This document shows positions 1 to 64,000 of a stretch of 64,000 bases of DNA, in pieces. Under the pieces are notes generated by a model. It saw nothing but the letters and a program-made list of their open reading frames with translations, was not told the origin of the DNA and did not search any database. Origin of the DNA: Geosiphon pyriformis uo1 (taxonomy: Eukaryota > Fungi > Glomeromycota); assembly GCA_016748015.1 (NCBI GenBank), contig JAAOMT010000786.1, positions 1 through 64,000 on the forward strand. Reading direction: 5' to 3'. The position numbers were made by a program, and so were the translations under genes. Position 1 is the stretch's first letter. Every line of letters begins with the position of its first letter.

Positions 1-2630
1 CTTTCAAAATTCCTTGAAGGATCATTGCTGACAGGTGAGGTAGAACGAGGTAAAGGACTATCGGATCTCCAAAGAGACTTGGCAGCAACGGAATTTCCGT
101 CGTCAATAAGTTCTTCACCATTTAATTCTTCATCGCGTTTTCCGAAAAGACCGGCCCAATACTTGAGCTTCTTCCAATCAGATTCAGGAAAGAGTACTCC
201 CTGGTCTCCCATTTCTTCTTTGTCTTTTTTCCCTTCATCGTATAAGGGATTTAAAAAATTCTTCCGGTTGGAATTAATGTAATCCCAGATCGAATATGTT
301 AGAGTCGCTACTTTGTAGTCATTTCTTTCTTTTTCAGAATTAAAAAGGAATGTCCCATACTGACAGGAGTAAAGGTGATAATGGAGCTGGATCAGGAGAT
401 TTTCGTTAAATTCGAATCTTTCAGGATGTTGTGCGAAAATTTGGTAGACACAATCGAGAAACTGATGAAACACTGGAGAAGTTTCTCTCACGTGAGATTG
501 CTTATACAGCTTATTTTGCATAGAATTAAAAGCGTTATTAGCTGCGTTAGCACTGGATGTGATAAAGTATCTTTCATTTGAAAGGTGCCCTGATCTATCG
601 CTGAACTTGTGACCAAACGAGATCCAATCCTTCTCGATTAAAATTTGAAATCCCCGTAATGTACGATAATAAGGATCCAAGCATAATTCTGATATGGAAG
701 TGAGTTGAGCAGTGCGATCCCAACCATCTGAGCAATGCACGAGAACATGAGAATTGTTGACATGAATATTTTTAATGATGAGGAGTGATGATTCCAGAAG
801 GCTACTGATGTATCTTAACCAGCTGGACTTATGTAAATGATATTTTTTCACGGGTATCCCTTGTGCATCCGCTGTTTGAATAACTGTTAAGACAGGACAA
901 ATTAAATCAAAATATTGTAAGGATGAAATCAATTGATTGGTTTATTATTTACAACTTGTAATTCCGCCTCGGCCAGGCCTTTGTACTGACCTTCTACTAA
1001 TCTCCCCAAACTCTCCCTCATTACATGAATATTTTCAATTCCCATATATTGTTTTGAGCAATTTTTGTAATGGTCCATATTCTCCGTTCCTGCTCCTATA
1101 GCCACGTTAGCCATAGCATTAGCAGTGGGTCTAGCGTCTACAATCAAATTTGTGGCAGTAGATCCATATACAAGCTGTCCTGTGGGTGTAGGAGGAAGAG
1201 CATTCGATTGAAAAATGGCTTCTATGAGTTTTTCGTCCTGAATGGACCGATTTTGTTTCAAGCCAACCATAGGCTGACTCGAGCGCGTTATTGAAGCCTG
1301 ATATTAAATTTATCAATTTAGGAAATACTATATTTAGACAAAGGAAATGATAACCATTAAATTTTTGTATGTATACCATATTGGACCAATGCAGATAGCT
1401 CAAAGTAGGTATTCGACATTTACTTCGAAATTTGCAGGCATGTGTTAAAACATTATCGCTTATTTTTTGAGGAACTACCAAGGTTCTTGGGTAGGTTGAG
1501 CAGAACTAGGTTTCAAAACAAGAGGTTATTATAATTTAAGAGCAATTATCAAAAAAATTGATATCAATTATTTCGTACACTATAGCTCCGATTAACCGTG
1601 GAGAATCTCCAAGCACGAGTCGTGCTTCCAACCCCCATCCGATCGAATTCTTTTTCGGGATCATAAATGCTCCAGCCATCACTGGAACCAAGTGATTGAG
1701 GTTTATAAAAGAAAGCGTAAAGTTGTTCTATAGAGCCTTCTCCGAAAATATAGGTGACAAAAAAAAGTAAATAGAGAAATAGCGCATAATCTGGCCAACT
1801 GCACATATTTTAGGAAGTTATGATAAAAAAATCGACTGACTCATAAAACGTACTGATGCATGTCAATTTTTGTATGCTTTCGAATACGTCAATTGCTTCT
1901 CTTTCATTTGGTACGGATAGGGTAACAAACAAGAAATCCCGGCAGCGAATGATCAAGGGCCAGAGGCCATTGGACGCTTGAGGACGACGCTCAACAGTGT
2001 GAATTATTGGATACGATATCTACACATGCGGACAAGAATTCCATAATTTTAATGAAAATTTTACATAGCCCAATGTGAGAAATTCCAGAATTATGATAGG
2101 ATCAATAAGGCAATGATTTCTGAAATATGATTACTATGAAAATTAGACCATAAAAAAATATTTTTATAAGACGAAGATTGAATAATAAAGTAGCAATCCA
2201 AGAATAAGGAGTTATAATAAGAGGTCTAAAATAATGGTCGAGGTTTTAAAAATCTCAGTTTAAAAGTGTATGATAAGAAAAATAATGTATCAAAAGTGGT
2301 AATGACGAATTCACCGTTACTAGCAAAGTAAAAAAGCCAAAAATTCATAATAAAGTGTTCCTTAATTACGTTTAATTAAAAGTAAATAACAAGTTACCTA
2401 CCCATAATTCTTCTTGTGGGTGACGAAAAATTAATTGGTGAGTTGTGAGGTGTAAAGTACCAACTCTGGTCGACTGTCGTTTTTCCAACTGCACATCCTC
2501 GACCTGTCATAGGTTGTTCGTTTTGGTTAAAATTTCAAATTTCATTCAAGTAGTCTGTTGAAATCATTTCCCATCATCGAATCTACCAGTACTGAATTGG
2601 TTAAACCTTGGTAATTTTGAGGTAATCCAT
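1..2630 (-). CDS. YMR1: Myotubularin-family phosphatidylinositol-3-phosphatase (Ymr1/MTMR-like), 7 exons, 3' end outside window
   Basis: Hand-spliced GT-AG exons (minus): 2630-2607, 2503-2402, 2019-1854, 1736-1579, 1505-1377, 1297-991, 883-<1. Product MDYLKITKVEDVQLEK...GTLHLTTHQLIF (PH-GRAM-like), FCSTYP, RSSQPMVG, IVDARP..NA.AN, and the catalytic CX5R motif VHCSDGWDRTAQL at ~700-740. Confidence 0.93.
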
Positions 2631-3499
2631 GTCAGAAGGTTTTTGCTTTGCATGAAGCGACCTCTTATAAAACAATCCTGCCAGTTTGAAACCTCGGTCT
2701 TTTAAACGACTTTGGTAAATGTTTAGTTTGAGCTTCGAGTTCGCAAATTTAAAGTATGTAAAATCCAACAGTGTCAACAATTAATATTTGTCCACGTGCT
2801 CCTGACTCTGGTTAACCAGTTAATAAATAAGAGTTTGGTTGATTTCTTTGTTTAACTGAATAGGTTAAAAGTTGGATGATCAATGATTTAATGTAAATAC
2901 CCACTGTATGTATTAAAGAACACGTAATTGCCAAACTTTGGATCTTGCACTTTGCCATACATCACAAAGAGCTAATGTTTACAATAAATCTAAGTTAATT
3001 GAACAACCCATTTAAACATTCCTTCAAGTATGGCGAACCTTTGTTTTTTTTGGAATCAAAAGTATAAACTAATTAATTTCACTAATTAAATTTTTTTGTT
3101 ATTTTATTTTACAAAAAAAAATATTTCCAAATAAAAAAAAATAAAAATGTGAATATAAATCATCAAATACACATGCATGAAAAATACTTAACATTTTAAA
3201 AATGATTTTATATTGATTTTACTCATAAAATTTAAAAAACACAAAAAACATAATTTTGTTAATTATGCATACAAAATATTTTGATTTTTATAATAAATTT
3301 TAATATACAATTAAGATAATTTTATAAAATTGCAATTAACTTTAAAATATTTAATTATAAATAAATATTTTATTATATAAATAAAAAAATAAAAAACTTC
3401 TTTCTCTCTTACCTTCACAAAAGTGCATTTTCTGAAAAAGAAGTTTTTTGTTTTTTTAGTCTATATCAATATTTCTTTACCTAATAGTAACCCATTTTT

Positions 3500-5381
3500 C
3501 GTGGATATAGAGACTACTGTTAGTAGCACTGCACCTAAGAAGAAGGCTCCTAAGAGTGCTTTTCACAGTCCTGCTGGTAGCTCTTTTTTTCAGAAGAAAA
3601 AAGTTGTTCTTGGTAATGTAAAACATTCTGGTGATCAAAGGGATATATTCTTGAGCAAATCTGAATTTAGTGGCAGTATTTATTCTGATGTGGAGAGTTT
3701 ATCTAGTAAGGATAAGAATGTTAGCATGTCTGGAATAAATGGTGGGTCTCTTTTAGGTTCAGCTGCTACTACACCCAAGGCAAAGCGAATCAACACTGGT
3801 GCTGGTTTTGGTTCTCCACTTGGCTCTCCTAATTTTCATATGAATGATAATGAAGTTGTGCTCTTTCCTCGCTTGCCTATTTCTTTAGAAAAAAAATGGA
3901 TTGATCCTAAAATTATCAAGACTCCTGTAAAAGTGTCAATTAAAAAGTCATTTGCTTTGGATATTAATCTCTTAGTTATGGAGAGTAAATTGGCAATGGC
4001 AAAAATTCAGTTAATTAGAAATTTTTTTTTCAACAGTCAATGGTTTTGGGGGGCCACTATCTCCTCAAAATTTGAAGGGATTATCTGATTAACATTTACA
4101 TCAGAAAAAAGCATGGAGATGACCACATCATTGGTCAAGGAAAAGGTGATCGACATAAACAGCAATCTTAAAAAACAAAGAATAAGGTCAGATCGGGCTG
4201 TGGTAATCAAGAAAATTCCCATAGACATGTCTAAAAACATGATCATTACTGCAGTTGCCAAGTTTGGAGAAATTAAGTCAATCAAAATTCAGTTAATTGA
4301 CATATGACAGAAAGCTGTAGTGAAGTTTGCTGAATCAAGTCAGACCAATCAATTGGCCTCAAAATGATCATTCCTAATCAGGAAAGATTCAGTGCATGTA
4401 GCCAAAGCTGTGAGTGATCATGACACCTGGATATTTAGAAATTGGTTTAGGGCACTGTTGTTTACTTTGCCAGTAGGAACAACTGTGCATGATCTTAGTA
4501 CTCTTTTGGATAAGGCTAATAAGAAAACTTGCACTATTAATCAATCATTAACGATTGGCAATAGGGTCTATTATACAGTAGTTGGTTTTGAGTCTGAAGT
4601 GGATTTGGAATCTGCCTTTTGTACTGTGCCTGTTTTTGGCAGTGTGCAACTTTTATGGGCTAGATTAGATTTGATTTGGTGTAAAAAGTGTGGGAGATTT
4701 GGTCATTCAGCCTTAAAGTGTGATGCTTTTGATGTTGCTGTTCCTGCACCTGCTGTTCTCTTTAAAAGAAATGCTTCTGGTATTGATTGTCTTCAATTAG
4801 CCAAGTTGTATGTGAAGAAAAATATTTCTATCTTTTGCTTTATTGCTTTTGGTGGCAAATTGTGGGCCCAAGTAGTCTCTCTTGCTTTCTTTTCTGGTAG
4901 CTCTTCTTCTGGCTCTGGTTATGGTTTAGGCTTCTCTTTGTCTGGTGCTTTGGGATTGGGTGGTGGTGCTCTCTCTTTTTCATTTGATGAGTCTCTCTTA
5001 ATTGCTTGTTTGGTGTCTTTGAAGTGCTCTCTTAAACTTTTGGCTAACCAGGTTTTTGGTATTCTTAGGAAATTGAGTTTTGTTGAATTGGTGCCCATGG
5101 TACCATTTTTTGGTGCTCTTTCTCTGATAGGCTTTGTGCTGATAGCTCCTGTTTTGAATTCAGATATGGTTTTGGATAGTGTGTTGGCTTCGTTCCTTTC
5201 CCCTCCCTTGAGTATTAAGTTTGGTGCTGGTTTCAATTCAAGTAGTTCAAAGATTCTAACCACCAAAATAGGTGGTTTAGAGTCTAAAATGTTAGCTATG
5301 AAGGCTTCAGTCAGTTCTGTTTTGGCAAAATTAAATCTTTTGTGTTCTGGTTTGGATCCCTCTCTATCTCATTCATCCTAA
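3500..5381 (+). pseudogene. LINE ORF1 (RRM-like domain plus CCHC zinc knuckle)
   Basis: VVIKKIP...AVAKFGEIKSIKIQL (RRM-like) and CKKCGRFGHSALKC (CX2CX4HX4C). Several TGA stops at Trp/Arg positions. Start approximate. Confidence 0.8.
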
Positions 5382-8300
5382 TGAGCAGTCTGATTTGGAA
5401 GTTTGCTACATGTAATGTTCATGGAATCAATGTCCCTGCCAAGCAGGAGAATATTGTGCATTGGCATCAAGATTCTGGCAATTTGGTTTTATTCATCATG
5501 GAAATGAAGTTGAGGTCTTCTACTAGGCCATAGATTGCGAATAAGTTTAATGGAGTGCAAATTTTTTCTTTAGGATTGGATAAAAGTTTCATTGATGCTG
5601 GTATTGCTATAATTATAGACAATTCTTTGGCTCATCATGTTTCTAAAATGGAGAAGGTTCCTGGTAAGGTTGTTTCTGTTCGGCTTTTATTCAGAGGCAA
5701 GCTCTTGGTTACTTTTTTGGGATTATATGTTAATGCCTCTTCTGGGGCTAGATTTGGTTAAACTTTTAAGGTTAACTCTTTTATTGCAAAAACTGTCAAC
5801 TCCAGCACTCATGTTGTCTTGGGTGAGGACTTTAATGAGAATGGATCTGGTAGGAGTGTAAGTTTCAAGTTTTGTTTGGGTTTGGGTTTGGTTAATTCAT
5901 TTAGTAGTTATTATTCAGCTGGTTCTCATACGTGGAGCAACTCAAGAGGAGTTGTGAAAACAATTGATTATATTTTTGTGAGTGGCAACTTGTTTTCTGC
6001 TGTTGTTGGTCATTAGACAGTCTCTGTTTCAGATTTCTTTAACACTGATTACAGGACAGTTATGGTGTTAATTGGTTTGGATGGGCTTTTGAATGTTCAA
6101 TTGAATAGTTTGCACAAACAGGTGAATAAGGATTGTTGGAAATTCAAGTTCAAAGATGCTGATAGTATTAAATGGGCTAAGTTTAGGGATCTCTTCTCAG
6201 CAAAACTTCTGTTATTGGGTGATATGTTCTTTAGTGCTGAAGTGTGTGGTAATGTGGATGCTATGTGGGCAATGTTACAAAAGACTGTGTTAGGATTTGC
6301 TGATGAAATGTTTTCAAGACATTGGTTCAGCAAATTTAGGCATCCGAAAAACAGACATTCTTCCAAGTTTTTTGGTTTGGAACTGTTGGTGGCCAAGATT
6401 GTTAAGAAATTTTGCTCTGATGGCTTGTCTAATGTTGATCTTCTTGTGAGTAAATGGTTAACTTTGAATAATGTCAAGGCTCATGCTTTTAGGGACTTGG
6501 TCAGCTCAGGTGTCAAATCTGATGTTATTGTTAAGCATTTGTCATTGGTCCGCAAAAATTACAGGAGGGTAAAGATGTTTGAGTCGAGATTCTCTGAAGA
6601 ATCTCTATTAAAAAGACAATTGATAAGCGCATGAAAAATTTCTGTTCTGACAAAAGTAGTATGATCAGAAGTGTGTTGGATAGACCCTTTTACAAGGTAG
6701 TATTGGATCATCTGGTGGTTAATGACAAATTGGTTTTGGAGCCTGAAGAGGTAAAAGTGAATGTGGACAAAATAATGGAAGGGTAGACAAGAAAATGATC
6801 AGTGCATGTGGTGATCCCTGATCTTTGGGCTTAGCAGTATGCACCATTAAGCTATGTTTGAAACAATGTCTTTTTTGGTATTATATGTGAAGTTAGCATG
6901 AGTGAGTTACTTTCTGTCATTAGTAGTCTGCCTAATGGCAAAGCTGCTGATTTGTCTGGTATTCCGAATAAGTTGTGGAAACAAGGTAATGAAGTGGTTT
7001 TGAGGTGCTTGTTAGCACTATTTAATGTGTGTTTAACTGCTGATATGGTGCTTGTTTTGTGGAAAAGGGCGTGGGTTTCAATGATCCTTAAGCCTTATAA
7101 CTGAGATGGGGTTCTTACAAACACTTGGCCCATTGCTTTGATTGAAACTGCCAGGAAAATTCTGTCTAAGGTTCTGTCTGATCGTATTTTGGTGGCTTGC
7201 AGCAAGTTCAACATTCTTCAGGGTGACAATTTTTTGGTGTTGAAGAGTATGTCTACACAATCTCTGATGTTTACTGTTGGCTCAATAGTTAAAGATGTTC
7301 TTGAAAAAAATCGAGAGGTTTGGTTGGTTTTGCAGGATATGTAGAAGACTTACAATTCAGTGGGATAACACCATTTGAGAGCTAGCTTGTGGTGTATTAA
7401 GATGTGTAAGAAGTTCATAAAGTTTTTTGGTGGTATTCACGAGAATAGGGTTAACAGGATAATAACTGACTTTGGTTTATCTGGTGGTTACAAAGTATAT
7501 GATAGACTATATCAGGGTGAGGTTTTTTCACCTTTCCTGTAGAGGATCTTTTATGATCTGCTTTTATATGAGGTTAAAAGACACGAACAATTATGTGAAT
7601 ACCGAATTGATACTAAGTTTGTTTTGAAAACTGGCAGGATCGAAGATGGTGGTAGTTTGACTTTGTACTTTTTGGCTGGCCCATTTGTTGATGATACAAT
7701 CTGAGTTGAAAATTGTCAGGCTTCTACTCAATATGCATTGAATATTGCCAGTAAGTTTTTTATAATCAATGATATTTCTATTAACAGTGAAAAAACAGTG
7801 GCTATTTCTATAAATCAGAGTGTTAAGATTGCTAAGCTGAGTATTTGTGGTCAGCCAATTTTAATTGCTAAGAAGAGTGAGACTCATTACTATCTGGGTA
7901 TTTTTTTGTCTACTGAAGAGCTGTCCAAGCTGAGTGTTGCCAGAGCTTATGTGAATGTGCATTTCTTTGTTAATGTTGTACTTAAAAAGGCGATTACGGA
8001 CAAACAGTACTCATATTTGGTGTTGGCTGTCCTACAGTCTATTGTCAGCTATCATATTCAGTTCAGTTTTGTCTCTTCTAATGTTTGTCACAAGTGGGAT
8101 GCCTTAGTTAGGAAGAGTCTCAGGTCTAAAACTTGTCTTTTTCATGACTTTCCTGATGCTGCTTTGCATTATTCATTATTGTATGGCCTAAAACCTTTTG
8201 AACAGATGCAATCCGAAGGAAAAGTGATTGTTTTAATAATATTCTCCAATGCTTCTGGTGTTCTTAGGCATTTGTTTAGTCATAGATTTTTGGATTTGCA

Positions 8301-10071
8301 GGTTCTTGGTTGAGCTCTTTTGGATTCCCTGCAGTTTTTTATCAGATTGCATGTTAGTTCAGTGAACAATTTTTTGGCTGGGTTGGTAAAGATCTTTTTG
8401 GACAATGGGCTATCTCTGGTCAACAATCTCCCCACTGCGTTTTGTAGTTCTGATTACTTTTCTATGTCTGCTATTCTTAGGAAGTCTCTGTATTTTGATT
8501 TGGTCATCTCTCTTAGGCACTTTGGCATCGCTTTTGGTGATCAGCTTTTTAATAAAAAAAGTGGTCTGATGGATTAAAAAACATTTCGCTGTTGGAAGAA
8601 ATTGGATTTGCATGGTTCTGTGTCTCATTGGTTTACAGTTTCTTCTGAGTTTTTGAGAAGTAAGGGTTTCTCATCTTCTGGTTTAGCTGACCCTGTTGAG
8701 CTGTTTGGATCAGACATTTTGGGATCTGAGAAATTCTCTGCTGTGAAGGATGAATTGCATAACATGTGATCCAGTTTTTTTGAGGTTTTTATGAATGGAT
8801 CTTTGAAGAATTTTGGTTTCACTGAGGTTGCCAGTAGTGCTGCTACTTACTTTCTGGTCTTGGATCTGAGTGTTGGTGTTGCTGTCTGGGGTCTTTTGTT
8901 GTTTACTATGGCTGAATTACAGGCTGTTGTTTTGTTTTTGGAGTGTATTCCTTCTTTGTGCACTGTGGTATTGCATCTTGACAGCCAGGCTGCTATTGAT
9001 GCTTATGTGTCTAAGATGTTTTTAGCTGTCTCCAATTTTTGTAATCAATGCTGGATAGAAAGGCGTCATATTTTCAATTTGGTTAGGGATAAAAATTTTA
9101 ATGTGAATTGGGTTAAGGTGAAGGACTATTCTGGAGTTCCTGAGAATATGAAAGCTAACTTGGCTGCTGGAGCTGCCTCTGGATCTCTTTTTTCCCTATC
9201 GGTGGGAGTGTATAAACACTTTCTAATTGCTGAGGGTACTCTTGTCTCCAGTAATGCCCGTTATTTTGTCAGGGATATTTTTCATTCTGTTTGTCATGCT
9301 CATTGGGAAGCTGGTCCTGGTTTCAATGTAGTTCTGGAGATGATGATTGTTTGCATAAACTGGGTTGTCACTGTGATGGTGTGACATCCTGATTCTCATA
9401 TGCTTACTGGTTTCACTAGTCATAAGTTCTTAGCACTTCAAACTTATCTTATAAAAGCTGTTCACAGGAGATTACCAGTGGCAGTCAGAAAGAAGTTGTA
9501 TAACAGGCATTACCCTGGTGTGTTGTGTTTGTTGTGTGGTAGTGTGGAGTTCTCTGACCATTCTTTTACTTGCACTCATGAGTCTGGCATTCATGAAGAA
9601 ATCTTGGCTAAGACTTTTGCTCATTAGTCTGTTTTGGCTGGTGTTTCTAGGTCTTCTGCTTCCGCTGTGTTACAGGTTTTATTTTAATGTTCTGTTGACA
9701 TTGGGCTGTATGTTTTGATTTGTAAAGGGTTTGTGTTGAATGAGTGGTATAAGGAGACATGTAGTGTTTTTGATGATAAAAAAGTAGCTGTTGCTTGGAT
9801 AACTGACTTTGTGAAGTTTGTTGTGGAATTACATCATGTTAAAGTGTGGTTGGTGAGGTTTATCCACCAGGTAAAGATGGAGAAGGGTGGTTTGGTTCAT
9901 GATGGCAGTGTTATTTCTGAGCTTGCTCATGGGGTGTCTTTGGTTTTGTTTAATAGTGTTGTTAGATTGCTTGATCTGGCTGAGTCTTTTGCTGTTTGTT
10001 TTGGTTGTTGGAGGCTGTATAGTTTTTTTTCTGACCTGAATGGTAATGTGTTAGTTAATATAGATGTGTAG
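5381..10071 (+). pseudogene. LINE ORF2 (APE endonuclease, reverse transcriptase, RNase H, C-terminal Zn finger)
   Basis: TCNVHG, GEDFN, HTWSN, IDYIF (APE); PIALIETARK, QGEVFSP, FVDD at ~7684 (RT); AELQA, LDSQAAI, WVKVK.YSG (RNase H); CLLCGSVEFSDHSFTC. Many in-frame stops. Confidence 0.9.
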
Positions 10072-10534
10072 TGTTGCTTTGTCTGGCCTGAGTGACTAGC
10101 CACATATAGGAAGTACGTAAGTTATGTTTAGTGTAAGCCTCTTAGTTTGGCTCTATGTACTAAATAGTAATTGGACTTCACTTGTTAAATACGTAATAAT
10201 ATATAAATTATTAATTGTTTTAATATATTAAATTTTTGTTTATTTGAGTGTTAAATTAAAGTAATGTAAATTTTATTATATTTATTAATGGTATTTAAAA
10301 TTTAAAACAGCTTTTTATAAATTTTAAACATAAAAAAAAACTTAATACTTAATATATATATTTTTTTATGTTTTTTGATTTTTTAAACTAATGTTATATA
10401 TATTTTTAAATTAAATATTTATGTTATAAAAATTAATATTATGTACAAAAAAATTCAATAATAAGTTTTATTTGATTTTTAGTATTAATTTTAAAAAATT
10501 TTTAAATATATATATTAAAATTATTATAATTTAA

Positions 10535-12223
10535 TAAAAAAACTTTTTTCTTTCCTTTGTTCCAAATTCCCAAAAAAGAGTCATAAGTTTTTTTAAAAGA
10601 AGTTTTTTACTATTTAGTATGATAAATTTAAACCATTTTTGCTTGATTACAAAATTACTATTGGCTTTAGTATTGCTGTTATAAAAAAAGCTCTGAAAAA
10701 TTCTGGTTTTAGTGTTAATATCAAGTCTATTGTGTCTAAAAAAAAGAGAAAAGGTGGTGTTTTAGAAGATGATATTAGTAATAAAGAGAGTCCTACTAAG
10801 GAATTGAGTAGTCATTTATGAGATTCTGAGACTGGTGACACTACTGAATCCGATAGTGTTAATATAGAAGAAGAGTGCATAATTAAAAAAACCAGCTTTG
10901 ACTATAGTAAAGATAGTGCTTTCACTGAAGAAGATTCAGATCAAATATCTAAAAATTCAAGAGTACAAACCAAAAGAGCATTAAATAAACTACTAGGAAA
11001 AATTAATTTTTGAGTAATGATAATAATAATATTCTGTTGAATGCTTTCCTAATACTTCTCTCTCCTTTGAAAAACTTGGTTAATATTTTTGTTAGAAAAT
11101 TATTTGCTTTGAATATTGGCTTAGATAAGATGATTAAGAAATTTTCTTAGAAAAAGCTAATAGTAATTAGAAAATTATTTTCAAAAATCAATGGTTTTGA
11201 AGAAGCTTCTACTCCCTCAAAATTTGCTAAGATTATTTGAATGATATTTACTTCTAAATCAAACTTAGTTTAAGTATCTGATATGGCAAAAAATATGAAA
11301 ATTACAGTAAACACCAATCTTAAGAAATCTGTTGGTCATTCAGATTGGGCTGTGGTGATGAAAAAAATTCCAGTTGAAATATTGGCTGAGACTATATGTA
11401 TTGCACTGTCTGAGTTTGGAATAATTAAGTTAATCAAGATATAATTGGTGAGATTTTAACAGAAAGCTGTGATTAAGTTTGAACATTCAGATCATGCTAA
11501 TTTGGTTATAACCAAATAGTTTATTTTAATCAGAAAAAATATTGTGCATGTTGTTAAAACAGATTCAGACAAAAAATCATAGAATGTTAGAGATTACTAT
11601 AAGATGCTATTCTATATACTGTTTATAAGTACAAATGCTCATAACATCTGAGACTTTATTAGATTTGTAAATGAAAAAACATGTATCATTGATCATTATT
11701 TAACTACATATGTCTGAGCCAAATGTGTTACCATTTGTTTTAATTCTATTAACTCTTTAGATACTGCCATAAAAACCACATCTGTGTTAAAGAATGTCAA
11801 CTTGTATTGGTCTCATCTGGATTCAGCCAAGTATATCAAATATAAGAAGATTGGTCATATATCATTGGACTGTGCCCTTGGTAAAAAAAATCTTCTAGTG
11901 ATCTATCTTATAAGATATTATCTGAAGAAAATAAAAGTAAGCTGGTATCTATTTATGCCAAACATTTGGTACTAATTGCTTATTCTGTTTCTTTTAGTGG
12001 TGTCTTTTGGACAAAAGTAGTTGGTAGGTCTTTTTTTCCTTTTTTCTTTGTACATAATGGCTCTTTAAGCTTTGGTTCCTCTTCAGAGGTGAAGTCTGTC
12101 ATACTGGTATTTATGAATTTAAATGATAGATTTGCTGCTCTTGAATACAGTTTTTCCAGCCTTATAGAGTATATTGACAAACTGGCTAAGAGGTTGAATG
12201 CACTTGAGCCAATAGTTTCCCAA
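10535..12223 (+). mobile_element. LINE copy 2, segment 1 (5' end and most of ORF1)
   Basis: Homologous to copy 1 ORF1 but more degraded. Cut at ...IVSQ by the 5' LTR of element A. Confidence 0.8.
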
Positions 12224-13029
12224 TGTTACTTATAGAACATGGGAAGTATATTAGCATATAAATTAGCCAATCAGAAGTAGCTATAGTAAATGTGGAATTT
12301 CAGGATTCCTCTTAAGAGAAATTGCAGGATTCCAGGAATTTCAGAATTTTTGTATAAGGAATTGCAGGATTCCAGAATTTCAGGATTCCTGGTGTGAAAA
12401 ATTGAGGAATTGAGGAATCTCAATTATGTATATATAGCAGTAGTGCTAGAAGTAGAAAAAAAATCTTTTAGTTAGAGATTTCTAAGTTTAGATTTGATCT
12501 AAAACAACTTTTTATTCTCAAATATCAATAAATAATTATTCACTATCTCAATCCACTCTTCACTATCAACACTTTATGTTGATAGTAATTGATACTTAAT
12601 CATACTAGAACAATAGCTCTTAATCATGGCTATTGATGGAATACTAATTTGCAATTGCTTTTGTTTATTTCTTTATCTTCTTTTATTTTTTTTATTTCTT
12701 TTGTTATTTCTTTGGTTTTACTGAATTGATTAAGAATTAAGCACTGAGATACAGATGTCATAGAGACTGGTAAAAAACCCATAAAACAAAGATAGAACAC
12801 TTATAGATTTGAGAATAGTTTATCAGGAAAATTACAGGCCACCATGCTGAGAAAAAAATTTGACAGAATTGTGATTCCGGAAGGCTACTGAAAACAACTA
12901 TTAAATCTCTGTCCATTATACAAAGAACTCCATCAACAAAACCTTCAGATATCAACACCAGAATACCAACCAAGCACCAAATTACAGATTTGTTATTTGT
13001 TTTGAGACTCCAAATAATCATCTGTAACA
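12224..13029 (+). repeat. 5' LTR of element A
   Basis: TGTTAC start, GTAACA end, TATA-like TATATATAG, AATAAA, followed by TTTGGTGCTC (PBS). Near-identical to 44220-45028. Confidence 0.92.
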
Positions 13030-13031
13030 TT

Positions 13032-13048
13032 TGGTGCTCTCTGTGAAG
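13032..13048 (+). other. Primer-binding site (elongator tRNA-Met-like); same type at 18696, 59876 and 55566-55581 (minus)
   Basis: TGGTGCTC(C/T)CTGTGA 2 nt after the LTR; complementary to a ...CUCACAGGGAGCACCA tRNA 3' end. Confidence 0.65.
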
Positions 13049-13091
13049 TATAATCCTACAGAAAACCAGCACTAACAACAATCATCTAAAA

Positions 13092-16000
13092 GTGGCAGAA
13101 TCAGAAAACATAGGAGCAAACCATTTAGGATTCACTAAATCCTTGTTTTAACAGTATAGCCAACAATTAGGACTAAACAATAACCACTTTCCAGCAGAAT
13201 TTGTCTTTAACTTCTATGTCAATGATAAAATCACAGACTGTTTAAGAGGAACAGTTAATATTGAATCCGCAAACAAAAATTTCTATACAGAATTATTTCA
13301 ACATACCAGCTTACCAAGAAACTACAGTTTTGCACCAATCATCAGGGAAATCAATCAAACTATTGAAAAATACACACAACAACAATTCCCTATTACTTAT
13401 GTAGACAAAGACAAAAGAAGATTGCAAACATCAACAATAACACCAAAACAAATACAATCACTCACTTGAAAAAAAACCAGAGTTGAATCACCAACAAACC
13501 CATCATACCACTATACACCTGGAAGCACCATTAACATCTCATTAACAGGCATGTCCACATTACATATGACATCAATATTTGGATGACTCCTATTTTAAAG
13601 TAAATAAAAGAAAGCAAAATTATTAGGAACTTATGGCGATTATTTTGAAGGATTTAAATCGCAATCACCAATGCCATTAGAATTTTAATCACCACCACCT
13701 TAACCAAATTTTGGAACCACAAGTTTCTGGGAAATAATGGAATCAGAAAAAAAAAAAAAAAATGCCAAAGATCAAAAATTTACTTACCAAAACCCAATTC
13801 CAGAAAACCCAAATATCAAAACCTCAAACTTTCAGACTCAGCATGATCTAAATTTAGAAAATCCAGAAATCAAAGCTCTGAATTTTCAAACTCAACAAAA
13901 TCTGAACAATACAAACCTCAAAACAATTAATCAGCAAAACTTACTTCCCATATTTGTCATCAATCAACCACTAATTGAACTGATTATTGAACTGATTCAA
14001 CAGCAGCCACTTCAACCATTCTAACAACCACAACAGCCACTTTAACAGCCATAACAACAACTTTAACAACCAAACTTGGATCTAATGGTCTACACTCCAA
14101 TAGCAAAACTTAAGAAATTTACCAGCAAAGAAGATAACACCCAAATATGGCTCAATGATATTGAAAAGGCCATCATAGCCAATAGATGGAATGACATGAG
14201 AGCATTCCAAGCCATCCTCTATTTCTTATAGAATACTGCCAACTCGTGATATTAAAGTTTAGTTGCCAAATTTCAAACATTCCAAGAATTTAAAGTTGCA
14301 TTTCTGGGATATTTCAATAATAATAACAGTATTAATTGCCTAACCAACACTTTCACCACAATTAAACAAAAAAAAACTGAAGTAGTTACTACTTATTTGG
14401 AACATTTCCACAGGAATTTACACCAAATTCAAGCAATTCAAGCTGACTATTTTACAAAGCCTCAGATTTTAAACCAATTCATTTATAGACTGCACAGTAG
14501 TATTCTTTAATATATACGTCTAATGCATCCAACAGATTTTCAAGCCGCTATTACAAATGCCAGAGATTTTGAGACAGCTGAACTTAAAGCTAACCACACC
14601 CAAGCTGTCAATCTAGTGATGAACAGATCATCTGAATTGGATTCTAAGTTGAAACAATTCAGTGATTCCATCAACCAAAAATTAGAAGAATACTTAGTTA
14701 ACAATTAGACAATCTATTAACCTCCACAATAACACAATAATCAAGAAAATGTGAATTGTTTCTAGAATCAGTTATGTCTATTATTCTCGACCAATCAATA
14801 ATGGCAGCAGAAGATGTGTGTTTGTCACTACTGTGGTAAACAAGGGCATTTAAGGAATGACTGTAGGTTAAGAATAGATAACCAATGATTGGAAAATCAA
14901 TATCAAAACCCTGATTACCAGGTTCCAATCCTGAATTACCAACTCAACCCAGCACCATATTAACCAACTTACTTGTCAATGATACAACAGTCAATATATC
15001 AACCACCCATATATCAACCTCCAGTTTATCAACTGCAACCACCAGTAATATATTAACCAACACAGCCACAAATAATTTATCAGACATTTGCAGTTCAAAC
15101 ACTGCCATCAAACTCAGCTCAAATAACATTAAGAAATCCCAGATCAAGAGTCACCCAAAACTGGAGATCAGTGATGGTTGTTCACCAACTGATTCCCAAT
15201 TTATCCAACCAGCCATCAGGATTACAACAGTGGAGTTCAAAAACTGGGTATACTCAAAACCTGAGTTCCTAGAACTATTTAAGTTACCTGGTTATCCCAG
15301 AAGACACCCAACCCAATAAGCTGGAAACCAACCAACAACCAATACTTACCAGCTAACATTGTTCTGATCCTCAATCCAGATGCTTTCCTGGATCTGGAAG
15401 CAGACCCAAAAGAATTTCATAAACACTACCAAAATTTGGCACCAACAAGAGAAAAACAAAAGCAGCATTTGGCCCAAATCAACACTTGGCTATGTAACCA
15501 CTGTTTGATCCCATATGACTTTCAATATTGTAATGAGTGTGACCTCATTTACAATCCACCACCATGCATGATCTACACAATTTCAGAAGAGGAAGAACCA
15601 ATTAATAGCTGTGCATCAGAAACAGAATCAACTTTCAATCTCAATTTAAACTCTGACAATGATGATGACAAAAACAATGGTTCTAGCTCTACTCAATGTG
15701 GCAATGAAAAATATAGTGATTCAAACTCTGATTCAAATCCCAAAACATACATCGCACTCCTTAATCTCACTAAGGAACAAGAACTTAAATGGTTTAGCAA
15801 TAATAATGAAGATATTATGCCAGAATGTGTGCATGATACTGATACAGGGTTTGATTTGAGATATCCAGAAAAAAATTCCATCAAATTGGAACCTTATTTG
15901 CACATCTGCATTGATTTCAAAATAGCATTGGAAATTCTAGCAACAACAATGGTTCAGTTAGCATCTAGAAATAGCTTAGCCAAAAAAAGAATCAACATCA

Positions 16001-17937
16001 GAGGAGGAATAATTGATGTAGAATACATAAGAAATATTATTGCAATGCTACAAAATGACTCAGAAAAGACATATATCATAGATCCAAACAAAAAAATAGC
16101 ACAGGCAATATTTCTGCTTTTGGTTAAAATAGTTCAATTAGTATTAGTAGGAAACAGAGAAGAATTAGGAATTACAACTAGAGGGATACAGGAATTTAGA
16201 TCCACAGATAGAATAGATATACTGGTTAATATGGCAGAAGAAGAAATTATTGACAAGAGAGAAATTATCTTTACCTGTTAACCAATTTCTATTTTACCAT
16301 ATGACCAGTACATAGTAGTCATAGAAAGAAAAATAAAAGATCAGATACAGATTTTTGAAGCAGAAGCAACATTTTGTGAATTAGGAAAGATCAGATTAGT
16401 CAATCTATATATACTAGCAAAAAATCACAGCCACATCAAAATCCCCATTTACAATAATACGGAAGACATTATCAAGATACCAGAAAGAACTACCATTGAA
16501 TACTTGACCACAGAAATTGAAAACCAACTTTCAGACACTATTCCAGACTTTCTACAACTGTGTGGATATGTAGATATCACATCTCAAATCATATACGATG
16601 TTACTGGAGGTTTTTGGTCTCTTCTTAGCTTTTGTATGTTTGTTGTAATGCTGTTAATTCACAACTATGGAAAGTGTTTGAACCTCCAATAACTGAATTT
16701 TATCCTTTTAAATTATCTCCTATAATTCGAATTGCTGGACTTATAGTAGAATGGCCAATTCTATGCCAGTTACTTTGTATAGTTACATTGTAGTAAACGT
16801 CAACTTTTTCCCAAAAATTGCTCATCTGAAAACTTACTAAAAATTGTGTAGTTACTTTGCTGTAAAAGTCAACTCTTCTACAGAAATCTCGTCTGTAGAC
16901 TACTTTAATGATTGTAATAAGAAAAAAAAAGAAAAATAAAAGAAATGCAAAAGAAATAGAATTTTATCAAGAGAAACGTTTTTCTATTCAGGCCTAGAGT
17001 CACTAACAGTTTACTGAAATTGGTAGCTAATCAATTTCAAAACATTAGTTGGGTTTTGGGGATTTTCCAAGTGCAATAATTAAAGAATTTGGTTTTTCAA
17101 ATTATTTGATATTTATTTCTTTTTTTTTTTGTGTGTAGAAATGGTTCTAAGTGATAAATCTAAAGTAAGATATATTTTCTTGAAAAGAAAAGCTCTTCTT
17201 TTATACAACTTGTCATAACACTATTCTATGAACTTGAACTTTGCTCTTTTCTACAATTTCGCTGAACTAAAGATACATTTCGGTGAACTACAAGTTATTT
17301 TTGCAAACTATTAGATATTTTGGTAAACTATCAATTATTTCTACAAATTTTTACAAATTTCGGCAAACTTTTTGAATGTTATATAGTTCGGGGTATTGCA
17401 TAATTGATCATCACAATTAGGTTATATTTGTGTTATGTACAAATTGGGTTATTAATTAAATGATGATTTCGGATATTTTGCTAATGTAATAAGTGATAAT
17501 TTAAAATGCTAATTAATGATAAAAATTATAAGGGTAATTTCATGCTAAGCAATATCTCTAATTTTGTTTGGTAACAATGGATGAGAAGAATATTATCTGC
17601 TTCAACCAGAACAATTGGAACAGATGAACTTGGGAAATCTAGATCTATTACAATGTATGCAACTCAAGATGTTACTTAACAACTTCAATAATATCTTTAA
17701 AAATGAGAATAAATTTGGCAGAACTGACATCATCCAACACCAAATCAAGACTAAAAATGCAATGCAATTAAACAGAAAGCATACAGAATACCACCAGCTA
17801 GCCATAAGATAATTTGTCAAGAAATCAATCGGATGTTTGACAATGGGCTAATTCAGCCATTAATGAGCCCATGGTTATTACCAGTGATACTAGTCTGTAA
17901 GAAGAATGAGAAAATCCACTTTTGTGTGGATTACTGG
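13092..17937 (+). pseudogene. Element A gag-pol 5' part (Gag, CCHC knuckle, protease deleted, dUTPase, start of RT); interrupted by a solo LTR
   Basis: Retrotransposon gag-like segment, CHYCGKQGHLRNDC, dUTPase motifs DTGFDL/ASRNS/GGIID.EY/IAQAI/RGIQEFRST, FGRTDIIQHQI. Confidence 0.85.
16599..17576 (-). mobile_element. Solo LTR of an unrelated family inserted in element A
   Basis: TGTTAC...GTAACA ends; TSD ACGA/ATGG (ancestral ACGG). The host frame QIIY/G.EEYYLLQPE rejoins across it. TATAAAA and AATAAA lie on the minus strand. Confidence 0.75.
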
Positions 17938-18693
17938 TGTTATTCATAAAAAAGAAAACAGATATAGAAAAATAGTAAACCAATAAAAGAGTAGTAGTTA
18001 GCATATGAGCACATTGCTTGAGAAATTATAGCACATTGCTCAAAAATGTGAACAATCTCATAGAACCCAAATTATGTATATATAATGGTAGCATTAGAAG
18101 TAAAAAAGACAGACCTTTTAGTTTAGATTTTATTTAAGCCATCTTCTAATCCACAAATATCAATAAATAATTATTTTTTATCTCTAATCCACTCTCTACT
18201 ATCAACACTTCATGTTAATAGTTATTAACACTTAACTACTCTAGAACAATAGCTCTTGATCATGGCTATTAATAGAATACTAACTTGTATATTGCCTTGG
18301 CTCATTTCTTTATTTTTTTTTATTTTTTATTTTTTTTAATTTTATTGTTGCATACTAATTAATTAAGGATTAAAGTGCTGAGTTATTGATGTTATGGATA
18401 GCTTGGTAAAAGACCCAGAAATAAAGGTAGAATCATATATATATTAACGGATAGCTTACCAAAAGAGCATGACTGTTAAAATAAACTGGCCACCATATTA
18501 AAGACAGAAATTGGAAAAACAACTCACCAACCAACTATATTGTCATTGAATTTCTGTCCATTATACAAAAAACTCAATTCTAAAAACCTTTAAATACACC
18601 CTACATATCAGTATTACCAGCATTATTAAGATATTGAGCACTAAGTTATGAATTTGTTATTTGATTTGAGACTCCAAATAATCATTTGTAACA
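17938..18693 (+). repeat. 5' LTR of element B
   Basis: TGTTATTC...TGTAACA followed by the PBS TGGTGCTCCCTGTGAG. Confidence 0.9.
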
Positions 18694-18755
18694 TTTGGTG
18701 CTCCCTGTGAGATATAATTTTACAAAGAATCAACACCAACAACAATCATCCAAAA

Positions 18756-21494
18756 GTGGCAGAATTAGAAAACATAGAAGCAAACTATTTAGGATTCACT
18801 AAATCCTTGTTTTAACAGTACAGTCAACAATTAGAATTAAACAATAACCACTTTCCAGCAGAATTTGTCTTTAACTTCTATGTCAATAATAAAATTACAG
18901 ACTGTTTAAGAGGAACAGTTAATATTGAATCCGCAAAAAAAAATTTCTATACAGAATTATTTCAACATACCAGCTTACCAAGAAACTACAGTTTTGCACC
19001 AATCATCAGGAAAATCAATCAAATTATTGAAAGATACACACAACAACAATTCCCCATCACCTATGCAAACAAAGGCAAAGGAAGATTGCAAACACCAGTA
19101 GTAATATCAAAACAAATACAACCACCTACTTAAAAGAAAACCAGAGTTAAATCACCAACCAATTCATTATACTATTACACACCAGGAAGCACCATTAACA
19201 TCTCATCAACAGGTGTGTCCACATCACACATGACATCAACATTTGGCCAATTCCCATTTCAAAGTAAACAAAAGAAAACAGAGTTACTAGGAACTTACAG
19301 CAACTATTTTGAGGGATTTAAATCACAATCTCCAATGCCATCAGAATTTCAATTACTGCCATCTTAACCAGATTTTGGAAACGTGAGTCCTTGGGAAATA
19401 ACGGAATCAGAAAAAGAGGAAGAAAAAAAGCTGAAGATCAAAAATTTACTTACCAAAACACAATCTTAAAAAATCTAAAAGTTGAAACTCTGAACATTAA
19501 AACCCAGCAAACTCCGAATAATCTAAATCCTGAGTTAATTAATCAGAGAAACTTACCTTTAGTAATTGTTATTAACCAGCCACCAATTGGACTGATACTT
19601 GAACCAATCCCACAGCTGCCCCTTCAGCAACCTATTCAACCACTGCTTCAACAACTCCAACAGCTGCTTTAACAGCCACAACAACAACTGCAACCACCAC
19701 AACAACAACAATTGAACTTAGATCCAATGGCCTACATTCCAATAGCAAAACTAGAGAAGTTTATCAGTGAAGAAGATGATGCCCAAATATGGCTCAACAA
19801 TGTTGAAAAGACCATTATGACCAATGGATGGAATGATGCAAAAGCCCTCCAAGCCATCACTTATTTTCTCCAGGACACTACTGACTCATGGTATCAAAGC
19901 CTAGCCAACAAACCCCAGGATTTTAATACATTCAAGCTTGCATTTCTACAATATTTTAGTAATAATAATAGCATTAACCAATTGGCAAACACTTTCACCA
20001 CCATTAAGCAAAGAGAAACCAAAGCAGTCACTACTTACTTAGAATGCTTTTATAAGAATTTATGCTAAATTCAAGCCATCAACACCAATTATTTCACAGT
20101 GATCCAGATCCTAAATCAGTTTATTCGCAGATTATGCAGTAGCATCCTACAATGCATATATCTAATGTATTTCATTGATTTGCAAGCAGCCATCACAAAT
20201 GCCAGAGATTTTGAAGTTGCTGAATTAGAAGCCAACTACACCCAAGCAGTAAATCTAGTAATAAATGAATCATTTGACTTGGATTCCAAATTGAAGCAAT
20301 TCAGTAACTCAATAAATCAGAAATTAGAGGGATATTTAGTTGACAATCACATAATCTATCAACTTCCACAATGATGCAATAATTAAGGAAATGCAAATCA
20401 TTTCCAAAATCAATTGCATCCATTATCATCAACCAATCAACAGTAGTAACAAGAAACATGTGTTTGCCACTATTGTGGTAAACAAGGACACCTACAAATT
20501 AACTGCCATCATCATTTAAATAACCAACAATCAGGAAATCAGTATTGAAATCCCAATTGCCAGTTTTAAATTCCAAATAACCCACCAAACCCAGAGCCAT
20601 ATTATCAGAATTACCTATCTATGACGCAGCAGCCACTTTATCACCAGTATATTAAGTGCCAATTCATTAACTGATGACACCAGCAATTTATCAGCCACAG
20701 TCATAACTCATTTATCAGCCGCAGTCTTAGGTAATCTATCAGTCCCAACAAATTCAAATACTGCCACAGAACTTACCTCAAAACAGAATCCAAAGGCTGA
20801 GATTAACCCAACCAAGCTGAAGATTGTTGATGGTAGTTTACCAACTGATTCTCAGTTCTTCCACACAACCAGTAGGATTTTGACAATGGAATTCAAGCAC
20901 CAGATATGTCCAAAACCCAAATTCTCAGAACTATTTAAGTCTCCTGGTTACCCCAGAAGATGCCCAATCTAATAATCTGGAAACCAACCAACAAACAACA
21001 CTTACTAGCAATATTCTCCCAGCTACTATCACTGAGAATGAATTATTGAATGCCATCTTCCCATTTAAATTCGAAAAACTGTCAACCACACCATTATTTA
21101 GTGGAACCACTCTAGAAGAAAAACCTATTATTGCCATGTACACTGATGCCAAAGTTGATGGCCATTCCATCAAACTAATTTTAGACAGTGGATTAGCTGA
21201 CAGCATCATCATAAGACAACTCATGAACCAATTAGGTTGCCGAATTGACTGTGCTGCCAGTGCTAGAATCATAACCACTGATGGAACAACCAAAACTCCT
21301 ATTGGTAAGATTGATGACTTCTTTATCAAAGTCAACAGTATCATTGTCTCAATCAAAGTACTGGTTATGGAAGCCATCCAATACCAAGCACTCATTGGTA
21401 ATAATTGGCTATCTAAAACCAATGCATTGCTTGATTGAAATATGCAGGAGCTTCAAATTAACCAGAATGGCCAACACACATGTGTACCAGCCAC
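18756..21494 (+). pseudogene. Element B gag-protease part
   Basis: Gag (LDPMAYIPIAKLEKF...), CHYCGKQGHLQINC, aspartic protease LILDSG and ALIGNNWL. Confidence 0.85.
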
Positions 21495-22163
21495 TGTTAC
21501 AGTTTAAGAATTTAGCAAAAAGAATCATAAAAATAATACAAACTATTCAATCATAATATAGCACAGTAATAATTTTAGAAAGGTAATGATTAACATAGTA
21601 GCAAACACCATCTCGCGATAGTGGCAAGCACCAGTTCACAATAGCAGCCAACACCAACTGGTGATAGCAGCAAGCACCAGGTTGAAATATCAAAAAGAAA
21701 GTATTTTCTCATAGAACTACAAACATGTATAAATACAGTAGTTTTAATATTGGGAAAGAATCAATCAAGTAATAAAAATCATAACTTATCAAGCAATAGA
21801 TCCAATTTTATCCAACAAACTCCACTTTAAATCATACTTTCAAATTAAATATCCCAAGAAACCTTTAAAAATCAAAAAGNNNNNNNNNNNNNNNNNNNNN
21901 NNNNNNNNNNNNNNNNNNNNNNNNNNNNNNNNNNNNNNNNNNNNNNNNNNNNNNNNNNNNNNNNNNNNNNNNNNNNNNNNNNNNNNNNNNNNNNNNNNNN
22001 NNNNNNNNNNNNNNNNNNNNNNNNNNNNNNNNNNNNNNNNNNNNNNNNNNNNNNNNNNNNNNNNNNNTATCACACAAATAGAATTGAGGAACTCACGAAA
22101 GACTGATTGCAATTAAAGCAGGATATCAGCAATTAAATATAACAAGAAAACCATCCCATAACA
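21495..22163 (+). repeat. 5' LTR of element C (contains assembly gap 21880-22067)
   Basis: Matches 29522-30378 on both sides of the gap. Confidence 0.9.
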
Positions 22164-22245
22164 TTTGGTGAACCCTATGAGGAAAGAAAATCAAAAAAGA
22201 AATAATAATTAGCAATAATTCATTGCTAAAAAGGAAAAGACAAAA

Positions 22246-25200
22246 GTGGCGACAAAAACCCCTAATCTTACTGTTCTTGAATTCTGCCATGCTATTTACA
22301 CACAAAATCAAAGTGATCTTGGATTACCAGAAGGGTGTTGTCCAGCAGAATCTGCCCTCACTTATTATATCAACGCCAGAATAAATTATTATATAGGAAA
22401 GGAAGAAGAACCACACGATGCAAAACTTGGATTGTATAGAGAATTATCACAATACACTACAAAAGAAGTAGCAGTAATAGCCGCAACTATTGTCAAAATC
22501 CATCGAGAAATTGAGCAATATGCCAACGAAAATCTTCCAATATCCACAGGAAACACTAGGGAACGTGCCAACAAAACCAAAGAAAATTTAGAAACTAATC
22601 AGGAAAGTAACCAGCAAAAACTAGAAACACCAGCTCAAACGCCAAAAAAAACTGTCACTCAATCAATAAAGAAACAACGTATTTATTCACCAGAAGATAA
22701 ATCATACCATTTTTTCACCAGAAAATAAGATACAAATTCCATTAGGAGCTGCATCATCATCAACATCAACTCCACAAACGCCAAAAACTCCTAGTTATAT
22801 TGATAAAATTAAACAACGTAACTGAGGAGACATACCAATTACAGGAGGATATTCATCACTATTCCAAAACTCTCTTTTTCAGCCAAAATTTAGAACGGGG
22901 TTTGAAAACAGTGAAGAGGAGTCTGAATCAGAATCCGAAAAAGAGACCAGCGAAAAAACAATCACAAGACCAGTCACTGGAACAAGCAGCCAGTCCAGAA
23001 ACCAAGAAACTCGTGATCAAGAGAAAGAACCGAATATAAGGGAAGCCACCTTTAGGAATGCTCAAGGAAATATCATCCCATCTCCTCTTAGATCAATAAA
23101 CCCACCAGCAGAAAACGGCAACGAAATGACCACACCATACATTGCAAGACTAACAGATTTCTCAGGAGAGAAAAAAGAAACAGACATGCACATATGGCTC
23201 AGAGAAGCACAAAAAGCCATCTAGGCAAATAACTGGAATGACCAAAGAGCAATTCAAACATTACCTTTCTTCCTGAAAGGCACAGCCAACTCGTGGTATC
23301 AAAGCCTGGAAACAAAACCCACAAGCTTCGCCAAATTTAAAAATGCACTCCTGGAGTATTTTAGCGACCCAAACGCCGTAATCCAACTACAGAACGAATT
23401 CAATACTATTAAGCAAAATACCAGTGAAACTGTCACCCAATACTTTGCTCGATTCAATCGAATTCGCCGTCAGATTGAAGCGATTGAACAAGGATACTAC
23501 ATTGATTCTCAGGTTTTAAATCAGTTTATTAGAGGATTAAAAAGCAGCATTTTAGNNNNNNNNNNNNNNNNNNNNAAATAACTGGAATGACCAAAGAGCA
23601 ATTCAAACATTACCTTTCTTCCTGAAAGGCACAGCCAACTCGTGGTATCAAAGCCTGGAAACAAAACCCACAAGCTTCGCCAAATTTAAAAATGCACTCC
23701 TGGAGTATTTTAGCGACCCAAACGCCGTAATCCAACTACAGAACGAATTCAATACTATTAAGCAAAATACCAGTGAAACTGTCACCCAATACTTTGCTCG
23801 ATTCAATGAATTCGCCGTCAGATTGAAGCGATTGAACAAGGATACTACATTGATTCTCAGGTTTTAAATCAGTTTATTAGAGGATTAAAAAGCAGCATTT
23901 TAGGAAAAGTATGCCCTGCCCACCCTAATTCCTTACCAGAAGCCATTACGCTCACCAGAGCCCTTGAATCGGCTGAGAAAGAAGCTAACCATAGTCAAAT
24001 GGTTAACATGGTAATGGAGGAAAATAAGACAGAAACATTAGAGAAAAGAGTAACGCGATTAGGGGAGGAACTTTCTAAGAAAATAGAAAGTTACCTCATC
24101 CCGGATCTGAGAAAAAATACATACCAACCACCCCAAAGACGCAGCCAGGAAGTCAGCGACAGTCGAAATAATCACCCGTCGTGCCAGGAATTCAGAACAG
24201 AAACACGCGCCTGCCATTTTTGCAAACGCGTAGGACATTTGATTAGTCAATGTCGAATGCGAATGATGCAGGAAGCACGCGAAAATAATTACTACACACC
24301 ACCCCAAATGCCCAGAAACCAGTACATGCCAATACCACGCCAATATCCCACCACGTATCAAAATCAAGGAGCTTACCAGCAACAGCCCATGATAGCCAAC
24401 CCGAATTGGTGTCCTGAGGCCCAAAATCAGCCCATATAGAACCAGAATGCGTTGGTCCAGAGGAATCCAAACCGTGCCAGAACCAATCAGCAAACCAATC
24501 CAAACTACCAAAATTATCAACAAACTTACCTTAATATACCGGAAAACCTGATCATCGGAAACAATGACGGTAGAAACATAAACAAAACCAAGAATTCCTC
24601 CAAATTGAGCCAGACAATACCACCAGCAGTTGCCACCGAAGATAGCAGCCTCGCAGCTATTTTTCCTTTTGAATTAGAGGAAAACGAGGCTATGTTCAGT
24701 GGAGCAGCATTGGACGAAAAATGCCCAATCACTGCTATGTATATGGAAGCCACTGTAAACAATACCCCAATCAAACTTATCTTAGACAGCAGATCCGCTG
24801 GAAGCATCGTAATGCTTCAACTAGTAAACCAACTGGGTTTCAAAGTTGATCGTGCCGCGACATCCCAAATCATAACAGCCGATGGAAGTACAAAGCTGCC
24901 TTATGGTGAAATCGACTCATTCTCTTTCGAAATTAACGGCATAGTAATACCTACAAAAGTATTAGTAATGGACGCTACACAATATCAAGCGTTAGTAGGG
25001 AATGACTGGCTAACAAAAGCCAACACCACCCTAGACTGGACCACCCAAGAGCTTCTGATCAATTATAATGGCCACCAGGCCAAAATTCCAGCCACCTGTG
25101 GCCACTTCCAAAAACCCAGCGCCAACCAAAGACCTACCTTCGAATTTGAGAAAAATCCAGCACTACCAGTCATCGAAACCTATCAGCTCTCTTGGGCTGA

Positions 25201-27492
25201 TGACCAAAGAACAGGACTACCAGCCGTACCAACGTGGACCAGCGAAGAAAGATCCGAATGGAACCAGATAAGTTCACGAAGAAACCACCAGTGACGCAGA
25301 CCAAAGCTAGAATGCTCGGTTTGCAAGAAAAAACTCTCGTCTATGACTGCATGCAGCGCACTGGACGAAGACCCAAGAAACCCCACCCACTACTATTGTA
25401 ACCATTGTAACAAAGAAAAATATGGTTACCCAGAAAGACACGGAAAATGGGACGAGGAACCGTGCCTCGCTTGTGGAGAACCGTTACCAAGAGGGTGCGA
25501 CTGGAACGACTTACCAGGCAGAGGAGGAACATGTGACACAACTTGCCAATACACGATTCTCATCTGTGACTGGGTAAGAGGAGGAACGCCGTTCGAAGCA
25601 GCATTCAACAGAGTGTTAAAAAGACTACAGCACTACTCACACGACGAGGACGAGTTGTACAACACCGCACAAGCCAAAGTAAGAGGAGGAACCGCCGAAG
25701 AAATACGACGTTGGAAAGAGATGTGTATAAGAGACAGACTTCACTCATTAAAAGAATAAAAAAAAAAAAAAAGACAATTAAAGAAAAAGACCTAATATTT
25801 GAGCCCTACCCAGAAACTTGCCAACAGTTTCTCATAGGACTTACTAACCTTTTTATTCCAGCTGATAAAGCTCAATGGATAAAAATTCCTATCGCAAACA
25901 CCACAGAAGAACCCATCTACATTCCGGAAGATACCATCATTGGATACCTCGGAACAGAGCTAGAAAACGCGTCAACACCACAAGAAATTCTAAATTTCCC
26001 AGAAATCGCCCTCTACTGTGAACTCACTTCAATAAATTGGCAACAACTGGTAGAATGCTATCAATTTACGCCAGAAAAATTGGCCAAATTAAACATTAGA
26101 ACAATGGATCCCGACCAACAGCGACAATTAAAAGCATTAATTTTAAAATACTCTGATATATTTTCAAAAAATAGCGAATTTGGAAGAACCAACTTGGTTC
26201 AACACCAAATCCCCACTGGAGACGCCAGACTTGAAAAACAACGCACTTACCGTGTCCCACCAATGGAGCATAATTTTATCAGAAAAGAAGTCCAAAGCAT
26301 GTTGGAAAAAGGAATAATACAACCATCAATGAGCTCATGGTCCTCACCAGTTGTTTTAGTAAGGAAAAAGAACGGAAAAATTAGATTTTGTGTCAATTAT
26401 CGCAAACTAAACAGCAAAACAACCAAAGACTCATACCCAATACCGTTAATTGACGAAATCTTCGACGTTTTTGGAGGAGCAAAATGGTTTTCTACACTGG
26501 ACTTAACCAGTGGGTACTAACAAGTGGAAATGGATCCAAAGGACAGGCATAAAACAGCATTTACAACACAAAATGGCAATTATGAGTTCAATGTAATGCC
26601 ATTTGGATTAACAAACGCTCCCATGACATTCCAAAGACTAATGGACGTAATTTACTCCAGAATCCTGTGGCAATCCGTTGTTGTCTACTTGGATGATACA
26701 AATGTTTTCTCGTCAAAATTCACGGATCATCTCCAACATTTACAACAAGTTTTTGAGAGATTGAGACACGCTGGACTTAAACTAAATCTAGAAAAATGTT
26801 TCTTTGGGAAAAATGAGCTAGCATTTTTAGGACACGTAGTTGGAAAAGATGGAATAAAACCAGATTCATCAAAAATAGACAAAGTGAAAAATTTTCCAGT
26901 ACCTTGAAATGTCTCAGAAGTTAAAAGCTTTTTAGGACTCGCATCTTACTATTGCCACTTTGTAGAAAACTTTTCAAACATTGCCAAACCCCTTAATTAT
27001 CTACTATCTAAAAATGTGAAGTTTGAATGGACTGAAGCACAACAAAAAGCTTTCGAGTACCTTAGACAAAAGCTCATTGAATCACTAATAATGATCTATC
27101 CGAATTTCAACAAAAAATTCATTTTGGCCACAGATGCCTCTGGAACTGGACTTGGAGTCATTCTGTCACAAAAAGATGATAATAGAAGAGAACGTGTAAT
27201 CGCTTATGCCAGCAGAAGTCTCAGTACGGCAGAACAAAACTACGCAGCACATAAACTTGAATGCTTAGCAGTAGTCTGGAGTTGTGTTCACTTTGACACA
27301 TATTTACAGTACCAACCCTTTGAGATTACGACAGATCATAGAGGTCTGGTCTGGTTAAATAACAAGAAAGCGCTAAAAGGAAAATACGCCAGATGGTCAC
27401 AAACATTAGCACCATACGATTATATTATCAAATACAAAGAAGGTACCAAAAATGCTAATGCCGACTGTTTGTCAAGAATGAGACACACATAA
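22246..27492 (+). pseudogene. Element C Gag-PR-Cys-rich-(dUTPase-like)-RT-RNaseH polyprotein, few lesions, locally misassembled
   Basis: CHFCKRVGHLISQC, LILDSRS, RFCVNYRKLN, MPFGLTNAP, YLDD, ATDASG, ECLAVVW, TDH, NANADCLSR then stop at 27490-27492. Confidence 0.9.
25719..25737 (+). other. Nextera/Tn5 mosaic-end adapter (assembly artefact)
   Basis: Exact AGATGTGTATAAGAGACAG; the flanks are non-contiguous parts of the element. Confidence 0.97.
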
Positions 27493-27521
27493 AAATCACC
27501 AACCCACCCGCCACAACAACA

Positions 27522-29059
27522 ATGAACAACCACCTTTACAAAAACCTCAGCCAATACTTGGAAACACTACAAATAGACGAAGAAATGCCAGTAAAAGAGC
27601 TAATTAAGCTCCAAAAATTAGCAAAACACTATTTCATCCAAAATCACATACTTTATTACCGGAATCGACAAAATCCAGATAATCCATTAAGAGTTATAAC
27701 CATGGATGAAAAAGAAACTATCTTATTTAACATGCACTCAGATATTCATTCAGGCCACTTTGGAAAAACAGCAACCATCCAACGTGCAACTAGCCATTAC
27801 TATTGGCCAAAAATGAGCTCAGACATAATCCAATACATAAGAAATTGTGACCCATGCCAACAAAGAGGAGGAGCAAAAACAACGGAATTATTAAGACCAA
27901 TAAAAGTTGGACAGCCATTTGACAGAATCGGAATTGATTTAGTTGAACCCTTACCAATAACAACAAGAAACAACCATTATATTGCAGTAGCCATGGACTA
28001 TCTCACCAAATGGCCAGAAGCTAGAGCTATTAAAACAGCTGATGCTATTTCTATAGCTCAATTCGTACATGAAGACTTAATTTGCCGACATGGATGTCCA
28101 CAAGAATTGCTATCAGATCAAGGCACACACTTCGTAAACAGCACCTTAAAAGAACTTAGCCAAAAATTTGGAATCAAGCGACCACTGTTATCACCATACC
28201 ACCCTCAAACAAATGGATTAGTTGAAAGATTTAATCGCACATTAAGATGTGTATAAGAGACAGCTATAGTAACTTAGAATTTAATAAAGAAATTAACTTT
28301 GATTTCGATGGAGCTCAATCTTATAAGGAGGGGATAATGTTATGGTTTAAGAATTTAGCAAAAAGAATCATAAAAATAATACAAACTATTCAATCATAAT
28401 ATAGCACAGTAATAATTTTAGAAAGGTAATGATTAACATAGTAGCAAACACCATCTCGCGATAGTGGCAAGCACCAGTTCACAATAGCAGCCAACACCAA
28501 CTGGTGATAGCAGNNNNNNNNNNNNNNNNNNNNAGATACTACACAATTCACACCGTTCGAACTAGTTTATGGAAGAAAAGCCACATTACCCATTGAACTT
28601 ACTATTCCAACTTATCCGAGTGACACTATCATGGAAGCAACATTCCAGGAAACACTACTTAGAAGAACATACGAATTAATGGGAACTTTAGAAAACAAAA
28701 GAAGAAAAGCAGCACAAAATATTGAACAATCACAAGAACAACAAAAAGTGAGACATGATAACCAGTTACCAGATAATATAATTAGCTACAAAATTGGAGA
28801 TAAAGTATTGTTGCATCGTACAAAAATGGAAAAACAGTGGAGTGAAAAATTTGATCACAAGTGGGATGGACCATTTTATATTCACAAAATACTTGGAAAT
28901 AGAGCATACAAGCTAAAACTAGATGATAAAATATTAAGAAAAGCAGCACATGGTAACCGGCTGAANNNNNNNNNNNNNNNNNNNNAGAACATAATTTCGA
29001 ACCATATAATATTGCCAAATATAACACCAAATTTATTAGCAAAGTTATTGAAAAATTAG
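27522..29059 (+). CDS. Element C stand-alone integrase ORF (HHCC + rve core + SH3-like C-terminus), broken by an artefactual insert 28245-28533
   Basis: Own ATG at 27522; HSDIHSGH..YYWP..CDPCQ, IGIDLV, SDQGTHF, YHPQTNGLVERFNRTL, then TPFELVYG and KWDGPF. 3' end uncertain because of the gap. Confidence 0.85.
28245..28263 (+). other. Nextera/Tn5 mosaic-end adapter (assembly artefact)
   Basis: Exact AGATGTGTATAAGAGACAG, followed by a misplaced copy of the ORF3-end/PPT/LTR start (28264-28513). Confidence 0.97.
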
Positions 29060-29085
29060 AGATAGCATAGGGCAATACATTAATA

Positions 29086-29508
29086 ATGGAAGAAATAGAA
29101 ATAAGTGAATTAACACCAGACACATTTAGCAACTTGAAAACGAAATTCCCAATTAATTACTGTTATTATCAACTAGGAAAGCACTTGAACATACAAACAT
29201 TATACTCAAAAGACTCAACTAGAGTGTTTGACAAAACAACTATCCAACTATTAGAACCTTTCATTGGAAAAACCAATACTACATTCCATTCAAAAACAGT
29301 TTACAGAATTTTCAAAGCATTTGAAAACTGTCACAAATTATTGTTGGACCCAACCATGAACATAATAACAACCAACAGTATTGGACGACTTACCAACTTG
29401 CAATTTCAAGAATTACAACAACAAATTAATAACACAGTATTGAACCACTATAGTAACTTAGAATTTAATAAAGAAATTAACTTTGATTTCGATGGAGCTC
29501 AATCTTGA
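29086..29508 (+). CDS. Element C ORF3, 140-aa protein of unknown function between integrase and PPT
   Basis: Intact ATG-stop ORF with homologous frames in A, B and D (NYCYYQLG..LNIQ.LY, F.GK.N, GK.TN.QF.EL, DFDGAQ). Confidence 0.8.
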   Translation: MEEIEISELTPDTFSNLKTKFPINYCYYQLGKHLNIQTLYSKDSTRVFDKTTIQLLEPFIGKTNTTFHSKTVYRIFKAFENCHKLLLDPTMNIITTNSIGRLTNLQFQELQQQINNTVLNHYSNLEFNKEINFDFDGAQS

Positions 29509-29521
29509 AAGGAGGGGATAA

Positions 29522-30378
29522 TGTTATGGTTTAAGAATTTAGCAAAAAGAATCATAAAAATAATACAAACTATTCAATCATAATATAGCACAGTAATAAT
29601 TTTAGAAAGGTAATGATTAACATAGTAGCAAACACCATCTCGCGATAGTGGCAAGCACCAGTTCACAATAGCAGCCAACACCAACTGGTGATAGCAGCAA
29701 GCACCAGATTGAAATATCAAAAAGAAAGTATTTTCTTGTAGAACTACAAACATGTATATATACAGTAGTTTTAATATTGGGAAAGAATCAATCAAGTAAT
29801 AAAAATCATAACTTATCAAGCAATAGATCCAATTTTATCCAACAAACTCCACTTTAAATCATACTTTCAAATTAAATATCCCAAGAAACCTTTAAAAATC
29901 AAAAAGAAATATTTAAAACTGAACTATCACAACCCAAAGTATTAAGAAACTTACTTGTATTATTTATTGAATGAAACTATCATTCATCAACTGAAACCCT
30001 TGGAAGAATAATCCTTGATCAAGATTATTCACGTTGTTACTAATTGATAAAAGCTTTATTGTGAGAATTAGAAAAGCGCTAAAGACCATTAACATTCTGT
30101 GTTTCTAGATTAGAGAAACACATCAGACAATTGCAAAGATAGCCTCAGAGAAGACCCCAGACAGTGGGTAGATTTCAGTTCAGCCTCTGAGAAGGAGTAC
30201 ATAAACACACACAACAATCAAGAATTAAAGAATAACTTACATCACAACAGTAAAAAGAAAGCCTTCAGTGTAACAGTGACATTATCACACAAATAGAATT
30301 GAGGAACTCACGAAAGACTGATTGTAATTAAAGCAGGATATCAGCAATTAAATATAACAAGAAAACCATTCCGTAACA
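29522..30378 (+). repeat. 3' LTR of element C
   Basis: Preceded by the PPT; TGTTA...GTAACA; followed by the TSD CCAC. Confidence 0.93.
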
Positions 30379-33300
30379 CCACATATGGCTATTTTAAAAC
30401 CACCAAATTGACAATACCACTCATTGAGTTCAAGAAAAAAGAGAAGAAATCTATTTGGAAAGCCTATCAAGTGTTATGGATTGAAAAAGACCACAACAAG
30501 TTATCACCAATACTCTTCTGGAACAATAATGGAAAAGAGAAACAAAAGAAAAGACTTACCTAAAACACCAACCAAGACTGGGAAACAAACAATGACTCAA
30601 ATAAACTACCAACCTGGAAATAGAAAGAAACTGACAAAGGAAAAAAAAAAAGAAAGAAGAAGATATAACTAAAGGAACCACCACCACAGAAAAAATAACT
30701 AGTGGCTGGAAAAAAGAATACTCACAGGAACTGATCAAGGAACCCCTATATATACCTCTCAAATGTAAGGACTGTGGGAAGAAACTTTCTTCTATGGGAG
30801 CTTGGGTTGTGCCAGATGAAGATTACTAGATGCAAACCCACTATTATTGTAAGCCTTGTCACTGCAAACACTATGGCTACCCAAAAAAACAAGGCAAGTA
30901 GGACAACAAACCATGTCTTACTTGTGGTGAACAACTATTGGACAAAGAAATGTGAAACAACATTCCTGAATGAGGAGAAACATGTGATACTTTATGCCAA
31001 TACACAATTCTTATCAGCAATTGGGTGAGTTATGGTATGCCAATAACTGCTGCCTGACACCATGCGATATTTCACTTGGATGATTACTCACACAATGAAG
31101 ATGAGATCTGATAGATGGCAAATGCCAAAGTAGCAGATATCATGCCTAGCAAAATATTAGAAATTAAGAACAATCCTCTGGAGCCAGTCAACATTGTTCT
31201 GATTCCCAATCCAGATGCTTTTCTGGACCTGGAAGCAGGCCCAGAAGAATTTCATGAGCACTACCAAAATTTGGCACTAACAAAAGAGGAACAAGAGCAG
31301 TGGTTAGCCCAAATAAACACCCGACTATGTAACTATTGTTTGATCTCATGTGACTTTTAATATTGTAATGAGTGTGACCTCATTTACAATCCACCACCAT
31401 GCATGATCTACATGATTCCAGAAGAGAAACCAATCAGCAGCTGCACATTGGAATTGGAATCAACTTTCAATCCTGATTCAAACTCTGACAATGACAACAA
31501 CAAAAATAACAGTTCCAGCTCTGCTCAATATGACAACAAAGATAACAATGATTTGGACTCCAATTCAAATCCCAAAACATACATCGCACTCCTTGATCTT
31601 ACCAAGAAGCAAGAACTCAAATGGTTCAGCAATAATAATAAAGATATTATGCCAGAACGTGTACATAATACTAATGCAGGGTTTGATCTGAAATATCCAG
31701 GGAAATATCCCATTAAATTAGAACCACATTTACACACTTGCATTGATTTGAAAACAGCACTGGAAATTTCAGCAATGACAATAGTTCAACTAGCATCCAG
31801 GAGTAGTTTAGCAAAAAAGGAGATTAACATTAGAGAAGGAATAATTGATACAAGATACATAAGAAATATTATTGCTATGCTACAAAATGACTCAGAAAAA
31901 GCATATATCATAGATCCAAATGAAAAGATAGTACAAACAATCTTTCTATCTCTGGTGAAAGTAGCTCAGCTAGTGTTAGTGAGAAACAGGAAAGAATTAG
32001 GGATTACAGCTAGAGAGATACAAGGGTTTAGATCAATGGGTAGAATAGATGTACCAGTTAATATGGCAAAGGAAGAAATTGTTGACAAAAGAAAAATTAT
32101 CTCCACCTGTCAATCAATTTCTATTCCACCATATGACCAGTATATGGTAGTTATAGAAAGGAAAGTAAAAGATCAGATACAGATTTTTGAGACAGAAGCA
32201 ACACTGTGTAAATCAGGAGAGATTAAACTTATCAATCTTCACATACCAGCCAAAAACCATAATCACATTAAAATTCTCATCTACAACAACACAGGAAATA
32301 TTGTAAAGATACCAGAAGGAACCATCATTGGTTATTTAACCACCGAAATTAAAAACCAACAGCCAAACATCATTCCAGATTTTTCACAACTATGCAGATA
32401 TGTAGATATTACATCACAAACCATATACAGATGAAAAAAATATTATCTGCTCCAACAGGAACAATTGAAACAGATGAACATGAGGAACTTAGACCCACTA
32501 CAATATATGCAACTTAAGATGTTACTCAACAATTTCAATGACATCTTTGCCAGTGAAAATGAATTCAGCAGAATTAACATAATCTAGCATCAAATTAAGA
32601 CCAAAGATACAATGCCAATTAAACAACAAGCATACAGAGTACTACCAGCCAGCCATGAAATCATTTGTCAAGAAATCAATCAGATGCTTGACAACAAATT
32701 AATTCAATTATCAATGAGTCTATGGTCATTACCAGTAGTATTGGTCTATAAGAAGAATGGAAAAATCCATTTTTGGGTGGACTACCAAAAACTGAATAAA
32801 GTAACTAAAGGTGATAGCTATCCAATACCAAAGATCCAAGAATTATTTGATGTTTTTGGCAAGAAGAAATAGTTCTTAACATTAAATTTAGACAGTGGTT
32901 ACTGACAAGTAGCCATGAAGCCAGAAGATAAGGAGAAAACAGCTTTCACAACACGAGAAGGGAATTTTGAAGTTATGTCATTTGGCTTGATGAATGCACC
33001 AGCAATATTCCAATGGCTTATGAAAATTGTCTACACTAGACTACTGTGAAAATTAGTAGTTGTTTACTTAAATGACATCAATGTGTTCTCAAAAACATTT
33101 GATGATCATCTACATCATCTCCAACAAGTGTTTAAAAGACTAAAAAGAGCCAAATTAAAGCTAAATGCAACCAAATATTTCTTTAAAAAAACTGAACTTA
33201 AATTTTTAGAGCATGTTGTAAGCAAAGATGGAATCAAAATGGATCCAGACAAGATTAAAACTGTCAAAAACTTTCCAGTACCAAATAATCTCACAGAATT

Positions 33301-33862
33301 GAGAGCATTCTTAGGATTTGCTGGATACTACTACCACTTTATTAAAGACTTTTCCAAAATAGCTCAACCACTATACCAGCTCTAAACAAAGAACACCAAA
33401 TATAAATAGACAGAAACCCAATAAGAAGCTTTTGATACATTAAGAAGAAAGCTTATTCAAGCTCCAGTACTGATCTATTCAGATCATAGCAAGCCATTTA
33501 TAATTACAACTGATGCATCTGGTCAAACATTGGGAGCAGTACAGAAAGGATCAGATGGAAGAGAACATCCAGTAGCTTACACCAGTAGAAGTTTAAGTCC
33601 AGTGAAAAAGAACTATAGAACTCCAGTACTAGAATACTTAGCTATCTATTAGGCTGTCATCAAATGAAAAAAATACTTGAGTCAGAAGTTTGATGTATAC
33701 ACTGATCACAAAGGATTGACTTTAATCCAGAAGCAAGAATTTGGAAACAATTGCCATGCCAGATGAAAAATAGAACTTTCATCATTCAATTATACAGTAC
33801 ATTATAAAAAAGAAAAAAACAATAAAAATACCAATGGATTGTTACAAATGAGACAAATCTAA
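30379..33862 (+). pseudogene. Element B pol continuation: Cys-rich domain, dUTPase, dUTPase-like domain, RT, RNase H
   Basis: CKDCGKKLSSMG, THYYCKPC, NAGFDL/ASRSS/GIIDTRY/QGFRSMG, WVDYQKLN, TDASG, TDHKG; stop at 33860-33862. Confidence 0.87.
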
Positions 33863-35899
33863 AAACATTTCAACCCAAAAATATAACAAAAGATGAATAT
33901 ACAAAAATACCAACAACTCCAACATTATATAAATACCCAATTGTTCAAGAAAAAATTATCTTAACAGGAACAAAGAAACATAAAACAACAATCAAAATAT
34001 TTTATCAACCATCAAAATATACTTTACCAGAGGAACAGAAGAAATCCAGATTAACCAACCAGAGTAATCACTAAACTAGAGAAAGAAACAATACTATTTA
34101 ACATGCATTCAGATCCAACAGTAGAACATTTTCATAAAGAAGCAACCATGGAAAGAACCAAAAAAAGATATTATTGGTCATTAATATATCCAGACATTAT
34201 TCAATACGTTTAAAGTTGTAATGCTTGTCAAAGAAGAGGTGGAACAAAACTCAGTGAATTATTAAGACCAATCAAAGTAGAACAACCATTTGACTGTATT
34301 GGAATTGACTTAGTAGGATCATTAACAATCACCAGTAGAGGCAACAAATATATTGCAGTAGCCATGGACTATCTCACTAAATGGCCAGAAGCAAAAGCCA
34401 TTCAAAGAGCAGATGCAGAATCTGTTGCTGAATTCATTCATCAAGATTTGATTTGTCAACACGAATGTTCAAAAGAACTACTATCAAATTAAGAAACCCA
34501 CTTTGTGAACAGAACATTGACAGAATTAAGTCAAAAATTTGGAATTAAAAGACCATTATCATTATCATACCATCCACAAACAAATAGCTTAGTTGAAAAA
34601 TTTAATAGAACACTATGTGAAGCAATAGCCAAAATTAGCCAAAAAAATCAGGACAAATGGAATTTGTTTATACAGTAAACTCTCTCTATAGTCCCTTTGG
34701 TTATAGTCATTATCTTCTTATAATCATATTTTTTTAAAAACCAAAACCATTTATATATAATATTATATCCTTATAGTCACTTTTACTATATATATCTTCT
34801 TATAGTCTCTATTCTCATAAATATGATAGCAGAATATAAGTAATTTTCACTCTCTATAGTCACACTATAATTATATAATATTAGATATGAACATTAGATG
34901 TCATCTCATATTTAATCAGACATATATAGCCAGAGAAATTTCTTGATTTGTCAATGGAAATCATTTTTTTTATGATAGTAAAAAAAATTAGAGAAGTTTC
35001 TGGAAATGATTGTAGAACACTAAACAAAATTTCTCAAATATTACAACATTCAATTACTCTTCTTTATAAGCTGCCACTGCTATCAGAAGACAATAATGGA
35101 ACTATTATATCTGGCTTGTTGTTTGCGGGTATTCTGAGAGTTTTAATAATAGTTGACATATGGTACAGTACTGCTGCTTTTGGTGCTTTGGAGACTAGTG
35201 GTGCTTTAGAGACTAATAGTGCTTTGGAGACTGTTGCTGCAAGTATCAATGAAGTTACTTTGGATCAAATTTTGGCTAATGAGATTACTTTTTCTCCATA
35301 TTGGAAGAAAAAATTAACAGATTTACAAACAAGAATAATGGTCTAATGGGATTCTTCGAGAACAAGTTTGTTAATGGGATATTGCTTGAGCAAATCAACT
35401 GGGAACAGAGTTCAAATTTACCTTTCCTTAGGAAGAGAAATGTAACCAGTAATAAAAATCAGAGCATAAGGATTCTAATATATACCCAATAAATACATTT
35501 TCACACCAACTTTGACATTCACAATTAAAAAAGGGCTCTATACTAGCAATCATATTCATTATTTGACCAATATTTAGTATTAGCGAGCAAAAGTTTGACT
35601 GATAGTTTTAAAGATGTATTAAAAATCAACTTTTTTGGAGCAAATAAATCCATGTTGTATGCTTTTCATAATCCAAACATAATCATGCAGAATAGAGATT
35701 CGGATCTAGACTCAACATATAATGTTTTAAAAATACCAATTATAAATGGTAATGCATCCAACCCAAAGTAAACAAAACTGTACACAATACAATATATTTC
35801 TAACTTCTTGAAAGATATTTATTAGGCTGTCACATGATTAACTTAATAAGCTTCGAAAACATGATTACTTAAAAGAGGTATTAAAGAGTTAATAATAGG

Positions 35900-36868
35900 T
35901 AATAGTTGTGAATTTATTAACAGATTTATATTTTTTGATAATCTGCTTCTTTACTTGTTACTGGAATTGGTTTCTAAGTACCTAATAATGTTTTCTTAAT
36001 TTGCCTTGTTTTAAGAAAGTCTATTCTTTTCATCTATGCAATTTCACTGAATTTTTTCATTTTTTTGCTTAATATTCATTCATGGCCAATATCATAAAAA
36101 ACATGATTAAAGACATTTGGATTTACAAACTGTGTCTTTCTTATCTGAACTCAAAATTGATTTGATTCAGCAATAAAGCTAAGACATATACAAGACCTAT
36201 ATATTTAACTTTTAGAATATCCGATAACATTAAAAAGATTAGTATGTAATCTCTTAAATTTGATACAGTTGCACACTGCAATTTCCCAATGCCATTGTAA
36301 AAGTGTAAAAGGAATCAATAATTTGAGTGTTTTGTTAAATTTTTCAAGTATTGTATCATGGCCTTGATGTTAATTTGAAAGTTTAGATCAAGAAATTACA
36401 ATTTTTTCCTGAATCAGCTTGCAAACTTTAGGCTTCAATTGTAGCCATTGTTCTTTATTAGCAATTTCAATTAATTGGTAAATAAAATAGCACCAAACAG
36501 ACCAAATTAATGCAAACATTTGTCTAGCCGCAAGTTTTAATGAAGACCTATTAAAACAAACTCCAGTGCAAAAGTTAATAATTGCTTGTAAATAAAAAAA
36601 GACTTGTTCATACTTTAATCTGAACATGAGATCTGTTTTATTTTGGGCCTATTCTAAGTAATCTTCAACAGATGAATTTTTCTTAGAAACAATATATGGC
36701 CACATTAATTTGGAAGCTATTGCATGCTTATATATATTACATATTGAATCTCATAACTTATAATGATCAGGACATTTTTTAAAAAACTGCAGTTGACTTT
36801 CACTCCAATATTTCTGACATTGTGCAAAGTATTTTATATCAATATTTCAATTAATATAGGCATTGCTG
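35900..36868 (-). pseudogene. Degraded second reading frame inside the pogo element (captured gene or transposase-like fragment)
   Basis: One frame of >300 codons whose stops fall at plausible Trp/Gln/Arg positions: ...KCPDHYK..LMWPY..YEQVFFYLQAIINF..HQGHDTILEKFNKTLK..HWEIA... Confidence 0.6.
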
Positions 36869-37237
36869 TGTTTAGAAAGCTTAACAACATAACATTGTGC
36901 TATCTTCTATGCAATTATGCAAGTATGCAAAGGATCAAATTAACAGCCTTTATTATTGATCATCAGTTGGGAGTAAGAGGCAAAAAGTGTCGCAGATATA
37001 TTATCGAAATTAGGTTTTTTTTTACCAAAAATCTGTTATTTGTACTTAGAATCCTACAGTTAGATTAAAACCTTCATTTTTATAATTTGGCCTGCTTTTT
37101 ATAATCTGAAGCACTTCATATAACATGAGACACCTCACATGTCCGATTAGATATAAGGCAAAATAACATTTGAGACATAATAGATACATCAACGCATTAT
37201 AAAAGCAAAATGCAATAAAAAGTGTGTTTTTATTAAC

Positions 37238-38796
37238 ATGCCAAAAAATGCAAACCAAAAACAAGCAGCAATCTTCTTGAAGACTAAAAAGGCTCTCTGC
37301 CAGTACAAACTAGAGCATCCTGACTACTTAGCAAATAGACTTATCAAAATATTTAATCTAAAGATTAATCACTTCACTGTAATAAAGATACTTGTGAAAT
37401 CAGACCAATGGATTAAAAAGAATGTATCTGGCAACTCTGGTCAATTGACAAAGGACAAAAAAGAGATGTTTCCGAAAATAAATAATGCACTGGGAGAATA
37501 GATGCTTGGAACACTAACTACCAACTGCATTCTTACTGGAAAAATTTTACAAATAAAAGCCCTCAAGTTTGCTGAAAAGTTTCTGGAAGAAAATAACTTT
37601 AAAGCATCAGATAGTTGGTTAGAAAAGTTCAAGAAATGTCATAATTTGCACCACATTAAAATGCATAGTGAAGCAAACAGTGCCCTTTTGGAAATTTTAC
37701 CAGAAGAATGAGAGAAACTGCATGAGATTATTAGCAAATATGATCTAAATGATGTTTACAATGCTGATAAGACAGCATTATTCTTTAGAATGCTACCAAA
37801 TGCAACTTTGGCAACAAGATTTACCTTTGGCACCAAACGTGATAAGAGTTGAATTACCATACTTCTTGCTTGTAATGTAACAGGTAGCATTAAGTTGCAG
37901 TCTTTAATTATCAGCAAAGCCACAAAGCCACGATGTTTTCGCAATATTAATATGAATGCACTTCCAATTACTTATCATTACAATACAAAAGCATAGATGT
38001 AAACCAATATTTTTAGTAAATGGTTTAATTTATTAAATGAAAAAATGTGTTGTAAGAAAAAAAGATTTTGCTATTGCTTAATAATGCTGGTCTCCATGAT
38101 AGAGAATCTTCTGTATTATCTAATATTATAATTAGATACCTACTATCTAATACAACATCTTATTTGCAATCATTAAATACAGGAATTATTGCATCTTTTA
38201 AGACACAATACCGAAAGTTGTTTCTTTTTCATCTTATTAATCAGTATGATGACAAGATTCCAATATCAACAGTAATATTAAAGAATGTGGTTGACTTTCT
38301 AATTGATGCATGGTCAGCAGTAATAACAACTACAATCCAAAACTGTTGGTGTCATATGAAAATTCTGAATAATAGTCAAATGCCAGCCCATCTATTAAAT
38401 ATTAAACAAGAACTCTTATAAGAAGTACAAGTTCTTATTAAGCATGTTAATATTGACAAGCTATTGGCAATAGACTTCATTAATATTGACAAGTTTGAAC
38501 TATTATTCACTTATGTTTTAGAGAATAAAATTGTGAATCTTATTAATAACAAGTATAGTGGAAATTCTAATGCAAATGAAGATTTAGAAAGTGAAAATGA
38601 AGATGAATCTTTGCCTTTGCTATCTATACATTAAGGTAAAATTGCACTTGAAGATACATTGCGTTATTGTGAAGAGCAGTATAGTAAAAAAGTTGATTCA
38701 GATTTTTTTAAAACTTTGAGAACATTAATTCGTAATACTGTTCTCAAAGTTCAAGAAGAGAAAAAACAGTTGTAAATAGATAGCTTTTTTAAATAA
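37238..38796 (+). pseudogene. pogo-type transposase (CENP-B-like HTH + DDE_1)
   Basis: FKASDSWLEKFK, VYNADKTALFF, LLLNNAGLH, LQSLNTGII, IQNCW, and a C-terminal KQL.IDSFF PIP-box-like motif; multiple stops. Confidence 0.9.
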
Positions 38797-39574
38797 AATA
38801 TATATAATTGGTTATTATATTATGCATGTGATATATAGATCATGTGATAAGATATTGATCATTTTTTATAGTCCCATCTCTCTATAGTTACCACAAATGT
38901 GCTGACCAAAAAGTGTGATTATAAAGAGAGTTCACTGTACTATCAGTATTATTTGCTTATCGGACAATAAAGCAAGATACCACATAAGCAACACTATTTG
39001 AATTGGTATACAGTAGAACAGCAACATTACCAGTTAAGATAGAAGTCAAAATATATCCAACAGAATTAATAACAGAAGATAATTTCCAAAAAACATTGTT
39101 AAAAAAAACATATGACTTAATGGAAACACTAGAAAACAGATGACAAAAAGCAGCTGATAACATCTAAAAGTCACAAAAAAAGCAAAAAAAACAACATGAT
39201 AACCAACTATCAGACAAACCAGTTAAATTTAAGATTGGAGACAAAGTATTATTACATTGTACTAAAACAAAAAAACAATGGAGTGGAAATTTGACCCCAA
39301 ATAGGACAGATCATTTCACATAAAAAAAATTCTAAGAAATGGAGCTTATAAATTAAGATGGAACAACAAAATCTTAGCCAAAGCAACACATGGTAATAGA
39401 CTGAAACCATATCACCAGATAGTATTATCATCTACCAATAACATTCTACAATTGAGAGTACAAAGAATATTAGTTTAACCAGAGGAGATTCCACAAGATC
39501 TGGAATCAATCATAGTTATCAAACCAAACACATCAAATTGAACAACCAAAAGAATATATAAAGACACAGTATAC

Positions 39575-40231
39575 ATGACAAAAGCAACCAAGAAAATAGA
39601 AATACCAGATTATATTCACACTATAGTTTAACAATTGTTCCAGGCCTTAAGTCAACAACAGTTAGACATAGAAATTGTTATTAACAACCAAATAATTTGC
39701 TATTGAAACACCCAAAGAAAGACAAAGAATACACCATATCAGCAGCCACCAAAGAATAATAAAAACTGGACAGATAAATTAATAGAAAAAGTGAAGAACA
39801 CTTTTGAGAAAATACTTATTATGACACCAACAGAAGAGCTTACAAAAGAAAATTAGAAGCAATGGATAGAACGACTTTCAATATTATATTGCTACTACCA
39901 GTTAGGTCAAAAGTTAAATATTCAGGAGTTGTATATCAACAAATCCAAGAGAATATTCAACCAAGACATAATACAACAAATTGAAGAATTTATCAGAAAA
40001 AAAATAAATTTAACACTACATGTTAAAACAATGTACCGACTACACAACATATTTTGGAACTATTCAGAAATACTGTTACACTCAGACATGGAAATCATAA
40101 TCATTAACCAATAAGGAAAAATAAACAATACACAAGTAGAAGACATAAAAAACAGAGTCAAACAAACAATACTTGAAAAAAAAATATTAGAATTAATTCA
40201 AAACAAAGATTTCAACAGAGCTCAATATTAA
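39575..40231 (+). pseudogene. Element B ORF3 (unknown function)
   Basis: NYYCYYQLGQKLNIQELY...GKINNTQ...DFNRAQY*; homologous to ORF3 of C. Confidence 0.75.
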
Positions 40232-40245
40232 AAAAGAGGAGATAA

Positions 40246-41016
40246 TATTACTTATAAAAAAAAAAGATATAGAAAAATAGTAAACCAATAAGAGAGTAGT
40301 AGTTAGTATATAAGCATATTGCTCAGCAATGTGAACATTGTTTGAGAAATTATAGCACATTATTCGAGAATGTGAGTGATCTTGTAGAACCCAAATTATG
40401 TATATATAGTGATAGCATTAGAAATAGAAAAAACAGACTTCTTAGTTTAGATTTTATTTAAGCCACTTTTTAATCTACAAATATCAATAAATAATTATTC
40501 TCTATCTCCAATTTACTCTCTACTATCAACATTTCATGTTGATAGTTATTGACACTTAACTACCCTAGAACAATAGCTCTTAATTACAGCTATTGATAGA
40601 ATACTAACTTGCATATTGTCTTGGCTTATTTCTTTATTTCTTTTTATTTTTTCTTTTCTTTGATTTTATTGTTGCATACTAATTGATTAAGAATTAAAGC
40701 ACTGAGTTATTAATATCATAGATAGCCTAATAAAAAACCCAGAAATAAGGGTAAAATCATATATATATTAACAGATAACTTACTAGAAGGCATGACTGCC
40801 AGAATAAACTGGCCACTATGTTGAAAACAGAAATTGGGAAAACAACTCACCAACCAACTATATTGTCATTAAATCTCTGTCTATTATACAAAGGACTCAA
40901 CTCTAAAAACCTTCAAATACACTCCACATACCAGTATTACCAGCATTATCAATATATTGAACACCAAGTTATGGATTTGTTATTTGATTTGAAACTCCAA
41001 ATAATCATCTGTAATA
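40246..41016 (+). repeat. 3' LTR of element B
   Basis: Follows the PPT-like AAAAAGAGGAGATAA and matches 17938-18693; termini mutated by transitions. Confidence 0.88.
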
Positions 41017-42106
41017 CTAAAAACTGAATGGAGTAACAAAAAAAAACAGCTATCCAACTCCAAAGATCCAAGAACTTTTTGATGCTTTTGAAGAAAAAAA
41101 ATGGTTTTCAACGTTAGACTTAGACAGTGGTTACTGGTAAGTAGCCATGAAACCAGAAGACAAAGAGAAAACAGCTTTCACAACTTGAAAAGGAAACTTT
41201 GAATTTGAAGTAATACCATTTGGCTTGATGAATGCTCCATCCACTTTCCAATGACTTATGGAAATTGTTTATATTAGGCTACTATAGAAATCAGTAGTTG
41301 TATACTTGGATAACACCAATGTGTTCTCAAAAACATTCAATGATCATCTGCATCATCTCCAACAAGTGTTCGAAAAACTAAGAAGAGCTGGATTAAAGCT
41401 AAATGCAACTAAATGTTTCTTTGAAAAAACTAAACTTAAGTTTTTGGGACATGTTGTGAGCAAAGATAAAATTAAAACAGATTCAGACAAGATTGAGATT
41501 GTTAAGAACTTTCCAGTACCAAATAATCTCACAGAATTAAGAGCATTCTTGGGATTTGCTGAATACTACCACTGCTTTATCAAAGACTTTTCCAAAATAG
41601 CTCAATTACTACACCAGCTCCAAACAAAGAACACCAAATATGAATGAACAGAAACCCAGCAAGAAGCTTTTGATACATTAAGAAGAAAGCTTATTCAAGC
41701 CCTAGTACTAATCTATTTGGATTATAGCAAGCCATTCATAATCACAACTGATGCATCTGGTCAAGCCTTAGAAGCAGTATTATCTCAGAAAGAACCCAAT
41801 GGATAAGAACACCCAGTAATTTATGCCAGTAGAAGCTTAAGTCCAGCTGAAAAGAACTATAGAACTTCAGCACTAAAACACTTAGCCATTTATTGGGCTG
41901 TCATCAAATAGAAAGAATACTTGAGTCAAAAGTTTGAGATATACACTGATCACAAGGGATTGACTTCTATTTAGAAGCAAAAATTTAGAGACAACCACTA
42001 TGTCAAATGGAAAATAGAACTTTTACCATTTAATTATACAGTACATTACAAAAAGGGAAAAGAAAACAGAAATGCCAATAGTCTGTCATAAATAAGACAA
42101 ATCTAA
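41017..42106 (+). pseudogene. Element A RT-RNase H continuation
   Basis: KLNGVT, LDLDSGYW, PFGLMNAP, YLDN, TDASG, TDHKG; stop at 42104-42106. Confidence 0.87.
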
Positions 42107-42131
42107 AAACATTTCAAAAATATAACAAAAG

Positions 42132-43513
42132 ATAAATATACAAAAATACTAACAACTACAACATTATATAAATACCTAATTGTTCAAGAAGAAATTATCT
42201 CAAAAGGAACAAAAGAACATAAAACAACAATCAAAATATTTTATCAACCATCAAAATATACTTTATCAAAAGAACAGAAGAAATTCAGATTAACCAACCA
42301 AAGTAATCACAGAACCAGAGAAAGAGACAATATTATTCAACATGTATTCAAATCTAACAGTAGGATATTTTCATAAAGAAGCAACCATAAAAAGAACTAG
42401 AAAAAAATATTATTGGCCATCAATGTATCCAGACATCATCCAATATGTTCAAAATTGTGATGCTTGTCAGAGAAGAGAAGAAACAAAACCCAGTGAACTA
42501 TTGAGACCAATCAAAGTAAGACAACCATTTGATTGTATTGGGATTGACTTAGTTAGACCATTAACAATAACCAATAGAGGCAACAGATATATTGCAGTAG
42601 CTATGGACTATCTCACCAAATGGCCTAAAGCAAAAGCCATTCAAAGAGCAGATGCAGAATCCATTGCCAAATTCATTTATCAAAATTTAATATGTCAACA
42701 CAGATGTCCAAAAAAACTATTATCAGATCAAGAAACTCACTTTGTAAATAGAACATTGACAGAATTAAGTCAAAGATTTAGGATAAAAAGACCATTATTA
42801 TCATTATACTATCCACAAACAAATGGGTTAGTTGAAAGATTTAACAGAACACTGTGTAAAGCAATCACCAAAATCAGTTAAAAAAACCAGAACAAATGAG
42901 ATTTGTTTATACTATCAGTATTATTTGCTTATCGAACAATGAAACAAGACACTACACAAGCAACACTATTTGAATTAGTATATAATAGAACAATAACATT
43001 ACTAGTGGAAATAGAAGTCAACACTTATCCAACAGAACCAATAACTGAGAACAATTTGCAGAAAACATTGCTAAGAAAAACATATGATTTGATGGAAACA
43101 CTAGAAAACAAATAGTAAAAAGCAGCTGATAACATTCAAAAGTCACAGGAAAAACAAAAAAAAAGACATGATAACCAACTATCAGATAAACCAATTGAAT
43201 TCAAGATTGGAGACAAAGTACTTCTATATCATACTAAAGTGAAAAAACAATGGAGTGGAAAATTTGATCCCAAATAGGATGGACCATTTTATATAGAAGA
43301 AATTCTTAGAAATAAAGCTTATAAATTAAGATGTGACAACAAAATCTTAGCCAAAGCAGCACATGGTAATTGACTAAACCATATTACCATATAGTGTCGC
43401 CATCTATCAGTAATATTCTACAATTAAAAGTACAGAGAATACTAGTCCAACCAGATAAGATTCCACAAGATCTGAAACCAATTATAATCATTGGACCAAA
43501 CACATAAAATTGA
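42132..43513 (+). pseudogene. Element A integrase ORF
   Basis: YYWPSM..CDACQ, IGIDLV, SDQETHF, PQTNGLVERFNRTL, DGPF. Confidence 0.87.
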
Positions 43514-43546
43514 ACAATAAAAAGAGTATATAAAGACATAGTAGAC

Positions 43547-44205
43547 ATGACAAAAGACTTCAGAAAAATGGAAATTATTGACAATATCTACTTACTAGCA
43601 CAACAACTCTTCCAACTAATTTAACAACAGAATATAGAAATTACTATCAATCAACAAACCATTCAATACCAAGATACCAGAAAAATACCCAAATACAAAA
43701 GTCAAAGAAAAACAGAAAACACTATCGACAAAATAGTTTTGAAGATAAAATTAGCAATAGAAAAACCAACAAGTGTTACCATATATTAAAAGTTGACCAA
43801 AGAAACTTAGAAATAGTGAATACACAAATTTCCAAAAAACTTTTGCTATTTCCACTTGGGACAATACTTGAATATTCAAAACCTATACATAGATAAAACA
43901 AAGCAATTATTTAACACAACAATATTGCAACAACTAGAACAGTTTGTGGGAAAAAACAATTTGACTACACAAGCAAGAGCCATCTATCAGCTACATACTG
44001 GATTTTAAGACAGACCAGAAATCTTACTTAATCCAAAAATAGATTTTATCACAGTTAACCAAATGGGAAAAATAACCAACACCCAATTTGAGGAATTACA
44101 GAACAAAATAACTTAAGTAATTCTTGAAAAAGAAATTCAAAAAATACTCAAAGACAGCGAAATAGAATTAGAAGATTTGGAGATTTTAATAGAGCTCAAT
44201 ATTAA
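43547..44205 (+). pseudogene. Element A ORF3 (unknown function)
   Basis: FPKNFCYFHLGQYLNIQNLY...FVGKNN...MGKITNTQFEEL...DFNRAQY*. Confidence 0.75.
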
Positions 44206-44219
44206 AAAGAAGAGAATAA

Positions 44220-45028
44220 TGTTACTTATAGAACATAGAGAGTATATTAGCATATAAATTAGCCAATCAGAAGTAGCTGTAGTAAATGTGGAATTCCAGA
44301 ATTCCTTTCAAGAGGAATTGCAGGATTTCAGGAATTTCAGGATTCTTGTATAAAGAATTGCAGGATTCCAGAATTTCAGAATTTCTGGTATAAAAAATTG
44401 AGGAATTGAGAAATTTCAATTATGTATATATAGCAATAGTGCTAGAAGTAGAAAAAAAAGAATTCTTTAATTAGAGATCTCTGAGTTTAGATTTGATCTA
44501 AAACAACTTTCTATTCCCAAATATCAATAAATAATTATTTACTATCTCAATCTACTATCCACTATTAACACTTTATGTTGATAGTAATTAATACTTAACC
44601 ATACTAAAACAATAGCTCTTAATCATGACTATTAATGGAATACTAACTTGTAATTGCTTTTGTTTATTTCTTTATCTTCTTTTATTTTTTTTATTTCTTT
44701 TGTTATTTTTTTGGTTTTACTAAATTGATTAAGAATTAAGCACTGAGATACAGATGTCATAGGGACTGGTAAAAGATCCGTGAAACAAAGGTAGAACACT
44801 CATAGATTTGAGGATAGCTTACCAGAAAAATTACCAGCTACCACGCTGAGAAAAAAATTTAACAGAATTGCAATTCCAGAAGACTACTGAAAACAACTAT
44901 TAAATCTCTGTTCATTATACAAAAAACTCCATCAACAAAACTTTCAGATATTAACACCAGAATACCAACCAAGCACTAAGTTACAGATTTGTTATTTGCT
45001 TTGAGATCCCAAATAATCATCTGTAACA
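44220..45028 (+). repeat. 3' LTR of element A
   Basis: Matches 12224-13029; preceded by a purine tract; followed by CCAG and resumed LINE sequence. Confidence 0.92.
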
Positions 45029-46242
45029 CCAGTCTAACTCTGAATATCAACCATTAGTGATTTCTTTATTACAAAATCAAAGTGCAGATATAGTAATAAA
45101 TAAGGGTTTGGGTGTGGCTATTGGTAGTAGAACTGTTATAAGAGTAGTGGTTTTTAATTAGTTAATTATTTCAAAATTGAAAGTTACTCTGAACAATTTT
45201 TTGGTTACTGTTATGGGCCTAATGGCCAAAGTGGACAATATTGGTTTAGTGCCTGTTGTCCATCTTCTTTAATAATTGATTTTATCTGAAAAGTGGCTAC
45301 ATGTAATATAAGAGGCATGAACAACTCTGTTAAGCAAACAGATATTATTTGGTGATACAAAGATATAAACAATTTAATTTTAATTTTTACAAAAATGAAG
45401 TTAAAAGAGAAAGTTTGCTCATAAATTGGTAACAAATTTGATAGTATTCAAGTTTTTACTTTTAGTTTGAACTCTGGTTATCTGGATTCTGGTGTTACAG
45501 TTATTATAGATACTTTTTTAGTAAAGCATATGTGTAAGGTTTCAGAAATATCTAATTAGCTTTTTTTTGTCAGGCTTTTTTTTAAAAATAAACTTTCTGT
45601 TTTAATTTTGGGACTCTATGCTGGAGTTTCCATAGCAGTTTATTTTTTTCAAGCTAATAAAATCAATTTTCTGATAGTTAAGACTGTTAATAAATCATTT
45701 TTTGTTATTCTGAATGACAATTTCAATGAAAATAATTCACACAAGTATGTTAGCTTCAAAAAATACTGTGGCTTGGGTTTGGCCAATTTTTTGTTAGAGA
45801 GTTTAATTGAGAAAAGTTACACATAAAAGAATTCAAGAGGTGCCAAAAAGATAATTAATTACATGTTTATCTCTTTAAACTTGGTTAATACAATAGTTTG
45901 TTATAATGTCTTGTTTATTGGTAAATATTTTGATATTGATTATAAAGCTGTTTTTGTGTTGGTAAGTTTAGGTAGATTATTGAATATACAATTATACTTT
46001 CTTTACAAACAAGCAAACAAGAATTATTGAAAATTCAATTTTAAAAGTATTAGTAATACCAAATAGGCCAAGTTTAAGGAAGCTATGATGACAAATACAA
46101 CTATGTTTTCTGATGAATTCTGTATAACTAGAAAGTTTTCAGATTTAAATACAATATAGAATACTGTTTGTAAAACAGTGTGTTTGTTAGCTAAAAAAAT
46201 TTTTAGGAAAAAATGGTTCAAGAAATATGATAATGTTTACAC
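45029..46242 (+). mobile_element. LINE copy 2, segment 2 (end of ORF1, endonuclease of ORF2)
   Basis: Continues segment 1 (VSQ|SN...); KVATCNIRG, LNDNFNE, INYMF are homologous to 5381-6350. Confidence 0.85.
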
Positions 46243-47098
46243 TATTACAAGTAACTATTTCTGGTGTTGGATTAAATAACAAAACCCATAACTTAGTGCT
46301 CAAATTTAGTTGCAGTTGATAGTGATCTGAAGGTTTATGTCTGAAGAGTTTGTATTCGAAGGGTTTGGTTGAGTTTTTTATATAATGAACAGAGATTCAA
46401 TGATAATAGTTTTTATCCGTAGCTTCTCAAATCCGCAGTTTTGTCAATTTCTTTCTCAGCTTGATGGCTGGTATTCCTTCTGGTAAGCTATCCTCAATTG
46501 AGTGTTCTACCCTTATTTCTGGGTCTTTTACCAGTCACATTTATCCTGACGTCAGTACCCTGTGCATTAATTCTCAATAGAATTAGTAAATAACAATAAA
46601 ATCAAAGCAAAAAATAAAGAAAAGAAAAGAAAATAAAGAAAGAAAAAAAATAAGCCAAGACAATTTGCAAGTTAGTATTCTGTCAATAGCCATGATCAAG
46701 AGCTATTGTTCTAGTGTGGTTAAGTATCAATTACTATCAACATGAAGTGTTGATAGTGGCAGCAAGTTGAGATAACAAACAGTTATTTATTTATGGTTTT
46801 GGAAAGTTGTCTAGATGAAATCTAAACTGAAAGGTCTGTCTTTTTAGCTTCTAATCCTACTGCTATATATACATAATTAAGATTCCTCAATTTCTCAATT
46901 CTTTACAACAGGAATCCTGCAATTCTTTTGAGAAGAATCTTGGAATTCTGGAATCCTGTAATTCCTTGTGAGAATCCTATAATTCCTGGAATCCTGCAAT
47001 TCCTGAGAGGAATCTTGGAATTCCATATTTTACTATATCTACTTCTGATTGGTCAATAACTAGGCTAATATATATTCCCTATATTTCTATGAGTAATA
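46243..47098 (-). repeat. 3' LTR of element D
   Basis: Matches 55584-56439; same 856-bp length. Confidence 0.92.
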
Positions 47099-47111
47099 TT
47101 ATTCCCTTCTT

Positions 47112-47762
47112 TTAATATTGAGCTCCATCGAAATCTAACTCTGTTAATTCCCCTTCTTGAAGTATTTTCTGAATTTTATTTTCGAGAATTACTTGTGTTA
47201 TTTGAGTTTATAATTCTTCAAATTGAGCATTGGTGATCTTTCCTAATTGATTACTGGTAACCATATCCATTGCTTTGTTGAGTAAGATTTCTGGTTGATC
47301 CTGAAATGCTGTGTGTATTTGGTATATGGCTCGGGTCTGTGTAAATAAGTTGTTCTTTCCCACAAAATGTTCTAATTATTATAGTATTCTTGTGTCAAAT
47401 AATTATTTTGTTTTATCCATATATAGATTCTGGATATTCATGTGTTGTCCCAAGTAAAAATAACAATAGTTTCTTGGAAATTGTTGTATCCACTAATTCC
47501 AAGTTTCTTTAGTCAACTCTTGGTATAGTGACTTTTTTGTCGACTCTTTTATTGCTAATTTTACTTTCACAATGATTTTGTCAATAGTATTTTCTGTTTT
47601 CTTCTGTGTTCTATGTGGTGATGTCTTTCTAGTGTCTTGATATCAGATGATTTGTTGATTAATTGTAATTTCCATCTCTTGGTGTTGAATCAATTAAAAG
47701 AATTGTTGTGCTAGTAAGTGGATATTGTCTGTAATTTCCATTTTTCTGATATTTCTTGTCAT
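47112..47762 (-). pseudogene. Element D ORF3 (unknown function)
   Basis: FPRNYCYFYLGQHMNIQNLY...FVGKNN...LGKITNAQFEEL...DFDGAQY*. Confidence 0.75.
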
Positions 47763-47799
47763 GTCTATCATGTCTTTATATATTCTTTTGATGGATTAA

Positions 47800-49178
47800 T
47801 TTAACATGTTGTTGTCAATGATGATGATTGGTTCCAAATCTCGTGGAATCTCCTCTGATTAGACTAGTATCTTTTGTACTCCTAATTGTGGAATATTACT
47901 GGTGAATGGTAGTATGATGTTGTGATATGGTTTCAGTCAATTTCCATGTGCTGCTTTGGTTAAGATTTTGTTATCCAGTCTTAATTTGTAAGCTTCATTC
48001 CCTAGAATTTCTTCTATGTGAAATGGTCCATCTCATTTGAGATCAAATTTTCCATTTCATTGTTTTTCCATTTTGGTATAATATAAGAGTACTTTGTCTC
48101 CAATCTTGAATTCAACTGGTTTGTCTGGTAGTTGATTATTATGTCTTTCTTTCTGTTTCTCTTGTGACTTTTGTATGTTATCAGCTGCTCTTCTTTGTTT
48201 GTTTTCTAATGTTTCCATTAAGTCATATATTCTTCTTAACAATGTTTTTTGGAAATTTTCTTCTGTTATTGGTTCAGTTAGATATGTGTTAACCTCTATC
48301 TCAACTGGTAATATTGCTGTTTTACCATATATCAATTCAAATGGTGTTGCTTGTGTGGTGTCTTGTTTCATTGTTCAATAAGCAAATAATATTGATGGTA
48401 TGAACAAATCTTATTTGTCCTGGTTTTCTTGGCTGAGTTTTGCTATTGCTTTACACAATGTTCTATTAAATCTTTCAACTAATCTATTGGTTTGTGAATG
48501 GTATGGTAATAATAGTGGTCTCTTAATTTCGAATCTTTGGCTTAGTTCTGCTAATGTTCTATTCACAAAATGGGTTCTTTGGTTTGATAATAGTTCTTTT
48601 GGACATCTATGTTGACAAATCAGATCTTGATAAACGAATTTGGCAATGGATTCTGCATCCACTCTTTGAATTGCTTTGGCTTCTGGCCATTTAGTAAGAT
48701 AGTCCATGGCTACTGCAATATATCTGTTGCCTCTGCTGGTAATTGTCAATGGTCTGACTAAATCGATTCCAATGTGGTCAAATAGTTGTCCCACTTTGAT
48801 TAGTCTTAATGGTTTACTGGGTCTTGTTCCTCCTCTTCTTTAACAAGCATCACAATTTTGCACATATTGAATGATGTCTGGATACATTAATGGCCAATAG
48901 TATCTCTTTTTGGTTCTTTCCATGGTTGCTTCTTTATGAAAATGTCCTGCAGTTGGATTTGAGTGCATGTTGAACAGTATTGTTTCTTTTTCTGATTCTG
49001 TAATTACTCTGGTTGGTTGATCTGAATCTTTTTTATTTTTCTGATAAAGTATATTTTGGTGAGTAATAAAATATTTGGATTGTTGTTTGATCCTCTTTTG
49101 TTTCAGTTGAGATAATTTCTCCTTGAACTGTTGAGTATCTATATAATGTTGAAGTTGTTAATATTTTTGTGTGTTTAT
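47800..49178 (-). pseudogene. Element D integrase ORF
   Basis: HSNPTAGH..YYWP..CDAC, IGIDLV, LVERFNRTL, TPFELIYG. Confidence 0.87.
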
Positions 49179-49239
49179 TTTTTGTTATATTTTTGTGAGT
49201 ATTGTTTGGGTTTTGTTATATTTTTGGGTTGAAATGTTC

Positions 49240-52200
49240 TTAGATTTGTCTCATTCGCAACAAACTATTGGCATTTCCATTGTCTTTTTCCTTTTTATAA
49301 TGTATAGTATAAGTATATGATGCAAGTGCCATTTTTCATCTTGACTGTCTTCTGTTTTCAAATTCTTGTTTTTGGAATGATGTTAATCTTTTGTGATCTG
49401 TGTACATCTCAAACTTTTGGTTCAAGTATTCTTTCCATTTCATAATTGCCCAATAGATTGCTAAATGTTCTAATTCTAGTGTTCCATAGTTCTTTTTGGC
49501 TGGTGTTAAACCTCAGCTGACATATGTGACTGGATGTTCTTTTCCATCTGGTCTTTTCTGAGATAGTACTGCTCCCAATGCTTGACCTGATGCATCAGTA
49601 ATAATAATGAATAGTTTACTATAATCTGGATAGATCAATACTGGAGCTTGAATAAGCTTTCTTCTTAAGATGTCAAATGCTTCTTGCTGGGTTTCAGTCC
49701 ATTCATACATTGTATTTTTGGTTTGAAAATCATTGAGTGGTTGTGCTATTTTTGAAAAGTTCTTTATGAAGCATCTATAATAGCTTGCGAATCCCAAGAA
49801 TGATTTCAGCTCAGTTACATTGGTTGGTATTGGAAAGTTCTTTACTATCTCTATTTTCTCTGAATCTGTTTTTATGCCATCTTTGCTAACTATGTGTTCC
49901 AAGAATTTTAGTTCTGTTTTGCCAAAAAAACACTTTGTTGCATTCAATTTTAATCCTGCTCATTGTAGTCTTTTGAACATTTGTTGAAGATGATATAGAT
50001 GATTATCAAATGTTTTTGAAAACACATTGGTGTCATTCAAGTATACAACTACTGATTTCCACAATAAGCCAGTATACACAATTTTCATTAGTCATTGGAA
50101 TGTAGCTGAAGCATTGGTTAAGCTGAATAACATAACTTTAAACTCAAAGTTTCCCTCTCTTGTGGTGAACACTGTTTTTTTTTTGTCGGCTGGATCCATG
50201 GCTATTTGCCAGTAACCACTATCCAAGTCTAATGTTAAGAACCATTTGTTTCCACCAAAAGCATCAAATAGTTCTTGTATCTGTGGAATTGGATAGCTGT
50301 TTCCATAAGTTACACTATTGAGTTTCCTGTAGTCTATACAAAATTGGATTTTTCTATTTTTTTTATGGACGAATACTACTGGTGACAACCATGGGCTCAT
50401 TGATGACTGAATTAACCTGTTGTCAAGCATTTGGTTGATCTCTTGATGGATGATTTCATGGTTGGCTGGTGGTACTTTATATGCTCACTGTTTGATTGGC
50501 ATTGTATTTCCAGTCTTGATCTGATGCTGAATAATATCAGTTCTGCCAAATTTGTTTTTACTAGCAAAGATGTCATTGAAATTATTGAGTAACATCTTTA
50601 GTTGCATCTGTTGAAGTGGGTCTAGATTTCTCATGTTCATCTGTTCCAATTGTTCTGGCTGTAACAAATAACATTTGTTTCATTTGTAGATGGTTTGTGA
50701 TGTAATGTCTACATATTCACAAAGCTATAGAAAATCTGGAATGCTGTTTGGTGTTTGATCTTCAATTTCTGTGGTTAAATATCCAAGAGTGGTTCCTTCC
50801 GGTATCTCTACAACATTTCTGGTGTTGTTGTAGATGGAAATTTTGATATGGTTATGGCTCTTGGCTGATATGTGTAAATTGATAAGTCCAATTTCTCCTG
50901 ATTCACAAAGAGTTGCTTCTGTTTCAAAAATCTGTTCTTGCTCCTTTTTTCTCTTTTCTATTGCTAATATGTATTGGCTATATAGTGGAATGGAAATTGT
51001 TTGACTGGTTGAGATAATTTCTCCTTGGCCAATAATTTCTTCTTCCACTATATTGACTGGTACATCTATTCTACCCATTGATCCAAATCCCTATATCTCT
51101 CTTGCTATTATCCCTAACTTTTCCCTATTTCCTACTGACACTAACTGAGCTATTTTAACCAGAGGCAGGAATATCGCCTGTGCTATTCTTTTATTTAACT
51201 CTATAACATAGGCCTTTTCTGAGTCATTTTGTAGCATAGCAATAATATTTCCTACATATTCTGCATCAATTATTTCTCTTTTGATGTTTATCCCTCTTTT
51301 TGCTAAACTACTCCTCAAAGCTAGTTGAACCATTGTTGTTACTAAAATTTCCAAGGCTATTTTGAGATTTATGCAGGTGTGCGAATGTAGTTCCAATTTA
51401 ATAGCATCTTTTTCTGGATACCTCAAATCAAATCTGGCATTAGTATCATGTGTGTGTTCTAGCATGATATCTTCATTATTATCACTGAATCATTTTAGTT
51501 CCAATTCTCTGATGAAGTCAGGGATTGTGATATATTGTTCATATTTTAAATCAGAGTTTGAATCTGAGTGGGAATTGTCATCGTCATTATTGCCATATTG
51601 AACAGAGCTGGAACTGGTGTTTTTGTCATTGTCATTATCAGAGTTTGAATCAAGATTGAATGGTGATTCCAATTCTGATATGCAGCTGCTGATTGGTTCT
51701 TCCTTTTCAGGGATTGTGTAGATTATGCATGGTGGTGGATTGTAGATGAAATCACACTCATTACAGAATTGGAAGTCACATGGAATCAAACAGTGGTCAC
51801 ATAATCAGGTGTTGATTTCTTCTAAGTGTTGCTCTTGCTCTTTTTTCATGAGTGTTAAATTCTGGTAGTATTCATGAAATTCTTCTGGGCTGTTTTCTAA
51901 GTCAATAAAGGCATTTGGGTTGAGAACCAAAACAATGTCTGTTGGTTCTGGAGGGTTATTCTTGATCTCCAGAATTTCACTGGGCAAAGCACTTTCTACT
52001 TTGACATTAACCATTTGCCAGATCTCATTCTCGTTATGTGGATAGCCGTCTAGGTGGGATATAGCTTGGTGCCATGCTGCTGTAATGGGCGTACCATGAC
52101 TCACCCAGTCGCTGATGAGGATTGTGTATTGACACAAAGTGTCACATGTTCCTCCTCGACCAGGAATGTCATTTCACATTCCTTCATTAAATAATTGTTT

Positions 52201-55200
52201 GCCGCAAGCGAGACATAGTTTGTTGTCCCACTTGCCTTGTCTTTTTGGGTAGTCATATTGTTTCCTATGGTAGGGCTTGCAATAGTAATGAGTTTGCATC
52301 CAGTAGTCTTTGTCTGGCACTACTCAAGCTCCTATTGAAAACAGTTTCTTCCCATAGTCTTTGCATTTGAGAGGTATATATGGTGGCTCTTTTATTGGTT
52401 CACATGAGTATTCCTTTTCCCAGCCACTAGTTATTTCTTCTGTAGTGGTGGTTTCTTCAGATATGTTTTCTTCTCTTCCTTTCTTTTTTTCCTTGTTCTT
52501 TTCTTTCCAATCTAGAATTGGTGGCATCTCGCTTTGGTTGTTGTTGGTCCAAGCATCAATGGTGGCTTTCCAAGTAGGTTCTTTTCTTTGTTTCTTCTTT
52601 CCGTTATCATTGTTGTCCCAGGCGAGTATTGGTGGCAGTTTGTTATAGTTAATGGCAGCTTACGAGACTTGATATGCTTTTTAGGTGGGTTTTGTTTTTT
52701 CTTCCTCGAATTCGATAAGTGGTGTTGGTGGTATAGTAATGGGCTTGAAGTGGCCACACATGGCTGGTACCCATGTGTGTCAACCGTTCTGGCTAAGCTG
52801 GAGCTCTTGGGTGTTTCAATTTAGGGTCATATTGGTTTTGGACAGCCAGTTGTTTCCAATGAGTGCTTGGTATTGAGTGGCTTCCATGACGAGTACTTTG
52901 ATTGGTACTATAATGCCATTGACTTCTATGGGGAAATTATCAATCTCTCCAATGGGTGTTTTGGTCACTCCATCAGCTGTAATAATCCTGGTGCTGGCAG
53001 CATGATCAATTCAGCAACCTAATTGATCCATGAGTTGTCATGTGATAATGCTACCAGCTGATTCACTATCTAGAATCAGTTTGATAGAGTGACCATCAAC
53101 TTTCACATTAGTATACATCATGGTAATGGGTTTTTTTTCAAGTACTGCTCTACTGAACAAAGGTGGGTTGATGGTTTTCTCCAATTCAAAAGGAAAGATG
53201 GCTGCAAGAGATTTGTTTTTGGTGACTGTTGTTGGTGAAATATTGTTGATGAGTGTTGTTTGGAGTGAGTTAGATTCTAAGTTGTTGGTGGTGGCATCTT
53301 TTGGGGTAATCAGGAGACTTAAATAGTTCTGGAAATTCGGGTTTTGGGTGGAACTGATATCTGAATTCCACTGTTGAGAGCCTGATGGTTGGTAAGAGGA
53401 GCTGGGGGTCAGTTGATAAACAACTATTGCCAATCTCCAGTTTTGAGTGATTCTAAGTCTTGGGTTTCTTGATGTCATTTGAGTGAGGTTTTGGAGTGGT
53501 GTTTGAATTGGTTGTTGGGGCTGATAAATTATTTGGGACTGTGGCTAATAAATTACTGGTAGCTGTGGTTGATAAATTAAAGGTTGATATACTGGCAGTT
53601 GATAGATTGGTTGCTGCGTCATTGGCAGATAAGTAGTTTGATATTGGTCTTGATTTGGGTAGTAATTCTGAGTCTGAAATCTGTGATTGGGATTTTGATA
53701 TTAATTTTCTGATTGTGGATTGTTGCTATAAAATTGACAGTCGGCTCTAATGTGATCTTGTTTATCACAGTTGTGGCAAACACATGTTTCTGGCTGCTAT
53801 GGCTAATTGGGTAACAATGATGATGATGATGTTAATGGATGCAGCTGATTTTGGAAACAATTCGTGTTTCCTGAATTATTGCATTATTGTGATGGTTGAT
53901 AGATTGCATGATTGTTAGCTAAGTATCCCTCTAGTTTCTGATTGATTGTATCACTGAATTGTTTTAGTTTGGAATCCAAGTCAGATGATTTGTTTATCAC
54001 TAAATTTACAGCTTGGACATGGTTGGCTTCTAGCTCAGCTGCTTCAAAATCTCTGGTGTGGATGACAGTAGTTGGAAGGTCAACTGAATGCATTGGACAT
54101 ACTCACTGAAGAATGCTACTGTGCAATCCTCTAATAAACTGGTTCAAGATCTGTGGTGTTGTAAAGTAATTAACTTGAATTGCCTGAATTTGGCGCAGAT
54201 TTCTATGGAAGCGTCCCAAGTAAGTGGTAACTACTTCTGTGTCCCTTTGTTTAATAGTAATGAATGTATTGGTCAAGTAATTGATACTATTGTTATTACT
54301 AAAGTATTTCAAGAATTCTGTTTTGAACTCATTGAAGGTTTGTGGTTTGGCAGCTAGGCTCTAATACCATGAGTTGGCAGTATCTTTGAGAAAATAGAGG
54401 ATTGCTTGAAGGGTTCTACTGTTATTCCATCTGTTGGCCACTATGGCTTTTTTAATATCATTGAGCCATATTTGAGTGTCATCCTCTTTGCTGGTAAAAT
54501 TGTCAAGTTTTGCGATTGGTGCATAGACCATTGGATCTAAGTTGGGTTGTTGTGATGGTAGTTGAAATGGTTGTTGTTGTACAGGTTGTTGGGGTGGTAG
54601 TTAAAGTGATGGTTGTATGAATTTGGCTATTGGATTAATTGGTGGTTGATTGATGATGATTACTGGAGGTAAGTTTTGTTGATTTATTAAATCAGAGTTT
54701 TGATTATTCTGAGTTGGCAGTGTCTGAATATTCGGAGTTTTGATTTCTGGATTTTCTGGGTTTAGATTTTGCTGGATTTGAAGATTCAGGGTTTCAAATT
54801 CCGGGTTTTCAGTGATTGGGTTTTGGTAAGTAAATTCTTGATCTTCAGCTTCTTCTTCTTCCTCTTCTTCTGATTCTGTTACTTCTCACAAATTAGAAAT
54901 TCTGAAATCTGGAAGAGATAGTAGTGATTAGAGTCCTAATGGCGTTGATAATCGCGAGTTAAATCCTTCAAAATACATGCCATATAGTCCTAATAACTCT
55001 GCTTTCCTTTGTTTACTTTAGAATGGGAATTGTTCAAATGCTGATGTTATGTTTGATGTGGCCATGCCAGTAGATGTAATATTAATGGCACTTCCAAGTG
55101 TATAGTAGTATGATGAATTAGTTGGGAACTTAACTCTTGTTTTCTTCCAAGTAGGTGGTTGTATTTTTTTGGGTGTTACTGCTGGTGTTTGCAGTTTTCC

Positions 55201-55524
55201 TTTGTCTTTGCTTGTGTAAGTAATGGGGTATTTTTGCTGTGTGTGGTGTTCAATTTTTTTGTTGATTTCCATGATGATGGAGATGAAATTGTGATTTATT
55301 GGCAGATTAATATTTTAAATTAATTCGCTGTAAAAGGCTTCTCTTACTGATTCGATATTTACTGGTGTTCCTAACAGATAGACAATTCTTTTATTGACAT
55401 AGAAATTGAAAGCTGATTTCGCTGATATGTAGTTGTGATTTAATCCCAAATGTTAACAGTAGTGTTGAAATAAGGATTTTGCGAATCCTAGATGGTTTGT
55501 TCCTATGTTTTCTGATTCTGCCAC
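49240..55524 (-). pseudogene. Element D Gag-PR-Cys-rich-dUTPase-dUTPase-like-RT-RNaseH frame
   Basis: Collinear fragments: Gag, CHNCDKQDHIRADC, LILDSES, THYYCKP, NARFDL/LRSS/IIDAEYVG/IAQAI/GFGSMG, CIDYRKLN, TDASG; stop at 49240-49242. Confidence 0.88.
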
Positions 55525-55583
55525 TTTTAGATTTGTGTTGGTGCTGGTTCTCTGTAAGATTATATCTCACAGGAAGCACCAAA

Positions 55584-56439
55584 TATTACAGGTGATTATT
55601 TCTGATGTTGGATTAAATAACAAAACCCATAACTTGGTGCTCAAATCTAATTGCAGTTGATAGTGATCTGAAGATTTGTGTCTGAAGGGTTTGTATCTAA
55701 AGAGTTTAGTTGAGTTTTTTGTATAATGAACAGAGATTCAATGATAATAGTTTTTATTTGTAGCTTCCCGAATCTGCAGTTTTGTCAATTTCTTTTTCAG
55801 CTTGATGGCTGGTATTCTTCTTAGTAAGCTATCCTCAATCGAGTGTTCTACTCTTATTTCTGGGTCTTTTACCAGTCATGTTTATCCTGATGTCAGTACT
55901 TTGTGTGTTAATCCTCAATAGAGTTAGTAAATAACAATAAAATTAAAGCAAGAAATAAAAAAAAGAAAAGAAAATAAAGAAAGAAAAAAAATAAGCCAAG
56001 ACAATTTGCAAGTTAGTATTCCGTCAATAGCCATGATCAAGAGCTATTGTTCTAGTGTGGTTAAGTATCAATTACTATCAACATGAAGTGTTGATAGTGG
56101 CAGCAAGTTGAGATAACAAACAGTTATTTATTTGTGGTTTTGGAAAGTTGTTTAGATGAAATCTAAACTGAGAGGTCTGTCTTTTTAGCTTCTGATCCTA
56201 CTACTATATATACATAATTAAGATTCCTCAATTTCTCAATTCTTTACAACAGGAATCCTGCAATTTTTTTGAGAAGAATCCTGGAATTCTGGAATCCTGT
56301 GATTCCTTGTGAGAATTCTGTAATTCCTGGAATCCTGCAATTCCTGAAAAGAATCCTGGAATTCCACATTTTACTACATCTACTTCTGATTGATCAATAA
56401 CTAGACTAATATATATTCTCTATATTTTTATGAGTAACA
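55584..56439 (-). repeat. 5' LTR of element D
   Basis: TGTTACTC start on the minus strand, followed by the PBS. Confidence 0.92.
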
Positions 56440-58991
56440 ATGCTAAGAAATCATCCAGATTTCACAAGCTGGAACTTTTGGTATTTAAGATTGTTAGAGC
56501 TATTTGTCAAGTGTTTTATAATGAATTCACATTATTGTTGAATACATGAAATAGTCTTGATATTGTTAATGTCTCTATAGTAAAGTTTTTTTTTCTTTTA
56601 AAATCTCATTTTGATATTATTAAGTCTGTTCTAGTTAGAGTTAGAAAGTTTTATCACTCTTCTAAGATGATAAAATTAAAATATGTTGAAAAGTCTTGAA
56701 TTAGGTCAGCAATTGATAAAAAAATGAAGAATTTTGAATTAAACAAGAATTGTACTATTAGAAATGTGTTGGAGTGTCTTTTTTGCAGGGTGGTATTGGA
56801 TTATTTGGTCATTGATAATAAACTGATTCTGGAGCCTAATCAAGTCAAGACAAAAGTGAATGTAATTATGAAGAACTGAACTTGGAAGCATGAAGTGGTT
56901 ACTAATCTCTCTGATAATTGGTTTTATTAGTATTGACTCTTGGATTATGTTTTTGATGATGTTTTTTGAATGTAATATGTAAGATTAGTTTCGATAAAAT
57001 ATTTGATGTAATCTCAGTTTTGCCTAATGAAAAGACTGCCAATTTTTTTAGTATTTTAAATAAATTGTAAAAGTATTGTAACAAGTCTGTTTTGGATATG
57101 TTTTTGGTGTTTTTGAACTCTTGTTTGACTTGTAAATTAGTGTCTAGTTCTTGGAAAGAAACTTGGGTCTCAATAATTTTCAAACCATATAAATAAAAAA
57201 GCATTCTTACAAATATCCAACCTATTACTTTAATTAAAACAGCTTGTAAGGTTTTTTCCAAAATTCTTTCAAACAGAATCTTCTTGGCTTATAGCACTTT
57301 TGATGTTCTCCATGAGAATAATTTTTCTGTTTTAAAAAATACAATAATACAATCTCCTATTTTTGCTATTGGTTTGGTAATAGAGAATGTCTTGGAAAAA
57401 AATCATAAACTGTGGCTGGTCTTGCAAAATATACATAAAGCTTATGATTCTGTTGAATGGAAACATTTTAAGAAAAGTTTAATTAAGGTTAAAATGTGTG
57501 GCAAATTTATTAGATTTTTTGGTAGTATTTACAATGATTGAATTAACAGAGTTATGACTGATTTTAATTTGGCTGATGGTTATTAGATACAAGATAGGTT
57601 AGATCAGAAAGAAGTTTTCTTATCTCTTTTTTGGCATATATTTTATGATTTGCTTTTGTGTAAAGTTAAAAGACAAGAGAGTATGTATAGTTATAAGTTG
57701 AATTTTTATTTTGTTACCAAAACTGGCCAAACAGAATTTTAGGCTGAACTGACTTCTTTTCTTGTCACTAGTACATTTGTCAATGATACAATTTGAATTG
57801 GTAGTAGTTAAACTGCCACACAGCATATCTTCAGTGTTGTTAATGAATTTTTTAAGATCAATGACATCTCTATAAATAATGATAAAACAGTAGTCATCTC
57901 TATTAACTGCAGAGTTGTGAGCTTATCTTTATCTGTCAATGACATGCCTATTTCTATTGCCAAAAAAGATAAATTTTATTGCTATCTGAGTATTTTTTTA
58001 TTTTCTGAGAGTTTGTCAAAGCCTAGTCTGGCTAAGGCACATTTGAATGTCCAGTTTTTTGCCAATTTTGTTTTAAGAAAAACAATCTCTAATAAGCAGT
58101 TTTTGTATCTGGTATTGACAGTTTTTCATCTTATTATTAGCTACAGGACTCAATTCAGTTTTATTCCTATTGGTGTATATAATAAATAAGACACTTTAAT
58201 TTGCAAAGACTTGAAGTTTAAATCTGGTCTGCTGCTTAATTTTCCCAATGATATAATACACCATCTTTTTTTATATAATTTAAAAACTTTTGAACAGATT
58301 CAGACAAAAAACAAGTTGGCTTTTATTGTTTGTTTTGCAAATTTTTTTGGAGTTTTGGGTTGTTTTTTTACACATAGGTCACATGACTTGCAGGTTTTTA
58401 GCTGACATTTATGTTACCTTTTGCTTTTTTTGGCTTGTATTAATGTTAATTCTTCAAATAATTTCTTGGCTGGTATAGTCTGTATATTTCTAAAGTATGA
58501 TTTGTATTTGAGTGGTTTTATGACCAATGCTTTTTGTTTTCAGAGTAGTACTCCTATATTATTTGCTCTTGATGGGTCAATGTACTTTAAATGTACTTTT
58601 TTGCTTTGGCAGTATAAAATTGCTTTTGTAGACCAACTTTGCAACTGTACTAATACAGTCTTTAATTGGAAAACATTTAAGAGGTGAAAAAAATTAGATC
58701 CATATGGTCCAGTTTCCAATTGATTTGAGCTTTCAGTTTATTTTCTTAATAATATGGCCTTTTCTCCTGTTATTTTTTCTCTTTTGGAAGACATTGGCTT
58801 GTTATGTATTCTTAATTCTCATAAATATGAAGTTGTCCATAATTATTTGTTGAGTGTTAATGCCAATTATCTTTCTGTCTATATGGATGAATCTCTGTGT
58901 AATTTGAAAACTGTTAACATATGGGCTAAAACAGCTGTTTTTTTTGAGGATATTAATTTTGGTTTAGGTGTTAGGGTTTTTGGTTTGGTGT
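56440..58991 (+). mobile_element. LINE copy 2, segment 3 (RT to start of RNase H)
   Basis: Resumes Y|AKKSSRFHKLE; IHKAYDSV, FVND, YCYLSIF, VYMDESL; cut by the LTR of E. Confidence 0.87.
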
Positions 58992-59873
58992 TGTTACTCA
59001 TAAAAAGAAAACAGATATAGAAAATAGTAGACCAATAAGAGAATAGTATTTAGCACATGAGCACATTGCTCAGCAATGTGGAGCAATATCAGAAAACATG
59101 GCACATTGCTCAGCAATGTGGAGCAATATCAGAAAGCACAGCACATTGCTCAGCAATGTGAAGTGATATTAAAAAATTAGGGCACATTGTTTAGCAATGT
59201 AAGCATTGGTCAAGAAATCATAGCACATTGCTCGGGAATGTAAGCAATCTCATAGAACATCAATTATGTATATATAGCAGTAGTATTAGAAGTAGAAAGA
59301 GCAGAATTCTTTAGCTAGAAATCTTTCATCCACAAATATTAAATAAATAAATTGTTCACTATCCAAATCTATTCTCCATTATCAACACTTTATGTTGATA
59401 GTAATTGATACTTAACTATACTGAAACAATAGCTCTTGATCACAGCTATTGATAAGATACTAACTTGTGCATCACCTTGGCTCATTTCTTTATTTTTTTT
59501 TATTTCTTTCTTTCTTTGATTTTTCTTGTTAAATACTAACTGATTAAGGATTAAAGTGCTGAATAATTGATGTCACGGATAGCCTGGTAAAAAACCCAGA
59601 AATAAGGGTAAAATTATATATATATTAATGGATAGCTTACCAAAAGGTCACAAATACCAGAATAAACTAGCCACCAAGCTGAAGACAAAAATTGGGAACA
59701 CAAATTACCAACCAACTACATTGTTATTGAATCTTTGTCCATTATACAAAGGACTCCACTCTAAAACCTTCAGATACAACCAACGTGCCAGTAACATCAG
59801 TATTGTCAAGATATTGAGCACCAAGTTATGGATTTGTTATTTGATTTGAGACCCCAAATAATCATCTGTAATA
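58992..59873 (+). repeat. 5' LTR of element E
   Basis: TGTTACTC...TGTAATA followed by TTTGGTGCTC. Confidence 0.88.
59061..59241 (+). repeat. 40-bp tandem array (~4.5 units) of a palindromic motif in LTR U3
   Basis: GCACATTG(C/T)T starts at 59061, 59101, 59141, 59182 and 59223; core CACATTGCT-C-AGCAATGTG. Confidence 0.9.
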
Positions 59874-61314
59874 TTTGGTGCTCTTTGTGAGGTATAATCC
59901 TACAGAAAACCAGCACCATCAACATTCATCCAAAAGTGGCAGAATCAGAAATCATAGGAACAAACTATTTAGGATTCGCCAAATTCTTATTCCAATAGTA
60001 CAGTCAACAATTAGAATTGAACAATAATCATTTCCCAGCAGAATCAGCTTTCAACTTTTATGTCAACAATAAAATCACAGACTGCTTAAGAAGAACAGTT
60101 AACATTGAATCCACAAAAGAAAATTTCTATACAGAATTATTTCAACATACCAGCTTACCAAGAAACTACAGTTTTGCACCAATTATTAGAGAAATCAATC
60201 AAACTATTGAAAGGTATACACAACAACAATTTCCTATCACCTACGCAAATAAAGGCAAAAAAAGATTGCAAACTTCAGCAGTAACACCAAAACAAATCCA
60301 ACCACCCAATTGGAAAAAAACCTGAGTTAAATTACTCACCCATTCATCATATCATTATACGCCTAGAAGTGTTATCAACATCTTATTAACAGACGTGTTT
60401 ACATCAAATATGACATCAATCTTTGGATGTTTCTTATTTCAAAGTAAACAACAAAAAGCAGAGTTATTAGGACCATATGGCAATTACTTTGAAGGATTTA
60501 AATTGTGATTGCCAATGCCATCAGAATTCCGATCACCACCACCTCAACCAGATTTCAAAAACACAAGTCCTTAGAAAATAACGAAATCAGAAGAAAAGAA
60601 AGAAGAAAAATCTGAAGATCAAGAATTTACTTACCAAAACCCAATTATGGAAAACTGGGAATTTGGAACCCCAAATTTTTAAACCCAGCAAAATTCAAAT
60701 TTAGAAAACCTGGAAATTGAAACTCCGAATATTTAACCACTGCCAAATTAGAACAATCAGAACTCCAATCTAATTAATCAATCAGACCTACCTCCCATTA
60801 TCATTATTAACCCACCACCAGTTAAACCAATTGGCCAGCCACTAGTACCATTTCAACAACCACTACAATCCAATTTAGATCCAATAATATACACACCAAT
60901 AGCCAAACTCAAAAAATTCACTAGTAAAGAAGACAATGTCTAAGTATGACTAAATGATGTAGAGAAAGCTATTGCAGCTAATGGATGAAATGATGCCAGA
61001 GCCATGCAAGCCATTCCATATTTTTTTCAGAATACTGCCAATTCATGATACCAAAGTCTGGTCAACAAATCCCAAGATTTCAATGCATTCAAAATAGAGT
61101 TCTTAAGATACTTCAGCAATAATAACAGCATTAACAGGCTAGCAAACATCTTCACTACCATCAAACAAGGAGAAAATAAAACAGTCACTATTTACATAGA
61201 ACACTTCTACAGAAATCTGCACTAGATCCAAGCCATCAACCCAAATTATTTCACAGTAGCCCAGATCCTAAATCAGTTTATTTGTAGATTACACAGTAGC
61301 ATCCTGCAACACAT

Positions 61315-62734
61315 TGTTACCAGAAAATTTTCACACTTTTCAATGCAAAAATTACAACACATACAATGGAAATTAATATTAAAATCATGCGAAAAAAGTT
61401 TATATCATTGCACTTAATCAACAAAATCAGCCAGCAATCTGGAAATAAATGATCAGCAATCAATCTAATTACAACAAAGAAATATGGCACAATCTAACAG
61501 TTTAACTAAGTTGGATATAAAAAAATCTTAACAAACTAAGAACCACCAATAGAAATGAATGATTAATGCATATAATCAGATAACAACAGGTTTTGTTATA
61601 TTCCAAAATTTTTATACATGCTTATTGGAACAATCTAACATTTCAGATCTGTGATCAATAATTAAAAGTAGTTACCAAAAAATGTAATTAATTGATCTAC
61701 TTCTGATTATGTTAATTATAATCACAATTGGTATCATTGATTTACAATCAATGTTCTAGATCCAGTCATCTAAAATCTGATCATCTAAATTACTAGCTCT
61801 TGGATAAATAACAGGCCAAATAAGTTTATCATGAATTGATTAATTAAATGTATATAAATAATTGATGTATTTTAAATAGTTATAATATAGTATGTAGATT
61901 TGATATAATTTAGCTATATATACAGCCCCTTTGTCAGCTCAGAAAAGTATCAGTTCAATACTGAGCCAACTCTTTGCTATAGTTTTATAGTGAGCAGTTA
62001 GTTCTCTCCTCTACTCTTTACACTCTCTTTCCCCTTTCTATGCTCTAAATACTTGTCATCATAATCTCAAGTATGTCTTCCCATATTCCTTATCATTATT
62101 TAGAATCACATTGTTTATAATTTTTTACTTACTTGTTATTATTATTTCAAGTTGTTCTATTACTTCTGATCTTTGAAATCATGTGTTATCACTATTTCAC
62201 ATTAAGTCTTGTTTTACTGAACAAGTTGTTAAATATAAAAATAAGTAATAAAGTATAACATTGTTAGAAAATGGTCTCAACAATAAAAAATTTAAGCAAA
62301 ATCTATTTCAGTTATGTTTGACTTTTATAATTCCTTTTATAATTTTTATAACTTCATTTTTAAAGTGGGCATTTGAACACCACACCCTTTCGATGACTAA
62401 TTGAAAAAATTCTGGTTACATATTTTTTTGAGTAATTGGTTTCACTTCTTGTTGCTGGTTGCATTTCTGATACATATAAAAAGATGTGACTTCTCTTTTC
62501 CCCTTTTCAAATACTTAAGACTGGTTTTTGTCCAAAAACAAATAATAATAACAATACTTTTATTCACTTTTAATGACTTTATCACGTACCTCTTTTGCTC
62601 TTCCACCTACTGAAATAGTCCATACACCTATGATATGCTATAATCAGTAGCATAATTATGGTAATGTGTGTTCCAGGTAAAAGTTATTGTCATTGTTAAG
62701 AAGTTACAAATCCTGTAGCTTTTACCTGGTAATA
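61315..62734 (+). mobile_element. Probable solo LTR (1420 bp, another family) inserted in gag of E
   Basis: TGTTACCAG...CTGGTAATA inverted termini; TSD ACAT/GCAT. The host frame SSILQH|IRSMHSINLQ rejoins; no ORF inside. Orientation inferred from TATATATA at ~61915. Confidence 0.72.
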
Positions 62735-64000
62735 GCATACGTTCAATGCATTCTATTAATTTGCAAGCAGCCATCACAAATGTCAAAGATTTTGAACCCA
62801 CTGAACTCGAAGCTAACCATGCCCAAGCCATTAATCTAGTAATGAATGGATCATCTGAATTGGATTCCAAATTAAAACAATTTAGTGATTCCATCAATCA
62901 GAAATTAGAGAAATATTTAGTTAACAATTATGCAATTTATCAACCACCATAACAATACAATAATTCCAGAAATGCAAATTGTTTCCAGAATCAATTATGT
63001 CCATCATTGTCGACCAATCAACAGTGGCAACAAGAAATGTGTGCTTGCCACTATTGTGGTAAACAGGAACACCTACAAATTAACTGCCACTATTGCTTAA
63101 ATAACCAATGATCGGGAAATCAATATCGAAACCCCAATTGCCGGTTTTAAATTCTGAATAACCCACCAAACTCAGAACCATATCATCAGAATTACTTATT
63201 TATAATACAGCAGCCACCTTATCAACCACCAGTATATCAAACGCCAATTTATCAACCAATAATATCAGCAAATTATCAGTCACAGCCACAACCCATTTAT
63301 CAGCAGTAGCCTCAGGTAATATATCAGTCCCAACAAATTCAAACACCACCACAGAACTTACCTCAAAACAGAACCCAAAGGCCAAGATTGACCCAACAAA
63401 GCTGGAGATCATTGATGGTAGTCCACCAACCAATCTCCAGTTCTTTCACACAACCAGCAGGATTTTGACAATGGAATTTGGGCATCAAGTACACCCAACA
63501 CCCAAATTCCCAGAACTATTTAAGTCTACTGATTACCCCAGAAGATGCTTAACCCAATAACCTGGAAACCAACCAACACCCAATACTTACCAGCAACATT
63601 CCGCCAGCTACCATTACTGAAAACAAATTACTGGACACCATCTTCCCATTTGAACTTGAAAAACCGTCGACTACATTATTATTTAGTGGAGCCGCTCTGG
63701 AAGAAAAACTCATTACTGCCATGTACACTGATGCCAAAGTTGATGGCCATTCCATCAAACTGATCCTAGACAGTGAATCAGCTGGCAGCATTATTACAAA
63801 ACAACTCATGAACCAATTAGGTCACCAAGTTAATTATGCTGTCTGCACCAAAATCATAACTACCAATGGAGCAACCAAAACTTCCATTGGTAAGATTGAT
63901 GACTTCTCTTTTGAAGTCAATGGCATTATCATTCCCATCAAAGTTCTAGTGATAGAAGCAACCCAATATCAGGCATTAATAGAGAATGACTGGTTATCTA

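Follow-up and report, generated by a model that had tools for sequence, protein, structure and literature searches.

A Ty3/gypsy-type LTR retrotransposon lineage with a separate integrase gene in Geosiphon pyriformis

The four LTR elements A, B, C and D found in a 64,000-nt stretch of the Geosiphon pyriformis uo1 genome (assembly GCA_016748015.1, contig JAAOMT010000786.1, positions 1-64,000, forward strand; hereafter the window) are degenerate members of a Ty3/gypsy-type lineage of LTR retrotransposons in which integrase (IN) is a separate gene. In canonical LTR retrotransposons and retroviruses, the position of IN inside Pol is the standard control of enzyme dosage and of IN loading into particles. 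Our comparison with the best 80 of 543 matching loci, which are interrelated so that all counts are non-independent, supports the three-cistron design of polyprotein, IN and a third reading frame (ORF3) as a feature that a large lineage has conserved rather than a result of decay. Judged from sequence signatures, we consider it an even chance that IN, starting at its own ATG, is made by termination-reinitiation on the genomic RNA after the RNase H stop.

All four polyproteins stop at the same homologous codon, four codons past the position at which the RNase H end motif finishes, and IN follows with a start position of its own, just as the sequence-only reading had claimed; the coordinates of stops and starts and the spacer lengths of 29, 30, 25 and 61 nt (C, B, A and D) were all confirmed. 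In C (plus strand), the TAA at 27490-27492 is followed by a 29-nt spacer (27493..27521) with 93% A+C, no AG and a predicted lack of structure, and then by the ATG at 27522. The B junction (33860..33895, plus strand) consists of the TAA at 33860-33862, a 30-nt spacer and the ATG at 33893; this spacer keeps the frame, although a second in-frame stop lies within it. At the A junction (42104..42134, plus strand), the TAA at 42104-42106 and a 25-nt spacer precede an ATA at 42132 in the start position, and at the D junction (49176..49242, minus strand) the TAA at 49242-49240 is separated by a 61-nt spacer with an internal duplication from an ATA at 49178. The spacers are 76-93% A+C, each with a single G and without any ATG, and the D spacer lacks AG as well. 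The proposal that both ATA codons are mutated ATGs fits the decay pattern of A, where ATA stands at 3/9 of B's and 5/16 of D's ATG sites, and is less typical for D, where it stands at 0/24 of the sites with an ATG in A or B. The RNase H end motif itself is intact in C only.

The description of the four elements as complete holds in so far as each has both LTRs, but every copy is broken and three are nested, with C inside B inside A. Element A (12224..45028, plus strand; LTRs 12224-13029 and 44220-45028, 91.3% identity) hosts B (17939..41015, plus strand; LTRs 17939-18692 and 40246-41015, 87.4% identity), which in turn hosts C, while D (46244..56438; LTRs 56438-55587 and 47098-46244, 92.8% identity) lies on the minus strand. 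The 5' LTR of C (21495..22163, plus strand) contains an N gap and is 98.4% identical over 385 nt to the 3' LTR (29522..30378, plus strand), which is preceded by a polypurine tract; a PBS-like TGGTG lies 2 nt past the 5' LTR, and the 4-bp target site duplication (TSD; CCAC/CCAC) is exact. In A, B and D, the copies of the 4-bp TSD are 1-2 transitions apart. LTR termini read TGTTA..TAACA/TAATA, and 83-100% of the LTR differences are transitions.

The Gag-PR-X-RT-RNase H frames of C (23810..27492, plus strand) are interrupted by stops and assembly artefacts. The 5' part of its IN (27522..28244, plus strand) carries the YPYY-type N-terminal motif, H2C2 and the DDE core. The end of this gene had been placed at 28244, which turned out to be an assembly artefact (28245..28533, plus strand) composed of an exact Tn5 mosaic-end (Nextera) adapter at 28245-28263, a chimeric copy of 29448-29697 and a 20-N gap; IN resumes at ~28535 with the SH3/GPF region (28535..28965, plus strand), followed by an N gap. 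The IN of B (33893..39412, plus strand) is split at ~34674-38937 by inserted DNA that carries the remnant of a DDE_1 transposase, and the IN remnants of A (42132..43367, plus strand) and D (47925..49178, minus strand) have 8 and 7 stops, respectively. ORF3 of C (29086..29508, plus strand) encodes 140 aa of a lineage-wide helical family, and remnants persist in B (39833..40225, plus strand), A (43826..44125, plus strand) and D (47118..47522, minus strand). C had been taken for a different family from A, B and D; in our tree, all four fall into one small clade (SH 99) and are therefore not independent cases of the split.

Given this state of the copies, the stops and frame changes might be no more than decay or assembly errors, as transition-made stops are abundant and C contains adapter chimeras. 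The C junction is, however, unaffected by the artefact at 28245, since the adapters are ~720 and ~1750 nt away, and all four elements stop at the homologous codon. Stop codons in these frames number just 2-10 per 363-476 codons; chance is excluded not by the four copies alone, but because intact loci outside the window repeat the same junction. Outside the window, every one of the 57 informative loci is split, and long intact ORFs are present in many of them, so that we regard this reading as refuted and give it practically no credence.

Within the best-80 set, none of the 57 loci that extend over the end of RNase H has it fused to IN, young intact elements included. L010, L020, L051 and L076, with terminal repeats 97-100% identical and a full-length IN frame, are all split; fused young copies, which would have spoken against the earlier proposal, were thus not encountered. 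For the 55 loci with a called ATG, stop and start overlap in 14 (offsets -1, -4, -8, -11 and -20; e.g. TAATG or ATGA), and 33 have a spacer of 24-111 nt, with all three frames represented. A stop-start distance within ~20-30 nt is confined to the 14 overlaps, three spacers of 24-26 nt and A, B and C of the window, and is not seen in the other 38 of the 55. The upstream polyprotein spans 700-2000 codons, IN ends at ~410-430 aa, and a conserved helical ORF3 comes after IN in 36/44 loci, with none found in the other 8/44. From the layout first proposed, Gag-PR-X-dUTPase-RT-RH followed by IN and ORF3, the three cistrons are conserved lineage-wide, whereas X and dUTPase are not general: dUTPase occurs in 1/80 loci of this set and is missing from C.

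RNase H and IN could still be rejoined by an intron, readthrough or a frameshift, with IN cut from a polyprotein after all, which would account for packaging by the usual route. The same IN clade does contain six fused proteins, two of them (P0199 and P0452) with a Met near the IN start, and these few fused relatives share the IN/RT radiation with the split elements. Against this, the 36 spacers are spread over the three possible frames (8/14/14), and 7/9 in-frame ones contain further stops. An in-frame GT..AG intron could be accommodated without loss of the final RNase H Asp and of Tyr6 of IN in 6/40 junctions, in three of these also as the GTR..YAG variant. None of the four window junctions permits a fusing intron, the second observation that could have overturned the earlier proposal. 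Rejoining would also leave the start-codon signatures unexplained, and we consider it very improbable.

These signatures make the IN ATG behave like a genuine start codon. Met1 of the stand-alone IN is invariant in alignments of 48 and 67 rows, and an ATG occupies IN profile position 1 in 73/80 DNA loci of the best 80 of 543. After dereplication of this set to 62 loci, an A is present at -3 in 51/62 compared to 111/365 internal ATGs, the +5 position is A in 62/62, and the second residue is D, E or N in 62/62. Within the spacers, ATG is the most depleted of the 64 trinucleotides (2 observed versus 19.8 expected), while a control region shows no depletion (37 versus 30.1). The nearest ATG upstream of the IN start is located before the RNase H stop in 39/42 loci, and 10 overlap loci have ATGs 7-69 nt upstream without depletion. 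This placement is more easily reconciled with ribosomes that reach the stop than with scanning from upstream. Some depletion is also seen for out-of-frame ATGs over the final 10 codons ahead of the stop of spacer-type loci (10 versus 18.3).

If IN is indeed produced by termination-reinitiation, post-termination 40S subunits would resume initiation in place where stop and start overlap and elsewhere scan the short AUG-free spacer to the IN AUG, which would yield less IN than Gag-Pol. Precedents are fungal viruses and SART1/LINE-1, including one 63-nt spacer (PMC5972666, PMC10275272). Overlapping stops and starts as in the 14 loci are known from the hypovirus CHV1, victoriviruses and, with TURBS, caliciviruses and influenza B, and the short spacers of LINE-1 resemble those of the 33 spacer-type loci. 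Here, however, the upstream ORF is a long LTR-element polyprotein. TURBS and victorivirus systems moreover require an upstream structure, whereas 33-36 short-tail loci share no folding near the stop (mean z -0.18 to 0.52, pseudoknot-free modelling; none in the full 36) and the spacing varies widely within one lineage. A predicted hairpin over the stop in A (z -3.0) and D (z -1.9) is missing from B, C and the lineage at large and was rejected as a general signal. TURBS-type restart also drops beyond ~30 nt (PMC10275272), and most spacers here measure 40-111 nt.

Depletion of ATGs before the stop is likewise expected from a subgenomic mRNA with a short leader, generated by splicing of an LTR leader or from an internal promoter. 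Such an mRNA would fit the strong Kozak-like context, the AUG-free leaders and the mild shortage of ATGs directly ahead of the stop where a spacer is present, and the third cistron requires expression, too. Besides, foamy virus offers a precedent, with a Pol that has its own AUG and no Gag fusion and is packaged via genomic RNA elements (PMC7828637). There, the entire Pol including IN is separate and made from a spliced mRNA; here IN alone stands apart, and the search for an acceptor gave no signal: branch-point-like 5-mers slightly exceed shuffles (39 versus 31.1 of 59), but the 60 nt before the ATG are not enriched in YAG (40 versus 38.2) or in branch point plus YAG (8 versus 8.3), and the C and D spacers have no AG at all. 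A sigma-70 promoter scan stayed at chance level, this being a bacterial signal and irrelevant for a eukaryote. A subgenomic mRNA would not need the tight stop/start overlap, and the overlap loci carry competing ATGs 7-69 nt upstream. On balance, we deem this route unlikely, yet worth serious consideration.

As a third route, ribosomes could enter the genomic RNA internally, without reliance on upstream translation, using a bulged hairpin or the A/C-rich unstructured tract as entry site. Indeed, in 24/73 loci with a called ATG a 35-nt bulged hairpin motif ends 4-33 nt upstream of the IN ATG, and it occurs once more in a locus that lacks a called ATG, always on the plus strand. In 97% of cells its positions pair, 7/10 pairs show double-sided changes, and its covariation score was equalled by 0/500 shuffles. 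It lies downstream of the RNase H stop, as an internal-entry element could, which counts against reinitiation; SART1 reinitiation nevertheless requires a structure downstream of the stop (PMC10275272). On the other hand, the hairpin is small for an IRES and absent from the window and from 54/80 loci of the best-80 set. Rfam 15 covariance models gave no match at E<=1 for 12 loci, nine with the full motif, and its exact pattern had 0 matches in viral contigs and prokaryote genomes. The hairpin could equally be an IN-binding signal, a packaging signal or a reinitiation aid, and we rate internal entry as rather improbable. Under reinitiation, it might help to recruit or hold the ribosome just before the AUG in this one sub-lineage. 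In either case, a free IN would have to reach the cDNA without being cut from Pol, possibly by binding the element RNA or the particle in cis, or alternatively by engaging the LTR ends later, like the related Ginger1 transposases.

ORF3 belongs to no known family as far as its predicted model and profile searches tell, and absent matches do not demonstrate a new fold. At E<=0.01, Pfam had no match for 22/25 candidate third ORFs, that of C included; the remaining three gave weak FapA and MutS_II matches and one HTH, and two of these lie outside the ORF3 family. With the confidently predicted model (pLDDT 95.7), Foldseek retrieved nothing from PDB or BFVD at E<=0.001, the best Z was 4.7, and an Atlas search with ORF3 of L050 gave no usable match. 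A profile search recovered 18 homologs, none informatively named; P0034, P0059 and P0273 exemplify IN or ORF3 annotated as host genes in these fungi. A trans-activator role of ORF3 in reinitiation is weakened by the 8/44 loci without it. The comparison suggests itself from Cauliflower mosaic virus, which also has tightly spaced long ORFs, variable spacing and a 3' accessory gene, whereas ORF3 has no Pfam or fold match to a known protein. To our knowledge, caulimoviruses have no integrase. The TAV protein needs no cis signal and tolerates spacings of a few to 700 nt, according to PMC5972666.

We file the elements as a Ty3/gypsy-type variant, non-canonical since IN lies outside Pol. They have TG..CA LTRs, a 4-bp TSD, a PBS-like site, a polypurine tract, the order PR-RT-RH-IN and a Ty3-type capsid. 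Among solved structures, Ty3 is closest to the RNase H region (E 1e-33; next 3e-18; retroviral 4e-8 or weaker), and RT-RH is nearer to Ty3 than to retroviruses or caulimoviruses. The Gag-PR-RT-RH-IN order is shared with Ty3 and Dictyostelium DGLT-A, the latter having a PBS 2 bp past the LTR and a single ORF (PMC5006619), but here IN is separate and a non-env ORF3 is conserved after it. Plant Tat elements likewise place an enzymatic domain in its own ORF, though this is an acquired extra RNase H, with IN within pol (PMC10508981, PMC13468544). Chromoviruses were rejected, as no chromodomain matched in window frames or relatives; so was Troyka, whose 5'-CG..CG-3' termini and 3-bp TSD (PMC12440569) disagree with the window elements. 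Kuafuorterviruses were compared and are a different thing, and an IN search against viral contigs gave three matches, all weak.

Judged against the wording of PMC2836005, the IN sequence carries the YPYY-group motif upstream of its zinc finger (Y/F12, P19, Y/F37 and Y/F45 in 60-65/67 rows). The sections of that paper available assign YPYY-motif Gypsy integrases to Athila/Tat-related groups, including Repbase Gypsy-1-I_RO of Rhizopus oryzae, and say nothing on a split IN. YPYY Gypsy elements and Ginger1 have a YPYY-type motif, a 4-bp TSD and TGT termini in common with our elements, and Ginger1 has the same IN type as a stand-alone protein. Ginger1 is, however, bounded by TIRs, lacks gag and RT and has a C-terminal OTU or Ulp1, whereas our elements are flanked by LTRs instead of long TIRs and encode gag, PR and RT-RH, so that an identity with Ginger1 DNA transposons was rejected. 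Two IN+Ulp1 proteins appeared among the IN matches, one inside the IN clade. The IN and RT trees, the latter by a quick method, consist of retrieved, mostly unnamed sequences. Named relatives come from Glomeromycota and Mucorales, and the split-IN lineage is probably one of Mucoromycota fungi. In line with the earlier expectation of novelty, the literature searched, which lay outside Repbase and left GyDB and most subscription papers uncovered, yielded no description of a split IN in Ty3/gypsy-type elements, nor one of its expression route for this element class.

In its widest reading, which we put forward tentatively as possible rather than probable, this is an old undescribed Mucoromycota LTR lineage that would be polycistronic by serial reinitiation, with a new RNA element and possibly a TAV-like ORF3. 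Its free Ginger1-like IN would act on cDNA ends uncut from Pol, and the lineage would be an extant link from LTR retrotransposons to integrase-type DNA transposons. With a stand-alone YPYY integrase inside an LTR element, Ginger1 DNA transposons could have arisen by a simple route, their origin from Gypsy having been left open in PMC2836005. A lineage without Pol-IN fusion allows two questions to be tested: by what means IN gets to the cDNA when no Gag-Pol tether exists, and how ribosomes of fungi start again downstream of a very long ORF. Its junctions form a natural series (overlaps, AUG-free spacers, the covarying hairpin) from which reporter constructs can be taken directly. Annotation pipelines that require RT and IN in one ORF would count intact copies of such elements as dead.

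At all four junctions of the window, the polyprotein frame of elements A-D ends with a TAA that lies four codons beyond the final residue position of the RNase H (RH) end motif. The spacer between this stop and the start of integrase (IN) measures 29 nt in C, 30 nt in B, 25 nt in A and 61 nt in D, with an A+C content of 76-93% and an ATG count of zero in each, and IN begins with ATG in C and B and with ATA in A and D. The stop positions, spacer lengths and start codons put forward by the sequence-only reading are exact at all four junctions. Self-comparison of the window revealed a nest of C inside B inside A, and D as a separate minus-strand copy. Each of the four has a pair of TG..CA-type LTRs that are 87-98% alike, together with target duplications of 4 bp, a primer site (TGGTG) 2 nt past the LTR and a polypurine tract. 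Since 83-100% of the LTR differences are transitions and the RT-RH frames contain 2-10 stops each, A-D are dead copies. The order Gag-PR-X-dUTPase-RT-RH assigned to the polyprotein is present in the related metagenome locus L063, as a single ORF of 1983 aa with a spacer of 34 nt behind it, but it does not hold for C, as dUTPase is present in A/B/D and missing from C. The X domain, which is Cys-rich and lies between the protease and dUTPase/RT (25295-25720 and 30812-31360), is common to C and A/B/D and had no match at E 1e-3 among the related loci and proteins compared.

Besides, C contains two library adapters, each 19 nt long and an exact match (25719-25737 and 28245-28263), which we take to be Tn5 mosaic-end (Nextera) sequences and whose joins are chimeric, and it is also interrupted by 20-N gaps. 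In consequence, position 28244, at which the stretch marked by the sequence-only reading ends, is an assembly break, and IN resumes near 28535. A 329-nt tandem duplication surrounds the 20-N gap at 23556, and the assembly across this part of C is unreliable. The integrase of B holds an insertion (34674-38937) that includes, at 38056-38418, what is left of a pogo-like DDE_1 transposase. Another related element, the fifth, is represented by LTR, gag and protease (59204-64000) and runs past the window end, with its junction outside the window. The regions 4368-10071, 16600-17580 and 56710-58162 comprise a strand-skewed stretch, a 63% repeat (6617-8070 vs 56710-58162) and a 1-kb TG..CA insertion in A, and possibly represent further elements; the ORFs tried within them had no Pfam matches. 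Myotubularin-like phosphatase fragments at 929-1505 (minus strand) are probably exons of a host gene.

A protein search with the IN of C returned 120 proteins, with length limited to 134-427 aa so that fused forms could not appear. The anchor motif is found in 109 of these 120, and 77 of those start exactly 78 residues before it, like C; as gene callers prefer Met starts, this shared start alone says little, whereas DNA loci are free of such bias. In our DNA set, the best 80 of at least 543 metagenome matches, ATG occupies profile position 1 in 73/80 loci, and none of the 57 loci showing the RH end is fused to IN. The stand-alone IN uncoupled from Pol, first noted in the window, is a trait of the lineage. 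Among these best 80 matches, 55 loci have both ATG and RH end: 14 stop/start overlaps (-1 in three, -4 in two, -8 in six, -11 in two and -20 in one), 33 spacers of 24-111 nt and 8 longer ones. Several split contigs combine a full-length IN frame with terminal repeats 97-100% identical, and therefore young copies are split rather than fused, a point the sequence-only reading had left to be decided. This comparative evidence argues that the split IN is real and functional.

Upstream of RT, some members have a stop whose frame runs on into the next ORF (L075:2500, L076:3360, L078:2884) or a frame change (L010, L020), which suggests that these members pass from gag into pol by readthrough or frameshifting. 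In the related protein P0230, dUTPase lies after RNase H and not before RT, which implies repeated gain or relocation of dUTPase. In one sub-lineage (L038:328-5163, L021, L074, L079), the polyprotein continues for 200-400 aa beyond RNase H, and this extension contains an acidic region as well as a domain rich in Cys/His that has no Pfam match.

Start contexts were counted in 62 dereplicated loci from the best 80 matches. The -3 position is A in 51/62 loci vs 111/365 internal ATGs, +4 is G in 54/62, and the second residue is D, E or N in 62/62; Met-D/E/N is an N-acetylation signature. Within 30 spacers (2134 nt) of the same best 80, ATG occurs 2 times vs 19.8 in dinucleotide shuffles (z -5.1), the lowest of the 64 trinucleotides with AAT close (-5.0), while 21 control stretches 3' of ORF3, the third gene, contain 37 ATGs vs 30.1 expected. 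The N-terminal 45 residues of IN include the YPYY-type motif and gave a high-confidence structure model in an intact relative. Judged by these sequence features, the IN ATG is a real start.

In 39/42 loci (best 80 matches), the AUG-free zone extends upstream at least as far as the RNase H stop, and the simplest reading would be that ribosomes enter the zone at this stop. We give an even chance to termination-reinitiation, in which ribosomes terminating at the RNase H stop would enter the AUG-free zone and restart at the IN AUG. In SART1 and in viruses of fungi, overlapping stop/start codons are a signature of this process, and LINE-1 reinitiates across 63 nt (PMC5972666, PMC10275272, both in part); such overlaps also occur here, in 14/55 loci of the best 80. 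Against reinitiation, no shared structure was found near the RNase H stop in the lineage loci examined, many spacers are longer than the TURBS range, and the 10 codons immediately preceding the stop in spacer-type loci (best 80) contain 10 ATGs vs 18.3 expected. Translation of IN from a subgenomic mRNA seems less likely than reinitiation: the splice acceptor signal is not enriched within 60 nt of the ATG, and in the 10 overlap loci of the best 80 other ATGs are as frequent as expected, at distances of 7-69 nt upstream. We consider internal ribosome entry less probable still. A rejoining of RNase H and IN is hardly to be expected, since spacers occur in all frames, additional stops interrupt 7/9 in-frame spacers (best 80) and 6/40 junctions of this set could accommodate a fusing intron; at the window junctions, an intron removing stop and spacer is possible in 0/4.

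A 35-nt motif ends 4-33 nt upstream of the IN ATG in 24/73 loci of the best 80. It is predicted to fold into a lower and an upper stem, with a purine-rich bulge of 11 nt between them and a loop of 8 nt, as in L079:3353-3387, a covarying, bulged hairpin directly before the IN ATG, with 23 other loci likewise. Pairing is kept in 97% of cells, with two-sided changes in 7/10 pairs (21 distinct rows). Slid controls and shuffles score far below the motif, and these controls lean in favour of the hairpin, as its structure was read from the same, related sequences. Among the best 80 loci, a covariance model gave 25 strong matches and 1 weak match; the window yielded no match to it, and Rfam had none for the hairpin. 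All 20 loci with the Cys/His-rich tail domain after RNase H have the hairpin, and L048 has it together with a short tail.

ORF3 constitutes one family of about 140-240 aa, window copies included, which was found in 36/44 loci with enough downstream DNA (best 80). In L075, L081 and L083, where the polypurine tract comes straight after IN, ORF3 is missing. Its fold is predicted to be all-helical, and our guess would be a translation activator or an IN adaptor. A small, unrelated HTH-like ORF is found at the place of ORF3 in L020 (6546-6944).

Searching from the RNase H side, IN was contained in 37/120 longer proteins. An RT-RH tree was built from 133 rows, after removal of 48/181 rows that covered less than 300 aa. 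A 95-row clade in this tree (SH 99) takes in each of the 29 DNA-verified split rows and each of the 44 proteins whose end lies within 30 aa of RNase H, besides 21 rows with a tail but no IN and 1/30 fused rows. Named proteins of the lineage come from Rhizophagus, Dentiscutata, Paraglomus, Rhizopus and Lichtheimia, and the window therefore probably belongs to a glomeromycotan host. Of 150 representatives from an IN search without length limit, 80 are fused, 23 stand alone from Met1 onward, and 47 are partial or of another form. Ranked by single-domain score, the top 25 contain 16 stand-alone forms, 2 fused ones and 7 others. A single 49-row clade of the IN tree (SH 100) unites the whole set of 43 stand-alone rows with 6 fused proteins. 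A quick RT tree of 48 rows scatters the fused rows from this clade among split rows, with mostly weak support; a tree joining 19 split rows (32/48 rows) is 19.5 log-likelihood units higher (p-AU 0.725). A single origin of the split IN would be compatible with these data, which do not show it. The IN matches P0441 and P0406 are stand-alone, Ginger1-like integrases with a C-terminal Ulp1 domain, and P0441 sits within the IN clade of the lineage. Integrase clusters of L037, L075 and P0402 occur in assemblies labelled Acidobacteria or Nitrososphaeraceae, likely due to fungal contamination of bins.

Based on RT-RH, domain order and LTR features, we classify the lineage as a Ty3/gypsy-type element, but it lacks the canonical placement of IN within Pol. 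Chromovirus, Troyka and Ginger1 were considered, and the lineage belongs to none of the three. Its YPYY-type IN motif is shared with Ginger1 transposases and a few Gypsy groups, e.g. Gypsy-1-I_RO from Rhizopus oryzae (PMC2836005, in part), and this Repbase family may be a member of the lineage. The parts covered of PMC12440569, PMC2836005, PMC10508981, PMC13468544, PMC11673190, PMC3248453, PMC2864245, PMC11952901, PMC6839031, PMC5006619, PMC7828637, PMC10275272, PMC5972666, 10.64898/2026.05.21.726589 and 10.1101/2022.12.01.518749 contain no description of a split IN, nor of a clade defined by it, as the sequence-only reading had allowed for; the tables of elements that accompany PMC2864245 and PMC3248453 may be relevant here. 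Within this literature, the lineage apparently represents an undescribed Ty3/gypsy gene organisation, with a split IN and a predicted translation route.
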